From the NCBI GenBank assembly GCA_965277715.1, contig OZ255836.1, positions 2,464,001-2,528,000 on the forward strand: 64,000 nt of DNA, written 5' to 3'. The position numbers were made by a program, and so were the translations under genes. Under the pieces are notes generated by a model that was not told the origin of the DNA, did not search any database, and saw only the letters and a program-made list of their open reading frames with translations. The DNA is from Gammaproteobacteria bacterium (GTDB taxonomy: Bacteria > Pseudomonadota > Gammaproteobacteria > JBCCGL01). The first letter of the stretch is position 1, and each line of letters starts with the position of its first letter. This document shows positions 1-64,000 of the stretch, one piece after another.

Positions 1-1884
1 GCCATCTTGGAATACCTGCCGTACCGCAAGCGCGACGGCACAGCCCCACGCGATGAATCAACCTATCCGGTATTTGCCGCCGCCGGTTACGCCGGTATCC
101 GCGTGGATATTTCCGGTACGGGCGAATCCGATGGCGACTTCGACGACGAGTACTCACCCCGCGAACTGGCGCAGGGTGTTGAGGTGATCGAATGGATCGC
201 CGCGCAGCCCTGGTGCAGCGGCGCTGTGGGCATGATGGGCATCTCCTGGGGCGGTTTCAACAGCTTGCAAATCGCCGCGTTAAGCCCACCGGCACTCAAG
301 GCTGTCATCGCCATTGGCACCACTGTGGATCGCTACAATGATGATATTCACTACAAAAACGGTTGCCTGTTGTATTCAAATTTCTGGTGGTCAAGTGTCA
401 TGCTGTGCTACGCCTCGCGCCCGCCAGACCCACTGCTGGTGGGTGAAAAATGGCGCGATATGTGGTTGCACCGTTTAAATACGCAGCCGTTCCCATTGGC
501 CATTTGGCTGGCACACCAGCGACGTGACGACTTTTGGCGGCACGGGTCCATTTGTGAAAACTACGCCGCTATCACCGCGCCCGCACTGGTCATTAGCGGC
601 TGGGCAGATGGATACCTCAACGCACCGCCCGCCGCAGTAGAAAACCTCAGTGCCTGCGCTAAAGCGATTAACGGCCCCTGGATTCATAAATACCCCCACT
701 TTGCCTACCCCCACCCGCGCATGGATTTTCATGCAGAGGCATTGCGTTGGTGGGATCACTGCCTAAAAGGTATCGACAACAATATCGAATCACTGCCCGA
801 CTACCGCGCCTACATTTCTGAAAATGTACGACCATTGAAACGGCGTGACCAGGAACCAGGGCGCTGGGTGGCAGAACAACAATGGCCCCCGGCAAATAAA
901 TCGACCCAAACACATTACCTGGCCGAATATGGGCAGATGGCTACGTCACCACCGGCCCCCAAACTCCTGTCTATTTGTTCACCGCTGGATTGCGGCACCG
1001 CCAGCGGCGAGATCTTCACCTTGAAGCCAGATGCTGATATGCAAAGCGATCAACGCATAGACGATGCGGGGTCGCTTTGTTTCGATACAGAGATTTTAGG
1101 TGAGGCAATTGAAATACTTGGCCGCCCCATTATTCGTCTGCGCGTCGCTATCGATAAACCATTAGGCAACCTCGCCGTGCGATTAATCGACGTACACCCG
1201 GACGGCGTTGGTTTTCGCGTTAGCTGGGGAGCCATCAACCTCGCACACCGCAACGGCAACGAACACCCGGTACCTATGACACCCGGTGAATATGCCGACA
1301 TTGAACTGGTTTTGGACGAATGCGGTTACCGTTTTTTAACCGGGCATAAACTGCGCATAGCGATTTCAACCAGCTATTGGCCGATGCTGATGCCGCCCCC
1401 GGAAGCGGCCACGGCAACCATCGAACTGGGCGGCAACACCGCCATTACCCTGCCCGTACGGGAAGGGGGAGACGAACACTCCGTGCCAGAACCGGAAAAC
1501 CAACACCCACTGCCCGACTACCCCATGCACAAGGCAGCGCATTGCGAGCGCCGCGTTGACCGCGACCTGCAAAACCACAGCACACGCTACCTCATCGTCG
1601 ATGACACAGGTGAAGACGAAATGCCAGGCCACGGTTTGCGCACGCGCCACCGCCATGAAAGCCAGTGGTCTATCGCCCTCGACGACCCACTCAGTGCCCA
1701 ATCACACAGTGTTTACACCTGCTGGATGTCGCGCACAGACTGGTCGATTCGCACCGAATCAGAAAGCGAATGGGCCTGTGATACCACCCATTTTCACATC
1801 AAAGCCCGTGTATCGGCGTTTGAAAATGACCGGCTAATTAATCAACGCGAATGGAAACAGTCGATTTTGCGTGATGGTATGTAA
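1..1884 (+). CDS. CocE/NonD family alpha/beta hydrolase (X-Pro dipeptidyl-peptidase-like), 5' end outside window
   Basis: Frame open from base 1; YLPYRKRD, RVDISGTGESDG, nucleophile motif GISWGG, GPWIH, C-terminal PepX-like domain. Confidence 0.85.
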   Translation, partial: AILEYLPYRKRDGTAPRDESTYPVFAAAGYAGIRVDISGTGESDGDFDDEYSPRELAQGVEVIEWIAAQPWCSGAVGMMGISWGGFNSLQIAALSPPALKAVIAIGTTVDRYNDDIHYKNGCLLYSNFWWSSVMLCYASRPPDPLLVGEKWRDMWLHRLNTQPFPLAIWLAHQRRDDFWRHGSICENYAAITAPALVISGWADGYLNAPPAAVENLSACAKAINGPWIHKYPHFAYPHPRMDFHAEALRWWDHCLKGIDNNIESLPDYRAYISENVRPLKRRDQEPGRWVAEQQWPPANKSTQTHYLAEYGQMATSPPAPKLLSICSPLDCGTASGEIFTLKPDADMQSDQRIDDAGSLCFDTEILGEAIEILGRPIIRLRVAIDKPLGNLAVRLIDVHPDGVGFRVSWGAINLAHRNGNEHPVPMTPGEYADIELVLDECGYRFLTGHKLRIAISTSYWPMLMPPPEAATATIELGGNTAITLPVREGGDEHSVPEPENQHPLPDYPMHKAAHCERRVDRDLQNHSTRYLIVDDTGEDEMPGHGLRTRHRHESQWSIALDDPLSAQSHSVYTCWMSRTDWSIRTESESEWACDTTHFHIKARVSAFENDRLINQREWKQSILRDGM

Positions 1885-1893
1885 GCCTCAGCG

Positions 1894-2034
1894 TTATCTA
1901 ACCAACTCTGCCTGCGCCATCACTGGCTGTATTTCTTCCCGAACAGCCTGACGTACAATCTTTAACATAGACTGTTGTTGCATATAGTCTGTGGGGGCAT
2001 GATTAATCAGTGTTTGGTAATTACCGCCGCCTGC
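1894..2034 (-). pseudogene. C-terminal remnant of a BrnA-type antitoxin
   Basis: Translates AGGGNYQTLINHAPTDYMQQQSMLKIVRQAVREEIQ, resembling the BrnA GYQTxINxALxxY...LRxVxREE tail; no start codon between it and the gpmI stop. Confidence 0.55.
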
Positions 2035-2044
2035 AAGGAAAAAC

Positions 2045-3604
2045 TCACGACCCCACCAACAACGACCGCCCCTGCATTTCAACAGGCTGCTCCACCCCCA
2101 TAAGCTGCAAAACAGTCGGCGCAATCGACGACAACCCACCACCATTCGCCAACCGCCACACCTCGCGATCAATCACCATACAGGGAACGGGAAACGTCGT
2201 GTGCTGCGTATGCGGCCCATGTGTCAATGGATCGACCATCATGTCACAATTGCCGTGATCAGCGGTCAACACCACCGAATACCCCTGCGCACGCGCCGCT
2301 TCAATCACCCGACCCGCCTGACTATCCAGTGTCTCCACTGCCTTAACGGCTGCCGACCAAACACCCGTATGGCCCACCATATCGCCATTGGCAAAATTGA
2401 CCACGACAAAACCGTATCGATTGGACTCCAAAGCATCGATCACCGCATCGGCGAGCGCAGACGCACTCATCTCGGGTTGTAAGTCATAAGTAGTCACATC
2501 TGGCGAGGGGATCAACGCACGCGACTCACCTGTATAGGGCGTTTCCCGGCCCCCATTAAAGAAAAACGTCACGTGCGGATACTTCTCCGTTTCTGAGGCG
2601 TGAAACTGCGCTATGCCAGCCGCTTCAAGCAGCGCACCCAGAGTAACGGCCGGTACTTCCTTATCAAAAGCAACCGGAAACGGGTAATCCGATTGGTATT
2701 GTGTCATGGTCGTCAATAACACCGGCTCAAACTCGAAGGCTTCTCCATCAGTACAAACCAGATTGCGATCGAAATGGCAGAAGTCAGCCAATGCCAATGC
2801 CTCACTCAGTTCGCGTGGACGGTCATTGCGAAAATTGAAAAACACCACCTGATCACCACCGGCCATCGCCTCAAAGGCGGGCAGAATAATAGGCTGGATA
2901 AACTCATCGCCCTCACCTGATGCCCAGGCGGAGGCAATACCGTCTGCGGCATTGGGTGCGCTGCGCCCCTCGCCCTTTACCAGCGCCGCCCAGGCAGTGC
3001 GCACACGCTCCCAGCGTTTGTCTCTATCCATCGCGTAAAACCGCCCACATATACTGGCTATCCCACCACCCGCCTCACTCAGCGCGGTTTCCAGTGCAGG
3101 CAAAAATTGATTGGCGCACTGCGGTGAGGTGTCCCGGCCATCGGTAATCATATGCAACAGTGGCCTGACCCCTTCACGCCTGCTCAGTTCAATAAGCCCC
3201 AACAGATGGTTGAGGTGGCTGTGTACCCCACCGTCAGATACCAGGCCCAGTAAATGCAAGGGGCGACCGCTGTGTTTTGCCGCACGCGCAGCGGCCCGTA
3301 GCGCCGTATTTTCATAGAAGCTGGCATCGTCGATAGCAGCGCTGATAGCCACCAGATCCTGGCGCAGGATACTGCCGCAACCCAGTGTCATATGCCCTAC
3401 TTCAGAGTTGCCCATTTGCCCCTCTGGCAGGCCCACCGCCGGGCCTGATGTTTCGATTGTGGTCATTGGATTGCGTGAAAATAACGCATCAAAATTGGGT
3501 GTATCGGCAGCGATAACAGCGTTATCCCGCTTGGCCGGGTTAACCCCAAAACCGTCGAGGATAACCAGCAAAGTGGGCTGCCGTGGTGCGCGTGATTCAA
3601 GCAT
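2045..3604 (-). CDS. gpmI: 2,3-bisphosphoglycerate-independent phosphoglycerate mutase
   Basis: LVILDGFG, GQMGNSEVGH, SDGGVHSH, ETEKYPHVTFFFNGG, DMVGHTG, TADHGN motifs. Confidence 0.97.
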   Translation of the reverse strand: MLESRAPRQPTLLVILDGFGVNPAKRDNAVIAADTPNFDALFSRNPMTTIETSGPAVGLPEGQMGNSEVGHMTLGCGSILRQDLVAISAAIDDASFYENTALRAAARAAKHSGRPLHLLGLVSDGGVHSHLNHLLGLIELSRREGVRPLLHMITDGRDTSPQCANQFLPALETALSEAGGGIASICGRFYAMDRDKRWERVRTAWAALVKGEGRSAPNAADGIASAWASGEGDEFIQPIILPAFEAMAGGDQVVFFNFRNDRPRELSEALALADFCHFDRNLVCTDGEAFEFEPVLLTTMTQYQSDYPFPVAFDKEVPAVTLGALLEAAGIAQFHASETEKYPHVTFFFNGGRETPYTGESRALIPSPDVTTYDLQPEMSASALADAVIDALESNRYGFVVVNFANGDMVGHTGVWSAAVKAVETLDSQAGRVIEAARAQGYSVVLTADHGNCDMMVDPLTHGPHTQHTTFPVPCMVIDREVWRLANGGGLSSIAPTVLQLMGVEQPVEMQGRSLLVGS

Positions 3605-3622
3605 ATAAGTACCTATTAAAAA

Positions 3623-5860
3623 CTATTGATCGGTATCGTCAGTAATCAAACGCGTACTGCGGTGAAAGGTTAAATACGCCCAAATCCATTCCATCGCCAC
3701 GGACAGACGATTGCGCGCCCCAACCAGAAAAAGTATGTGCACCACGCCCCACAGCCACCAGGCCAGCGGGCCGCTGAATTTAATCCAGCCGAAGTCGACC
3801 ACCGCCGACTGGCGGCCAATCGTGGCGAGGTTGCCGATATGCTGATAGCGAAACGGGGGCGGCCCACGGCGCAGCTCAATAGCGGCGGCAATGGCGCTGG
3901 CAACGTAGACCCCACCCTGCTTGGCGGCGGGTGCAAGGCCCGGCACCGGGTTGCCATTCCAGGCGTTTACCAGGGCGGTATCACCAACGGCAAAAATTTC
4001 TGCGTATCCAGGCAGCGACATATCTTCACCGACAACCAATCGCCCGGCCCGGTCAGACTCGCCCTCCACCCACTGCGCAGCAGGTGATGCCGCAACACCC
4101 GCCGCCCAGAAAACAGACTCTGCGGGTACATGCACATCGCCGATATGCACACCACCGGCATCGATCTGCTCAACCCGGCAGTTCAGCATTACCTCCACAC
4201 CCATCGATTGCAGCGAGTGCAATGCCACTTCAGAGAGTTTCTCCGGGAACGGCGGCAGCAGGCGTGCCCCTGATTGCACCAGAATCACACGCGCTGTCGC
4301 GGGATCAATTTTCTCGAACTCGCCGGTCATGCCATGCCGGGATAATTCGACGATAGCGCCCGCCAACTCAACCCCCGTGGGGCCACCGCCGACGATGACA
4401 AAGGTCAGCAGCTTGCGCTGAAGCTCTGGATCGTCGATGTTTTCTGCACGTTCGAAAGTGCTCAACAGGCGCGTACGCACCGCCGTGGCGTCTTCGATGC
4501 GCTTCAAGCCCGGCGCAAAGGGCGCCCATTCATCGCGCCCAAAATAACTGTGCCTGGCGCCCGTGGCGAGCACCAGATAATCGTAGTAAATCGACTGCCC
4601 ATCCATATCGACATAACGGTTTTCCTTGTCGACCGCCCGTACTTCACCGTATAACACACGCGCATTGGCCTGCCCGCGCATCAAACTGCGGATCGGTGTG
4701 GCAATATCAGAGGGCGACAACCCAGCGGTGGCAATTTGGTACAGCAATGGTTGAAAAAGGTGGTAGTTGTGTTTGTCGATCAGCGTGACGCGGCACGCCG
4801 TATGGCGCAGCTTGCGCGCCGTGGTTAGCCCGGCAAAGCCCGCCCCGACGATCACCACATGCGGCAATTGATCCAGCGGCCCGGCGGGCATGCCGTAGAG
4901 CTGGGGAAAACGCTTACGGCTTATGCGGTTCAGCACACCATCTGCGGCGATGGCACCGGCACCGTGCAACAATAAGATAACCGACAAAATCAGCGTGTAG
5001 AAATAGTCATTCTGCAAGAGTGGCGCCACACTGCCATCAGACCAGGCAAACAACAACAACACCCCCATCAGGCAACTGGCTGCACGCACGATCAAGCCCA
5101 ATACCAATAGCACCGCTACGGCATAAGTCAGCCCGTCGATCAGCAGGCTGGCACCGCTCTGAGGGAAAAATGGTACGGCAAACTGGAAATGTAAAAAGGT
5201 CGACTGCACCGTATCAGGCACTGCCTGCGACTGCACACCGAGCAATAACAGGCAGGCGAGAAACAGACGCAGCAACAATAAAAATGTCGGCTGAATCGCA
5301 GTTTTACAATACGCCAGCGCGGTGTTCAGTTGCCTGGAAAACGGCAGCGCCGTATCGACAATACCGCGCCCAATAAAATGATCCAGCGAAATCGGCCCCG
5401 CGCCACGCACGGCATACCAGGCAAATAATACCGCCCAGAACACATGCTCATTGAGGGCCTGGTATTCGAGCTGTACCACTAAGCACAAAACCAGCAGCGG
5501 CAGAGCGGCAAGACGCGTGGCAAAGCCAAATACCAGCAATACAGGGGCAATCAGTTCAATGCTGATACCGAGGTAGGCAGCCGTCACCGGATCCATCCAC
5601 GAAACCGGGTACTCGTAGCGTGATAAATTGAGCGCCGTTTGCCAGTCGGCAATTTTTATTAACCCGGACACCCAGAACGACTGCGCCAGAAAGATCCGTA
5701 GCGCCAAATCAAAAAAGGGATGCGCCGCAACGCCTGCGACCGAGAAATAATCGCGTACCGCACCGATATGGCTGGCCCACCGGCTGTTCGATGTGTACTT
5801 TATGTTCTTGCTTCTCATTTGATTTTCCCGCCTATAAAAACGGCTGTATATCGACAGCAA
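3623..5860 (-). CDS. Fusion of two DoxX-type membrane domains with a type II NAD(P)H:quinone oxidoreductase (NDH-2); ATG at 5818 is a likelier start
   Basis: N-terminal DoxX (FWVSGLIKI...EY...ELIAPVLLVFGFATRLAAL...GAGPISLD), second degenerate DoxX, then NDH-2 motifs GAGFAG, HLFQPLLYQ, GGGPTGVE, FAVGD, APAAKQ. Confidence 0.85.
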   Translation of the reverse strand: MLSIYSRFYRRENQMRSKNIKYTSNSRWASHIGAVRDYFSVAGVAAHPFFDLALRIFLAQSFWVSGLIKIADWQTALNLSRYEYPVSWMDPVTAAYLGISIELIAPVLLVFGFATRLAALPLLVLCLVVQLEYQALNEHVFWAVLFAWYAVRGAGPISLDHFIGRGIVDTALPFSRQLNTALAYCKTAIQPTFLLLLRLFLACLLLLGVQSQAVPDTVQSTFLHFQFAVPFFPQSGASLLIDGLTYAVAVLLVLGLIVRAASCLMGVLLLFAWSDGSVAPLLQNDYFYTLILSVILLLHGAGAIAADGVLNRISRKRFPQLYGMPAGPLDQLPHVVIVGAGFAGLTTARKLRHTACRVTLIDKHNYHLFQPLLYQIATAGLSPSDIATPIRSLMRGQANARVLYGEVRAVDKENRYVDMDGQSIYYDYLVLATGARHSYFGRDEWAPFAPGLKRIEDATAVRTRLLSTFERAENIDDPELQRKLLTFVIVGGGPTGVELAGAIVELSRHGMTGEFEKIDPATARVILVQSGARLLPPFPEKLSEVALHSLQSMGVEVMLNCRVEQIDAGGVHIGDVHVPAESVFWAAGVAASPAAQWVEGESDRAGRLVVGEDMSLPGYAEIFAVGDTALVNAWNGNPVPGLAPAAKQGGVYVASAIAAAIELRRGPPPFRYQHIGNLATIGRQSAVVDFGWIKFSGPLAWWLWGVVHILFLVGARNRLSVAMEWIWAYLTFHRSTRLITDDTDQ

Positions 5861-5979
5861 TTTATTGCTGCTGCTGAATAATTTCTATTGCTACGTGTAA
5901 TTGTAGTCCGCGTTGCACACTCATTGGAATCCTTACACTGCCCAAATGACACTGAGCGGCGACAAAAGCGGAGAATATA

Positions 5980-6114
5980 GTACACCGTCCACTTTCTATT
6001 GGCAGGTTCAGTGTTGCGTTGTTGACGCTGAACAAGACGCACTGGCGCGACATAGTGGTTCTATGGCAAGCTAGTGCGCTAGCTGAATCCGTCAATATAA
6101 GTTAGACGGTGTAC
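5980..6114. mobile_element. MITE family B, ~135 bp, terminal inverted repeats GTACACCGTC...GACGGTGTAC
   Basis: Perfect 10-bp inverted repeat; related ends at 32758 and 36891. Confidence 0.6.
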
Positions 6115-6158
6115 CAGAGTAGCGCCCCTTCAGACGGTGGTTCGCCCCATCGCCAATA

Positions 6159-7175
6159 ATGAGACACCCAATAATGATTGATATGCAACCTACCGAACGC
6201 GTTTGCGCACGCGCACTTTTTGGCATCGAAACCCCGCTAATGGTGCCCGCGTTCCGCGAGCGCGACGAGCATGTGCCAGAAATCGACCCCGCCTACTGCT
6301 TTAACCACGATGCCACACTGGCCATTCTGGCGGGTTTCGCCAGTGACCGCCGGGTAATGCTACAGGGCTATCACGGCACCGGTAAATCGACGCATATCGA
6401 GCAGGTGGCGGCGCGCCTTAACTGGCCGTGTGTGCGGGTCAATCTGGATGGGCATATCAGCCGTCTCGACCTGGTGGGGCGCGATGTTATCGCAATCCGC
6501 GACGGTAAGCAGGTCACCGAGTTTCAGGAGGGCATCGTGCCGTGGGCGTTACAGCGGCCCGTCGCGCTGATTTTTGATGAGTTCGATGCGGGTCGCCCGG
6601 ACGTGATGTTTGTTATCCAGCGCATTCTGGAGCGCGACGGTAAATTCACCCTGCTCGATCAAAACCGGGTTATCAGCCCACACGCCGGGTTTCGCCTGTT
6701 CGCCACCGCCAATACGGTCGGTCTCGGCAACCTCAGCGGTTTGTACCACGGTGCACAAGTGCTCAATCAGGCGCAAATCGACCGCTGGAATATTGTTGCG
6801 ACACTCAACTATCCGGCACGCGCCGATGAGGTCGACATCGTCGCCTCACGCGTGCCCAATTTCGGCACACACGGAGGCCATGAGGTGATCGGGCGCATGG
6901 TGGCGGTGGCCGATTTAACCCGGCAGGGGTTTGCCGCCGGTGATATATCCACAGTAATGTCACCGCGCACGGTGATTACCTGGGCAGAAAATATGGAAAT
7001 TTTTGGCGAGATGGATCGCGCCTTTCGCCTATCGTTTCTCAATAAGTGCGACGAGGCCGAGCGCTCGATTATCGCCGAATACTACCAGCGGGCCTTCGGC
7101 GAGGAGTTGGAATACTCGATCGCCAATGAAACGCCCAATGCAACACCCAGCCATCAACAGGCAAGCGCCGCGTGA
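6159..7175 (+). CDS. CobS-like (cobaltochelatase small subunit family) MoxR-type AAA+ ATPase
   Basis: GYHGTGKSTHIEQVAARLNWPC, IFDEFDAGRPDV, MSPRTVITWAEN. Confidence 0.85.
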   Translation: MRHPIMIDMQPTERVCARALFGIETPLMVPAFRERDEHVPEIDPAYCFNHDATLAILAGFASDRRVMLQGYHGTGKSTHIEQVAARLNWPCVRVNLDGHISRLDLVGRDVIAIRDGKQVTEFQEGIVPWALQRPVALIFDEFDAGRPDVMFVIQRILERDGKFTLLDQNRVISPHAGFRLFATANTVGLGNLSGLYHGAQVLNQAQIDRWNIVATLNYPARADEVDIVASRVPNFGTHGGHEVIGRMVAVADLTRQGFAAGDISTVMSPRTVITWAENMEIFGEMDRAFRLSFLNKCDEAERSIIAEYYQRAFGEELEYSIANETPNATPSHQQASAA

Positions 7176-8890
7176 ATGAGCAGGTGCAGCGGCGCCGCAT
7201 TGAACGACACTGCGCCGCCACTATCCGCGCACTGAGTGGCGTCAGCAACGCCGAATTTCGCGCCCAGCGCCTGCTGCTCAACGAGCGCACCTTTGCGCTG
7301 CGCACACCGCACCTGAGCGTCGACGTCATCGCCAACCCGCTGGCGCGCAGCCGGGGTGTCGCCGATGCGATGGCATTGCGGCTGTGCTACAGCGACCACA
7401 CACTGCACCACACACTGGCACCGCGCACCCCCATCGCCGCCATCGTATTCGATATTCTCGAACAACTGCGCGTGGAAATGCTCGCCCCACCCAGCCTGCC
7501 CGGTGTGCAGCGAAACCTGAACGAGGCGTTCGATCTATGGTGCCTGGAAGCGCGGGGCACCGGCCTGACCGAAAACGAGATTGGCCTGATGGTATTCAGC
7601 ATCACGCATATCGTGCGCTCGCGGCTGCGCAATGAAATGCTCGACGATGAAATCGATATGCTCATCGAGGTGAACCGCTTTCGCCTGGCGCCACGCGTCG
7701 GTGTCGAGCTATCGACACTGCGCAGCGTGCGCCACGATCAGGCCGCTTATGCCCAACTGGCATTGAAAATTGCCCATGTTATCGATGAAATCTGCGATAA
7801 CAGTGGTGAGGGCGAAGCACTGACAGACGCCGCTATCGCCTCGCGCTACCGCATGTTGCTGCCCCCCACCGATGATGAAATCAGCAACAGCGCGCTGCAC
7901 GGCAATGGTGCAATCGACCTCGCCGGATCCAGCTCAGACGACAGCGCCAGTGACTACCAGGTATTCACCCGTGAACACGACGTACAAATCGAAGGCGCCG
8001 CGCTATACCGGGAAAAACAACGCGCCGCACTGCGTGAACAACTGGATGATTTAATTGCCGCACAGGCAATCAGCGTGCCGCGCCTGGCCTTGCGTTTGCA
8101 ACGCCTGTTTGCCATTGAGCAGGCATCCGGCTGGAATTTTGGCGAGGAAGAGGGCTACCTCGACGGGCGGCGTATCAGTCAACTGGTCTCAAACCCCGCC
8201 TTCCGTCATATTTTCCGGCAAACCCGCTATACCCCGCACAGCGATGTCGTTGTCAGTTTTTTAATCGACAACTCCGGCTCGATGAAACGACAGCGCTTTG
8301 AGGCCGTGACGGTACTGGTGGATATATTTGCCCGTGCGCTGGAACTGGCAGGCGCCAAAACTGAAATACTGGGGTTCACCACCAATGCCTGGAGCGGTGG
8401 GCACACCATCAACCAATGGCGGCGCGCTGGCCAGCCTGAACCTGCGGGGCGCATGAACGAATTACTGCATATCGTCTATAAGGATGCCGATACCAGTTGG
8501 CGACGTGCGCGGCACTCAATTGCCGCCATGCTAAACCCACAGCATTTTCGCGAAGGGCTGGACGGTGAAGCACTGGCCTGGGCAGCGCAGCGACTCAGCG
8601 CCCGGCCTGAATCACGGCGCGCATTAGTGATGATCTCTGATGGTGCACCGATGGACACCACTACCCTGAACATCAATGACAAGGGCTATCTTGATCGCCA
8701 CCTGCACCACGTTGCCCACAGCATTGAAACGCGTGGAGAGATTGAACTGCGGGCTATCGGCATCGGCCTGGACATGGGGGAATTTTTCAAACGGTCGATT
8801 GCACTCGACCTGACCGGCACGCTCGGCAATCGTGCGTTTAGCGCCCTGGAACTGTTGTACGCCGCACGACCACCCGCCGATTTACTGTGA
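7172..8890 (+). CDS. CobT-like (cobaltochelatase family) VWA-domain protein
   Basis: RGVADAMALRL N-terminus, GWNFGEEEGYLD, MIDAS DNSGS, EILGFTT, MISDGAPMD; overlaps ATPase stop. Confidence 0.85.
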   Translation: MNEQVQRRRIERHCAATIRALSGVSNAEFRAQRLLLNERTFALRTPHLSVDVIANPLARSRGVADAMALRLCYSDHTLHHTLAPRTPIAAIVFDILEQLRVEMLAPPSLPGVQRNLNEAFDLWCLEARGTGLTENEIGLMVFSITHIVRSRLRNEMLDDEIDMLIEVNRFRLAPRVGVELSTLRSVRHDQAAYAQLALKIAHVIDEICDNSGEGEALTDAAIASRYRMLLPPTDDEISNSALHGNGAIDLAGSSSDDSASDYQVFTREHDVQIEGAALYREKQRAALREQLDDLIAAQAISVPRLALRLQRLFAIEQASGWNFGEEEGYLDGRRISQLVSNPAFRHIFRQTRYTPHSDVVVSFLIDNSGSMKRQRFEAVTVLVDIFARALELAGAKTEILGFTTNAWSGGHTINQWRRAGQPEPAGRMNELLHIVYKDADTSWRRARHSIAAMLNPQHFREGLDGEALAWAAQRLSARPESRRALVMISDGAPMDTTTLNINDKGYLDRHLHHVAHSIETRGEIELRAIGIGLDMGEFFKRSIALDLTGTLGNRAFSALELLYAARPPADLL

Positions 8891-8944
8891 CCGCCAAAAT
8901 ACGCTACGCTTCGCAACCCGAGACCTGACGAGTAAAAAACCGCC

Positions 8945-9784
8945 GTGCGCATCACCAGCAACGACTACCTGAAATGGAAAAATAAAGCCATCACACTGAT
9001 GGGCATGTCAGGCGTGGGCAAAACCACACTGGCGGGCAAGTTGTCGTGCGATAAATGGTTTCACTTTTCCGGTGATTACCGCATTGGCACCAAATACCTG
9101 AGTGAACCGATTCTCGACGATATAAAAAAACAAGCCATGCAGGTTGACTGCCTGCGGGAACTGCTGCGCAGTGACTCCATCTACATTGCCAGCAATATCA
9201 CCACAACCAACCTTGCGCCACTGTCGAATTTTGTCGGCAAAATTGGCCGTTGCGACCAGGGTGGCCTGCCCTTAGCCGAGTTCAAACGCCGCCAGCGGTT
9301 ACACCACCAGGCAGAAATTGCCGCGATGCAGGACATCGTGCCATTTATTGAAAAATCGCGCGATATTTACCGCTACCCACACTTCATTAACGATGCCGGT
9401 GGCAGCGTCTGCGAGCTGGATCATCCACCCACCCTCGCGCTACTCGCCGAGCACACTTTAATTATTTACATTGAGACCGATCAGGCGCGTGAACAAAAAA
9501 TGATCCAAAGCCAATTGGACAACCCCAAACCACTCTACTACCACGAAGCCTTCTTCGATGCGCAACTCGCAGCGTATTTATCGATACAGCAGCTATCGTG
9601 CGCTGAAGAAATTCAGCCAGACGAATTTGTACGCTGGATTTTCCCCAGACTGATCGCGGCGCGGCGCCCACGCTATCACGCCATCGTGCAGCAATACGGC
9701 TACGCTATCGAGGCAAAAGACGTAATCACCGTGCGTGACGAACAGGATTTTCACGCCTTAATCACCACAGCTCTCAACCGGTAA
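8945..9784 (+). CDS. P-loop NTPase/kinase-fold protein of unknown function
   Basis: Walker A GMSGVGKT, DYRIGTKY, FINDAGGSVCE, PKPLYY. Confidence 0.7.
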   Translation: MRITSNDYLKWKNKAITLMGMSGVGKTTLAGKLSCDKWFHFSGDYRIGTKYLSEPILDDIKKQAMQVDCLRELLRSDSIYIASNITTTNLAPLSNFVGKIGRCDQGGLPLAEFKRRQRLHHQAEIAAMQDIVPFIEKSRDIYRYPHFINDAGGSVCELDHPPTLALLAEHTLIIYIETDQAREQKMIQSQLDNPKPLYYHEAFFDAQLAAYLSIQQLSCAEEIQPDEFVRWIFPRLIAARRPRYHAIVQQYGYAIEAKDVITVRDEQDFHALITTALNR

Positions 9785-9790
9785 AACGCC

Positions 9791-10852
9791 ATGCCATTGA
9801 TCCAAAACAGCGATTTACCCAGCTTCCAGCGCCTGCGCGATAGCGGAGTCGAAATCCTCGAACCGATGCGCGCCGAGCAACAGGATATCCGCGAGCTGCA
9901 TATCGGCCTGCTAAACCTAATGCCAGATGCCGCCCTGGAAGCCACCGAGCGGCAATTCTTTCGGTTGGTGGGTTCCTGCAACCGCATTGCACAATTCCAT
10001 ATTCACCCCTTCACTGTTTCAGGTGTGGTGCGCGGCGAAAAGGCACAGGCGCATATCGACGCCTACTACCAAGACTTCACCGAAGTGCGCCGGGAAGGGC
10101 TGGATGCGTTGATTATTTCAGGGGCCAACCCGGCTAATGCAGACATCACCCGTGAAGGTTTCTGGGATCAATTGCTGGACGTGATCGACTGGGCCGGCCG
10201 CGATGTGTGCTCTACTTTTTACTCCTGCCTGGCCACACACGTCGCCCTCCAGCACTACCACAACCGCCCGCGTGTGCGCTTACCCCAAAAGCGCTGGGGC
10301 GTTTACTCGCACCGCGTCTGCGATGCCCGCCACCCGCTGGTCACCACAATCAACACACGATTCGATGCGCCCCACTCACACGTTTACGACAGTAGCTGCC
10401 AACAGGCGCGTGATGCCGGCTGGCACGTACTGGCTGAAGGGGAGGTCTCCGGTCTGTATCTGGCGGTGAGTGCCGACCGGTTTCGCCATGTGTATTGTCA
10501 GGGCCATCCAGAATATGACATCAATAGCCTGCTAAAAGAATACAAGCGCGAAATCAACCGCTATACCGGGGGGAGTCGTGACAAACCGCCGCTACCGGAA
10601 AACTATTTCCCACCCGCAGCACGTGAACAACTCGACTGTTTCTTACAGAACCTGGACACCGCGCTGGACAGGGGCACAGCAGCGCCCGCCTTTCCCGAAG
10701 CAGCGTTGTTGCCACTGCTGGATAACACCTGGAGCGACACTGGCCGGGCAATATTCAATAACTGGCTGGGGCTGGTTTACCAAATAACCCACCGCGACCG
10801 CCGAATCCCCTTTATGGCCGGTATTGATCACAACAACCCGCTCGGCCTATAA
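9791..10852 (+). CDS. metA: Homoserine O-acyltransferase, MetA family (probably succinyltransferase)
   Basis: QDIRELHIGLLNLMP, TERQF, catalytic Cys in YSCLATH, PHSH, QGHPEYD, FNNWL. Confidence 0.92.
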   Translation: MPLIQNSDLPSFQRLRDSGVEILEPMRAEQQDIRELHIGLLNLMPDAALEATERQFFRLVGSCNRIAQFHIHPFTVSGVVRGEKAQAHIDAYYQDFTEVRREGLDALIISGANPANADITREGFWDQLLDVIDWAGRDVCSTFYSCLATHVALQHYHNRPRVRLPQKRWGVYSHRVCDARHPLVTTINTRFDAPHSHVYDSSCQQARDAGWHVLAEGEVSGLYLAVSADRFRHVYCQGHPEYDINSLLKEYKREINRYTGGSRDKPPLPENYFPPAAREQLDCFLQNLDTALDRGTAAPAFPEAALLPLLDNTWSDTGRAIFNNWLGLVYQITHRDRRIPFMAGIDHNNPLGL

Positions 10853-10961
10853 CACTGTTTTCCCTCTATGGCTGAACTTTTAGTCGACAGCCTTATCTAC
10901 CCGTATCGGTAGCCTATGTTACGCAGTTGTAAACGCTTAATAGAATGAACACCCGATATTT

Positions 10962-11444
10962 ATGAAGACCCGGCGCTTCCCCCTTTACCTTGCGACCCTA
11001 TGTACTTTGCTGTTGTGCATAAACAATCTGGTGGTGGCCAATACAACCCGCGATTTTGGTCTGTATGTCGTTCACTGCAATGTGATTCCCGCCAGTGCTC
11101 TCGATAGTGACGTGGCGACACAATTTAATATCGCCCGATCAGCACAGCGCGGCGTACTGACACTCGCCATTATGGAAAAAGCCCGTACCGACGCCGACGG
11201 CAATACCTTGGATCACTCGCTGGGCCGTTCGGTACAAGGGCAGATAACCGCACACTGGAGTGGTTTAAACGGCAAAATGGGGACGATTCCCGTTCGTGAG
11301 GTTCGCGAGCAAAGTGCCATTTACTATATTGGTGAATTCGACCTGCCCAGCACCGCGATAATGACATTTGACATTCTGGTTAGCGTCGACGCAAACCGCC
11401 CGCCCTACCGTTTCAGTTTCAACCGGAAATTTAACCCGGACTAA
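10962..11444 (+). CDS. DUF4426-like exported protein
   Basis: Signal peptide; YVVHCN..L..VA..FNI.RS, REVREQSAIYYIGEF. Confidence 0.75.
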   Translation: MKTRRFPLYLATLCTLLLCINNLVVANTTRDFGLYVVHCNVIPASALDSDVATQFNIARSAQRGVLTLAIMEKARTDADGNTLDHSLGRSVQGQITAHWSGLNGKMGTIPVREVREQSAIYYIGEFDLPSTAIMTFDILVSVDANRPPYRFSFNRKFNPD

Positions 11445-11488
11445 ACCCCATTTATTTACCTGTGTGCAAGTAAATACATGGGGCTTAG
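11441..11488. repeat. 48-bp palindromic mini-element, copy 1 (may also act as a terminator)
   Basis: CTAAACCCCATTTATTTACCTG-TGTG-CAAGTAAATACATGGGGCTTAG; second copy at 36846-36893. Confidence 0.7.
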
Positions 11489-11657
11489 CTCATTGAATCA
11501 TAACGGAAATAGACAAAAACACTAAGTAATCCACACCGTGTGTCACTGAAACGCACAAACCTTCTACACTTGTGTTATCTTCCGCCCGCGCCGGGATTCT
11601 ATCGGATTTAGACATGCCTGGTGCAAATCATCAATAACCGAAAACCTGGAGTATTTA

Positions 11658-12002
11658 ATGGCTGCAAAGAAACCGGCCCCAAAAGCCGCTGCTGATGTCA
11701 AAAAACCGCCGACAAAATCGGAAATCCTCAACCATATTGCCAGTGAAGCGGAGTTAAGCCGTAAAGAAGTATCAGCGGTGCTCGATTCACTCAGCGGGCT
11801 GATAGCGAAAAACCTCAAACCACGTGCTGCCGGTTATTTCACCATGCCCGGCCTGTTGAAAATCAAAGTGGTCAAGAAACCTGCCACCAAAGCGCGCAAA
11901 GGTATCAACCCCTTCAACGGCGAGGAAACCGTATTCAAAGCCAAGCCAGCACACAAAGTGGTAAAAGTGTTACCGCTCAAAGGGCTAAAAGACATGGTGT
12001 GA
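11658..12002 (+). CDS. HU/IHF-family histone-like DNA-binding protein
   Basis: Lys/Ala/Pro-rich N-tail, TKSEILNHIA, ARKGINPFNGE, KPAHKVVKV. Confidence 0.9.
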   Translation: MAAKKPAPKAAADVKKPPTKSEILNHIASEAELSRKEVSAVLDSLSGLIAKNLKPRAAGYFTMPGLLKIKVVKKPATKARKGINPFNGEETVFKAKPAHKVVKVLPLKGLKDMV

Positions 12003-12077
12003 GCATCACCCCATCGATGCAGCGGGCGGCACAGCGCACGACTGGCCGCTCTTTACCATTGTTGGCAATACACAGTA

Positions 12078-12542
12078 TCAGTTCATTGCACGTAGTTTGG
12101 CCTGGATAAACTCCTGATGCGACAAGTAAATCAACTCCGCTATTTTGCGCAGAACATAATCCTCGTATTTATCGATTTGATCATCGGCCAGAGCCACACA
12201 CCACAACTGCTGCATTAGGCGGCGCTTCTGCTCAGGCGTGTAATTGTCGTGAATCAAACGGGTAAACCCGTGCAGTGAAGTCGACTCGGTGCTCTCACGT
12301 TTGGCGAGTTGAATCAACGCATCGATAGCCGTATCGGCAATCTGCAGATTTTCCCGCAGCAATACGGCGATGCGCGCCTGCTCGCTGTCGCTAAAGTCAA
12401 AATCGGCACGGCCCACTTCGATCAGCAGAGCGGCGGCGGCAATATTAATGGCTTGTTGCGCCGCTGCACTGCCATCGCCATCGGCTGGCTGTGGCTGGAT
12501 ATGATCGGAAAAAAATTGTTTGACGGCACTCAACACGCGCAT
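12078..12542 (-). CDS. TerB-family (tellurite resistance B-like) protein
   Basis: AAAALLIEVGRAD, SLHGFTRLI, LWCVALADDQIDKYE, RKIAELIY. Confidence 0.85.
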   Translation of the reverse strand: MRVLSAVKQFFSDHIQPQPADGDGSAAAQQAINIAAAALLIEVGRADFDFSDSEQARIAVLLRENLQIADTAIDALIQLAKRESTESTSLHGFTRLIHDNYTPEQKRRLMQQLWCVALADDQIDKYEDYVLRKIAELIYLSHQEFIQAKLRAMN

Positions 12543-12672
12543 TCTCTCAATAGGTAAGTTATATTCAAACGATTAGAGTCTACACAGAAAACACTCCCTG
12601 TGATAATGGCATGGATTTTGTTGCTTTCTTGTAACACGTTTTATATAAACAGGGCTGCAAAATCAGTGTTTA

Positions 12673-12702
12673 CTAGGAGTCTATCGGGTTTAGGCGCTCG
12701 TA
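12673..12702. mobile_element. Isolated MITE/IS end fragment
   Basis: CTAGGAGTCTATCGGGTTTAGGCGCTCGTA resembles CTAG-flanked MITE termini as I recall them; no partner end seen. Confidence 0.35.
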
Positions 12703-12827
12703 AAGATTATCAATATTCTGGGTAAAGTAGCCGATGCGCTTAATGATCAAACCACTGGATCCACTTTTTGGGAAAACTGCTACTATCCACCCGTGCTGCA
12801 AACAGTAACGGATTAACCACTTACACC

Positions 12828-13697
12828 ATGCCAATAACCCTACCCATTATCAGTAAACTCAGTACCCCGATAAACATCCTTATGGCGCTGCTGATCGGTT
12901 ATGTATTGGCGCAACTGACCCTCGACCTGTTGCCACGCCCCCCACAAAATACCCTGGGCGAGCGCACAACACCCAATCAACAAATTGCCCGCGTTTCATT
13001 ACAGGGAGTCGCAGAAAAAATTTCCAACGCGCATTTGTTTGGCCGCGTCGGTAGCGCGCCGGTCGTCAAGGCGGCACCCGTTCAGCAGACAGTACCGGAT
13101 ACCAAGCTCAACCTTACCCTTAATGGTGTACTGGCCTACAACCCGGCACAAAAGGCGATGGCGGTAATCAGCTCAAACGGCAGACAGGAAGAGGTGTATG
13201 CGATTGGCGATAAGATCGTCGGCAACACCACGCTACAGGCGGTGTACCCGGACCGGGTCATTATCCGTCGCTCGGGTAAAGATGAAACCCTGCGCCTACC
13301 GGATAAAAGCGCAGCGCTCGGCGTTATCAATACGCAAGTACCGGAAACCAACATTAACCAAAGTGGCAGTGACCTCGACAACTTACCCCGCTCAGCAAAA
13401 GCGTTGCGCGAGCGATTATTGAAAGAACCGACGATGCTGACTGACTTGATCAGCCTACGCAAATACAAGCGCAATGGTGAGCAACTCGGCTTTCGCATTC
13501 AGCCAAAACGCAGCCCGGAACTGCTGAACAGCTTTGGTATTCAGCCAGGTGACGTGATTACATCCGTCAATGGCATCGCGCTGAACAACGACCGCCAGGG
13601 GTTTATAGCATTGGGTAGACTTCGCCAGGCCAAAAGTGTCGATTTGATTGTTCTACGCGGCGGAGCGGAAATCCCTATTTCGGTATCGCTGGAGTAG
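12828..13697 (+). CDS. gspC: Type II secretion system protein C with PDZ domain
   Basis: N-terminal TM, HLFG, PDTKLNLTLNGV, YAIGDKI, VYPDRVII, PDZ GIQPGDVITSVNG; upstream of gspD. Confidence 0.9.
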   Translation: MPITLPIISKLSTPINILMALLIGYVLAQLTLDLLPRPPQNTLGERTTPNQQIARVSLQGVAEKISNAHLFGRVGSAPVVKAAPVQQTVPDTKLNLTLNGVLAYNPAQKAMAVISSNGRQEEVYAIGDKIVGNTTLQAVYPDRVIIRRSGKDETLRLPDKSAALGVINTQVPETNINQSGSDLDNLPRSAKALRERLLKEPTMLTDLISLRKYKRNGEQLGFRIQPKRSPELLNSFGIQPGDVITSVNGIALNNDRQGFIALGRLRQAKSVDLIVLRGGAEIPISVSLE

Positions 13698-13780
13698 TGA
13701 GTGAATACTGTGCAAACTAACGTAATTGGGCCTGCGTTTAAATCAAGGCTAACAATACAAGCTAAGCTGTGGAATGATAA

Positions 13781-16720
13781 ATGATTTTTAGCCACGGTCA
13801 CCCCTGTGATCACTACCCAGACAACAGGAATTATCGACTCTTGACTTCGCACGCCTGGCAATCGACGTTGCTGACACTGGTGCTATTGTATAGCACAGCC
13901 TTTAGTGCCGCTTTTGCACAAGAAGGCGAGTTTACCCTCAACTTGAAAAATACCGACATTCACTCGCTGATTGGCACAGTCTCCAAACAGACTGGGCGCA
14001 ATTTTGTGGTCGACCCACGCGTCAAAGCGAAAGTAACGGTTATTTCTTCACAGGCGATGAACAGCGATGAGCTTTATGAAGTGTTTTTGTCGGTATTGCA
14101 GGTGCATGGATTCTCCGCAGTACCCACAGGTGATGTGATAAAGATTGTACCGGATGTCACCGCCAAACAAGGGCCAGTCCCCAACTTGGGTATCGGTGAT
14201 GGGCGCGACCAACTGGTTACCCATGTTATCCGTGTTGAAAACGTCCCCGCCGCCCAGTTAGTACCCATTCTGCGGCCACTGGTGCCACAACAGGGCCATT
14301 TGGCTGCCTACGCCTCAACCAACTCCCTGATCATCACCGACCGGGCGGCCAATATCACCCGTCTGATAGGCATCATCGAGCGCATTGACCGCCCCGACAA
14401 TGAAGAAATTGAATTTATAAAATTATTTCACGCCTCGGCAACCGAGGTAGTACGTATTCTCAACGTGCTACAAAAGCCAGGTGTTGGCGGGCAGGGCGGT
14501 GCGACAGCCGGCGCAATACGGCTGGCGGCAGACGAGCGCACCAACAGCATCCTGATCAGCGGTGATCGCGCCTCCCGGTTGCGGTTGCGTGGATTGATCG
14601 CCAACCTGGATACACCGCTGGAATCAGGCGGTAATACCAAAGTTGTGTACCTCAAATATGCCAATGCAGCCGACATGGTGGCAATTCTGGTCGGCGTTTC
14701 AGCCGGGCAGGCCAAAGTGGGGGCAACAACATTGACCGGTGGTGGCACCAATGCGGCGGCAGCCACTGGCGCTGTTGCCGCAGCGACGGCTACAACAACG
14801 GCCCGGCGCAGTGGTACACCCGGCGCCAGCTCGGTCGACATTCAATCGGATGAACACACTAACGCATTGATTATCACTGCATCACCAGACGAAATGCGCA
14901 ATATCCTCGCGGTCGTGCGCCAACTCGACATACGCCGTGCCCAGGTGTTGGTTGAGGCGATTATTGCAGAAATATCGGATGACAAAACGCGGTCATTGGG
15001 AGTCAGCTTTGCCGCCGATGGCCGCAGCGGCAACAGCCCGGTCGGCGTCAGTAACTTAGGTGGCGCCAGTGCCGAGGCGGTAGCATTGCGGGCAGGTACG
15101 GCTATAGGGTCAGGCCTATCGTTGGCGCTTGGCAATTTTGATGGCGGTGGGTTCGATTTTGGGTTTTTAATTCGTGCGATATCTTCTGATGCGGCAAATA
15201 ACATTCTCTCCACCCCCAGCCTGGTAACCCTGGACAACGAAGAGGCGGAGATTGTCGTCGGTCAAAATGTACCATTTGTTACCGGGCAAACCTCATCGGC
15301 TAATAACGACAACCCTTTCCAGACGATTGAGCGGCGGGATATCGGTATCACCTTAAAGGTAAAGCCACAGATTAATGAAGGTTATTCGATAAAAATGGAA
15401 ATCGAACAGGAAGTATCCAGTATCGGTAGTACATCGCAGTCAACGGCAGATATTGTTACCAATACGCGCTCAATTAAAACCACCGTACTGGTCGAGGATG
15501 GGCAAACACTGGTGCTGGGGGGACTGATCGACGACACCCTGCGAGACACACAGGAGAAAGTGCCACTACTGGGTGATATTCCTTTTATCGGTCGCCTGTT
15601 TCAATTCCGCAATACGGTTAAAACCAAACAAAATCTAATGGTTTTTTTACACCCCACAATCCTGCATGACCGGGGTACGGCTGACTACTATAGCGGTGAA
15701 AAATACGGTTACCTGCGCTCTCAGCAATTGGTCGCAGACGAAAAGGGCATTGGTTTATTGGAAGGCGCAAACCCTATATTACCGGAAATCGAGGTATTTT
15801 TTCAGGGGCGCGTACCTCCACCGGCATTATCGCCACAACCCGACAATACAACCACAACACCCACCGCACAGGCATTGCCGCTGACCGATGTTCAGGTAGA
15901 GCCCGCAAAGATCATACCCATACTAAAGCCAGTGCAAGACTTCACCTCCACCAAAATTGAACCAGAACCGGAGGTAGAGGCAGAAGTAGAACCAGAGGCA
16001 CAGGTAAAGACAGAGACAGAAATAGAAATAGAAATAGAACCAGAAGTACAGGTAAAGGCAGAAGCGGAAATAGAAATAGAACCAGAAGTACAGGTAAAGA
16101 CTGAGGCGGAAATAGAAATAGAACCAGAGGCACAGGTAAAAGCAGAGGCGGAAATAGAAATAGAACCAGAGGCACAGGTAAAAGCAGAGGCGGAAATAGA
16201 AATAGAGGCACAGGTAAAAGCAGAGGCGGAAATAGAAATAGAACCAGAAGTACAGATAAAGGCAGAGACAGAAATAGAAATAGAACCAGAGGTACAGGTA
16301 GAGGCAGAGACAGAAATAGAGCCAAAGGCAGGATTAATAACACCAGACCAGGCATTACAATCCCCAGCGAACAACAAAGCCACAATAAGCAATTTACGGG
16401 TTGGTATTAGCCCGGCGTTTACCCGTGTAGTAATGGATATGGATGACGATGCCGCTGGCCGTGTGGAGCGTGTGTTTAACACGGATGGCTCGGTTTCAAT
16501 CACCCTGAACGACACGCAATTTAGCACCGGCTTTGTCGCCCCGAACAACCCTATCGAAAAAATCAAACAAATGGTGCTCGACCAAAGAAATAACGACGTT
16601 TACATTCATGTAGTGCCGTACACGGCATCAGTATTTACCTACCAGACGCTGCCGCAGAACAGCGCAGGACACTACCGCTTTCTCATCGATGTAAAACCTG
16701 ATACCCACCAGGACAGTTAA
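13781..16720 (+). CDS. gspD: Type II secretion secretin with C-terminal acidic repeat linker and AMIN-like domain
   Basis: N0-N3 domains (TGRNFVVDPRVKAKVTV), LDIRRAQVLVEAII, secretin core VGQNVPF, KVPLLGDIPFIGRLF; long C-terminal extension. Confidence 0.93.
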   Translation: MIFSHGHPCDHYPDNRNYRLLTSHAWQSTLLTLVLLYSTAFSAAFAQEGEFTLNLKNTDIHSLIGTVSKQTGRNFVVDPRVKAKVTVISSQAMNSDELYEVFLSVLQVHGFSAVPTGDVIKIVPDVTAKQGPVPNLGIGDGRDQLVTHVIRVENVPAAQLVPILRPLVPQQGHLAAYASTNSLIITDRAANITRLIGIIERIDRPDNEEIEFIKLFHASATEVVRILNVLQKPGVGGQGGATAGAIRLAADERTNSILISGDRASRLRLRGLIANLDTPLESGGNTKVVYLKYANAADMVAILVGVSAGQAKVGATTLTGGGTNAAAATGAVAAATATTTARRSGTPGASSVDIQSDEHTNALIITASPDEMRNILAVVRQLDIRRAQVLVEAIIAEISDDKTRSLGVSFAADGRSGNSPVGVSNLGGASAEAVALRAGTAIGSGLSLALGNFDGGGFDFGFLIRAISSDAANNILSTPSLVTLDNEEAEIVVGQNVPFVTGQTSSANNDNPFQTIERRDIGITLKVKPQINEGYSIKMEIEQEVSSIGSTSQSTADIVTNTRSIKTTVLVEDGQTLVLGGLIDDTLRDTQEKVPLLGDIPFIGRLFQFRNTVKTKQNLMVFLHPTILHDRGTADYYSGEKYGYLRSQQLVADEKGIGLLEGANPILPEIEVFFQGRVPPPALSPQPDNTTTTPTAQALPLTDVQVEPAKIIPILKPVQDFTSTKIEPEPEVEAEVEPEAQVKTETEIEIEIEPEVQVKAEAEIEIEPEVQVKTEAEIEIEPEAQVKAEAEIEIEPEAQVKAEAEIEIEAQVKAEAEIEIEPEVQIKAETEIEIEPEVQVEAETEIEPKAGLITPDQALQSPANNKATISNLRVGISPAFTRVVMDMDDDAAGRVERVFNTDGSVSITLNDTQFSTGFVAPNNPIEKIKQMVLDQRNNDVYIHVVPYTASVFTYQTLPQNSAGHYRFLIDVKPDTHQDS
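15959..16324 (+). repeat. In-frame tandem repeat in gspD, about 8 units of ~42 bp (EPEVQVKAEAEIEI) with embedded (GAAATA)n
   Basis: Directly visible purine-rich repeat; units differ by 6-bp indels. Confidence 0.95.
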
Positions 16721-16724
16721 GCAA

Positions 16725-18254
16725 ATGGATGCCAGTACAAGCAGTGAAGGTATCGACCAAGCACCGACCCCCACACGCAGTCGTAGCCTGCCCTATGGGT
16801 TTGCCAAACGCCACGGGGTGCTGGTTGAGGAAAATGCCGAAAACCATATTCGCCTGGTGCACCGCGCCGATGTAACCAGCGTGGCACTGCTGGAGGCGAG
16901 GCGTGCACTGGGTAAACCACTGCAACTCAAAGAAGTCCCCAGTGACACTTTCAATGCATTGCTAACCCGCCGCTACGAGAGCGATTCAGGCCAGGCGATG
17001 GACATCATGGATGACCTGGGTGAAGAGCTCGACCTCAATCGCCTGGCGGAATCGATGCCTGAGCCAGAGGACTTAATGGAGTCTGAAGACGATGCACCGG
17101 TTATCCGCTTAATCAATGCCATGCTCACCGAGGCAACGCGCAAAAATGCCTCGGATATCCATATCGAACCCTTCGAGAAACGCCTCAATATCCGCTTTCG
17201 CGTCGACGGTGTGATGCGCGAGCTGTTAGAACCGCCACGGGCTATCGCACCCTTGATTATCTCGCGTATCAAAGTCATGGCAAAGCTGGACATCGCCGAA
17301 AAACGACTGCCCCAGGACGGGCGTATATCGTTGCGGGTGGCGGGTCGTCCCGTCGATGTGCGCGTCTCGACCCTGCCCTCTGGCCACGGCGAGCGCGTAG
17401 TGCTGCGCTTGCTGGACAAACAGGCCGGAAGGCTCAACCTCGAACACCTCGGCATGGCCAACGAGACACGCGAGCATCTCGACAGTATCCTGAAAATGCC
17501 GCACGGCATTATGCTGGTAACCGGCCCCACCGGCTCGGGAAAAACCACCTCGCTCTACGCCGCGATTACCCAGCTAAACAACAGCCGCAGCACGATTCTA
17601 ACGGTCGAAGACCCCATCGAATACTATTTGGATGGCATTGGCCAAACCCAGGTCAATACCAAAGTTGAGCTGGATTTTGCCCGTGGTCTACGCGCTATCC
17701 TGCGCCAGGACCCGGACGTGGTAATGGTCGGTGAAATCCGTGACCTGGAAACCGCAGAGATCGCCGTACAGGCAAGCTTAACAGGCCATTTAGTCCTGTC
17801 CACACTGCACACCAACAGCGCTGTCGGGGCGGTTACCCGCCTGCGCGATATGGGCGTCGAGCCTTTTCTGCTGTCGTCCAGCCTGGTTGGGCTAGTCGCG
17901 CAGCGGTTGGTGCGCATACTCTGCCCACAGTGCAAACAAGCACATACACCGAGCGCCAAAGAGTACGAAACACTGGGTGTCGACCCCACCACATTAGATG
18001 CCCCAGCGGATATTTACACCCCCAAGGGCTGTGAACAGTGTAACTACTCGGGTTACGCGGGGCGTAGCGGTATTTATGAAGTCGTGCCAATCAACGAGCA
18101 GTTGCGCACGATGATCCACGATGGTGCCAGTGAATCTGAGCTGGAACAACAGGCGCGCAGCTACACACTGGGCATCAATGATGATGCGCGCCGCCGGGTT
18201 TTACTGGGTGAAACCTCGCTGGAAGAAGTGTTGCGCGTCACCCGCGAAGCCTGA
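16725..18254 (+). CDS. gspE: Type II secretion ATPase
   Basis: ASDIHIEP, GPTGSGKTT, LRQDPDVVMVGEIRD, STLHTN, CxxC...CxxC. Confidence 0.97.
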   Translation: MDASTSSEGIDQAPTPTRSRSLPYGFAKRHGVLVEENAENHIRLVHRADVTSVALLEARRALGKPLQLKEVPSDTFNALLTRRYESDSGQAMDIMDDLGEELDLNRLAESMPEPEDLMESEDDAPVIRLINAMLTEATRKNASDIHIEPFEKRLNIRFRVDGVMRELLEPPRAIAPLIISRIKVMAKLDIAEKRLPQDGRISLRVAGRPVDVRVSTLPSGHGERVVLRLLDKQAGRLNLEHLGMANETREHLDSILKMPHGIMLVTGPTGSGKTTSLYAAITQLNNSRSTILTVEDPIEYYLDGIGQTQVNTKVELDFARGLRAILRQDPDVVMVGEIRDLETAEIAVQASLTGHLVLSTLHTNSAVGAVTRLRDMGVEPFLLSSSLVGLVAQRLVRILCPQCKQAHTPSAKEYETLGVDPTTLDAPADIYTPKGCEQCNYSGYAGRSGIYEVVPINEQLRTMIHDGASESELEQQARSYTLGINDDARRRVLLGETSLEEVLRVTREA

Positions 18255-18256
18255 CT

Positions 18257-19471
18257 ATGCCAGCCTTTGAATACACCGCACTGGATGCGGCGGGAAAAGA
18301 ACAAAAAGGCGTCCTGGAAGGCGATACCGCACGGCAGATTCGCCAACAACTGCGGGACCGCAAACTCAGCCCACTCAGTGTTACCGAAGGCAGCAGCAAA
18401 TCCTCACAGACCCGCACCGGAAGCAGCTTTCGCGGCGGCATCAGCACAACCGATCTGGCATTGATCACCCGGCAGCTCGCCACCTTGTCCTCGTCCGGCA
18501 CACCGGTCGAAGAGGCACTCGCTGCGGTCAGTCGACAAACTGAAAAACAACGCATCAAAACCCTGCTGTTATCGGTGCGTGGCAAAATCCTCGAAGGTCA
18601 CTCGCTGGCAGTCAGTCTCGGCGAGTTTCCAAAGGTATTTCCGGAAATTTTTCGCGCCACCGTTGCGGCGGGTGAACAGTCCGGCCATCTCGACGGCGTA
18701 CTGGAGCGTCTCGCAGACTACACCGAAGACCGTCAATCAACACGCGCCACTATCACCAAAGCCCTGCTCTACCCGGCGGCACTGGTATTTGCCTCCATTG
18801 CCATCGTCGGCCTGCTACTGGCCTATGTTGTCCCCAAGGTAGTCACTGTATTCGATAGCCTGGACCAGACGCTACCGTTACTGACCCGCATACTGATCCA
18901 GACCAGTGACCTGGTGCGCGAATGGGGTTTTGTATTTGTCATTGCACTCGTCGTAGGTATTTACCTGTTTCAGCGGGCGATGCAAAACGATGAAGTGAAA
19001 TACCGTGTGCACACATTCCTGCTGCGACTCCCTATTATCAAACGCCTGATTCGCGGTTTTAACAGTGCCCAGTTTGCCCGCACCCTGAGTATTTTGGCCT
19101 CCAGCGGCGTGCCCGTACTGGAAGCACTGGGCATCGCCTCCGATGTACTCACCAGCAGGCCGATGCGCGCCGCCGTGCAAAATGCCGCCGTCAAAGTGCG
19201 CGAGGGGGCCAGCCTGAGCGGCTCACTGGAGAAAACCGGCTATTTTCCACCGATGATGTTACACCTGATTGCCAGTGGTGAATCGTCGGGTCGGCTTGGG
19301 CATATGCTCGATAAGGCTGCCTCCCACCAGGAGCGCGAACTCAATACCCATATCGCCATCTTTCTCGGCTTGTTTGAGCCGGCCATTGTCCTAGTCATGG
19401 GGGGCATCGTGCTATTTATCGTACTGGCGATATTGCTGCCCATTTTTGAATTAAACCAACTGGTCAACTGA
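18257..19471 (+). CDS. gspF: Type II secretion inner-membrane platform protein
   Basis: MPAFEYTALD, TRQLATL, AGEQSGHLD, SGESSGRL, LFEPAIV. Confidence 0.96.
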   Translation: MPAFEYTALDAAGKEQKGVLEGDTARQIRQQLRDRKLSPLSVTEGSSKSSQTRTGSSFRGGISTTDLALITRQLATLSSSGTPVEEALAAVSRQTEKQRIKTLLLSVRGKILEGHSLAVSLGEFPKVFPEIFRATVAAGEQSGHLDGVLERLADYTEDRQSTRATITKALLYPAALVFASIAIVGLLLAYVVPKVVTVFDSLDQTLPLLTRILIQTSDLVREWGFVFVIALVVGIYLFQRAMQNDEVKYRVHTFLLRLPIIKRLIRGFNSAQFARTLSILASSGVPVLEALGIASDVLTSRPMRAAVQNAAVKVREGASLSGSLEKTGYFPPMMLHLIASGESSGRLGHMLDKAASHQERELNTHIAIFLGLFEPAIVLVMGGIVLFIVLAILLPIFELNQLVN

Positions 19472-19499
19472 CCATCACCGGGCGATAAAAACCACCGGT

Positions 19500-20447
19500 A
19501 TGAATACCCCTACCCCGATCAGCTACACAAAAATGCCGCTGGATCGTGCCAACAGTCAGCGTAAAGACGCACAATGGGTGCAGGCACAACTCAGTAAACG
19601 CACAGCGCAAATCGTCTGCCTGCACAGCAATCGAAACCTGATAAAACCATACAGTACGCTGGCATCAGCGGCCTATATCGACAGATCAAATGCCGATAAG
19701 CTATTGCCCCTAGCAAGCGAGACGGTGTTTCTTGGATTGCTGGGTGATACCCCTTATTTTGCTATTGACCTTAGCCATTGCGAGGTATTCAACCTCGACC
19801 TCAATGAAGGTGAATTTATCGACCTGCGCCAACTTGGCCCACTGATCAACGCCGAGGACGCGGCATTACTCGCCTACGCACGCGGCCTGACTTACTGGCA
19901 CGCACACAACCATTTCTGTGCTAACTGCGGCAGTGCAAGCCTCAGCATACAGGGCGGTCACGCACGCACGTGCAGCAACCCTGGCTGTTCACGACAAATC
20001 TTTCCGCGCACTGACCCCGCCGTTATCATGCTGGTTGAAGACCTCTCTGACGCGGGCAACCCCAAGTGCCTGCTGGGCCGCAATAAACGCTTTGCCGCAC
20101 GGATGTTTTCCACGCTGGCGGGTTTTGTCGACCCCGGTGAAACACTGGAGGAAACAGTCGTGCGTGAGGTCTATGAAGAAGCTGGTATCAGCGTGGGCAA
20201 TGTGCGTTATCAGGCGTCACAGCCGTGGCCGTTTCCGGCATCAATTATGCTGGGGTTTCGCGCTACCGCATTGTCTACCCGTATCAACACAGATGTTGAT
20301 GAGATAGAAGAAGCTTATTGGTTTAGTGCGCAGGAAGTTCGGGGGTTTGGCGAGTGGAGCGACGGTGGCAGCAATAATTGCCTGCCACGCAAAGACTCTA
20401 TCGCACGTTATCTTGTAGACACCTGGGTACAGGATGTGTTGCGTTAA
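19500..20447 (+). CDS. nudC: NAD(+)/NADH diphosphatase
   Basis: CANCG...C..C zinc site, FPRTDPAVI, Nudix box GFVDPGETLEETVVREVYEEAG, SQPWPFP. Confidence 0.95.
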   Translation: MNTPTPISYTKMPLDRANSQRKDAQWVQAQLSKRTAQIVCLHSNRNLIKPYSTLASAAYIDRSNADKLLPLASETVFLGLLGDTPYFAIDLSHCEVFNLDLNEGEFIDLRQLGPLINAEDAALLAYARGLTYWHAHNHFCANCGSASLSIQGGHARTCSNPGCSRQIFPRTDPAVIMLVEDLSDAGNPKCLLGRNKRFAARMFSTLAGFVDPGETLEETVVREVYEEAGISVGNVRYQASQPWPFPASIMLGFRATALSTRINTDVDEIEEAYWFSAQEVRGFGEWSDGGSNNCLPRKDSIARYLVDTWVQDVLR

Positions 20448-20618
20448 TTAACCCTCGGCATCGTCTGTGGGTGCACTCTTCTTCTCGTGCAGTGTTGAAA
20501 TATAATCTTCCAGTACCTGGCGTATTAACTGGGATTTTCTCAGCCCTTGTCCATGTGCATGCGATTCAATCGCCTGATACAGTTCGCTGGGTAGGTTGAC
20601 GGATACAGCATTCATCAT
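20448..20618 (-). CDS. 56-aa ribbon-helix-helix (CopG/Arc-like) DNA-binding protein, below the ORF-track cutoff
   Basis: Manual translation MMNAVSVNLPSELYQAIESHAHGQGLRKSQLIRQVLEDYISTLHEKKSAPTDDAEG; AGGTGA upstream of ATG. Confidence 0.75.
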   Translation of the reverse strand: MMNAVSVNLPSELYQAIESHAHGQGLRKSQLIRQVLEDYISTLHEKKSAPTDDAEG

Positions 20619-20756
20619 TGGGAGTTCACCTGTGTTTAACCAACGCGTAGTCTAATTGAAACTTTTTCACGGCACAATTTAAGAATATCTGCCAACGCCC
20701 TCCCCCTCTATACTGCCACTACAGTGTTTTATCCAAACCAATCATAGACTTATGGT

Positions 20757-22175
20757 TTAAATACCGCCAAACGCCGAAATATCCCCCGCCAACTGTCCCA
20801 ACGTAATCGGCGATATTGGTGGTCGCACCCGGTAATAATCCATTTTTTCCATCGATACACCGCGCACTTCGGCGATCAGCTCCGCAACAGTATTGCCACA
20901 CTGACGCCCCTGGCATGGCCCCATACCACAACGAGTGAAGGCTTTGGCCTGATTGGGACCAGGGCAGCCCAAGCGTGCCACGGCGCGTATTTCAGCGGCG
21001 CTGATCTCCTCGCAACGGCAGATAATCGTTTCATCTACTGGCTGTATAAAGTGGGGTAATGGGCGGTAAAGTGCATCCAGAAATGCGCGTATGGCGGTGT
21101 GCCTGCCCAGTGATTTGCGTAGCGCGACAACATCTCTATCACGCTGTTTTTGTGTAATTGCACCCAGTGTGTATGCAGCGTGCAATGCAGCAATTTGCCC
21201 CTGCAAAGCGGCGGCACGCGCCCCGACAACGCTGCCACCATCGCCTGCCAGTAAAATACTTTCCACGCTGCTCTGCCCCCATTCATCGGTTTGCAACTGC
21301 CAACAATATTGCTGTTGATGCCACTGTGCATCGCAACCGGCGGCCAGTGGTAGGTGTAGATTGGGAATGACGCCCTGGTGGAGCAGTAAAGTATCCGTTT
21401 CGATACTTTGCCAGGCACCTTCTGTTTTAAAGCGAACACTATGCAGACACTGATCACCTTCTGCTGTGATAGCCGTAACGTGTTTGTAGATGGGGACACG
21501 CGCCCGGCGGAGGGCTAACAGCATTGACGCGCCCTTGAGTAAATAGTCATACGCCAATACAGCGCGTGGCAATAGCGGTAATGCAGTCCGCAAAGCACCC
21601 GCAGCCTGGGTATCGAGTAAAGCGCGCACCTTCACGCCTGCGCGCAGATACTGCCAGGCCAGTAATATCAATAGTGGCCCACTGCCCGCCAGGACGACAC
21701 CGTTATCTGGCACCAGTGCTGCCGATTTCAACAAAATCTGCCCGGCACCGGCGCTCATTACTCCCGGTAGTTGCCAGCCGGGTAGCGGCATGGGGCGCTC
21801 TTGGGCACCTATGGCGATCAATACTCTGTCGGCACGGATAAAGTGGTTAAGCGAATCGATCAGCACACCCAGTTCGCACTGTGTCGGTGATATTTTATCC
21901 AGCGACCAAACTGTTGCCTGCGCTTTATAGTCGACCCTGGAATCGATAAGTGACTGCCTGAACGTGTTGATAAGTGACTTACCGTGACGGTAGTCGTTGC
22001 CGAGTAATGATGGATCGGGCAGATTATTGTGCTCGGTGCCACGGTAGATTTGCCCACCGGGGTGTTGCTGCTGATCGAGCACTAATGTATCGATGCCCTG
22101 TTGTGCCGCACAGCGTGCAGCGGCCATACCCGCCGGGCCTGTGCCGATAACCACTAATGGATAGTGTTTTTTCAT
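20757..22175 (-). CDS. Flavin-containing opine dehydrogenase/HcnB-like alpha subunit with BFD-like Fe-S domain
   Basis: GTGPAG, PGGQIYR, GAQERPMPLPGWQLPGV, ICRCEE, TRCGMGPCQGRQC. Confidence 0.85.
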   Translation of the reverse strand: MKKHYPLVVIGTGPAGMAAARCAAQQGIDTLVLDQQQHPGGQIYRGTEHNNLPDPSLLGNDYRHGKSLINTFRQSLIDSRVDYKAQATVWSLDKISPTQCELGVLIDSLNHFIRADRVLIAIGAQERPMPLPGWQLPGVMSAGAGQILLKSAALVPDNGVVLAGSGPLLILLAWQYLRAGVKVRALLDTQAAGALRTALPLLPRAVLAYDYLLKGASMLLALRRARVPIYKHVTAITAEGDQCLHSVRFKTEGAWQSIETDTLLLHQGVIPNLHLPLAAGCDAQWHQQQYCWQLQTDEWGQSSVESILLAGDGGSVVGARAAALQGQIAALHAAYTLGAITQKQRDRDVVALRKSLGRHTAIRAFLDALYRPLPHFIQPVDETIICRCEEISAAEIRAVARLGCPGPNQAKAFTRCGMGPCQGRQCGNTVAELIAEVRGVSMEKMDYYRVRPPISPITLGQLAGDISAFGGI

Positions 22176-22217
22176 TTTGCTGCTTGCATGGGAGTTGTGC
22201 CTCGATGTATTGCCTGT

Positions 22218-22541
22218 TTAATCAATGCTGCGCCCGCCTTGTGCCGATGGGGTCAGTGCTGCGGCTCCCTGTTGGCGTTTGAGTTGCATACCCTCCCGCA
22301 CTGTGACCATGCAGGCGCGCTGATTGGGTTTGCCGTCGATGTCCATTAAACAGTCGAAGCAGACGCCCATCATGCAAAAGGGGGCACGAGGGCTGGATGA
22401 GACCGGTGTTGTTCTCAGCGTGTTGTTTCCCGTTAGTAGCATCGCGGCAGCCACCGGGATATTGCCCGGTACTTCCAGTTTTTCACCATCGAGTGTTAAG
22501 CACACTGTCTCAACACGCGCATTATCAAGTTGTTTAAACAT
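22218..22541 (-). CDS. [2Fe-2S] subunit (HcnA/OdhC-like)
   Basis: RAPFCMMGVCFDCLMDIDG...RAC. Confidence 0.9.
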   Translation of the reverse strand: MFKQLDNARVETVCLTLDGEKLEVPGNIPVAAAMLLTGNNTLRTTPVSSSPRAPFCMMGVCFDCLMDIDGKPNQRACMVTVREGMQLKRQQGAAALTPSAQGGRSID

Positions 22542-22545
22542 TGAA

Positions 22546-22666
22546 CCTAAATTCCTCAGTTGAATCTACTGCGACCACCTAATGCACAGCATCTAAAGCG
22601 CTTTTACCAGCATTTCAGCTTCAGCACCTTAGACGCCCTCGCTACGATCCAACTGCGGAATTCAGG
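22546..22666. mobile_element. MITE family A, 121 bp, 21-bp imperfect TIRs and 5-bp target-site duplication TTGAA
   Basis: TTGAA|CCTAAATTCCTCAGTTGAATC...GATCCAACTGCGGAATTCAGG|TTGAA; TIRs match 18/21; further copies at 36988 and 40378. Confidence 0.85.
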
Positions 22667-23757
22667 TTGAACCGCTCCGCACTGAAATGCTCTAACAGCG
22701 GATGTGCCGCCTCTCCACTGATCCACCCGGCCACCGGCCCGGCGTGTACCGCAGCTAACGTGACGCCGCTGTGACAGGCGATGCCAAATGCACCGGGATA
22801 GTGCTGTGATTGTTGGTATATCGGTTTGCCATCGGGGGTCATCACGCGCAGTGCGCTCCAGGCGCGTACCAGTTGCACACCGGCAAGCTGCGGAAACATG
22901 TAGACGGCGCGTGCGGCAATTTTCTGCATTATTTCACCACTGCTTCGATCATCCAAACCAACGCTCTCACTGGAGGTGCCAATTTGCAAACCACCTTCCT
23001 GTGTTTGACGCACATGCAGCGTGGGGTAGTGCAGGAAAGGTTGTATGCGCTCGGTGATCAACAACTGACCACGGTTAGGACTTACCGGAATATGCAGGTC
23101 GAGCATCCTGCCAAGGCGCTGGTTGTCCAGCCCGGCACACAGCACTGCCTTGCCGCCAGTAAACGCACCTTGCTGTGTGTGGGCAATAAACTCACCACCA
23201 CGCTGTTCGATACGCTGGATATGCCGATTGGGTAGATAATCAACCCGGTATGCATCCATCTGTTGGTGCAATGCACGCAACAGGTACAGGGGATTAACGT
23301 GGCCATCGTGGGGGGAATAACTGGCACCAACTACATTACTGGATATTTGTGGAATACGTTTTTTCAGCGCAGCGTGGTCGAGCATGGTGTATTCAAAATC
23401 GTTATTCGTGTGCTCGCGCACGCGAACCATTTCATCGCTACGATCCTGCCATTCGGCATCAGAAATACAAAACTCCATACCACCAGGCCGACAATAAGCG
23501 GTATCCACACCACTGGCTTCGCGCAGCTCGGCATCGAATGCGGGCCATAAATTGGCAGCGTCATAAGACCAGCGCGCATAGGGCGCGTAATCACAGCCCT
23601 TGCCCTGCACCCACACCAAACCAAAGTTCCCCCGCGCCGCACGAAAAGCCCTGTCACCCTGATCGAGCACCGCGATACGCAGACCGCGCCGCGCCAGACC
23701 ATAGGCAATAGCAGAACCAATCAGGCCGCCACCGGCGATAATGCAATCGTAGTTCAT
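22642..23757 (-). CDS. FAD-dependent D-amino-acid-oxidase-family subunit (OoxB/HcnC-like)
   Basis: GGGLIG, ARGNFGLVWVQGKG, DGHVNPL, RAWSALRVMTPDG, CHSGVTLA. Confidence 0.88.
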   Translation of the reverse strand: MNYDCIIAGGGLIGSAIAYGLARRGLRIAVLDQGDRAFRAARGNFGLVWVQGKGCDYAPYARWSYDAANLWPAFDAELREASGVDTAYCRPGGMEFCISDAEWQDRSDEMVRVREHTNNDFEYTMLDHAALKKRIPQISSNVVGASYSPHDGHVNPLYLLRALHQQMDAYRVDYLPNRHIQRIEQRGGEFIAHTQQGAFTGGKAVLCAGLDNQRLGRMLDLHIPVSPNRGQLLITERIQPFLHYPTLHVRQTQEGGLQIGTSSESVGLDDRSSGEIMQKIAARAVYMFPQLAGVQLVRAWSALRVMTPDGKPIYQQSQHYPGAFGIACHSGVTLAAVHAGPVAGWISGEAAHPLLEHFSAERFNLNSAVGS

Positions 23758-23977
23758 TACTTAGTATCAGGCGTAGATAACGTTCATCATCAACAAGCAT
23801 TAATTCACATTAAAACTGCAATCCGCAGGGTGCAATAACATACACATATTCTGATTCCTCAAAATGGATTGTTTTAACATTTAACCCTCACCGGCAAAAA
23901 GAATTCCAAAGCATTGCGAGTGAAACCCCCTACCCCCACACAACCCGCGTGGAAACAGATTCAAAATTGACAGTAAA

Positions 23978-25159
23978 CTACCCTGCCACCGACATACGCC
24001 GCACCACCCAAACCGAAAAACCACTACTAACCGCCGCCACCACTATGGCCACAGTGTAACCTCCCGTTACATCGTACAACACGCCCGCCAACCACGGCCC
24101 AAGCAACCCTACCAACCCCCAAGCGGTAAACACCCGCCCATAGACCCTCGACGAAGCCTGAGCACCAAAATGTGCGATCACCGCAACCGGATAAAGCGCA
24201 ATAATCGCACCGTAACTAAAACCGACCACGACCAACCCTGCCAGTAACCACCGGGCATCCCAGGGCAACACACACAACACTAATACCGTAGCGGACAGCA
24301 GCGGCAGCAACGCCAACAAAGTGCCAATACGCACCCTGTCCGCCAGGACCCCGGCAGAGAGACCGCCAAGCATATTACCGAACGCAATCACAACCGCCCC
24401 GCCTATCGCCAACGATGCGCTGCCACCTGCGGCACGCACGATACCCGTCGCGTGGCCGATCACCATTAACCCCGCCAACGCACCACTACCGTAACCCAGC
24501 CACAACAGGCGTTGCAGGTGTACATTATCCGTCGACACCGCTGCATTCGAGGATTCAGGCACAAAGCGGGCACGGGATTGGTACAGCAGCACCCAGGCTA
24601 TAACCCCGGCCAACAGCAGAATCAACGCCGCAGTGCCCATGGCTGCGGCAATGCCACCCCGCGCCAACGCATAGCCGAACACAAACGGCGCCAGCGTTGC
24701 CCCCAGTGCATAGCACGCCGTCACCGTGCCCATCGCCAGGCCCCGGCGCGTCGGCATTGCCTGCGCACTTATTTGCAGCGCAAAGCCATACCCCACGCCG
24801 TTGGCGCTGCCGAAGATCACACTGTAACCCAGCGCAGTCAGCCACAGCATTTGCGACTGCCCGGCAATCGCGACGCCGACAGCGGCGGCGATACAGGTTG
24901 CCAATGCCAGCGCGGCAGCGGGTAAGCGCGGGTAAATACGGTGGCCAAACAATACGCTAACAGTGAGGCACAGCAATGCGCCCGAGTAGATCAAGCTAAT
25001 CTGTGCACGGTCTGCTGCCAGCAGTTTTTCCAACGGCTGTAGAAACACTGAAAACGCGTGTATCGAGCCGAGTACGGTGGTTAGTGTGATGGCAGCTAAC
25101 AGCGTCAGCAGGGGGCGTATTACGGGTGGGTCAGTTACAGGTAAATTGGGGGCTTTCAT
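23978..25159 (-). CDS. MFS transporter (oxalate:formate antiporter-like)
   Basis: About 12 hydrophobic segments; RRGLAMG, GVLADRV, VYGRVFTAWG. Confidence 0.85.
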   Translation of the reverse strand: MKAPNLPVTDPPVIRPLLTLLAAITLTTVLGSIHAFSVFLQPLEKLLAADRAQISLIYSGALLCLTVSVLFGHRIYPRLPAAALALATCIAAAVGVAIAGQSQMLWLTALGYSVIFGSANGVGYGFALQISAQAMPTRRGLAMGTVTACYALGATLAPFVFGYALARGGIAAAMGTAALILLLAGVIAWVLLYQSRARFVPESSNAAVSTDNVHLQRLLWLGYGSGALAGLMVIGHATGIVRAAGGSASLAIGGAVVIAFGNMLGGLSAGVLADRVRIGTLLALLPLLSATVLVLCVLPWDARWLLAGLVVVGFSYGAIIALYPVAVIAHFGAQASSRVYGRVFTAWGLVGLLGPWLAGVLYDVTGGYTVAIVVAAVSSGFSVWVVRRMSVAG

Positions 25160-25268
25160 TACACAGATTTTTCGCGCTCAGTGTCACCTTCCAGAATAAC
25201 GCAAAGAGAGCAGTAAATATGCATCTTTGCTAAGATATACCATCCCGCCAGCAAGTATGCTCACCGCA

Positions 25269-26363
25269 ATGTCCAGCAACGCCGACCACCTGCAACACTG
25301 TATTCAAAAAGTCGCCACCGGCCCTGAATACAGCAAAAACCTCAGCGTCGCAGAGGCATACACTGCTATGCAGTACATCCTGTCTGGTGAAGCTGATCCG
25401 GTACAGGCGGCTATTTTCCTGGTAGCACTGCGCATGAAACGCGAAACCGATGCGGAAAATACCGGCGTATTGCAGGCGATGATCAATGCCAGCCAGCGGG
25501 TAGTCTGCGAGGTTGATGAGTTGATTGATATCGCCGACCCTTACAACGGTATGCTGCGCGGCCTGCCTGTCGCCGCGTTTGCCGCCCCACTACTGGCCGC
25601 CTGCGGGCTGCCCGCTTTCACGCACGGCCTCGAAGCCGTCGCCCCCAAATTTGGCATTACCCACCGGCAGGTGTTGCGGGCAGCGGGAATCGGGGTCGAT
25701 GACACCCCGCAGCAAGTGGCCAAACAACTGGCCGACCCCGCGATTGGCTGGGGCTACCTCGATCAAACGCAGGCCTGCCCGGCACTGCACGCCCTGGTGC
25801 CCCTGCGCCAACGCATGGTCAAGCGCACGCTGATCACCACCCTTGAGGGCTTGCTCAAACCCATCAGCGCAAAATGCCACACCCACTTACTCACCGGTTA
25901 CATACACAAGGCCTACCCAACAACCTATGCCACACTCGCGCAGTACGCCGGTTACGCAACAGCGGCGATTGTACGTGGTGTTGAAGGTGGGGTTATCGCC
26001 TCCCTGCACGCACCGGCAAAATACTATCGTTGCCAACAACAGGGCGATGCCCGCTTCGTGCCGCTGGATCCCGCCGCGCTCGGCGTGCAACACCCCAGCC
26101 GGGTAGTGCCCCTGCCAGAGGCACTCAAACCAACAGATGACACCCAGCCACTGGACACGTCTGAGGCGGCAAAACGGGCCGCCGAACAAGGCGTGCAGGC
26201 GCTGCAAAACCGTGAGGGAATAGCCCGTGACAGTTTGATTTACTGCGCGGCGGTGGCGCTACACCACACCGGTAAATACACTGATTTATCTACCGCCGCC
26301 GGGCAGGCGCGCCGGGCACTGGCCAGCGGTGCGGCTTATCGACACTTCACTGCGCATTGTTGA
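25269..26363 (+). CDS. Anthranilate phosphoribosyltransferase-like protein (YbiB/TrpD2 family)
   Basis: IQKVATGPEYSKNL, ALRMKRET, VRGVEGG; lacks canonical TrpD GTGGD motif. Confidence 0.8.
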   Translation: MSSNADHLQHCIQKVATGPEYSKNLSVAEAYTAMQYILSGEADPVQAAIFLVALRMKRETDAENTGVLQAMINASQRVVCEVDELIDIADPYNGMLRGLPVAAFAAPLLAACGLPAFTHGLEAVAPKFGITHRQVLRAAGIGVDDTPQQVAKQLADPAIGWGYLDQTQACPALHALVPLRQRMVKRTLITTLEGLLKPISAKCHTHLLTGYIHKAYPTTYATLAQYAGYATAAIVRGVEGGVIASLHAPAKYYRCQQQGDARFVPLDPAALGVQHPSRVVPLPEALKPTDDTQPLDTSEAAKRAAEQGVQALQNREGIARDSLIYCAAVALHHTGKYTDLSTAAGQARRALASGAAYRHFTAHC

Positions 26364-26425
26364 TCGAAACCGATCCCGCTATTATCCCACCCTACTTAAC
26401 CCGCAATGCAACGGTACACTCCCCT

Positions 26426-26818
26426 GTGAAATTCGGCCTCCTCGTCAACGCCAGCCCTTATACCCACCAGGCCTCAGATACCGCCTGGCACTTTGCCTGT
26501 GCCGCCATCGACAAGGGCCACCAGATACTGCGTGTGTTTTTTTATCACGATGGCGTCTACAACGGCTCACAACTGCTGGTGCCACCACAGGATGAAGACA
26601 ATATCGCCGGGCGCTGGTCGGTGCTTGCCGGGCAACACGGGATTGATCTGGTGCTGTGCATTGCCGCTGCACAGCGGCGCGGTGTGCTTGATGAGAGCGA
26701 AGCCAGCCGTCACAGCAAAGATCACTACACTATCGCTCCGGGCTTTCGCCTCTCTGGCCTTGGCCAGCTTATCGAGGTCAGTATTGAAGCGGATCGACTG
26801 TTAGTGTTTGGCCGTTGA
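26426..26818 (+). CDS. dsrE: Sulfurtransferase DsrE/TusD
   Basis: PYTHQASDTA, RVFFYHDGV, PPQDE, active-site Cys in LCIAAAQRRG, SGLGQL. Confidence 0.9.
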   Translation: MKFGLLVNASPYTHQASDTAWHFACAAIDKGHQILRVFFYHDGVYNGSQLLVPPQDEDNIAGRWSVLAGQHGIDLVLCIAAAQRRGVLDESEASRHSKDHYTIAPGFRLSGLGQLIEVSIEADRLLVFGR

Positions 26819-26819
26819 T

Positions 26820-27221
26820 ATGAAAAAAAACACCCTTATCATCAATCGCACCCCGCCTCATGGCAGCATTTACGCCCAGGAGTCGCTGGACGTTGCGCTG
26901 ATGGGCGCCGCTTTTGACCAATCTATCTCACTGGCCTTTATCGATGATGGCGTGTACCAGCTACTGCGTGACCAGGCACCCAAGTCCATCGGGCGAAAAC
27001 ATTTTGCCGCCGCGTTTCGCGCCCTGGATGACTATGGTATCCAACACCTTTACGTTGAAGCTGATTCATTGCAAAAACGTGGCCTGAAGCGGGATGACTT
27101 GATCGATATACGCTGGATCGATGCGACCGACAACGACACAGAAAAGCCTTCCATCACCCTGCTCGATCAGGATGCACTGCGCGACCTGATCGACAAACAA
27201 GATACTGTACTCAGTTTTTGA
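26820..27221 (+). CDS. dsrF: DsrF/TusC
   Basis: PHGSIYAQESLD, AAFDQ, FIDDGVYQL; acidic C-terminal insert as in sulfur-oxidiser DsrF. Confidence 0.9.
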   Translation: MKKNTLIINRTPPHGSIYAQESLDVALMGAAFDQSISLAFIDDGVYQLLRDQAPKSIGRKHFAAAFRALDDYGIQHLYVEADSLQKRGLKRDDLIDIRWIDATDNDTEKPSITLLDQDALRDLIDKQDTVLSF

Positions 27222-27230
27222 GCCTGTTTT

Positions 27231-27563
27231 ATGTCCGTTGAATTAAATAACATCCGCTACCCAACTGACGAAGAAGGCTACCTCGATAACCTCAGTGACT
27301 GGAGCGAGGCACTGGCTGACGCAATGGCCAAAAAAGACGGCTATGCACTCAGTGAAAACCACTGGGAAGTGATTCGCTTTCTGCGCGAGTATTATCAGGA
27401 ATACCAGATAGCACCGGCCGTGCGCATTTTGACCAAAGCCATTGGCCGCCGCCTGGGTAAAGAAAAAGGCAATAGCAAATACCTGTATGAATTGTTTCCG
27501 TATGGCCCGGCGAAGCAGGCGTGCAAATACGCCGGGCTACCAAAGCCGACTGGTTGTATATAA
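27231..27563 (+). CDS. dsrC: DsrC sulfur carrier with both C-terminal cysteines
   Basis: TDEEGYL, HWEVIRFLREYY, LFPYGPAKQACKYAGLPKPTGCI (Cys-X10-Cys). Confidence 0.93.
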   Translation: MSVELNNIRYPTDEEGYLDNLSDWSEALADAMAKKDGYALSENHWEVIRFLREYYQEYQIAPAVRILTKAIGRRLGKEKGNSKYLYELFPYGPAKQACKYAGLPKPTGCI

Positions 27564-27574
27564 CCCTAACCCCC

Positions 27575-28261
27575 ATGCCGCTGCTAACCCTTGTTTTTAC
27601 CCTGCTGTTTTATGTAGCCACCGCTGTGTTTTTTTTCGGTTTAAGCTACCGTATTTACCGTTATGCAAAAACCCCCGCGCCGCTGCGCATACCATTAATG
27701 CCCGCTCCGCGCAGTTATGCCGGTGTTGCGTGGCGGTTATTTAAAGAAGTGATTCTGTTTAAAAGCCTGTTTAAAGCCAATAAGCCGACGTGGCTATTCG
27801 GCTGGTGCTTTCACGCCGCGCTGGTATTTATTTTACTGCGCCACTTGCACTATTTTTTTGACCCGGCACCGCTGTGGATGTATCAGATACAAACCTACAG
27901 CCGTTTTGCGGCAAGCGTGATGATGCTCAGCCTGCTGGGACTATGGGGGCGACGCCTGCTGGTTGACCGGGTGCGCTATATTTCCGCACCGTCAGACCAT
28001 TTGATGCTGGCGCTGATAATCGCCCTTGGCGCCACTGGTATGGCGATGAAATCCGCCGGTCAAACCAATCTGTTTGCCGTTAAAGAATTTATCCGTGGGC
28101 TGTTGTACTTTGACAGCCAGGCGTTGCCCGCCGACTGGCTGCTGTGTACTCACCTCGGCTTACTCGCCGGGTTAATGATCATCTTCCCCTTCAGCAAATT
28201 ATTGCACGCCCCCGGTGTGTTTTTTAGCCCCACACTGCACCAGCGGGATAAAGGCCGATGA
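27575..28261 (+). CDS. dsrM: DsrM membrane b-type cytochrome (NarI family)
   Basis: TPAPLRIP, WCFH...LLRH, RVRYISAPSDH, TH...FPFSKLLHAPGVFFSPT. Confidence 0.9.
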   Translation: MPLLTLVFTLLFYVATAVFFFGLSYRIYRYAKTPAPLRIPLMPAPRSYAGVAWRLFKEVILFKSLFKANKPTWLFGWCFHAALVFILLRHLHYFFDPAPLWMYQIQTYSRFAASVMMLSLLGLWGRRLLVDRVRYISAPSDHLMLALIIALGATGMAMKSAGQTNLFAVKEFIRGLLYFDSQALPADWLLCTHLGLLAGLMIIFPFSKLLHAPGVFFSPTLHQRDKGR

Positions 28262-29745
28262 GCACTGAGGCAGGTAACCAGGCTCCCGTGCGTGAATACC
28301 CACTGATCCCCAAAATAAAAATCGGCGCGATGCGACACAGCAAACCCTTTACCGCCAGTGCTGAGGTGCAACAAAAGCTTGGTTATCCCGGCGAACTGAT
28401 CGATGACTGGCAGCAGGTGGCGGTGAAAAAAATGGGTGAGCTGGTGAGCCAGTCACGGGGGCTACAGGTGTTTATGGATAGCTGCGTAAAATGCGGCGCC
28501 TGCACCGATAAATGCCACTACTACCTGGGCAGTCACGACCCCAACAATATGCCCGTGGCACGCCAGGATTTATTTCGCAGCGTTTACCGTCGCCACTACA
28601 CCCTGGCCGGGAAATTGTTCCCCAAACTGGTCGGCGCCCGTGAGCTGGACAAAGCCATGCTCGACGATTGGTACAACTATTTCCACCAGTGCTCGCAGTG
28701 CCGTCGCTGCGCGGTGTTCTGCCCCTATGGCATCGATACCGCAGAAATTTCCATGGCGGCGCGGGAAATACTCGATACCGTCGGCGTAGGGCAAAAATAC
28801 AGTAATAACATCGTGCTCAAGGCAAAAACTACCGGCAATAACCTGGGTATGCCACCCGCCGCACTGGCCGATACTCTCGCTGGGTTGGAAGAGGATATTG
28901 AAGCGGAAACCGGCGTTGCCGTGCGGTTACCGCTGGATGAAGCCGGTGCCGATATGCTACTGGTTACCCCTTCAGCCGATTTTTTTGCCGAGCCGCATGT
29001 CGACAGCCTGATCGGTTATGCCAAGGTACTCCACCAAGCGGGCATCACCTGGACACTCAGCTCAACGGCCAGCGAAGCGGCCAATTTTGCCTTATTTACC
29101 GGCGATACAGACAGCATGCAAGCCCTGGCACAGCGCATCGCTGACGCAGCGCAAAGCCTCGGCACCCGGCGCATTGTATTTGGCGAATGCGGCCATGCCT
29201 GGCGGGTTGCGTACAATTACTTCACCCACCTGGCGGGGCCGCTGGATTTTCTCGACCCGCGCTACCCCGTGCCCCAGCACATCTGCGAAATCACCTACGA
29301 CTTAATTCAAAAAGGTGCTTTAAGTTTCGATAAATCGGCCAATGACGATAAGGTATTGACTTACCATGACTCCTGCAACGTGGCGCGGGCCTCACGCATG
29401 GGCGGCATCCCTGGCGGGCAATTTACCCTGCCCCGCGCCATTATCAGAGCCTGTTGTAACCACTTTTACGACATGGCTGAAGAGACCATTGGCGAACAGA
29501 CATTCTGTTGCGGCGGCGGCGGCGGCCTGCTCACCGATGAATTGCAGGCGGTGCGCACAAAAGGTGCACTGCCGCGTATGCACGCCTTGCAGCAGGTGGT
29601 GGAAAAATACGGCGTGACCCATATGGCGGCGATCTGTGCGATTTGCAAAAGTCAGTTTATGTCCGTGATGCCAGAGTATGGATTCAATCGCGATCAAGTG
29701 CTGGGGGTACATCAACTGGTGAGTAATGCAATTGTTTTGCAATAA
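28258..29745 (+). CDS. dsrK: DsrK iron-sulfur protein (HdrD-like, CCG domain)
   Basis: CVKCGACTDKC, CSQCRRCAVFCP, GECGHAWR, HDSCN, FCCGGGGG, CAICK. Confidence 0.93.
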   Translation: MSTEAGNQAPVREYPLIPKIKIGAMRHSKPFTASAEVQQKLGYPGELIDDWQQVAVKKMGELVSQSRGLQVFMDSCVKCGACTDKCHYYLGSHDPNNMPVARQDLFRSVYRRHYTLAGKLFPKLVGARELDKAMLDDWYNYFHQCSQCRRCAVFCPYGIDTAEISMAAREILDTVGVGQKYSNNIVLKAKTTGNNLGMPPAALADTLAGLEEDIEAETGVAVRLPLDEAGADMLLVTPSADFFAEPHVDSLIGYAKVLHQAGITWTLSSTASEAANFALFTGDTDSMQALAQRIADAAQSLGTRRIVFGECGHAWRVAYNYFTHLAGPLDFLDPRYPVPQHICEITYDLIQKGALSFDKSANDDKVLTYHDSCNVARASRMGGIPGGQFTLPRAIIRACCNHFYDMAEETIGEQTFCCGGGGGLLTDELQAVRTKGALPRMHALQQVVEKYGVTHMAAICAICKSQFMSVMPEYGFNRDQVLGVHQLVSNAIVLQ

Positions 29746-29783
29746 CCTGATCAGTGCCATCCTGCACAGATTCTGTTACCAAT

Positions 29784-30680
29784 ATGCTTAAAGACTTAGA
29801 ACAATTTCTCCAGAGCCTGCATATTGAACGACGCAGTTCGGGCCATACGCTAAGCAACTACCGGCGCGATCTAATGGCCTTTCTACAGTATTGCAAGCAG
29901 TATGAACTCACTGAGTGGTCGCAGATAATGGATGGCGACGTGCGTGCTTTTGCCGCTGCCGAACGCGGGCGTGGTCTCGGCAGCCGCAGCCTGGCGCGGC
30001 GTTTGTCTGCACTGCGCTCGTTTTACGATTATCTGCTGCGCATGGCCCAGGTTGAACATAATCCGGCCAAAGCCGTACGTGCGCCAAAGGCCGACAAAAC
30101 CTTGCCCAAAGCGCTTGATGTCGATGACATTGGGCAGTTGCTGGACGGCCCACCCAGTGAATCGGCATTATCAGTGCGCGATTTGGCTATCGTCGAATTG
30201 CTCTACGGGTGTGGTTTGCGCTTATCCGAATTGGTTAATCTGGATTGCCAGCATATTGATGTTTCAGGTAGCAGCGTACGCGTTACCGGCAAAGGCGAAA
30301 AAACGCGTCTTGTGCCACTGGGTAGCAAGGCGGTGGCGGCGCTTGCCCGCTGGCTGCCAGTGCGTGAGCAATGGGTGCGCAATGGTGAGCGGGCACTGTT
30401 TGTATCTAAGCGCGGCGGTATGCGCCTGGGCGCCCGGTCAGTACAGCAGCGCTTAAATTGTTTGGCACGGGAGCGGGGTATTTCACGCAAGCTGCACCCG
30501 CATATGTTGCGCCATTCCTTTGCCAGTCATTTACTGGAATCCAGCGGTGATTTGCGGGCAGTACAGGAACTGCTCGGCCATGCAGACATCGCCACTACGC
30601 AGATCTATACCCACCTCGATTACCAATACCTGGCTAACCTATACGATAAGGCGCATCCACGTGCGCGCCGTAAGCCATGA
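29784..30680 (+). CDS. xerC: Tyrosine recombinase XerC
   Basis: SLARRLSALRSF, GLRLSEL, GKGEKTR, HPHMLRHSFASHLLESSGDLRAVQELLGHADIATTQIYTHLD. Confidence 0.93.
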   Translation: MLKDLEQFLQSLHIERRSSGHTLSNYRRDLMAFLQYCKQYELTEWSQIMDGDVRAFAAAERGRGLGSRSLARRLSALRSFYDYLLRMAQVEHNPAKAVRAPKADKTLPKALDVDDIGQLLDGPPSESALSVRDLAIVELLYGCGLRLSELVNLDCQHIDVSGSSVRVTGKGEKTRLVPLGSKAVAALARWLPVREQWVRNGERALFVSKRGGMRLGARSVQQRLNCLARERGISRKLHPHMLRHSFASHLLESSGDLRAVQELLGHADIATTQIYTHLDYQYLANLYDKAHPRARRKP

Positions 30681-30747
30681 AGCATGGGCCATAAACCTGC
30701 CTGGCTGATGGTGTTACTGTAAAAGTCCCTCTCTTTAATTTTAGGAA

Positions 30748-32628
30748 TTAAAGCAAATCCCACACGCCGTCGAATTCATCTTCGCCACTATCCTGCCGCT
30801 TATCCGGTTTTTTTGCAGAGGGCGCGGGTGCTTCGGGAATGACAAGACCCCGCCCGCCAACACTGGCTGATTGGATTAAAAACTGACTAAAAGAGCCCGT
30901 CTGCTCTACGATACTGGTCAGTTTATATTTCAACTCACGACCACCCACCTGCACGGCGACGGTTTCCTCCGCATTAAACATATATGACTTGGTAATCAAC
31001 GATGCCACCTGCCCTATTGGCTTTATCTCCGGCAACATCAAACACACCTGGGCACTCAAGGCCATTTTATTAGCGTCAGCCTTACGCTCGACGGTAACAG
31101 GCACCACACGCGGCGAGATAATTTGCACGCCACACAACAGTGTATTGTCTTTGTCAAACTGCATCCAGCGAATGACGCCAATGCACCACTGGGTGGACAC
31201 TTTATCCTCAACGGCCTCTTGCCGGGCAAGCAGCCCGCCGACATGCACTGAGGTGCTTCCGTCACCGGTCCACTTTAAACCAAAGCCGCCGGAACTCTTA
31301 TTGACCACTCTCCAGGTCTGATTGATAACAGATTCTGCCGGCAACATTGTGCCGACAGGTTTTTTATCCTGGTAAGCAGGCGGCGATGGGGTGTTACTCA
31401 CCTGAAACTCTTCCCAGTTGAGTGTGTTGCTCTTAGCTTGTTCCTGTTTTTTGGCTGACTGGGCGATAAACCCGGAAAAACCCTGGTGTGCTGATTGTTC
31501 CGTTTCACGTACTGAAGTGGATAAGCTAACCAGACCATAATCCTCTTGCACGGGTGCCTCGGCGATCGGCTCTGGCCCAGAAGATGTGCGTAAATAACTG
31601 AGGCGCTCGTAGATATCGGTTAACCCTACTTCCACCGTGACCTCTTCGTTGCGTATGGCGCGTGCCGATTGGCGCTGGGCCTGCATACCCCAGTTGGTTT
31701 GCAGGCGGAGTAATGCGTTGCGGGTGAGCTCCGTATCCTGTACCAGCGGTGAATCGATCTTAGGCATGGTATCCAGCTTTTTCGCTAACAGCCCCATTAA
31801 ATCCCCCAGATCCAGCACACGGATGTACGCGTCCTGTGATGCGTGCAGAAACTTCAACTGCATCGGTGGGGTGTCGGTGCTCAAATTAATACCAAATAGC
31901 TGTCCAGTGTCCTTTTGCCTGTTTCTAGCCCCCAGTTTGATTTCTGTCACCCAGGTTTCCAATACATGATATACGTGGATTATCTGCCCTTTACGCAGGC
32001 TTTCCGGGCGACTCAATGCCAGTAACAGAGTGCGTTTATAGGCATCGGCGACACTACACTGTGAAACATTGCTTAGTTCTTCATCCGCTACTGGCAGGTT
32101 ATGGCATTTTGTCACTTCACAACTGACATAGATCTGATGCAGGTCACGCCAGATACCGTTAGGTATCGGTTTATAAATTTGCATACAACGCAGTAAACTC
32201 TCAGCCAGGTAGGAGACTGCCCGCTGTGCAGCCAGGGCATATAACTTTGCAGATAGCGCGGTGGCTTTATTGGTGTGTGAATCCTGCAACGCAATTTTAT
32301 AGCCGAAAGTCATTTCGGTGAGAATAGCGAGGTTGAGGTTGAAAATACGCTGTGACTTTTCTACCAGCGGTAATCCTGATGTTGTGTAGCGCTTGAGCAA
32401 ATGGTCAAGCACAAAACGCGCAGTGGGCCGCAGCAGCTCCATAACCTCGACACGCGCACGCGCGTCATTAACCAGTCGATTACTTTGCTTGAGGCATGTA
32501 TAAAACTGACGGGTGATCTCACTGATATCAGTGGCCTGTAGTTCCAAAAGCCACTTTTTTACCTTGCGCGGCGCACCGGGAAAGCTATTTTCTGTCGGTT
32601 CCGATTGTGTCGGTATTTTTAAATCCAT
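30748..32628 (-). CDS. Conserved hypothetical protein with putative C-terminal PilZ-like c-di-GMP-binding motifs
   Basis: Helical N-terminus; RQSAR (RxxxR) and VNKSSGGFG (NxSxGG); IGVIRW. Confidence 0.6.
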   Translation of the reverse strand: MDLKIPTQSEPTENSFPGAPRKVKKWLLELQATDISEITRQFYTCLKQSNRLVNDARARVEVMELLRPTARFVLDHLLKRYTTSGLPLVEKSQRIFNLNLAILTEMTFGYKIALQDSHTNKATALSAKLYALAAQRAVSYLAESLLRCMQIYKPIPNGIWRDLHQIYVSCEVTKCHNLPVADEELSNVSQCSVADAYKRTLLLALSRPESLRKGQIIHVYHVLETWVTEIKLGARNRQKDTGQLFGINLSTDTPPMQLKFLHASQDAYIRVLDLGDLMGLLAKKLDTMPKIDSPLVQDTELTRNALLRLQTNWGMQAQRQSARAIRNEEVTVEVGLTDIYERLSYLRTSSGPEPIAEAPVQEDYGLVSLSTSVRETEQSAHQGFSGFIAQSAKKQEQAKSNTLNWEEFQVSNTPSPPAYQDKKPVGTMLPAESVINQTWRVVNKSSGGFGLKWTGDGSTSVHVGGLLARQEAVEDKVSTQWCIGVIRWMQFDKDNTLLCGVQIISPRVVPVTVERKADANKMALSAQVCLMLPEIKPIGQVASLITKSYMFNAEETVAVQVGGRELKYKLTSIVEQTGSFSQFLIQSASVGGRGLVIPEAPAPSAKKPDKRQDSGEDEFDGVWDLL

Positions 32629-32757
32629 ACTTCATTCACATGTGTTTTGAGACACAGACTAATCATCGTAGGTAACCGCGCTTTTTATCTTAAAAACGAA
32701 AATATAGCAAGATAACTATACACCAGAAAAACGCCCTCATACTACCAGCGATCAGCC

Positions 32758-32812
32758 TAGTACACCGTCTACCTTAAGGGTCCGCGCTATGCAACGGGCG
32801 CCGATAGAAAGT
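32758..32812. mobile_element. Deleted copy of MITE family B
   Basis: TAGTACACCGTCTACCTTAA...GCCGATAGAAAGT matches both ends of 5980-6114 in reverse orientation. Confidence 0.55.
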
Positions 32813-32879
32813 TGTAACAGGCGTTCTCGGACACACCTATTTTAGTATAGAATCAGCCATTTTGATTTTGGAGAAACCC

Positions 32880-33431
32880 ATGGATCAATACCGTGGAACC
32901 ACCATTGTTGCTGTACGCCGTAACAATTGTGTGGTTATCGGGGGGGATGGACAAGTCAGCCTCGGCAATACCATTATGAAAGGCAACGCACGCAAAGTGC
33001 GGCGGCTCTACAAAGACCGTGTACTGGCTGGCTTTGCGGGCGGTACAGCCGATGCATTTACACTGTTTGAACGTTTCGAGGCCAAGCTGGAGGCACACGG
33101 TGGCAATCTCACCCGCGCTGCAGTTGAACTGGCCAAAGACTGGCGAACTGACCGCATGTTGCGGCGCCTGGAGGCACTACTGGCGGTGGCTGACAAAACG
33201 GCCTCGCTGATGATCTCCGGTAACGGCGATGTGATCGAACCGGAGAGTGGCCTTATAGCAATGGGTTCCGGTGGTGCATTTGCCCAGGCGGCGGCCAGCG
33301 CACTGCTCGACAATACTGATTTTGACGCCGGGGAAATTGTGCGCAAGAGCCTGCATATCGCCGCCGATATCTGCATCTATACCAACCACAACCAAACTGT
33401 CGAGATACTGGACTATTCCAGCGATCAATAA
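32880..33431 (+). CDS. hslV: ATP-dependent protease peptidase subunit HslV
   Basis: [29 protein letters not shown]. Confidence 0.97.
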
Positions 33432-33467
33432 TTGACTTTTTATATGCCCATTAAAGAACCCAACGCT

Positions 33468-34805
33468 ATGCCCTATATGACCCCACGGGAAATTGTCCAG
33501 GAACTGGACAAACACATAATCGGTCAACACGACGCCAAGCGCGCTGTCGCCATTGCGCTGCGCAACCGCTGGCGCAGGCAACAAATCGAGGAGCCGCTAC
33601 GCAGCGAAATCACCCCCAAAAACATTCTCATGATCGGCCCCACCGGGGTTGGCAAAACTGAGATTGCACGGCGGTTGGCGAAGCTGGCCAACGCCCCTTT
33701 TATCAAAATCGAAGCGACCAAGTTTACCGAGGTGGGTTACGTGGGTCGCGATGTTGAATCGATTGTTCGCGACCTAATCGATTCGGCGATTAAAGAGGTG
33801 CGTGAAACCGAGAAAACCAAGGTGCATAACCGTGCCGAAGACGCCGCCGAAGAACGCATTCTCGATGCCCTGTTACCGACTCCACGCAGTGATAAAGAGA
33901 ACGCAAATGAAACGCCCGCCAAACCTTCGGCAACCCGGCAAAAATTCCGCAAAAAACTGCGCGAGGGAGATCTGGACGATAAAGATATCGAGATCGATGT
34001 GAATGCACCACAAATCGGTGTGGAGATCATGGCACCACCGGGCATGGAGGAAATGACACAGCAATTGCAGGGTATGTTTCAAAATATGGGAGCGCAACGC
34101 AGCAGTAAAAAGAAAATGAAAATTCGCGATGCCTTTAAACTGCTCACTGATGAAGAGGCTGCCAACCTGGTCAATGAAGATGACCTAAAGCTCAAGGCAG
34201 TTGAGCAGGTGGAACAAAATGGCATCGTGTTTCTCGACGAGATCGACAAAGTGACGCGCCGTAGCGACAGCCACAGCGGCGGGGATGTCTCCCGCGAAGG
34301 CGTACAACGCGATTTATTGCCACTGGTGGAAGGCTGTACCGTCTCGACCAAATACGGCATGATCAATACCGATCACATCCTGTTTATCGCCTCTGGTGCA
34401 TTTCACCTTAGCAAACCCTCCGACCTTATTCCTGAACTACAGGGCCGCCTGCCGATCAGGGTCGAGCTGGCCGCGCTTAGCAGCGACGATTTTGTGCGTA
34501 TCCTGCGCGAGCCGGATGCCTCGTTGACTGAACAGTATCAGGCATTGCTCGGCACAGAAGAGGTGCATTTGCGTTTTACTGAAGGCGGATTGCAGCGGAT
34601 TGCCGAAGTCGCCTGGGAAGTGAATGAACGCACAGAAAATATTGGCGCCAGGCGTTTGCATACCGTGATGGAACGGCTGCTCGAATCGGCCTCGTTTGAA
34701 GCATCGGATCGGGGTGGGCAGTCACTGGAAGTGGATGTCGATTATGTTAATGAGCACCTGGGGGAATTGTCTCAGGATGAGGATCTGAGTCGGTATATTT
34801 TGTAA
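33468..34805 (+). CDS. hslU: ATP-dependent protease ATPase subunit HslU
   Basis: [32 protein letters not shown]-terminal DLSRYIL. Confidence 0.97.
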
Positions 34806-34852
34806 CCCACCGTTTCTGCATGTGCGCAAAAAGCCGATATAAACGATACTGT

Positions 34853-36322
34853 TTATTCGGTTTGCCCACCTAAACGCCGTGCCAATTGACCGACTTTGAT
34901 TAATGCCTGTTCAATATCATTCGACCAGGGTTGGCCCGCACACAGGCGGGTGAAATTTTTGTATTTATTGGTAACCGAGAACAGCGAACCAGGGGTGATA
35001 CTAATACCCTGTTCCAACGCGGCCTCGTATAGCGCCAGGGAGTCGGTGCCGCGTGGTAACTGCGCCCACAGTACAAAACCGCCCTGTGGCCGGGTAATGC
35101 GTGTGCCCGCCGGGAAATGTTGACCCACCGCATAGCGCATGCGTTCAACCTGATCGCGGAATGCCTGGCGCAAGCGTAGCAGGTGCCGGTCGTAGTGGCC
35201 GGTGTGTAAAAATTCTGAAATAGCCATTTGGGTGAGTGAAACCGTTGCCGAGCTGGACAGTTGTTTGGCTTTCACCACTTGCGAGTAAAATTTGCCCGGC
35301 AGTACCCACCCCACCCGGTAACCGGGCGCGATGGTTTTTGAAAATGACGAGCAGGTCAACACCAGGCCCTGCTTGTCGTAAGCTTTGCAGGTGCGGGGCC
35401 GGTGTTCGCCAAAGTAAAGATCGCCAAAAATATCGTCTTCAATTAGCGGGATATTTTTTACTGCCAGCAGTTCGACCATTTTCTTTTTGTTTTCATCGGG
35501 CATTAGGCAGCCAAGCGGGTTACTGAAGTTACCGATATGTATAACGGCTTTGATGTCGACACTGTTCAATGCATTTTCGAGCGCATCCAGGCACATGCCG
35601 TGTTCCGGGTCGGTATCGATTTCCACGGCTAACATGCCCAGTTTTTCAATCATTTGCAGCATAATAAAATAAGTGGGGGACTCCACGGCGATAATATCCC
35701 CCGGCTTGGCCACCGCTTGTAAGCTAACGCTGAGTGCCTCGGTTGCACCACTGGTAATTACAACATCTTCGGCACTGATTGAAGAGCCAATGTCACTGGA
35801 GCGAAGGGCGATTTGTCGGCGCAGTTCGTAATTGCCTGGTAGCCAGCAGTAGCGGGTTGCGGCCTCTGGTTGGCGCGAGATGATTTGATTCATTGCCCGC
35901 GCCAATCCTTTGGTAGGTAATAGGGATGTATCTGGGTTGGCCAGGCCCAGTGGTACAACGCCGGGTTCGTTGGATAAGTTAAAAATCGTTTCCACCACAT
36001 CGCCAAGCTGTACTTTGCGGGGCTGGCCACGGGGGTTGGTTTTGCGCGGTTGCGACAGGGCGTTACCGGGGTTGTGGCGCACGTAAAAACCCGACTGTGG
36101 CCGCGATTCGATCAGCCCCTGATCTTCGAGATTGAGGTAGGCCTGCATGACGGTGGCAATGCTGACGTTGAGCTTTTTGCTCATGCTACGCAGTGAGGGA
36201 ACGCGGTCGCCGGGGGTGAGTGTATGGGTTTCAATCATCCCGGTAACCAGCCGTGCAACCTGATCGTATAGGTAACCGTGGCTGTTGCCCGCTGTAGTGT
36301 TTTGTGATGCAGTGCTGTTCAT
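34853..36322 (-). CDS. MocR/GabR-family regulator (GntR HTH plus PLP aminotransferase domain; YjiR-like)
   Basis: GDRVPSLR...SIATVMQAY, SRPQSGFYV, IEDDIFG, SFSKTIAPGYRVGW. Confidence 0.92.
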   Translation of the reverse strand: MNSTASQNTTAGNSHGYLYDQVARLVTGMIETHTLTPGDRVPSLRSMSKKLNVSIATVMQAYLNLEDQGLIESRPQSGFYVRHNPGNALSQPRKTNPRGQPRKVQLGDVVETIFNLSNEPGVVPLGLANPDTSLLPTKGLARAMNQIISRQPEAATRYCWLPGNYELRRQIALRSSDIGSSISAEDVVITSGATEALSVSLQAVAKPGDIIAVESPTYFIMLQMIEKLGMLAVEIDTDPEHGMCLDALENALNSVDIKAVIHIGNFSNPLGCLMPDENKKKMVELLAVKNIPLIEDDIFGDLYFGEHRPRTCKAYDKQGLVLTCSSFSKTIAPGYRVGWVLPGKFYSQVVKAKQLSSSATVSLTQMAISEFLHTGHYDRHLLRLRQAFRDQVERMRYAVGQHFPAGTRITRPQGGFVLWAQLPRGTDSLALYEAALEQGISITPGSLFSVTNKYKNFTRLCAGQPWSNDIEQALIKVGQLARRLGGQTE

Positions 36323-36375
36323 ATAAACTGTTATGGTTACATTTCTTATAAACTGTATCTGTTACTATAACAGTT
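36322..36375. promoter_or_regulatory. Putative MocR operator between the divergent regulator and DUF1127 genes
   Basis: TATAAACTGT direct repeat at 36322 and 36347; AACTGTTAT (36326) inverted with ATAACAGTT (36367). Confidence 0.6.
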
Positions 36376-36492
36376 TTACCTTAAAATACTACTCCCACAA
36401 GGGTACTTAGTAAGAAGAGTTACCCGTAACCCGGTTGTCAGGACAAAATCCATGGCAATCAAATATGGCTAACCAATGCCAGGAGTAAGAAA

Positions 36493-36729
36493 ATGACTGC
36501 AATTACCCATACATCTGCTTTTCAAGAAGACATCAGCGCAAACGTTTACGCCTTTACCCGAAGCATCGAAGCGTTTGTACAAACTATAGGCAGCACTGCC
36601 AAGTTGTGGATGAGACGCCACAACAGCCGCCGCCAACTCGCACAACTGAATCAGCAAATGCTCACCGATATTGGTTTGAGCCAAGCGGATGTATTTGCCG
36701 AGCTGAGCAAGCCTTTCTGGCGTGCCTGA
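36493..36729 (+). CDS. DUF1127 (YjiS-like) small protein
   Basis: W.RRHNSRRQLAQL...LTDIGLS...KPFWRA; AGGAG RBS. Confidence 0.9.
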   Translation: MTAITHTSAFQEDISANVYAFTRSIEAFVQTIGSTAKLWMRRHNSRRQLAQLNQQMLTDIGLSQADVFAELSKPFWRA

Positions 36730-36730
36730 A

Positions 36731-36763
36731 GTTTTCGGGCCGGTTTGTGTAGGCCCGACAAAC
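36731..36763 (+). terminator. Hairpin downstream of the DUF1127 gene
   Basis: GTTTTCGGGCC-N10-GGCCCGACAAAC. Confidence 0.5.
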
Positions 36764-36845
36764 AGTTCTCTCCTCCTTAGAAGTATTTGGGCCATGGATG
36801 GCCTGTTTTTTTCTCCTGTCTCTTGAGTTTATCCGGCTTTTGTTT

Positions 36846-36893
36846 CTAGATCTCATATATTAACTTGCACACAAGTAAATATATGGGGCCTAG
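36846..36893. repeat. 48-bp palindromic mini-element, copy 2, bounded by CTAG
   Basis: CTAGATCTCATATATTAACTTG-CACA-CAAGTAAATATATGGGGCCTAG. Confidence 0.7.
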
Positions 36894-36934
36894 TACACCG
36901 CCTACCTTAATATTGTCGATTTTTAGTTGGTGAG
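36891..36934. mobile_element. End fragment of MITE family B
   Basis: TAGTACACCGCCTACCTTAATATTGTCGAT resembles the reverse complement of 6085-6116. Confidence 0.55.
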
Positions 36935-36987
36935 TTATTCGTTTCAATAAGCTAACGTCGATACCTACTGGTTGACTCATGCATTAA

Positions 36988-37012
36988 CTTAAATTCCGCA
37001 GAGAAATTTAGG
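36988..37012. mobile_element. 25-bp collapsed copy of MITE family A
   Basis: ATTAA|CTTAAATTCCGCAGAGAAATTTAGG|TTTAA: both ends plus near-duplicated 5-bp flanks. Confidence 0.55.
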
Positions 37013-37091
37013 TTTAATCAACTCAAAATTGGGATGTGCCAGGGGACATACCAGGGGGCGTTCATTTTATGGTTATAGAACCGGATACTAT

Positions 37092-37973
37092 ATGCTGACT
37101 CATTCAACTACCTTGTATTTTTCCTGTGTGCTGATTTGGGGCACGTCGTGGTTTGCTATTAAGTTTCAGCTCGGTAGCGTTGCCGAGGAGGTTTCGCTGG
37201 TCTATCGGTTTTTGCTGGCGTCGGTGATATTGCTGGTTTTTTGTCTGGTAACCCGGCGCAATCTGCGCTTCTCTGTGCGTGAACACGCTTTTATGGCTTT
37301 GCAGGGCTTATTTTTGTTTTCCAGTAATTACCTGGTGTTTTATTGGGCCACGCATCTGCTCACGTCCGGCTTGATTGCGGTAGCGTTTTCGACGGTTGTT
37401 TTCATGAATATTATTGGCAGTGCGATTGCCTTCCGGCAACCTATCGCGGGTAAGGTCGTGGTCGGTGCTGCACTCGGTCTGACCGGTATTACGATGATCT
37501 TCTGGCCAGAGCTTGCCGCCTTTGAACTGAGTGGCGATGGTTCACGGGCACTGATGTTGTCACTGTTCGCCACGGCATTGGCCTCGTGCGGTAATATTGT
37601 TTCTGCCCGCAATCAAAAGCGGGCGCTGCCCGTTGTCCAGACCAATGCCTGGGGTATGGGCTACGGCGCCCTGGCGATGGCGGTGTTCGCTTTTTTTCAC
37701 GGCGTGCCGTTTAATCTTGAAGTCACGCCCACCTACCTGGGTTCGCTGTTGTACCTCAGCGTATTTGCCTCGGTATTAGCGTTTGGTTGTTACCTGACAC
37801 TGATCGGCAGAATCGGTGCCGATAAAACAGCCTATGCAGCGGTCGTGTTTCCGGTGGTGGCACTAACCCTCTCCACGGTGTTTGAAGGTTATCAGTGGAC
37901 ACCGCTGGCCGCTGTCGGGTTGGCGTTGGTGCTGATGGGTAATGTTGTTGTGTTGCGTAAAGCGGCCAATTGA
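37092..37973 (+). CDS. EamA/DMT-family transporter
   Basis: LIWGTSWFAIKFQLG, YRFLLAS, about 10 TM segments, YLTLIGRIGADK. Confidence 0.9.
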   Translation: MLTHSTTLYFSCVLIWGTSWFAIKFQLGSVAEEVSLVYRFLLASVILLVFCLVTRRNLRFSVREHAFMALQGLFLFSSNYLVFYWATHLLTSGLIAVAFSTVVFMNIIGSAIAFRQPIAGKVVVGAALGLTGITMIFWPELAAFELSGDGSRALMLSLFATALASCGNIVSARNQKRALPVVQTNAWGMGYGALAMAVFAFFHGVPFNLEVTPTYLGSLLYLSVFASVLAFGCYLTLIGRIGADKTAYAAVVFPVVALTLSTVFEGYQWTPLAAVGLALVLMGNVVVLRKAAN

Positions 37974-38029
37974 GCGTGAACACAGTGCAATACAATAATT
38001 TGTTTGCAAAGTTAATCGCTTAGTATGTA

Positions 38030-38052
38030 TGTGCCTAAATCGATTTGGCACA
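38030..38052. terminator. Palindromic hairpin between convergent genes
   Basis: TGTGCCTAAATCGATTTGGCACA. Confidence 0.4.
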
Positions 38053-38140
38053 CAAACCGAATCATGTCACGCTAATTGAGAAAGTGTCAGGTGTATTGGA
38101 AAATGGCGACAAATATTTCCCAAAACCGATCACCCGGTAT

Positions 38141-40204
38141 CTATTCCTCAAAAAACACCCGGTCATATTTCATCCGGTTATTGGGGTCTACCGCTGACTC
38201 CAGCTCACGCGCATAGCGGTGACCCGCAAATACGGCGCCGGCAATAATCGACGGCGCCTCACAGTCGCCAATACGGGACAGGGAGACGGGCTGGTACGTC
38301 GTGCCGGTTTCAAGGCGTTGTTGTAACGCGCTAAACAAAGCCTCATCAGGCGTGCGCATGGTCACGCTTACCACGGCCCCAGCGGCCAGGCTTTTCTGTT
38401 CTCCGGTATAAATGCACGCTATTTGTGCGGTTTGCCCATCGAATGCAGTGAGGCCATAAGCGCTAATAATATCCACACCAAGCTGCCGCAAACGCCTGTG
38501 AACGCGTGGTTGCTCAGCGGTGTGGCCGCCCCAGGCAGAAACCATCGTCTCTGGTGTAACCAGGGTGACGGGGATATTTTTGGCGCGTAAATACTCGGCA
38601 ATCACACTGCCCATGTAGTAGTGGTCATCGTCGTAAATTACCGCAGGGCCTGTAGGCAAACGCCCAGCCAGAATATCATCCGGGGTAAAAACCTGTGCCG
38701 GGGGGCCAAGCGATGTCAGTGGTGTTTGATTAAATAAACCCCGGCCATCTGCCTGCCAGTGCGCGCCGGTGGCGATGACAATATGTTCTGCCTCCATTGC
38801 CAGTACATCGTCTGCTGTCATCTTATTATCAAGGTAGACCTCGACATTGGGCATCGATTGGATTGCGTGCACGCGGTAGTCGCGCACCCTTGCCCACTCG
38901 CTCAGGCCAGGCAGGGCAGACTCACGCGTTACCCGGCCACCGAGTGTCCGCTGCGCCTCGGCCAACAGCACACGGTAGCCGCGCTGCCCCAGTGCCCGGC
39001 TTGCCTCAAGCCCGGCAGGCCCGGCACCGACGACCAGTACCGTGGCCTCAGATGTTTTGGGCGCGATGTGTTCAGGGTGCCAGCCACGCCGCCACTCCTC
39101 ACTGATAGTCGGGTTTTGTGTGCAGCGGATCGGCGTTGCTTTACTGTCCCCCGTGTAGCAAATATTACAGCCAATGCACTCGCGAATTTCATCCAGGCGA
39201 CCCGCTTCAATTTTCTTTGGCAAAAAAGGATCGGCAATAGAGGGCCTCGCGGCACCGATAAAATCGACAATGCCGCGCCTGAGCTGTGACGCCATGGTAT
39301 CCGGGGAGGTGAAGCGTCCCACCGTCACAACAGGCTTGGTGGTAATGGATTTCACATAGGCCATATGCGCTTCGAGCGATGCCTCTTTAACGAAACGGGA
39401 TACCCCCATCTCCTGGGAGTAATCATTGATATTAATGTCCCAGAGGTCTGGCAGTTCAGCCAACATCGCCAGCATATCCCGCTGTTCCCCAACAATTGGC
39501 GTGCCATCGCTGTCAAGCCCCTCATCGGCTGAAAACCGGACGGCTACTGCGCAGGTGTCGCCCACCGCCTCTTTGGTTTCCTCGATCAACTCACGCACCA
39601 GCCGCACCCGGTTTTCCAGCGGGCCACCGTATTCGTCGCTGCGTGTGTTGGTGCGCGCAGAGAGGAAATGCGCGAGCAGGTAGTGGTGGGTGGCGTACAC
39701 GTAGACAATATCAAAACCGGCGGCTTTGGCGCGCAACGCCGCCTGTTTGTGCCAACGCCGCAGTGCGCGAATATCCGCCTTATCCATCGCGCGCGTCTGG
39801 TACGGCACACCTGTGGCATTTGGCATCGTCGTCACATCCATCGCCACCTCATTGGTAAATAAATTGGCTGAGCGCGAGCCACCGACCCAAAGCTCTGCGC
39901 CGGCGAGGGCGCCATGTTCATGCACCTGCTCTGTCATTATCGAATGCGCTTTGATGTCACCCTGATCCCACAGCGAGGCGTAGGGGTGGGGTAAATCGTC
40001 AGAGGCGGGGTGTATCGAGCAATACTCCGTGCACACAACGCCCCATCCCCCCTGTGCTTTTACACCGCGTAAAGCTGCGACCATGCGCGGCCTCACCCAG
40101 CCAAGCCCGGTGCAGTGCGGCACTTGATAAAACCGGTTTTTAGCAGTAACCGGCCCTATTTGAATAGGTTCAAACAATATGTCGTAACGGGGGTCTCGTG
40201 GCAT
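38141..40204 (-). CDS. Trimethylamine/dimethylamine/histamine dehydrogenase-family iron-sulfur flavoprotein
   Basis: DILFEPIQIGP..KNRFYQVPHC (FMN-linking Cys), TEYCSI, ARPSIADPFLP, CIGCNIC...C, GAGPAG. Confidence 0.88.
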   Translation of the reverse strand: MPRDPRYDILFEPIQIGPVTAKNRFYQVPHCTGLGWVRPRMVAALRGVKAQGGWGVVCTEYCSIHPASDDLPHPYASLWDQGDIKAHSIMTEQVHEHGALAGAELWVGGSRSANLFTNEVAMDVTTMPNATGVPYQTRAMDKADIRALRRWHKQAALRAKAAGFDIVYVYATHHYLLAHFLSARTNTRSDEYGGPLENRVRLVRELIEETKEAVGDTCAVAVRFSADEGLDSDGTPIVGEQRDMLAMLAELPDLWDININDYSQEMGVSRFVKEASLEAHMAYVKSITTKPVVTVGRFTSPDTMASQLRRGIVDFIGAARPSIADPFLPKKIEAGRLDEIRECIGCNICYTGDSKATPIRCTQNPTISEEWRRGWHPEHIAPKTSEATVLVVGAGPAGLEASRALGQRGYRVLLAEAQRTLGGRVTRESALPGLSEWARVRDYRVHAIQSMPNVEVYLDNKMTADDVLAMEAEHIVIATGAHWQADGRGLFNQTPLTSLGPPAQVFTPDDILAGRLPTGPAVIYDDDHYYMGSVIAEYLRAKNIPVTLVTPETMVSAWGGHTAEQPRVHRRLRQLGVDIISAYGLTAFDGQTAQIACIYTGEQKSLAAGAVVSVTMRTPDEALFSALQQRLETGTTYQPVSLSRIGDCEAPSIIAGAVFAGHRYARELESAVDPNNRMKYDRVFFEE

Positions 40205-40251
40205 CGACAGGCTCCCAGAATAAGTATCGTCAGATTACCCTAAACAGATTA

Positions 40252-40464
40252 GGGACGTGCACGAAATAAATGCTGGGGTGCGTAAATGTATTAATTTGCC
40301 TTATAGCTGAGGGCTTGAGTGTGTTATTAAAAAATGACACATTCAGGATTGCTAAAATGCTGGTAACAACACTTCATCTTCAGCACCTTAGACGCCCTCG
40401 CTACGATTCAACTGCGGAATTTAGGTTAATATAATAAAAACGGAATTTATTTCGAGCACGTTCC
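40252..40464. mobile_element. MITE family C, 213 bp, 20-bp TIRs (18/20), containing a nested family-A end
   Basis: GGGACGTGCACGAAATAAAT...ATTTATTTCGAGCACGTTCC; flanks TTA/TCA. Confidence 0.65.
40378..40425. mobile_element. Right-end copy of MITE family A
   Basis: 46/48 identical to 22619-22666. Confidence 0.8.
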
Positions 40465-40511
40465 TCAGGGTAGCCACTCATAACGTTTTGGGCCACCCAT
40501 GATCGCTGAAA

Positions 40512-43500
40512 CTATCTGTCTCCCCACAACGCCAACAACTCATCCAGCCTCGTGGCAAACTGCTCACCACTGGCCTGCGCCTGTTGATTGATATGCTGAC
40601 TTAGCAACGCCTTATGCGTCTGTAATTCGGCAATTTTGCTTTCGATGCTGTCTTCAACAATCAATTTATACACAAACACCGGTTTATCCTGGCCAATGCG
40701 GTGTGCCCGGTCGGTCGCTTGTTGTTCGGCGGCACTGTTCCACCAGGGGTCGTAGTGAATAACAGTATCTGCTCTGGTCAGGTTCAGGCCAACGCCCCCC
40801 GCTTTCAGGCTAATTAAAAAAACCGGAACCTTACCCTGCTGAAATTGATCGACCAGCAGGTGCCGTTTGCGGGTTTTTCCCGTGAGCATTTGGTAGTCGA
40901 TATCAAGCGCCTCCAGGTCTTCGGCAAGCAAACTGAGCATCTGCGTAAACTGGGAAAAAACCAAAATGGCCCGGCCTTCATCGACCAGCTCCCGGAGCAT
41001 GTCGATGCAGTGTTGGCGTTTTGCCGAAGGGGTGCTTGTATCCCCCATCAATCGCGGATCACAGCAGACCTGGCGCAGTTTCAATAACTGTGTGAGGATG
41101 ATTATCTGCTGTTGCCCGCTATTCTCGCTTGTGTCGATTTGTGCCTGGATGGTTTGCCAACCGTCGGTTTTAAGCTGCTCATAGAGCGCCCGCTGTTGCC
41201 ATTCCATACTGACCGCCTGGGGAATAACGGTTTTAGGCGGCAGATCCTGCGCCACTTCGTCTTTGTTGCGGCGCAACATAAACGGGGCGATACGTTGCAG
41301 TAACTGATCGAGCCGGGTGCTGTCAGCGACCTGCTCGATCGGGCCTTTAAACCAGGTGTTGAAATGCACCGCGCTGCCCAGACAACCGGGCATAAGAAAA
41401 TCCATTAGTGACCACAGCTCTCCCAGATGATTTTCCACCGGTGTGCCGGACAGGCACAGACGGTGATCGCTGTGCAGTTGTTTGACCGATTGGCTGTTGC
41501 GGGTGCGTGGGTTTTTGATGCCCTGTGCCTCGTCCAGTACCACCCAGCTAAGCGGTTGCGCCTGCCAGTGAGCCAGGTCGTTGCTGATAAGCGTGTAGCT
41601 GGTGATAACAACGGCGTATTGGCCAATACCCTGCCAGTGTTGATGGCGCTGCGTGCCGTGCATCAGCAGGCACGATAGTTGCGGGGTAAAGCGGCGCAGC
41701 TCGTTCACCCAATTGTGTAACAGGCTGGTGGGGGCGACAATCAGCGCCGGTTTTTCCAGTAGCCCCTGTTGGTATTCGAGGCTTAGGTGCGCCAGGGTTT
41801 GCAGGGTTTTCCCCAGGCCCATATCGTCGGCCAGCAGGCCGTTGATATTTTGCTGTCGCAGGTGTTGCAACCAGCAAACACCCAGCCATTGGTAGGGGCG
41901 CAGGGTGGCGTTAACACCGATGGGCTTTTCTGCAATGAGTTGTGGTTGTCGGTGGATAGCGGCCGCCTGATGGCGCAGTGTTTGCTCCCCACTCCACTGC
42001 GTATCCTGTGGGAGACAGTCATCGATATGTTGCAGGCGGTTCAATTGGCTGAGTGGGAACAGATAACCATCGACGCCGCGCTGGCGGCGGCCACCCTCCG
42101 GCATCAAGTCTTTTAGTTCCTGCATAATGCCGTTGATTTTTTCAGCGGGCAGCAACAACCGTTTGCCGTTTTCGAGCTTTATATGCGGCAGGTCACGCGC
42201 ATAAAACTGTTTGTCGACGGTATTCAGGTGATGCAATAAATCTTTCAGCGAAATCGTTTCACCATCGGCCACAATTTGTATCGATAACTGCCAGTGCTGG
42301 TCATCGGTGTGGGTTACGCTAGCCTGCCATTTCTCGGCATAAATGTAATGGTGATAAAACCCCGCTGCGATGGAAAAGACAAAACCGCTGGTGGTTAAAT
42401 CGTGGTCGGTTTCCGTCAGTAGGGCTTCCCAGTGTTGTGGATTGTCAGATAACCATGTCGATACCCGCCGGGGGCTGCCAGTAGTTGCTTGCTCATGCAG
42501 ATTGTCAGGCGGGGCAGGCTGAAAGCCGAGGCGGTAAATCTGTGCACCCAGTTGATCGGCATAGTGGTGTTCGGCTGTGAGTTGTCTGGGGATCTTATAT
42601 AGCGTTTCGCCGTCCCAGTAACCGCAGTCTGTGCGCGGATCATCGGCAGCCAGGCAGGTGCAATAATGGGGCGTGGTGTAGCGAAACCACAACACAAGCT
42701 GATCTGATTTTGTACGGCCCCGCCGCTTAACCGTGGTGCAATGTGCAACAGGGGTGACCGTTGCCTGTATGGTTTTATGCAGCAGTTCTCCAGGCAGGGG
42801 CAAGCCAAGTGCCTGCCATGCAGTTTGGTGTGCCGATAAAAAAGCCGTGGTATCCGCTGGGGTGATAACGGTATTGGTAGCTTCAATTTCTGCCATCGCA
42901 CAGTCATCAGGCAGGCCGTGGCAACACCCTATCACCCCATCAGATGCGGCATAAAATACCTTGTCCTCTATCGCGAAGAGCCTGTGCCGCTGGGGTATTT
43001 CCCACGTCAGTGTCTGCTCGCCGAGGCTGTTTTTTAGCCAGGCCAGTTGTAGGGTTTGGGGCGCACCCTGGGTAGCGGGTATATAAGCATGGATGGCTGA
43101 CAGGCTGCTGCCGATACGGGTATCGACAAAGCAACGCCGTGTATCGATTAATGCCTGAATAAATGGCACAGTGTCGTCGACGGGTACATTTACCGGAGAT
43201 TGTCGGAGAGTATCGTTACTGCTTGTTTTAGGGCTTATTTCTGCGTGAGTCGTGGCGGGATTGGCGTCTATCAGTTGTTTTAAAATATTTATGTCATCGG
43301 TGTGGATAAAAGGGGGCGGCAGTTGCAGGTGTTGCGGCTGGATACGATACGGTGTGGGTGCACTGACAAGCCGTTGGTTATGCAGCTCGACCAGCGCGAG
43401 TGTCAAGTGAGCATGACAATTGACCAGGGTGCGGGGATGCGGCTGCAGCGATTGAGAAAGGCCTAGAAAGTACGCCAGTGTCAACCCCGGTGCCGCGTTG

Positions 43501-43553
43501 TTGTGTTGTGCCGCTTCGTTTTGTTGTTGTCGAAGCTGGGCTAAAAAACTCAC
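40512..43553 (-). CDS. SNF2/RAD54-family helicase-like ATPase
   Basis: LRPYQ, LADDMGLGKT, VLDEAQ, LSGTPVEN, FSQFT, SLKAGGVGLNLT, QATDRAHRIGQ; GTG start overlaps cobS stop (TAGTG). Confidence 0.9.
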   Translation of the reverse strand: MSFLAQLRQQQNEAAQHNNAAPGLTLAYFLGLSQSLQPHPRTLVNCHAHLTLALVELHNQRLVSAPTPYRIQPQHLQLPPPFIHTDDINILKQLIDANPATTHAEISPKTSSNDTLRQSPVNVPVDDTVPFIQALIDTRRCFVDTRIGSSLSAIHAYIPATQGAPQTLQLAWLKNSLGEQTLTWEIPQRHRLFAIEDKVFYAASDGVIGCCHGLPDDCAMAEIEATNTVITPADTTAFLSAHQTAWQALGLPLPGELLHKTIQATVTPVAHCTTVKRRGRTKSDQLVLWFRYTTPHYCTCLAADDPRTDCGYWDGETLYKIPRQLTAEHHYADQLGAQIYRLGFQPAPPDNLHEQATTGSPRRVSTWLSDNPQHWEALLTETDHDLTTSGFVFSIAAGFYHHYIYAEKWQASVTHTDDQHWQLSIQIVADGETISLKDLLHHLNTVDKQFYARDLPHIKLENGKRLLLPAEKINGIMQELKDLMPEGGRRQRGVDGYLFPLSQLNRLQHIDDCLPQDTQWSGEQTLRHQAAAIHRQPQLIAEKPIGVNATLRPYQWLGVCWLQHLRQQNINGLLADDMGLGKTLQTLAHLSLEYQQGLLEKPALIVAPTSLLHNWVNELRRFTPQLSCLLMHGTQRHQHWQGIGQYAVVITSYTLISNDLAHWQAQPLSWVVLDEAQGIKNPRTRNSQSVKQLHSDHRLCLSGTPVENHLGELWSLMDFLMPGCLGSAVHFNTWFKGPIEQVADSTRLDQLLQRIAPFMLRRNKDEVAQDLPPKTVIPQAVSMEWQQRALYEQLKTDGWQTIQAQIDTSENSGQQQIIILTQLLKLRQVCCDPRLMGDTSTPSAKRQHCIDMLRELVDEGRAILVFSQFTQMLSLLAEDLEALDIDYQMLTGKTRKRHLLVDQFQQGKVPVFLISLKAGGVGLNLTRADTVIHYDPWWNSAAEQQATDRAHRIGQDKPVFVYKLIVEDSIESKIAELQTHKALLSQHINQQAQASGEQFATRLDELLALWGDR

Positions 43554-44266
43554 TAAACCAGCACCCCAAACAACACGCACACCTCCACCAGCTCAATGGT
43601 GGCGCCCATTGTATCCCCGGTCATACCGCCAATCTGTTGCAGCATCAGCCAGCGCAACGCACTGACGGCCAGCACCGCGATCAGCACCGCCCAAACACCG
43701 GCAAGCAGGGCACACAATAATGCACTGATAGCGATTACCGCCCAGATATAGCGACGATCAGACGCATCGACATAGCACTGCCCCAGGCCGTTTTCGCGAA
43801 TGTAGGGGGTTGTTTGGTAGAGTGCCAGCACGGCGCCACGCGCCAATACTGGTGCAACCAGTAGCAGGGCTAATTCACCACTTTCGAGCAATACCGATAA
43901 GGCGGCAAATTTGCACAGCAGTAACAACACTAGCATCACCACCGCAAATGGCCCGCAGAGTGGGTCTTTCATTACCTTCAGCGCACGCTGTTTATCGCCC
44001 CGCCCCGCCGCCCAGGCATCAGCGCTATCGGCCAGGCCATCGAGGTGTAAGCCGCCGGTGATTATCACCCAGGCCAGCAGCACCAGCGCGGCGGCCAGCA
44101 GTGGTGCCGCTATTGGCAGGGCGCCTACACAGAGTAATAACAGACCAATAACCGCCCCCACTAGGGGAAAATACAGTAGCGAGCGCGCAACGGTTGGCGC
44201 GTCAAATGTACGCTGAATAGGGAAGATACTGAGAAATTGCAGCGCGGCAAAAAAGGGGGTGTGCAT
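43553..44266 (-). CDS. cobS: Adenosylcobinamide-GDP ribazoletransferase (cobalamin synthase)
   Basis: ALQFLS, FPLVG, TGGLHLDGLADSAD, MKDP, GGMTGDTMGA. Confidence 0.95.
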   Translation of the reverse strand: MHTPFFAALQFLSIFPIQRTFDAPTVARSLLYFPLVGAVIGLLLLCVGALPIAAPLLAAALVLLAWVIITGGLHLDGLADSADAWAAGRGDKQRALKVMKDPLCGPFAVVMLVLLLLCKFAALSVLLESGELALLLVAPVLARGAVLALYQTTPYIRENGLGQCYVDASDRRYIWAVIAISALLCALLAGVWAVLIAVLAVSALRWLMLQQIGGMTGDTMGATIELVEVCVLFGVLV

Positions 44267-44605
44267 GGAATGACGATTCTTTACGTTTAAATAATTGAAG
44301 TATATGAAGTTATATTGCTGTGTTTTTGATTTATTAGGGGTGTTTACCCATGATATTTGGTTACCAGAGGATATTCCTACTACCGATACATCCTGAGTAG
44401 TTACAAAAAAGAAACAACTGGCGGTAAATACGACAGCAGCTAATTTTATTAATTTGTTCTTCCAGTCAAGGAGTGTTTCTGTTCAAGCAATTTCTCCAGA
44501 AATTGCCGGGAGAAAATGAAACACACTGGCGCTTATTGCAAGCCCAATTGCAAAACGGCAGGGTTATCGGGCCAATGGTGCACGATGCGCAGAGGGTTTT
44601 TAGCG

Positions 44606-45265
44606 TTATACCTGCAATGGCGCGGCGTGCGACAGCAGCGAATAGTGGATGGCTTCATCACTCGAATTATCACTTGCACCCTCCTGATGCCAGGCGCGCA
44701 GCCGTGACAAAGAGGCGTATTGCACATCAAACCGCCACATACTGTGCAGCGGCAAACCCAGCGTATGGCAGATAATCATACGAATCGTTCCGCCGTGTGC
44801 GACGACCAATAGATGCTCCCCGCTATAGTGGGTCAGCATCTGATCCCAGGCGGTGGCGACCCGTGCGTTAAAATCGAGCAAACGTTCACCATCAGGCGGC
44901 GTGTTGGCCAGTGCGTCGTGCCAGACTTTGCCGAGCAAATCGGGCCACTGCGCCATCACCTCGGCGCTGTTTAGCCCTTCCCACTGCCCAAAGTGTACCT
45001 CGCGAAACCCCGGTTCGGTATGTAGTGGAATGCCCGTGCATTCAGCGAGTTCATGGGAAAATTGACTACAGCGTAACAGCGGTGAGGTAATCACCCGCTG
45101 CCACGGTACTGTGTGATCGATGTTTACCGGATCAATGGCGGTGCGCATTTGCTGCCAGCCGGTTGCCGATAGGGGGTCATCCTGCGAGCCCCGGAATTTT
45201 CGCCCACCCTGTGGTTCACCGTGGCGAATCAGATCGATGGTGGTCGTGCGTGTACTGTCGGGCAT
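44606..45265 (-). CDS. cobC: Histidine-phosphatase family, alpha-ribazole-5'-phosphate phosphatase
   Basis: RHGE, SPLLRC, EVHFGQWEG, VAHGGTIR; cob operon context. Confidence 0.85.
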   Translation of the reverse strand: MPDSTRTTTIDLIRHGEPQGGRKFRGSQDDPLSATGWQQMRTAIDPVNIDHTVPWQRVITSPLLRCSQFSHELAECTGIPLHTEPGFREVHFGQWEGLNSAEVMAQWPDLLGKVWHDALANTPPDGERLLDFNARVATAWDQMLTHYSGEHLLVVAHGGTIRMIICHTLGLPLHSMWRFDVQYASLSRLRAWHQEGASDNSSDEAIHYSLLSHAAPLQV

Positions 45266-46317
45266 TAATTCAGTTTCTCTGAAACAGCGGCCTCGGCAAA
45301 GGTGGCCATCCCCGCGTGGAGCTTGCAGGCGAGTTGTAGCAATGGCACAGCAATGCCCGCGCCACTGCCTTCACCCAGTCGCAACCCCAAGTCCAGCAAC
45401 GGCCGGGCGTTTAATGCCTGCATTATCGCCGCGTGGCCCGGCTCTGCGGAGGCGTGGGCGTAGTGCAGCCAGTCGCCCACACTGGCCTGGTGTCGATGTG
45501 CCACCAGAGCAGCGGCGCTGGCGATAAAACCATCGACCAGAGCGGGGATGCCCTGTTGTGCACAGTGTAAATAGGCTCCCACAAGTGCGGCGATTTCAAA
45601 GCCGCCCATCAGGCGTAAAACCTCCAGCGGTGGATGGTCGCTGCCGTGAAGCGCCAGCGCAGACTGGATGCATTGGGCTTTGGCATTCACCCCCTGCGCA
45701 TCCAGCCCGGTACCAGGGCCGACGAGTGCGCTGGCGGGCATCGACAGCAAGGCACAGGCGATGGCCGTGGCGGCGCTGGTATTGGCGATGCCCATATCGC
45801 CGCCGATGAACAGTTCAACGCCATTGTCCTGGGCGCGCTGTACCGCCTGCCGACCGGCGTCAAGCGCGCTGCGTAGCTGTGTTTCATCCATCGCCGCCCG
45901 CCGGGAAAAATTGGCGGTGCCCGCCGCGATAGGGGTATCGATAACATTGGCCAACGGTGCCTCCGCCGTGGCCACTGTGCCGAGGTTCACCACCTCAAGG
46001 CGCGCTCCCAGCACCTCTGCCAGGACGCAAATAGCTGCCCCGCCCTGATTAAAGTTTTTCACCATCTCCAGGGTTACCACCTGCGGAAACGCCGAGACGC
46101 CCTCGCTGGCGATGCCGTGATCGGCGGCGAATACGGTGATTTGTACTGCCTCAATCCAGGGTTGTTCCTGGCCTTGCTGGGCGGCCAGTTGCACCGCCAG
46201 TTGCTCCAGGCGGCCAAGTGCCCCCGGTGGCTTGGTTAACTGCCCCTGGCGTTGCAGGGCCGCATCGCGGGCCTGTATATCCAGCGACTGGCAAGGGTCG
46301 TCTATCCAGTTATGCAT
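45265..46317 (-). CDS. cobT: Nicotinate-nucleotide:dimethylbenzimidazole phosphoribosyltransferase
   Basis: [48 protein letters not shown]. Confidence 0.96.
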
Positions 46318-46841
46318 GTGTGCTTCCCGGTTTTTTTTAACGCATAGGGCAATCCGGCGATCACTAGGGTTACCCGTTCACAGCAGTGGGCGATGGATTG
46401 GTTTAATTCACCTAACTGATCGGCGTAACGCCGCGCCAGCGCGTTGGCGGGCATCACGCCCAGGCCGATTTCACTACTGACAAACACAATACCACCGCTG
46501 AGTGTAGGCAGTTGATTTAACAGTTTATCAATCTCGCTTTGGGCGCCGATGGTGGTTTCATCCAGTAACAGGTTGCTCAACCACAAAGTGAGGCAGTCGA
46601 CCAACAGGCAATGCCCAGGGGCATCGTTTTCACGTATGGCGTTGGCCAATGCCAGCGGTGCCTCGACCAGCCGCCAGTGATCCGGGCGGCGCGCGCGGTG
46701 CCTGGCAATGCGCGTGTGCATTTCCTCATCCAGTGGCTGGGCGGTGGCGATATAGGTAACGGCGCAGTGCGTTGCGCTGGCCGCCGCTTCGGCCAGGCGG
46801 CTTTTGCCGGAACGCACACCACCGAGAAAAAGTTGTCGCAT
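46302..46841 (-). CDS. cobU: Bifunctional adenosylcobinamide kinase/guanylyltransferase (CobU/CobP)
   Basis: [41 protein letters not shown]. Confidence 0.95.
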
Positions 46842-46987
46842 ACAGATCAAGTAGTTGAAAATAGCTGCGCATTATAATGCCAGGTGCCTATCGGATTCAG
46901 GATAATGATGACTTCTGCATTGCCGGGCAGGCTGCACTCAAGTAAGCTCTTGCGGTTTTTGTTACGCCTGTTTTTATAGGAAACGAC

Positions 46988-48100
46988 ATGCAACTGAATA
47001 AAATCCCCGCAACGGTCGTCACTGGTTTTCTCGGTAGTGGAAAAACCACGCTGCTGTCCAATCTGCTGAAAAATGCTGGCGGTAAACGCATCGCCGTGAT
47101 CGTCAATGAATTTGGCGAGCTGGATGTCGACGCCGAGCTGTTGCGCAACTGCCCTATCGAAGGGTGCGAAGACGATAGCGCCAATGCACCCGACGACGAT
47201 CCAAAAAATGGCTCGACGAGCGGCCCCAAAAGCGGTATCTACGAACTGGCTAACGGCTGTATTTGCTGCACAGTGCAAGAGGAGTTTCACCCAGTGCTGC
47301 GACAATTAATCGAGCGCCGCGACGAGATCGACCATATCCTTATCGAAACCTCCGGTCTGGCCCTGCCCAAGCCGCTGGTGCAAGCCTTTAACTGGCCGGA
47401 TATCAAAACCCATTGCACCGTCGATGCCGTGGTAACCGTGGTCGATGCCCCCGCGATTGCCGATGGCCGCTACGCCAACGACCCGGACGCGGTAGAGCGT
47501 CAGCGCCTGGCCGATCAGGGACTGGACCACGACCCCAGCCTGCGCGAGCTGTTCGACGACCAGCTCAGTGCCGCCGATTTGGTCGTACTCAACAAAATCG
47601 ATTTAATCGACGCTTCGGCACAGGCGGCAGTCACCGGACGCATCAACCAGCAATTGCCGCGTGCGGTCAAAGTCATCAGCGCTACGCACGGGCAACTGGG
47701 CAGCGAGCAATTACTGGGCATTGCCGCCGCCGCTGAAGAGCAGATAGAAGCGCTGCACACCCACCACGACCACCACCATCACCACGGTGAAGAACACCAC
47801 CACGCGCACGATAACTTCGACTCGATGGTGATTCCGCTCGGTGAAGTCGACAGTGACAAATTGGTCGAGGTGATCGATGCCCTGGTGCGCGAGCATGAAA
47901 TCTACCGGATAAAAGGCTTTATAGCGATTCCCGGCAAACCCATGCGCCAGGTTATTCAAAGCGTGGGCACCCGCACCGAGCGCTACTTTGACCGCCGCTG
48001 GGGTGATGATGAAGCGCGGCAGACGCAGCTAGTGGTTATCGGTCAGCGGCTGTCACGTGAGGTGCTGGAAAACGCACTAAGCACAGCAAAAGCCGCCTAA
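46988..48100 (+). CDS. cobW: CobW (COG0523) metallochaperone GTPase
   Basis: GFLGSGKTT, NEFGE, GCICC, ETSGLALPKPLVQAFNWP, His-rich tract. Confidence 0.92.
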   Translation: MQLNKIPATVVTGFLGSGKTTLLSNLLKNAGGKRIAVIVNEFGELDVDAELLRNCPIEGCEDDSANAPDDDPKNGSTSGPKSGIYELANGCICCTVQEEFHPVLRQLIERRDEIDHILIETSGLALPKPLVQAFNWPDIKTHCTVDAVVTVVDAPAIADGRYANDPDAVERQRLADQGLDHDPSLRELFDDQLSAADLVVLNKIDLIDASAQAAVTGRINQQLPRAVKVISATHGQLGSEQLLGIAAAAEEQIEALHTHHDHHHHHGEEHHHAHDNFDSMVIPLGEVDSDKLVEVIDALVREHEIYRIKGFIAIPGKPMRQVIQSVGTRTERYFDRRWGDDEARQTQLVVIGQRLSREVLENALSTAKAA

Positions 48101-48112
48101 CCACGCCTACCG

Positions 48113-49198
48113 ATGCGCACGCACACCTATCCCTTCAGTGCCATTGTTGGCCATCGGCGCCTCAAGCTGGCGCTGATGCTGTGCACCATCGACCCCAAGG
48201 TGGGCGGGGTGTTGCTCAGTGGTGCACGCGGCACGGCAAAATCGACCATCGCCCGCGCCCTGCTAGACCTGATGCCCAGCGTCGATGATACCCGCAATCA
48301 CTTCGTTACCCTGCCACTGGGCGCCAGCGAGGAACGCATTACCGGCACCCTCGACCTTGAAAAAGTGCTGGCCGATGGCGGCGTTGCGTTTGCACCGGGC
48401 CTGCTGCACAAGGCACACCAGGGCATTTTATACGTCGATGAAGTCAACCTGCTCGCCGACCACCTGGTCGACTTACTGCTCGACGTGGCGGCATCGGGGG
48501 TCAATACCGTTGAGCGCGACGGCATCTCACACCAACACCTGGCAGAATTTGTGCTGATCGGCACCATGAACCCGGAAGAGGGTGAGCTGCGCCCCCAACT
48601 GCTCGACCGCTATGGTTTGTGTGTCGATGTCAATGATGACTACAGCGTACCGGAACGCACTCAAATCGTCCGCGCCCGGTTGGCGTATGACGCGGCACCA
48701 ACCGCATTTATTGACAACTTCAGCGCACAACAAGCGCAACTGATCGCCCGTTGTGAGGCGGCGCGGGCGCGGCTGCCCAATGTGGTGCTAAACGATCAAC
48801 TGATCGATGAAATTGCCACACGTTGCCAGCGTGAAGGAGTAGAGGGCGTGCGCGCCGATATTGTCATCCACCGCGCCGCCTGTGCCCACGCCGCCCTGAA
48901 TGGGCGCAATGCAGTCAATTGTGACGACATTGATGCCGTAGCAGAATTTGCACTGCTGCACCGTCGTCGCCCACCGACAGAGCGGCAAACACCTCCCCCC
49001 CAACGCTCACAGCAAAAGAGCGAACAGGGAAATGATCCGCAGCAAAACCAAAGTAGTGCTGAACCCACTTCAGGCTCTGGTGATACAGAGAGCGACTGGG
49101 GTCCACTGCCAGCGATTCCCATGCCTACCGGCGAGCGTCGCCGTCTCGATATCCATAGCCGACAAACACCCACTCCGGGTAAAAAAAAACGGTACTGA
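48113..49198 (+). CDS. ChlI/BchI-like chelatase AAA+ ATPase (0-frame product of a frameshifted chlD-type gene)
   Basis: YPFSAIVG, GARGTAKS, LYVDEVN, MNPEEGELRPQLLDRYG; Pro/Gln-rich tail ends at A9 run. Confidence 0.9.
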   Translation: MRTHTYPFSAIVGHRRLKLALMLCTIDPKVGGVLLSGARGTAKSTIARALLDLMPSVDDTRNHFVTLPLGASEERITGTLDLEKVLADGGVAFAPGLLHKAHQGILYVDEVNLLADHLVDLLLDVAASGVNTVERDGISHQHLAEFVLIGTMNPEEGELRPQLLDRYGLCVDVNDDYSVPERTQIVRARLAYDAAPTAFIDNFSAQQAQLIARCEAARARLPNVVLNDQLIDEIATRCQREGVEGVRADIVIHRAACAHAALNGRNAVNCDDIDAVAEFALLHRRRPPTERQTPPPQRSQQKSEQGNDPQQNQSSAEPTSGSGDTESDWGPLPAIPMPTGERRRLDIHSRQTPTPGKKKRY

Positions 49199-49225
49199 AT
49201 AACACCGGCCCACGGCGCCGGGTGG
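49181..49225 (+). other. Putative programmed -1 frameshift/slippage site (A9) with downstream stem-loop
   Basis: GGT AAA AAA AAA CGG TAC TGA; -1 frame opens after TAA at 49180-49182; CACCGGC...GCCGGGTG hairpin. Confidence 0.75.
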
Positions 49226-49899
49226 CACATCGCCAGTACGTAACACAACCCAGGGGAAGCGGCAGGCCACGCAGTGTCGACGGTCTAGCCAATGGCACCG
49301 TCAATTGGTTTGCCACTCTGACCGACTCGCAAAACCTGCCCTATGGCGACAACGCTAAGCATACGCTGTCTCGTCTGCACTACCGTCTGCGGGAACAGGC
49401 AAACGCCTCGACCTGGCTAATCCTGCTGGACACCTCAGGCTCGCTGCTGGTGCGCAGCGCATTGGCCAGCGCCAAAGGTGTTATAGCGGGTTTGTGTTAT
49501 CAGGCCTACCAACAGCGACAAGCCCTTGAGCTGATCGGCTTTGGCGGTGACGGTATTGCCACCCTTCAGGCGGCGCGCAAACCACCGCGTGACAGCCTGC
49601 CACTGCTCGACAGCATCGGTGCGGGTGGCGGCACACCCTTGCGTGCCGCCTTGTTGCACCTTGCCACGCGCTGCCGACAACTGGCCCGGCAGCACCCAAC
49701 GCAAAACCGCCAGGTGTTTATCTTCACCGACGCACGCAGCCGCGACGTGCTGCACGGGATTGTGCTCAATGCTGAAATCAATATTATCGATACGGAGCAG
49801 GCGGTGGTGCCATTGGGTAGGGCGCGTGCGTTAGCAACGCTGTTGGGCGGTAGTTATCGGCATATTGATTGTTTAGAGACAGTGCCTGTCCCCCGCTAA
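49183..49899 (+). CDS. VWA domain completing a ChlD-like chelatase subunit (-1 frame)
   Basis: INW/VNW-type motif VNWFATL, MIDAS LLDTSGS, GGGTPL, FTDAR; no obvious RBS before GTG 49222. Confidence 0.8.
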   Translation, partial: KKTVLNNTGPRRRVAHRQYVTQPRGSGRPRSVDGLANGTVNWFATLTDSQNLPYGDNAKHTLSRLHYRLREQANASTWLILLDTSGSLLVRSALASAKGVIAGLCYQAYQQRQALELIGFGGDGIATLQAARKPPRDSLPLLDSIGAGGGTPLRAALLHLATRCRQLARQHPTQNRQVFIFTDARSRDVLHGIVLNAEINIIDTEQAVVPLGRARALATLLGGSYRHIDCLETVPVPR

Positions 49900-50238
49900 T
49901 CAATAAACTAGTATAGCAACCACTTCAATGGGAAGTAGACGGGCGTTAATTGCTGATAACATCAGACTGTGTCTCCAACTAAACTCGGTGAGTTAAGCCG
50001 AAAAAACGCAATCGGTCGCAAAAAAGCAGCGTAAAGCATTGGTGTGCATAGGAAAATTTAAAAGTGCGTGGTGACCTACAGAAAATAGGAAATACCGAAG
50101 GTGTAGGAGGGCTGTTTCGATCCTCTTATAGATGATGAGGGATTTTTAAATCTACCCAGGTGCACCAAGAGTTTGCGTAAGCTTTCGGCATATTTTATTT
50201 TTGTTAGGCAACTGTTTGCGTTTTATAGGTTAGAATAA

Positions 50239-50289
50239 AGAGTTATTCAGAAAGCTGGCGAGATTTTAGGCATCTCAAGGATTCGTTGA
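50239..50289 (+). pseudogene. Possible C-terminal remnant of the cognate restriction endonuclease
   Basis: Reads RVIQKAGEILGISRIR-stop, ending 3 nt before the methyltransferase start; resembles, from memory, tails of endonucleases paired with such methylases. Confidence 0.4.
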
Positions 50290-50292
50290 AAA

Positions 50293-51843
50293 GTGACTAA
50301 AAAATTAATTAATAAATGGCAATTCGGTGATTTTCAGACACCTATTGATCTTGCCAGAAAAGTTGTTGAGGTTTTAAAACGAAACCATAGCATTAACCCT
50401 GATATTGTTATTGAGCCTACTTGTGGAAAGGGTGCTTTTGTTCGTGCCTCATGTGAAGGGTTCGAGGGCTCCAATATTCTTGGATTTGAAGTAAACTCTG
50501 AATATGTTATTGAAGCCGGTTTATCCTTAAAGGATATTTCTACAACAAATCGCGTAATAGTAAGTGAGGCCAATTTTTTTAATACTAATTGGGCTAAAAT
50601 TCTATCTGATTTGCAAGGAAATATCCTTGTCATTGGTAATCCGCCTTGGGTAACAAGTAGCGAATTGGGTCTTATCAATAGTAAAAATATTCCCAAAAAA
50701 TCTAACTTCCAAAATAGAAAAGGCATTGAGGCCATTACAGGATCTAGTAATTTTGATATTTCTGAATGGATGCTGTTGCAGCATATTGAGTGGTTATCAA
50801 AACGTGAGGGCACAATAGCACTCCTATGTAAGTATGCGGTTGCGCGTAAAGTTATGAGGCAAGCTAGACAGAGCGCAGAGAACCGTTTCTTTGGGCATAT
50901 CTACCCAATTGATGCAAAACTATATTTTGATGCTGCGGTAGAGGCGTGCCTTTTTGTTTTAACAACAGATACTGGAAGTACTGATTGTGAAGTTTATGAG
51001 TCATTGGACTCATTTGAGTCTTCCCATATTATTGGTGAGAGGGACGGACATATTGTAAGCAATGTTAATAATTATGAAAAATGGAGGAAACTGAAAGGGC
51101 AAGACCCACGATTTATCTGGCGTTCTGGAATAAAACATGACTGCTCAAAGGTTATGGAATTGGAGCCATTCAATAGCGATTATAAAAATGGACTTGGTGA
51201 AACAATAAGGTGCGAAGATAAATACATTTACCCTCTATTGAAAAGTTCTGATATTGGTAATGGAAGAACAAAAACATACAGAAAGGTTGTCATAATAACC
51301 CAAAAATATGTTGGTGAAGATACTTTTTTAATAAAAAAAAATGCACCAAATACTTGGAAATACCTGGTTGACCATAGAGAGTATCTAGATAAAAGAAGAA
51401 GTTCCATTTACAAAAATAAACCAGATTTTTCTATATTTGGTGTTGGTGATTACTCTTTTAAAGAATGGAAAATTGCAATATCGGGCCTATATAAAAAACT
51501 GAAGTTTAGTCTTGTTGGGCCATTAAATGGAAAAACTGTTGCATTCGACGATACTGTAAATTTTTTGTCATTTGATACCGAAGAAGAAGCTAAATTCATA
51601 TACCATTTGGTCACATCAGTTCCAGCTCTTGAGTTTCTCGAATCAATGACATTTTGGGATGAGAAGCGCTCCATTACGACACAAATTCTTAGAAGACTAT
51701 CTATAAAAGAAATAGCGATAGAGCTTGGTGTGTTTGACCAATACCAATCTTGGTCTGAAGATCAATATCCCGCCCATACAGGTCAGATGGAACTTGGTAT
51801 TGCCCAGGAAAAACCCAGTTACAGTAAAGTTGCCAGCAACTAA
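50293..51843 (+). CDS. Gamma-class N6-adenine DNA methyltransferase (type II R-M like), apparently orphan
   Basis: GDFQTP, motif I EPTCGKG, motif IV GNPPW, C-terminal target-recognition region; AT-rich. Confidence 0.88.
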   Translation: MTKKLINKWQFGDFQTPIDLARKVVEVLKRNHSINPDIVIEPTCGKGAFVRASCEGFEGSNILGFEVNSEYVIEAGLSLKDISTTNRVIVSEANFFNTNWAKILSDLQGNILVIGNPPWVTSSELGLINSKNIPKKSNFQNRKGIEAITGSSNFDISEWMLLQHIEWLSKREGTIALLCKYAVARKVMRQARQSAENRFFGHIYPIDAKLYFDAAVEACLFVLTTDTGSTDCEVYESLDSFESSHIIGERDGHIVSNVNNYEKWRKLKGQDPRFIWRSGIKHDCSKVMELEPFNSDYKNGLGETIRCEDKYIYPLLKSSDIGNGRTKTYRKVVIITQKYVGEDTFLIKKNAPNTWKYLVDHREYLDKRRSSIYKNKPDFSIFGVGDYSFKEWKIAISGLYKKLKFSLVGPLNGKTVAFDDTVNFLSFDTEEEAKFIYHLVTSVPALEFLESMTFWDEKRSITTQILRRLSIKEIAIELGVFDQYQSWSEDQYPAHTGQMELGIAQEKPSYSKVASN

Positions 51844-51873
51844 CAAGGTGCTGCGATAAAGAAAATTCAATTT

Positions 51874-52473
51874 TTGAAATTGAAAACAGCATTTTTAACA
51901 CTGTTAATGTTGATGCTGTTTTCTTACGGTGGCAAGCAATTTGCCACAACATACGACAATACTACTGAGTGTAGGGTTGGTTACCCTGAACAAACCACAT
52001 CTCAATATATTTTACCTTATATGCCTAATTCAAAGTTTCTTGTTGGGCAGGGAAACTGTACAGACGGCTCTCATGGAGCCAATACAGACCAGGCGTATGC
52101 CTATGATTTTGATATGCCTATAGGTACGCATGTTATTGCCTCTAGAGCTGGAATAGTTACAGTAGTAGTTGATAACTATGCTGAGAACAATAATATCCCC
52201 GGCCAAGAGAACTATCTTGTTATTCAACATAATGATGGCTCAATTGCTGGTTATTACCACCTTACAAAAGGTGGTGTAGGTGTGGAGGTAGGTGACATAG
52301 TGTCTCAGGGACAAATTGTTGGTCAAAGTGGTAATACGGGTGATAGCTCAGAACCGCACTTACATTTTGAAATTGCACGCTGTGAAGAATGTGAAACCCT
52401 TCCTGTAAGCTTCAAAAATACACGAGAACACAAAGATGGCCTTATAGAAGGTGAGGCATACCAGGCAGAGTAA
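51874..52473 (+). CDS. Secreted M23-family metallopeptidase
   Basis: Signal peptide; H...AYDFDMPIGT, YYHL, GNTGDSSEPHLHFE. Confidence 0.88.
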   Translation: MKLKTAFLTLLMLMLFSYGGKQFATTYDNTTECRVGYPEQTTSQYILPYMPNSKFLVGQGNCTDGSHGANTDQAYAYDFDMPIGTHVIASRAGIVTVVVDNYAENNNIPGQENYLVIQHNDGSIAGYYHLTKGGVGVEVGDIVSQGQIVGQSGNTGDSSEPHLHFEIARCEECETLPVSFKNTREHKDGLIEGEAYQAE

Positions 52474-52689
52474 CGTTTAAGTACAATCAGTTAGCTGAAA
52501 GCTATCCGCCTAGAGATGGGGTTAAGCTTTAAAGCCAAACGAATTAGCAAGTGAAGGAAAATACCCGCCAGCGAATCAGCGCCGCAACCTTGAACAAAAG
52601 CGCCTGAAAACACCACACCTGTTGATCCTGGGTGAACGCCCTGCCTACTATACAGTGACTCCCTGACACTCCACTACCACGGATAAACG

Positions 52690-54240
52690 ATGACACAAAC
52701 CACCAAACGCCGTGGCGCAGCAAGACAGGCACGCCACGCCAAACACCGCGATACCCGACCGCCCAGTGCCATTTCGGCGGGGATGCCAGGCGGGGTGTTG
52801 CAGCCACTGACACAAGCTGAAATCGAGCGCATTCACCAGGCCAGCCTCGATGTGCTGGAAACGGTTGGCATGGGCGAGTGCGTGCCAGAGATGGTTGCGC
52901 TGGCCCAGGCGCGAGGGTGTTGGCTCAACCGCGAGGGCCGTTTGTGTTTTCCGCGTGGTTTTGTCGAGGAGATTATCGATGGCGCGGCAAAAGACATTAC
53001 CCTGCACGCACGCGGTGACGCCAATGACCTGAACCTGTCCTCGACGCGGGTGCACTACGGCACGGGCGGCGCGGCAGTCAAAATCCTCGATTTATACCAA
53101 CAACATTACCGCCCGGCACAGCTTGAAGACCTATACGACTTTGCGCGCCTGGCCGATGCGCTGGACAATATCCACTGGTTTACCCGCTGCGTAATCGCCA
53201 CCGAATACGAGGATATGCTGGCGCTCGATTTGAATACGGCCTACGCCATCGCGGCGGGTACGCACAAACACATCGGCACGGCCATTTCACTGGCTGAAAA
53301 CGTCGCCCCGGTGGTCGAGTTGTTCGATATGGTGGCCGGTGGTCCCGGTAAATTCCGCGAGCGCCCGTTTTGCAAAGTGCACAGCAGCCCGGTGGTCTCA
53401 CCGCTACGCTTTGGTGCAGACGGCGCCGAGGTATGCATCGCCGCGACCCGCGCCGGTATTCCTATCAATGGTATTACCGCGCCGCAGGCGGGCGCCACAG
53501 CCCCGGCGGCGATGGCGGGTACATTGGTACAAGCCAATGCCGAGTCACTGGCGATGCTGATTTTGGTGAATCTGGTGGTGCCGGGCCACCCGACGATTTT
53601 TAGTAGCTGGCCGTTTGTCTCTGACTTGCGCACCGGGGCATTTAGCGGCGGCGGTGGGGAGGAGGCGATTTTGAGCGCGGCGGCGGCGCAAGTCTCTAAC
53701 TTTTACGGTTTGCCTAGCGGGGTGGCAGCGGGCATGAGTGACTCAAAAATTCCCGATGTGCAGGCCGGGTTTGAAAAAGGCATTAGCACGGTTTTGGCGG
53801 GCTTGTCCGGTGCCAATATGGTCTACGAATCGGCGGGGATGCTGGGGAGCCTGCTCGGCGCCTCTTTCGAGAGCTTTGTGATTGACGATGAATCCCTGGG
53901 TATTGCGCTGCGCGCTGTGCGCGGTATCGAAGTCAACGATGAAACCCTGTCGCTCGATGTGATTAAACAGGCGGTCTACGGCCCCGGCCACTATCTGGGG
54001 GCGGAGCAGACCATTCAACTGATGACCAGTGAATACCTCTACCCCAAACTGAGTGACCGCTCAACCCCGGATGACTGGCAAGACAACGGCCAACCACAGA
54101 TGCGTGAGCGGGCCAATGCCCGCGCCAGGGAAATACTCGCCAGTCACTACCCGGAGACAATCAGCGCAGCAACCGACCAAAAAATCCGTGCACGGTTTTC
54201 CATCGACTTACCCCGTAGTAGAACACGTGCAAAGGCGTGA
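52690..54240 (+). CDS. Trimethylamine methyltransferase (MttB) superfamily protein, non-pyrrolysine
   Basis: IHQASLDVLETVG, VSPLRF, GATAPAAMAG, DLRTGAF, SDSKIPDVQAGFEK, GPGHYLG; no in-frame TAG. Confidence 0.9.
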   Translation: MTQTTKRRGAARQARHAKHRDTRPPSAISAGMPGGVLQPLTQAEIERIHQASLDVLETVGMGECVPEMVALAQARGCWLNREGRLCFPRGFVEEIIDGAAKDITLHARGDANDLNLSSTRVHYGTGGAAVKILDLYQQHYRPAQLEDLYDFARLADALDNIHWFTRCVIATEYEDMLALDLNTAYAIAAGTHKHIGTAISLAENVAPVVELFDMVAGGPGKFRERPFCKVHSSPVVSPLRFGADGAEVCIAATRAGIPINGITAPQAGATAPAAMAGTLVQANAESLAMLILVNLVVPGHPTIFSSWPFVSDLRTGAFSGGGGEEAILSAAAAQVSNFYGLPSGVAAGMSDSKIPDVQAGFEKGISTVLAGLSGANMVYESAGMLGSLLGASFESFVIDDESLGIALRAVRGIEVNDETLSLDVIKQAVYGPGHYLGAEQTIQLMTSEYLYPKLSDRSTPDDWQDNGQPQMRERANARAREILASHYPETISAATDQKIRARFSIDLPRSRTRAKA

Positions 54241-54357
54241 CAAAACACAACGCACTAATTGTGGTTTTCCCCCACCGCCATAAGTACTATCACCGTACTA
54301 CCAGCCGTACCACCAAAAGCAATCGATTTAAGACACCTTCTCAAACAGGCCCGTGTT

Positions 54358-55689
54358 ATGAGTACTCACCCACATTCGGTTTCCAACCCTAAAATCAACC
54401 CCACCAAAGGGGTCAAACCCGATGGTTCGCCAAACGACAATGACCGGGTAGAAACCGGCCCCACCGATCTGGCTTTTGACGAATGGGCCAAGCTTGGCCT
54501 GACTGCACCAAACCTGGAGCGTATGCGCAGCACCCGCCTCAAACGCCTGTGCGCCGAACTGCAAAAGCGCGACTACGCCGGTGCGCTGTTGTTTGATCCG
54601 CTGAACATCCGCTATGCCACGGACAGCTCCAATATGCAACTCTGGACGACGCACAACCCATCCCGTGCGGCGTTTATTTCAGCCGCTGGCCATGTCGTGT
54701 TATGGGATTTTCACGGCTGTGAACACCTGAGCAATTACCTGCCGCTGATCAACGAAGTGCGCCACGGCGCCGCAGGCTTTTTCTATTTTGCCGTGGGTGA
54801 TCAGGAGGCGCAGAAAGCCGCCGAGTTTGCCAAGCAAGTCGATGATTTGATGGCGCAGCACGGCGGGCGCAACCGCCGCCTGGCGGTAGATAAAATCGAG
54901 GTGGCCGGCGTGCACGCCCTGGAGCGGCTCGGCATTGAAATTGGCAGTGGCCAGGAAGTGTGTGAACATGCGCGTTTAATCAAGGGTGTCGATGAAATCA
55001 ACGCCATGAAGTGCGCCGTTGCCACCTGTGAAATTGCCATGCAGGCGATGGAGGACACACTGCAACCGGGCATGAGTGAAAATGAACTGTGGGCTGTATT
55101 GCACGCCGAGAACATCAAACGCGGTGGCGAGTGGATTGAAACGCGCATACTAAACTCTGGCCCGCGCAGTAACCCGTGGATGCAGGAGTGTGGCCCACGC
55201 AAGATCCAGGCAGGCGATATCCTGGCCTACGACACCGACCTGATTGGCCCCTATGGCATGTGCTCAGACTTATCGCGCACCTGGGTATGCGGTGACGGCA
55301 AAGCCAGCGATGAGCAGCGCAAGCTGTACCAGGTGGCCTATGAGCACATTCAAACCAACCGCGAACTGTTGAAGCCCGGCAACAGCTTTGATGACCTGAC
55401 ATTTAAAGGCCACCAACTGCCAGAGGAGTACCTTGAATTACGCTACGGTGTGCGTTTTCACGGCGTGGGCTTGTGTGATGAGTTTCCGGCTATCTTCTAC
55501 CCGCAGGACTATATCGACGGCGCCTTCGACTACGCGCTGGAACCCGGCATGATGCTGTGCGTGGAGGCTTATATTGGTGCGGTGGGGGGCCGCGAGGGCA
55601 TCAAGCTCGAAGACCAGGTACTGATTACCGAAACGGGGTATGAAAACCTGTCTCACTACCGATTTGATGAACGTTTGTTGGCATGTTGA
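54358..55689 (+). CDS. dddP: DMSP lyase DddP (M24 peptidase fold)
   Basis: Diagnostic N-terminus PNDNDRVETGPTDLAFDEW; LFDPLNIRYATDSSNMQLW, GGEWIETR, DTDLIG, HGVGLCDE, KLEDQVLIT. Confidence 0.88.
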   Translation: MSTHPHSVSNPKINPTKGVKPDGSPNDNDRVETGPTDLAFDEWAKLGLTAPNLERMRSTRLKRLCAELQKRDYAGALLFDPLNIRYATDSSNMQLWTTHNPSRAAFISAAGHVVLWDFHGCEHLSNYLPLINEVRHGAAGFFYFAVGDQEAQKAAEFAKQVDDLMAQHGGRNRRLAVDKIEVAGVHALERLGIEIGSGQEVCEHARLIKGVDEINAMKCAVATCEIAMQAMEDTLQPGMSENELWAVLHAENIKRGGEWIETRILNSGPRSNPWMQECGPRKIQAGDILAYDTDLIGPYGMCSDLSRTWVCGDGKASDEQRKLYQVAYEHIQTNRELLKPGNSFDDLTFKGHQLPEEYLELRYGVRFHGVGLCDEFPAIFYPQDYIDGAFDYALEPGMMLCVEAYIGAVGGREGIKLEDQVLITETGYENLSHYRFDERLLAC

Positions 55690-55707
55690 GCACTGCGTGT
55701 TACCTAC

Positions 55708-57036
55708 TCAGGTTGATGTATAGGTATTCCACAACACCGGCCAATGCCTGATAAGGTAAAAAGGCAGAGATAATACCGGGGACTCAGCGGATAACGGCGA
55801 AGAGGCTATTTTTATCCCCCAGACCTGCCGCTTCTCTGCCAAAAACAAATGCAGGCTTTTTAAACGGCCTGTCTTGCCCGCCTTTACTTCGATGGGCACC
55901 ACCGCCGCCTCGTGTTGACAGACATAATCCAGCTCTGCATTGCTGTTTTTTGCTTCCCGCGCCCAGTAGTAGAGCGCAGGCTTTGTGTAAAAATCCTGAT
56001 GGGCGATTAATTCCTGCCCCACCAGTTGCTCCATTAGCGCCCCCTGATAAATACGCATCAGGTCTTTTTGCTGGATAATTTCTGATGCCAGACCACATAA
56101 ATTCTGCATCAAGCCAACATCCAGAAACAGTACCTTGAAATAGCGCTCGTTCGCATTGGCAGCCAACGGCAGGCCATCCGCCGATGTGCGAACGACCTTG
56201 TGATAAACCCCCGCCATGACCAACCATTCCAGTGCTTGTTTAATATCTCTTGAAAGTGTGTCTGGGTCTATCTTGCTGTATTTGAATTTACTGCCTATCT
56301 GTTTAACCGCTGACTGAAATACTTTACCTATATGCGCCTGCTGGGTGTAGCGAGCGTATTTATTGAAGTCATCCTGGTAGGTTTGCAGCAAGGCGGTTTG
56401 GATGCGCCGACAGCGCTCATAGTTGCCGGAGTCGCGGTATTCCCGCACCACTTCCGGCATACCACCTATCAGCAGATATTGCTTTACCCAGCCCAGCATT
56501 TTTTGGTGTATTTCAGGATTGGAAAACAGTGCGGGGTCAGTGGCGAACGCATCAATACTGGCCTCCTGACCCATAGCCAACATAAATTCTTCAAAGCTCA
56601 TGGGCTTCATATAAAGGTATTGGATACGCCCCACCGGCATGGAGATACCGGCGGCATTTAGCGTTAATTCCAATAAAGAGCCCGCCCCGATCACATGTAA
56701 ACCGGGCATTTCCTCATGGAAGTAACGCAGCGCCGCTATCGCCTGGGGGCATAGTTGGATTTCATCGATAAATAACAGGGTTTTTCCCGGTACAATCGAT
56801 TGACCGGTCAGTATTTGTATTTTATTGATGATGTCTATTGGGTTCAGCGTACTAAAAGCGCTGGACAACGCGGTATCCACTTCCAGATTAATCGCCACGA
56901 CATTGCTGAACTTTTCCCGGCCAAATTGAGTGATTGTGTAAGTTTTGCCAATCTGGCGTGCGCCCCTGATTAATAGCGGTTTGTGGTGCGTCTGTGTACA
57001 CCACTCACTCAAACCCGATTCAATCGTGCGCTTCAC
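55708..57036 (-). CDS. AAA_14 ATPase with DUF4143 and C-terminal PD-(D/E)XK-like motif
   Basis: GARQIGKT, FIDEIQ, GGMPE, DVGL, ELDYV...PIEVKAG. Confidence 0.88.
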   Translation of the reverse strand: MKRTIESGLSEWCTQTHHKPLLIRGARQIGKTYTITQFGREKFSNVVAINLEVDTALSSAFSTLNPIDIINKIQILTGQSIVPGKTLLFIDEIQLCPQAIAALRYFHEEMPGLHVIGAGSLLELTLNAAGISMPVGRIQYLYMKPMSFEEFMLAMGQEASIDAFATDPALFSNPEIHQKMLGWVKQYLLIGGMPEVVREYRDSGNYERCRRIQTALLQTYQDDFNKYARYTQQAHIGKVFQSAVKQIGSKFKYSKIDPDTLSRDIKQALEWLVMAGVYHKVVRTSADGLPLAANANERYFKVLFLDVGLMQNLCGLASEIIQQKDLMRIYQGALMEQLVGQELIAHQDFYTKPALYYWAREAKNSNAELDYVCQHEAAVVPIEVKAGKTGRLKSLHLFLAEKRQVWGIKIASSPLSAESPVLSLPFYLIRHWPVLWNTYTST

Positions 57037-57063
57037 AGTAGTTAGCCAGTGTCAGAATTGTTA

Positions 57064-57108
57064 AAAATACAAGGTAATATTGGACATATTTTGTCCAAAA
57101 TACAAGGT
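57064..57108. promoter_or_regulatory. Operator-like repeat array upstream of the AAA/DUF4143 gene
   Basis: AAAATACAAGGT at 57064 and 57097 flanking palindrome TTGGACA-N5-TGTCCAA (57080-57098). Confidence 0.55.
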
Positions 57109-57132
57109 TATTTTAAACAACTCAACAACTCA

Positions 57133-57633
57133 TCAACCACAACACTTCTTATATTTCTTGCCACTCCCACACGGGCAGGGGTCATTTCTACCCACTTTAG
57201 GTGCGTCTCTGCGTACCTGGGTAATCTCTGGCACTTGTGCATCACGAAACCGCCATTCGCCATTGACCTTGTTAAATAAGCTCACCTCGTGGTGCCGGTG
57301 CCGCTCACCACTGCGGTCACGGTAGTTGGCGATAAATTCCACCTCACCGGCTTTATCTTCTGCACCGCCCTGCTTCGTGCGCAGTATTTCCAAACTTAGC
57401 CATTCAGACTCCTCTGCCCAGCGGCGTGTGCCCTCCCGGTTAATGTCGTCCGCCGAATCCGGGTAGTGTGTATTGACGATAAAATCGATGTCTGCAAGGG
57501 TGTGGGCGGTGTAGCGTGCGCGCATCATCTGCTCAGCCGTTTCGGGCATTTGCTCGCCACTGATATACGGTTCGCAACACGCCGAATAAGGATTTCCTGA
57601 TGTGCAAGGGCAGTGATTGGCAGGCTGACTCAT
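57133..57633 (-). CDS. ychJ: YchJ-family protein with N- and C-terminal SEC-C motifs
   Basis: [51 protein letters not shown]. Confidence 0.9.
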
Positions 57634-57989
57634 AAATGGGTTTCCGGTGGAGAGAGTGGGTTGGTTTTCAGGGTTTGATCAATATGCTGGCGAATCGCCG
57701 CTTCCTTTTGCGTGAGTATATGGCTGTTTAACCGCTGGATTAAATCGGTATAGCCCGCTTTTTGATTGAAGTGCTGCCAGGTCAGATTAAAGGCGATTTT
57801 ACGCAGACTGCGAAACAATAAATAGCCCATACTGGCCAGCACTACCGCGCCCAGTGTCTGCCCAAGCGTCCATACGTACCAGGCAACGCCGTAGCTGGCA
57901 AACGCGGCAATGACGATAACCACACAAATGCGTCGGCTAAAACGGATGATGTCGCCCAAATAATCGTGGCCAACCTCAGCGCCCGTCAA
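57630..57989 (-). CDS. Hypothetical membrane protein
   Basis: Two TM segments; 4-nt overlaps with both neighbours. Confidence 0.6.
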
Positions 57990-58321
57990 TGTACAGTACC
58001 GGGTATATCGGCCGGGCTATCGACCAGGATATTTAAGTGTACCCGCACTAAGCGGGTACCCAGCATCACGGCATAGCCGGTTTCACGCTGGTGGCCGTTG
58101 CAGCTAAATTCAAAACCATACAGGCGCGCTATATGCATCTGGCCGCGCTCATCGCGCTGTAGTTTCATCTGTTGCAGCATCACCGTCTGATCGAGAAACT
58201 GCACATCGCGGCGCTGACAGGCGGTGATAGCGGCCTCGACAGCGACCTCGCGTGCACGGGTGGCGCCCCACCAAAACCAGGCGATGGCGGCGAGCACAAT
58301 TATGGGCAATAATTCGATCAT
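57986..58321 (-). CDS. DUF3301-like membrane-anchored protein
   Basis: WFWW..RAREVA...C....QFLDQTV, YGFEFS..G..R..G. Confidence 0.8.
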   Translation of the reverse strand: MIELLPIIVLAAIAWFWWGATRAREVAVEAAITACQRRDVQFLDQTVMLQQMKLQRDERGQMHIARLYGFEFSCNGHQRETGYAVMLGTRLVRVHLNILVDSPADIPGTVH

Positions 58322-58385
58322 TTAAGCGGTAGCTGTGATACGTAAATAGCCGATATAATACCGCGTAAACCATGAGGAATTCACG

Positions 58386-58682
58386 ATGGATGATAAAATC
58401 CGCACCGAACTTGAAGCCGCCGCCTTTCGCACACTGGTCGACCATTTGCGCGAACGCACCGATGTACAAAACATCGACCTGATGAATCTCGCCAATTTTT
58501 GCCGTAACTGCCTGTCGAAGTGGTACAAATCCGCCGCCGAGGAGCGCGGGCTGGACATGGACTACGAGCAGGCGCGTGAAGTGATTTACGGTATGCCCTA
58601 CGCACAATGGAAAGAACAGTACCAACTGGAAGCCACGCCGGAACAACTGGCCAAATATGCTGAAAACCATTCCCACACATAG
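58386..58682 (+). CDS. DUF1244-family protein
   Basis: ELEAAAFR.L..HL..RTDVQNIDLMNLA.FCRNCLSKWY; GAGG RBS. Confidence 0.9.
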   Translation: MDDKIRTELEAAAFRTLVDHLRERTDVQNIDLMNLANFCRNCLSKWYKSAAEERGLDMDYEQAREVIYGMPYAQWKEQYQLEATPEQLAKYAENHSHT

Positions 58683-58805
58683 GCAGGCTTGCCTGCATCG
58701 CACGCTCAAGGGCAAGCCAAATAAATTATTTTCAGACAATATTTTTCAAAAAATGTCAAGAACTCGTCTAAACTCCTGATAATCTGAACAGTTCGTACCT
58801 TGGTT

Positions 58806-58963
58806 TAGAGTGTGCTGGAAAGCGTTGCGAGCGAAGGTGAGGCAGGGCGGAAATTGACAAAAAATCGCAGTTTACACGCACTAAATGAGTATTTTTTGCC
58901 AGTTTTCAACGCCGTATCACCGAGCGCTGTACGACCGAAAGCAATCGTTTTGCGGTGCCCTCT
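58806..58963. repeat. MITE/REPIN-like structured repeat with long internal hairpin (boundaries approximate)
   Basis: GAAATTGACAAAAAAT...ATTTTTTGCCAGTTTTC stem; subterminal CGTTGCGAG and CGCTGTA motifs resemble those of family A. Confidence 0.5.
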
Positions 58964-59154
58964 TTATGTTGGCGAATAGTATTTTTTGGGCAAATTGTGT
59001 ACAGTACGCACCCTGCGAGCATCGGCTCATACCTCACCTAACGTATTGCATTTAAACAATAACGTGTACTACTCACCCCGCCAATTACCTTTTTCCAGAC
59101 TATTTCAGTACAAACTGCCGTTTGTTGTAACCCACTACAGGGGAATATTGCCTG

Positions 59155-60192
59155 ATGTCTGTTATCAAAATTACTGAACTGTTGGGTGATGGCATTGGCC
59201 CGGAGCTTGGTGCATCGATTCACCGGGTCGCCGGGGCATTGCCGGTCGATTTCGATTTCATACCGATTGACTGGTCACTGGAAACCCGCGAGCGCGATGG
59301 CGAGCTGGCCATCGACCGCGCCGAGGCGTCGATGCGCGCCACCAAACTGGCGATCAAATACCCCACCGCGACCGTCAGCCGTAGCCCCAACGCACTGATT
59401 CGCCGCCGCTGTGACTTTAGTGTCATCTACCGCCCCGCCATATCGATTAAGGGCATCGATTCCAATTTCAAGGAAAACGTAAACCTGCATATCGTGCGCA
59501 TCGCCACTGGCGGTACTTACGATGACCCCGGTCAGCTTATCGGTAAAAATACCGCCGTTTCGCTGCGCATGGTAGAGCGGGAGCCGTGTACACAGGCGGC
59601 ACACTTTGCCTTTAATCTGGCGCGTAAAAAAGGCCGCACGTACGGCAGTGACAATTACACCATGACCTCCTCATCGAAACACACAGTACAGAAGGTCACT
59701 GATGGCCTGTTCGAGTCGGTGGTCAAAGAAGTACACCAGCAACACCGCGATGTCACACACAATACCGAATTGTTCGACGCGCTACTGGCAAAAATCATCA
59801 TTGCACCAGACCAGTTCGAGGTGGTGTTGGTGCTCAACGAATACGGTGACTTTTTATCGGATATGGCCTCGGGCCTGGTCGGTAGCCTCGGTACGGGCGC
59901 CAGTGGCAACTATTCCTTTGATGCCGATAACCAGGTGGATATTGCGATGTTTGACCCGGCGGGCGGCACAGCTCCGGATATTGCCGGTAACAACGTGTGC
60001 AACCCCTCGGCCGTATTATTGTCGTTTGGTATGTTGCTCGATCATGTCGACCGCTATGATCTCGGCCACGCATTGCGCTTGAGCCTGCTGGGCGCCATCG
60101 AGCGGGGTGAATGCACCCGCGACCTCGGCGGCAAGCTGAATACCGATGAATTCACGCAGGTCGTCATTGATCACCTTCCCGATTATTTATAA
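59155..60192 (+). CDS. Isocitrate/isopropylmalate dehydrogenase family, probably an NAD-type isocitrate dehydrogenase
   Basis: GDGIGPE, SPNALIRR, YGDFLSD, GTAPDIAG, NPSAVLL; directly upstream of sucAB. Confidence 0.75.
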   Translation: MSVIKITELLGDGIGPELGASIHRVAGALPVDFDFIPIDWSLETRERDGELAIDRAEASMRATKLAIKYPTATVSRSPNALIRRRCDFSVIYRPAISIKGIDSNFKENVNLHIVRIATGGTYDDPGQLIGKNTAVSLRMVEREPCTQAAHFAFNLARKKGRTYGSDNYTMTSSSKHTVQKVTDGLFESVVKEVHQQHRDVTHNTELFDALLAKIIIAPDQFEVVLVLNEYGDFLSDMASGLVGSLGTGASGNYSFDADNQVDIAMFDPAGGTAPDIAGNNVCNPSAVLLSFGMLLDHVDRYDLGHALRLSLLGAIERGECTRDLGGKLNTDEFTQVVIDHLPDYL

Positions 60193-60248
60193 GCTGAACC
60201 CGCCTATACCTAATTAACCCAATCAACCCGACAGGACATCATATCGCC

Positions 60249-63098
60249 ATGATGAAAACACTGCTCAGCACCTCGCTGCTAGACGGTGGAAACGTTATCT
60301 ACCTGGAACAACAGTACGAACAGTTTTTGCGCGACCCCAATGCGGTGACACCGGAGTGGCGCAATTACTTTGAAAAACTGCCCGTGGTCGACGGCGTTAG
60401 CGCACAGGATATTCCGCACTCAGAGGTGCGCCAACACTTTTACCACCTCACCCGCAACAAAGGCCAACGACCCGCCAGTACGGCGGCCGATGTATCGATT
60501 GAGCACGAGCGCAAACAGGTACGCGTTCAGGAGCTGATCGCCAGTTACCGCATGCGTGGCCACCAGCTCGCCCGCCTCGACCCACTCAACCGGGCGCCAT
60601 TGCCGGTGGTGCGTGAAGTCGAGCTGCGTGAAAATGGCCTCAGCCCCGCTGATCTGGACACAGTATTTCGCACCGGCTCGCTGTACGGCGCAGACAGTGC
60701 CCCCCTGCGTGACATTATCGAGCAACTGCAGCAAACCTACTGCGGTAGTGTTGGCAGCGAATACATGCACCTGCCGCATACCACGCAAAAATTGTGGTTG
60801 CAGCAACGCCTGGAAAGCGTTAACGCAAAGCCGCAGCAATCGCCACAAACGCGGCGGTGGATTTTGCAGCGGCTCACCGCCGCTGAAGGTATCGAGCGCT
60901 ATCTCCACTCAAAATACGTCGGTCAAAAGCGCTTCTCGCTGGAGGGTGGCGAAGGCTTGATTCTAATTATGAGCGAGCTGGTAAAACGCGCCGGTGATGC
61001 CGGTGTGCGCGAGATGATTATCGGCATGGCACACCGTGGCAGGCTCAATTTACTGGTCAATATTCTCGGCAAAAAACCCGCCGATCTGTTCTCTGAATTT
61101 GAAGGCAAACGCAATACCCTGCCAAAGGCATCCCTGTCATCGGGTGATGTAAAATACCACCAGGGGTTTTCCTCAGACATAAAAACCACCAGCGGCCAAA
61201 TGCACCTGGCGCTGGCGTTTAACCCATCGCACCTGGAGATTGTATCGCCCGTCGTCGAAGGGTCGACCCGCTCGCGACAGGATCGCCATAGCGATACCGA
61301 TGGCAACCGCATCATACCCATTGCCATTCACGGTGATGCCGCTTTTGCCGGTCAGGGTGTGGTGATGGAAACCTTTAATATGGCCGATTCGCGGGGTTAC
61401 TCGACCAAAGGCACCCTACATATTATCGTCAATAATCAGATTGGTTTTACCACCAGCAACAAACTGGATACGCGCTCAACCATTTACAGCAGCGATGTGG
61501 CAAAAATGATTAACGCGCCGATTTTCCACGTCAACGGTGACGACCCGGAAGCGGTTTACTACGTGACCCAGTTGGCGCTCGACTTTCGTATGCAGTTTAA
61601 AAAAGACGTGATCATCGACCTGGTCTGTTACCGCCGCCACGGCCATAACGAGGCCGACGAGCCGTCCGCCACCCAGCCGATGATGTACCAGGCGATCAAG
61701 AAACTACCCACCACCCGCAAGTTATACGCCGACCATTTGATCGCCGGGCAGGTCGTTACAGCCACTGAGCCGGATACCCTGGTGGCAGAGTTTCGCGATG
61801 AGCTCGACGCCGGTCACTGCGTGGCGGAAAACATCCTCGAAGACGCCCAACTTGGCAACGAGCACACCGTCAACTGGCAGCCTTTCCTGCACAAAGAGTG
61901 GCGCGAACCCGGTGATACCCGCATCACCGCGACCACGCTACGCGCACTGTCAGATAAATTGACCACCCTGCCCGATGGCCTGGCACTGCATTCCCGGGTG
62001 AAAAAAATTGTCGATGACCGCCGCAAAATGGCGGCGGGTGCACAGCCGTTTGACTGGGGTGGAGCCGAGACACTCGCCTACGCCACCCTGCTCAACGACG
62101 GCTATGCGGTGCGCTTGTCGGGTCAGGATTGTGGTCGTGGCACCTTTTTTCACCGGCACGCGGTATTGCACAACCAAAAAGATGGCACGAGCTATGTGCC
62201 GCTGCGCAATCTTGCCGCTGATCAGCCTAACTTCCTGGTAATCGATTCCGTCTTGTCTGAGGAGGCGGTGCTGGGCTTTGAATACGGCTACGCCACCGCA
62301 GACCCCAATACCCTGGTGATTTGGGAGGCGCAGTTCGGTGACTTTGCCAATGGCGCCCAGGTCGTGATCGACCAGTTTATCAGCTCGGGGGAGACCAAAT
62401 GGAGCCGCCTGTGTGGGCTGACACTATTGCTGCCACACGGCTACGAAGGCCAGGGGCCAGAACACTCCTCGGCGCGCCTGGAGCGCTACCTGCAACTGTG
62501 CGCCGAAGACAATATGCAAGTGTGTGTACCCAGTACCCCGGCACAGGTTTACCATATGCTGCGTCGCCAAATGGTGCGACCGCTGCGCCGCCCACTGATC
62601 GTTATGTCACCGAAAAGCCTGCTTCGCCACAAGCTGGCGGTCTCCTCGCTCGATGAGCTGGCAGACGGTGCGTTTTACCCGGTAATCGACGAGATCGATC
62701 CCCTCACCCCAGATACAGTGGAGCGGGTTGTCGTGTGTAGCGGCAAGGTGTTTTACGATCTGATCGAACGTCGCCGGGCCGCTGAAATTGACACCGTTGC
62801 TATCGTCCGGCTGGAACAGATCTACCCGTTTCCCTACCCTGAAACCGAGGGTATCCTGGCGCGTTACAGTAACGCCAAACAAGTGGTTTGGTGCCAGGAG
62901 GAACCGCGCAACCAAGGCGCGTGGCGCTCCAACAAACACCGTATCGACCGGGTTTTGGGCAGCCAGCAGACACTCGAATACGCCGGCCGTGGCCCATCCG
63001 CCTCCACGGCGGTCGGCTACGCCAATTTACACCTACAAGAGCAGGCCAAACTGGTCGATGAAGCACTTGGCCTAACACCCAACAGTCAGCAAGATTAA
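60249..63098 (+). CDS. sucA: 2-oxoglutarate dehydrogenase E1
   Basis: GQKRFSLEG, GMAHRGRLN, GDVKYHQG, HGDAAFAGQG, WEAQFGDFAN, GPEHSSAR. Confidence 0.98.
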   Translation: MMKTLLSTSLLDGGNVIYLEQQYEQFLRDPNAVTPEWRNYFEKLPVVDGVSAQDIPHSEVRQHFYHLTRNKGQRPASTAADVSIEHERKQVRVQELIASYRMRGHQLARLDPLNRAPLPVVREVELRENGLSPADLDTVFRTGSLYGADSAPLRDIIEQLQQTYCGSVGSEYMHLPHTTQKLWLQQRLESVNAKPQQSPQTRRWILQRLTAAEGIERYLHSKYVGQKRFSLEGGEGLILIMSELVKRAGDAGVREMIIGMAHRGRLNLLVNILGKKPADLFSEFEGKRNTLPKASLSSGDVKYHQGFSSDIKTTSGQMHLALAFNPSHLEIVSPVVEGSTRSRQDRHSDTDGNRIIPIAIHGDAAFAGQGVVMETFNMADSRGYSTKGTLHIIVNNQIGFTTSNKLDTRSTIYSSDVAKMINAPIFHVNGDDPEAVYYVTQLALDFRMQFKKDVIIDLVCYRRHGHNEADEPSATQPMMYQAIKKLPTTRKLYADHLIAGQVVTATEPDTLVAEFRDELDAGHCVAENILEDAQLGNEHTVNWQPFLHKEWREPGDTRITATTLRALSDKLTTLPDGLALHSRVKKIVDDRRKMAAGAQPFDWGGAETLAYATLLNDGYAVRLSGQDCGRGTFFHRHAVLHNQKDGTSYVPLRNLAADQPNFLVIDSVLSEEAVLGFEYGYATADPNTLVIWEAQFGDFANGAQVVIDQFISSGETKWSRLCGLTLLLPHGYEGQGPEHSSARLERYLQLCAEDNMQVCVPSTPAQVYHMLRRQMVRPLRRPLIVMSPKSLLRHKLAVSSLDELADGAFYPVIDEIDPLTPDTVERVVVCSGKVFYDLIERRRAAEIDTVAIVRLEQIYPFPYPETEGILARYSNAKQVVWCQEEPRNQGAWRSNKHRIDRVLGSQQTLEYAGRGPSASTAVGYANLHLQEQAKLVDEALGLTPNSQQD

Positions 63099-63140
63099 CC
63101 AGGTTAATACAACCGTCAGCAAAACACAGGAAACCGACAC

Positions 63141-64000
63141 ATGAGTACTGAAATCAAAGTGCCAACCCTGCCCGAATCTGTCGCCGATGCGACCGTGCTT
63201 GTTTGGCACAAAGCGCCCGGCGATGCAGTGCAACGCGACGAAGTTATCGTCGACATTGAAACCGATAAAGTCGTTTTGGAAGTGCCCTCGCCAACCGCTG
63301 GCACACTGGCATCGATTGCGCAAAACGAAGGCGCCACCGTTACCGCCGATCAGTTGCTCGGTATGATCGAAGCCGGTGATGGTGCCGCAGCCACCGATAC
63401 AGTGGCGGCCAGCACTGAGCCGACTGAAACACCTAAGGATAAAGCCGGTGATGCACAAACCAGCCCGGCCGTGCGCAAACTGTTAGCCGAGCACAACCTG
63501 GATGCCAGCGCTGTCAGTGGCAGTGGTAAAAACGGGCGCATTGGCACAGAGGATGTACTGGCGCACGTTGCGTCGCTGTCAGCAGCCCCTGCGGCTGCAT
63601 CGGTGGCTGCACCGGCGACAGACACGGCGCCAGACAGTCCCGCAGCCACGACTACGAACGATTCAACGGCAATAAAATTCACTGCCCCCGCCGCCGCTGG
63701 TGGCGTTAATCTGGCCGATGAAGACCGCCCACAGCGTCGCGTTCCCATGACCCGCCTGCGCGCTCGCATCGCCGAACGCCTGATGCAGGCGACCACGCAA
63801 ACGGCAATGCTGACCACCTTTAACGAAATCAACATGAAACCGATGATTGATTTGCGCAGCGAGTTTAAACAGCGCTTTGAGCAACAGCACGGCATCAAGC
63901 TCGGCTTTATGTCACTGTTTGTCAAAGCCGCCGCCGAGGCATTGAAACGCTTCCCCGACGTCAACGCCTCCATCGATGGCAACGAGATCGTCTACCACGG
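63141..64000 (+). CDS. sucB: 2-oxoglutarate dehydrogenase E2, truncated by window end
   Basis: Manual translation MSTEIKVPTLPESVADATV...IETDKV (lipoyl), SPAVRKLL, RVPMTRLRARIAERL, KLGFMSLF. Confidence 0.95.
   Translation, partial: MSTEIKVPTLPESVADATVLVWHKAPGDAVQRDEVIVDIETDKVVLEVPSPTAGTLASIAQNEGATVTADQLLGMIEAGDGAAATDTVAASTEPTETPKDKAGDAQTSPAVRKLLAEHNLDASAVSGSGKNGRIGTEDVLAHVASLSAAPAAASVAAPATDTAPDSPAATTTNDSTAIKFTAPAAAGGVNLADEDRPQRRVPMTRLRARIAERLMQATTQTAMLTTFNEINMKPMIDLRSEFKQRFEQQHGIKLGFMSLFVKAAAEALKRFPDVNASIDGNEIVYH

Follow-up and report, generated by a model that had tools for sequence, protein, structure and literature searches.

A chlD gene beside cobW that probably yields two chelatase subunits by slippage on a run of nine A residues

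The question raised by this locus is whether a reading frame for an AAA+ ATPase that closes shortly after a run of nine A residues, and a frame for a VWA domain that stands open in the -1 register beyond it, belong to two genes, to a broken gene, or to a single gene from which two proteins are made. The locus lies in a stretch of 64,000 nucleotides of gammaproteobacterial DNA (contig OZ255836.1), which was analysed as a whole and is here called the window; features are collected in Table 1. The original prediction was that one gene gives rise to both a ChlI-like and a ChlD-like subunit via a -1 shift on the A run, and this core of it is upheld by conservation of the site in relatives, by colinearity with unbroken homologues and by the literature. 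Very probably this is a frameshifted chlD (fs-chlD), a gene of the class I ATP-dependent chelatases that is transcribed together with cobW and yields a short and a long subunit by slippage. Frameshifted chlD genes supplying both subunits had, as was also noted at the outset, been reported previously (Antonov 2013, PMC3711429; Atkins 2016 review, PMC5009743; Kuznetsov 2022, PMC9227772); recoding of this type is already published for the family, and the present case is real but ordinary.

Table 1 Features of the window that bear on the recoding of chlD.
Feature	Coordinates	Strand	Remarks
cobS-like gene	6159-7175		TIGR01650, 516 bits (cut-off 558.55)
cobT-like gene	7172-8890		TIGR01651, 361 bits (cut-off 759)
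cobW	46988-48100	+	cobalt metallochaperone GTPase; Pfam cobW and CobW_C; TIGR02475, 473.6 bits (above the cut-off of 332.1)
ORF1, zero-frame ORF of chlD	48113-49198	+	361 aa; read from the sequence
Stop TAA, -1 frame	49180-49182	+	frames the switch
A9 slippery run	49181-49189	+	proposed site at which the ribosome shifts by -1 and/or RNA polymerase adds one A
Continuation in the -1 frame	49183-49899	+	open up to TAA 49897-49899; linker and VWA domain
Stop TGA, frame 0	49196-49198	+	frames the switch
Stop TAA, third frame	49200-49202	+	frames the switch
Weak GC hairpin CACCGGC...GCCGGGTG	49203-49224	+	7 pairs, one bulge; starts 13 nt after the A9 run
GTG	49222-49224	+	sole ATG/GTG/TTG in the -1 frame over 49183-49440; would start a 225-aa VWA protein

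Direct reading of the sequence gives the 3′ end of ORF1 as GGT (49178-49180) AAA AAA AAA CGG TAC TGA, with a heptamer A_AAA_AAA lying in the right phase inside the A run (49183-49189). The original account of this ending, of the run, of the -1 stop and of the opening beyond it proves exact. Because there are stops on both sides, the switch into the VWA frame must occur within 49183-49198, in keeping with the claim that it is confined to a short stretch starting at the A run, and within that stretch the run is the sole slippery element. The AAA+ and VWA parts thus share the short -1 overlap expected of an fs-chlD, and the two non-productive frames are both closed within five codons of the run. 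It must be remembered that runs of this kind are not rare here: A8 occurs seven times in the window (3.86 expected) and as many as seven times in 19 of 100 shuffles, so that an A run is by itself no evidence. What does go beyond chance is the placement of this one at a domain junction and its conservation in relatives. A different use for the same bases, as a minus-strand terminator (a T9 run with a preceding stem), was considered and rejected, terminator-like sites numbering 4 against 4.6 expected and no minus-strand gene ending there.

Both halves look functional from their motifs. ORF1 matches Mg_chelatase, AAA_5 and AAA_lid_2 in Pfam, as a ChlI-type AAA+ protein, with Walker A (GARGTAKS, 48221-48244) and Walker B (48425-48442) intact and then a Pro/Gln-rich tail, while the -1 ORF matches VWA_2, with an intact MIDAS motif DTSGS (49429-49443) and a conserved NWF motif (49303-49311) in its linker. 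The two ORFs correspond to consecutive parts of one NCBIfam model, TIGR02442 (641 positions), ORF1 covering 1-354 and the -1 ORF 454-641. The slipped product would be 595 aa long, as had been estimated, its first 359 residues being common to the short and long products. A read-through version of it (P0122, in which AAAA was coded as K and which hence has one Lys fewer than the true slipped product) matches TIGR02442 in one stretch over positions 1-641. Its score of 470.9 bits does not reach the curated cut-off of 779.45 for a putative cobaltochelatase, and in-frame relatives also fall under that cut-off (L004, 492.6 bits; L001, 456.8 bits; L017, 733 bits). Nor are the cut-offs reached for BchD-ChlD (TIGR02031, 286.0 bits against 499.55) or BchI-ChlI (TIGR02030, 334.2 bits, or 336.7 for ORF1 alone, against 466.95); judged by these models, the read-through product is a relative of the Mg-chelatase subunits and not an equivalog of them. 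The closest solved structures to ORF1 are ChlI/BchI chains only (8osf_A, E 1.9e-79; 6l8d_A; 1g8p_A), covering residues ~62-290.

Along its whole length the slipped product aligns colinearly with ten in-frame relatives (552-616 aa); identity is 53-60% for the AAA+ part, 13-26% for the linker and 32-40% for the VWA part, and the frame junction falls in the low-complexity linker. The shared motifs are DWG, which precedes the junction, and NWF and DxSxS, which follow it. The arrangement is that of an fs-chlD (a ChlI-like AAA+ domain, a Pro-rich linker and a C-terminal VWA domain with MIDAS, colinear with unbroken forms), and the in-frame relatives show that it is the fused protein that functions as the long form.

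The proposed scheme is then as follows. Standard decoding of ORF1 would give the ChlI-like AAA+ ATPase, serving as small subunit. In a fraction of expression events slippage would occur at the A9 run, either by -1 re-pairing of tRNA-Lys on A_AAA_AAA in the ribosome or through an extra A added by RNA polymerase, after which decoding would continue in the -1 frame up to 49899 and give an AAA+-linker-VWA protein, the ChlD-like medium subunit. The short and long products would be expected to form an I/D-type motor driving a CobN-type cobaltochelatase. Production of both proteins in the host, their ratio, the slippage mechanism and the partnership with CobN are inferred; the frameshifting of such cassettes in E. 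coli reporters comes from published work.

Conservation of the site was followed both in proteins and in genome DNA. A protein search with ORF1 kept the best 120 of 8000 scored candidates, leaving 119 clusters once the window's own protein is set aside; these best 119 comprise 105 short clusters (331-366 aa) and 14 long ones (552-606 aa), of which all but P0010 carry a VWA domain. All 105 short clusters finish with two or three lysines (KK in 77, KKK in 28) and no more than four residues after them. Exactly as in the window, KKK, two residues and a stop form the end of each of the 11 closest matches listed (60-68% identity; P0003-P0009, P0011-P0014). The length of nine for the A run is known from the window alone, these 11 relatives having been compared as proteins.

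At the DNA level, a scan of a genome collection matched at least 605 stretches; 601 of these proved to be relatives, from which the best 80 were kept (identity of the loci listed 59% or less; classes assigned by tblastn). Among these best 80 of at least 601 loci, 43 are in-frame fusions and 29 are split, their VWA part lying in the -1 frame; one (L047) has an in-frame stop, and seven lack a VWA match or run off the contig end (L050, L057, L058, L066, L072, L073, L078). An A-rich heptamer is present in 28 of the 29 split loci, L074 having none, and in all 28 it starts 10 nt before the frame-0 stop. It is AAAAAAG in 19 loci, of Pseudomonas type (CCA AAA AAG CCC TAG), and A7 in nine, of Burkholderiales type (GCA AAA AAA CGC TGA). 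The motif A_AAA_AAR is therefore conserved at the junction in orthologues, and the A9 run of the window holds it in the form A_AAA_AAA. Alignment of orthologous loci had been suggested as a check, and it finds the A run and the frame break conserved together, in the split loci as in the short protein clusters.

The relationships of these forms were examined in a FastTree phylogeny built on the first 300 residues. Its 127 rows are the window, 73 loci and 53 protein clusters; it omits P0010, the short clusters P0046-P0121 and the seven unclassified loci, has local SH-like supports only, and contains several long branches. The clade to which the window belongs has 12 rows (local support 99; 60-73% identity; independent assemblies), all of them split with KKK. 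Around this lies a looser group of 21 rows, consisting of 20 split forms and one in-frame form, P0021, and the sister group is a set of 17 in-frame marine gammaproteobacterial forms. The split or fused state changes at least seven times on the tree.

It might be supposed that the frame break is simply a homopolymer error in assembly or sequencing, the real gene having A10 (or A7) and being a plain in-frame chlD. Homopolymers are error-prone, there are many in-frame relatives (the 43 loci above, and 13 AAA-VWA fusions among the best 119 clusters), and P0021, with PKKKS at the junction, is sister to the split P0027, which implies that one-base run differences do occur in databases. In-frame relatives had indeed been named beforehand as something that would count against recoding; they exist, but since they make up other clades they do not refute it. 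An error would moreover have to recur in all 12 rows of the window's clade, each with KKK, two residues and a stop, in all 105 short clusters among the best 119, which stop right after KK or KKK, and in 28 of the 29 split loci among the best 80, which come from many isolates and keep both run and break; frameshifting in the family has in addition been shown by experiment (PMC3711429). An error is accordingly highly improbable, and comparison of these sequences indicates that the frame break is not an artefact of assembly and that the recoding site is real and conserved.

A less improbable but still quite unlikely reading is that there are two genes and no fusion, a ChlI-like ORF being followed by a VWA-only protein started at GTG 49222 by coupled re-initiation after the TGA. 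This codon sits 24 nt past the frame-0 stop and upstream of the NWF motif, and downstream initiation has been described beside frameshifting in some of the Antonov clusters (PMC3711429). Separate initiation would not explain, however, why 28 of 29 split loci, and all 105 short clusters listed, keep a heptamer one or two codons ahead of the stop. Two of the 28 split loci with the run (L014 and L021) have no ATG, GTG or TTG in the -1 frame ahead of the conserved region, so that there the VWA part cannot initiate separately. The linker, too, is one continuous polypeptide in the in-frame relatives, and ChlD-type medium subunits of Mg chelatase require their N-terminal AAA+ module, which a VWA-only protein would lack. 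The Shine-Dalgarno score at the GTG does not discriminate, as the starts of cobW, chlD, mttB and cobS/T are equally weak. One might alternatively see a decaying pseudogene, with chlD broken after loss of cobN and a cobS/cobT-like pair taking over; cobN is missing from between cobW and chlD, where 26 of the 29 split relatives among the best 80 have it, a low-GC island adjoins the 3′ end of chlD, and such a pair is present. Against this, the only break coincides exactly with the recoding site conserved in the family, neither half is interrupted elsewhere, Walker A/B and MIDAS are intact, and the same layout is kept across the window's clade, all of which makes decay barely credible.

Given slippage as the preferred reading, it may be asked what stimulates it. 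The original prediction pointed to the GC-rich hairpin downstream of the run; the hairpin exists, but it is badly spaced and its stability is no better than that of shuffled sequence in three folds. For the 60 nt downstream, the MFE is -17.6 kcal/mol (z -0.48), a stability equalled or exceeded by 58 of 200 shuffles, and two other folds of the region give z +1.4 and z +0.39. In the split relatives (n=28), by contrast, the corresponding 60 nt have a median MFE of -29.85 kcal/mol and a median z of -2.61, with z below -2 in 18 of the 28, and in most of them the hairpin starts 5-6 nt past the heptamer; in the Pseudomonas split loci (n=17) the stem keeps 10 pairs, with compensatory changes at three. 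A downstream stimulatory RNA structure of the kind expected of an fs-chlD was thus not found in the window (z -0.48, 13-nt spacer), and the window's hairpin is probably no dedicated stimulator.

The homopolymer itself may instead drive the shift. In E. coli reporters for the Mg-chelatase cluster, slippage is given as 63% for a run of 11 A, 40% for one of 9 A and 10% for one of 7 A (PMC3711429). Bacterial RNA polymerase is described as slipping efficiently on 9 A/T, which Thermus dnaX uses, and A_AAA_AAR as being conserved in the chlD gene (both PMC5009743). With nine A residues in the run and a hairpin that folds no more stably than shuffles, slippage by RNA polymerase (A9 to A10) would appear a serious co-mechanism beside ribosomal -1 slippage. 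The two routes lead to the same protein and are not distinguishable from sequence. The abstract of Antonov's 2020 study is said to allow that mechanisms may be taxon-specific.

Comparison with known systems helps to place the locus. The cluster described by Antonov in 2013 has 23 genes, from Pseudomonas, Burkholderia, Delftia, Herpetosiphon, Methanocaldococcus and Methanococcus (PMC3711429), and Antonov 2020 (MBE) is cited for fs-chlD in PMC9227772; the name itself (fs-chlD or frameshifted chlD) was found by the literature search only in Kuznetsov 2022 (PMC9227772). The nearest published counterparts are the fs-chlD genes of Pseudomonas and Burkholderiales, which belong to the same family (AAA+ part 54-57% identical) and likewise have VWA in the -1 frame, an A-rich site one or two codons before the frame-0 stop and cobW nearby. 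They differ in having A_AAA_AAG or A_AAA_AAA with a strong hairpin 5-6 nt on, where the window has A9 and a hairpin that is not significant, and in standing straight behind cobW-cobN, where the window has no cobN. The long-A-run cassettes of Antonov 2013 resemble the window in their long run and nearby stops; the inserts as printed are without a GC-rich hairpin and slipped at a high rate in the E. coli reporters, but they are AT-rich, and the text on that cluster names archaeal genera, whereas the window is bacterial and ~58% GC (PMC3711429).

Another parallel is dnaX, in which E. coli uses a ribosomal -1 shift at A_AAA_AAG with a hairpin and Thermus thermophilus uses RNA-polymerase slippage on a 9-base run (PMC5009743). 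As in the window, tau and gamma are two products of one gene that share an N-terminal AAA+ module, the same two slippage mechanisms are the alternatives, and there are close stops in the non-productive frames; however, in dnaX the slipped product is the shorter and in the window's chlD the longer, and the protein families differ. The marine in-frame ChlD-like forms (Motiliproteus L004, Psychromonas L006, Hahellaceae L022, a Pseudomonadales MAG L001 and Pontibacterium P0071) form a sister clade with the same domain order and motifs and with cobalamin gene surroundings, but each consists of one uninterrupted ORF that lacks an A run at the junction and is flanked on one side by a cobalt transporter (CbtA or CbiMNQO) and on the other by cobO/cbiA/cbiD/cbiJ/cbiC; none has cobN within 10 kb. 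Finally, the CobS/CobT motor of CobNST also consists of an AAA+ ATPase and a VWA adaptor driving CobN, with CobW as chaperone (bioRxiv 10.64898/2026.10.09.757910), but it is distinguished by the Pfam domains CobS_N, CobT and CobT_C, none of which was found in the fs-chlD ORFs.

This leads to the question of what the two subunits work with. The gap from the end of cobW to the start of chlD is just 12 nt, for which reason the two probably form one operon, and cobU, cobT (DMB phosphoribosyltransferase), cobC and cobS (cobalamin synthase) lie upstream in divergent orientation; no cobalamin riboswitch was found upstream of cobW, or anywhere in the window, at gathering score. CobW is the cobalt chaperone for CobNST (bioRxiv 10.64898/2026.10.09.757910; also PMC7895991 and PMC10206600). 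The window lacks cobN, as had been stated originally: a tblastn search of the 64 kb (E ≤ 1e-10) with CobN of P. putida (L007) as query returned nothing, and Pfam scans of its 47 ORFs gave no CobN domain. The order cobW-cobN-fs-chlD holds in the 26 split relatives mentioned above; two split loci (L002 and L014) are on short contigs that start inside cobN. The low-GC island that abuts the 3′ end of chlD is 2.6 kb long. The cobS/cobT-like pair, on which the original prediction did not remark, lies 40 kb away from chlD in non-B12 surroundings.

In the scheme of Kuznetsov 2022, 'stage 8' calls for a genome that encodes CobN, as a rule next to the motor gene, and that has no gene of its own for the small subunit (PMC9227772), against which the 64-kb window is without cobN and has a cobS-like gene. 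Family and neighbours point best to a role as motor for CobN, the partnership proposed originally; since cobN is missing from the window and a cobS/cobT-like pair is present, the partner of the motor is not established for this genome.

Three points are mildly new in the present case: the use of an A9 run without a hairpin in this clade, the removal of cobN from between cobW and chlD, and the presence of a cobS/cobT-like pair in the same window. The locus is one more member of a published recoding family, and one in which a long homopolymer seems to replace the hairpin stimulator. An annotation should treat the two ORFs as a single recoded gene that has two products, rather than as an 'ATP-binding protein' and a 'VWA protein' or as a pseudogene. 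A tentative suggestion, and on balance a doubtful one, is that the window's clade has swapped the classic signal (A_AAA_AAG or A7 with a hairpin) for a bare A9 of the Thermus-dnaX design, so that the long subunit arises mainly via RNA-polymerase slippage, and that the gene has become uncoupled from cobN, its I/D products possibly serving a partner other than, or besides, CobN.

The absence of cobN and the presence of the cobS/cobT-like pair bear on the role of ChlI/ChlD-type motors that have no large-subunit gene nearby. Co-occurrence of such a pair with a split chlD is probably common, which is suggestive. Across Gamma- and Betaproteobacteria, Motiliproteus and Pandoraea among them, the CobS-like protein has homologues of 73-91% identity. 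The CobS-like protein P0125 and the split chlD P0012 are each on a contig of 513,535 bases, and the CobS-like P0208 and the split chlD P0015 are each on a contig of 5,812,322 bases.

Single-ORF and divided forms of chlD stand side by side in two protein clusters that are sisters in the tree, one of them, P0021, being a 563-aa in-frame form whose junction reads ...PSPKKKSLK..., and the other, P0027, a split form with the C-terminal end ...PNPKKKI. These sequences look as though a single base in the A run separated them, and the difference could be a natural variant, a captured slippage event or an assembly error. A separate case is the chlD-related locus L047 (position 10997), from an uncultured Actinomycetota MAG, in which an in-frame TAG breaks chlD; the VWA part resumes 300 nt beyond the TAG with the frame unchanged, and the tree places this gene inside a mycobacterial clade whose other members are in-frame. 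The interrupted gene could be a pseudogene or an error, or its stop could be read through.

In marine relatives the in-frame ChlD-like gene (loci L001, L004, L006, L022 and L046) lies with a cobalt transporter (CbtA or CbiM/Q/O) on one side and cobO/cbiA/cbiD/cbiJ/cbiC on the other, with CbiX also nearby in L001 and L022. No cobN was found within 10 kb of the gene in any of the five. Among ORFs of at least 150 aa there is likewise no separate chlI, over some 6–7 kb on each side in L001, L004, L006 and L022, and in L046 over a scan starting just upstream of the gene.

The genome carrying the frameshifted chlD also has a second AAA+/VWA pair, cobS-like and cobT-like. The cobS-like gene has CobS_N and AAA_5 domains and scores 516 bits against TIGR01650, slightly below the cut-off of 558.55, while the cobT-like gene has CobT and a CobT_C VWA domain and scores 361 against TIGR01651 (cut-off 759). 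Homologues of the cobS-like protein at 73–91% identity occur in Gamma- and Betaproteobacteria. The pair is flanked by iPGM, an NDH2-like gene and homoserine O-succinyltransferase, none of them a B12 gene.

Features of the window, and in-frame ChlD-like genes of related loci
Feature	Position	Strand	Remarks
cobS-like gene and overlapping cobT-like gene	6159-8890	+	domain and NCBIfam profile matches
SNF2-family helicase ORF	40512-43580	-	1022 aa
A8 run	46331-46338	-	within 3' end of cobU (46302-46850)
Low-GC island	49920-52500		immediately past chlD stop
N6_Mtase-like ORF	50293-51843		in low-GC island
Second A9 run	51333-51341		within N6_Mtase-like ORF
M23 peptidase ORF	51874-52473		in low-GC island
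MttB-family ORF	52690-54240		516 aa open
PYLIS_3 match (Rfam)	53734-53833	+	inside MttB-family ORF; 54.1 bits
DddP DMSP lyase gene	54259-55689		next after MttB-family ORF
In-frame ChlD-like genes	~10000-11800		match in L001, L004, L006, L046
In-frame ChlD-like gene	1264-3018		match in L022

Upstream of chlD, the A8 run in cobU falls about ten codons ahead of the cobU stop, near the cobU/cobT overlap. The SNF2-family ORF shares 28 nt with the 3' end of cobS (here the cobalamin synthase gene); its top NCBIfam matches, to the SCO1167-type helicase, the pilus-regulating Snf2 and ZorD, are each far under cut-off.

On the 3' side, the island has a GC content of 0.33–0.41, as against 0.55–0.62 in its flanks, and is probably acquired DNA. 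The PYLIS_3 match, to the pyrrolysine insertion element of mttB, exceeds the gathering score of 38; the ORF that contains it has no in-frame TAG, and is therefore a non-pyrrolysine MttB homologue.
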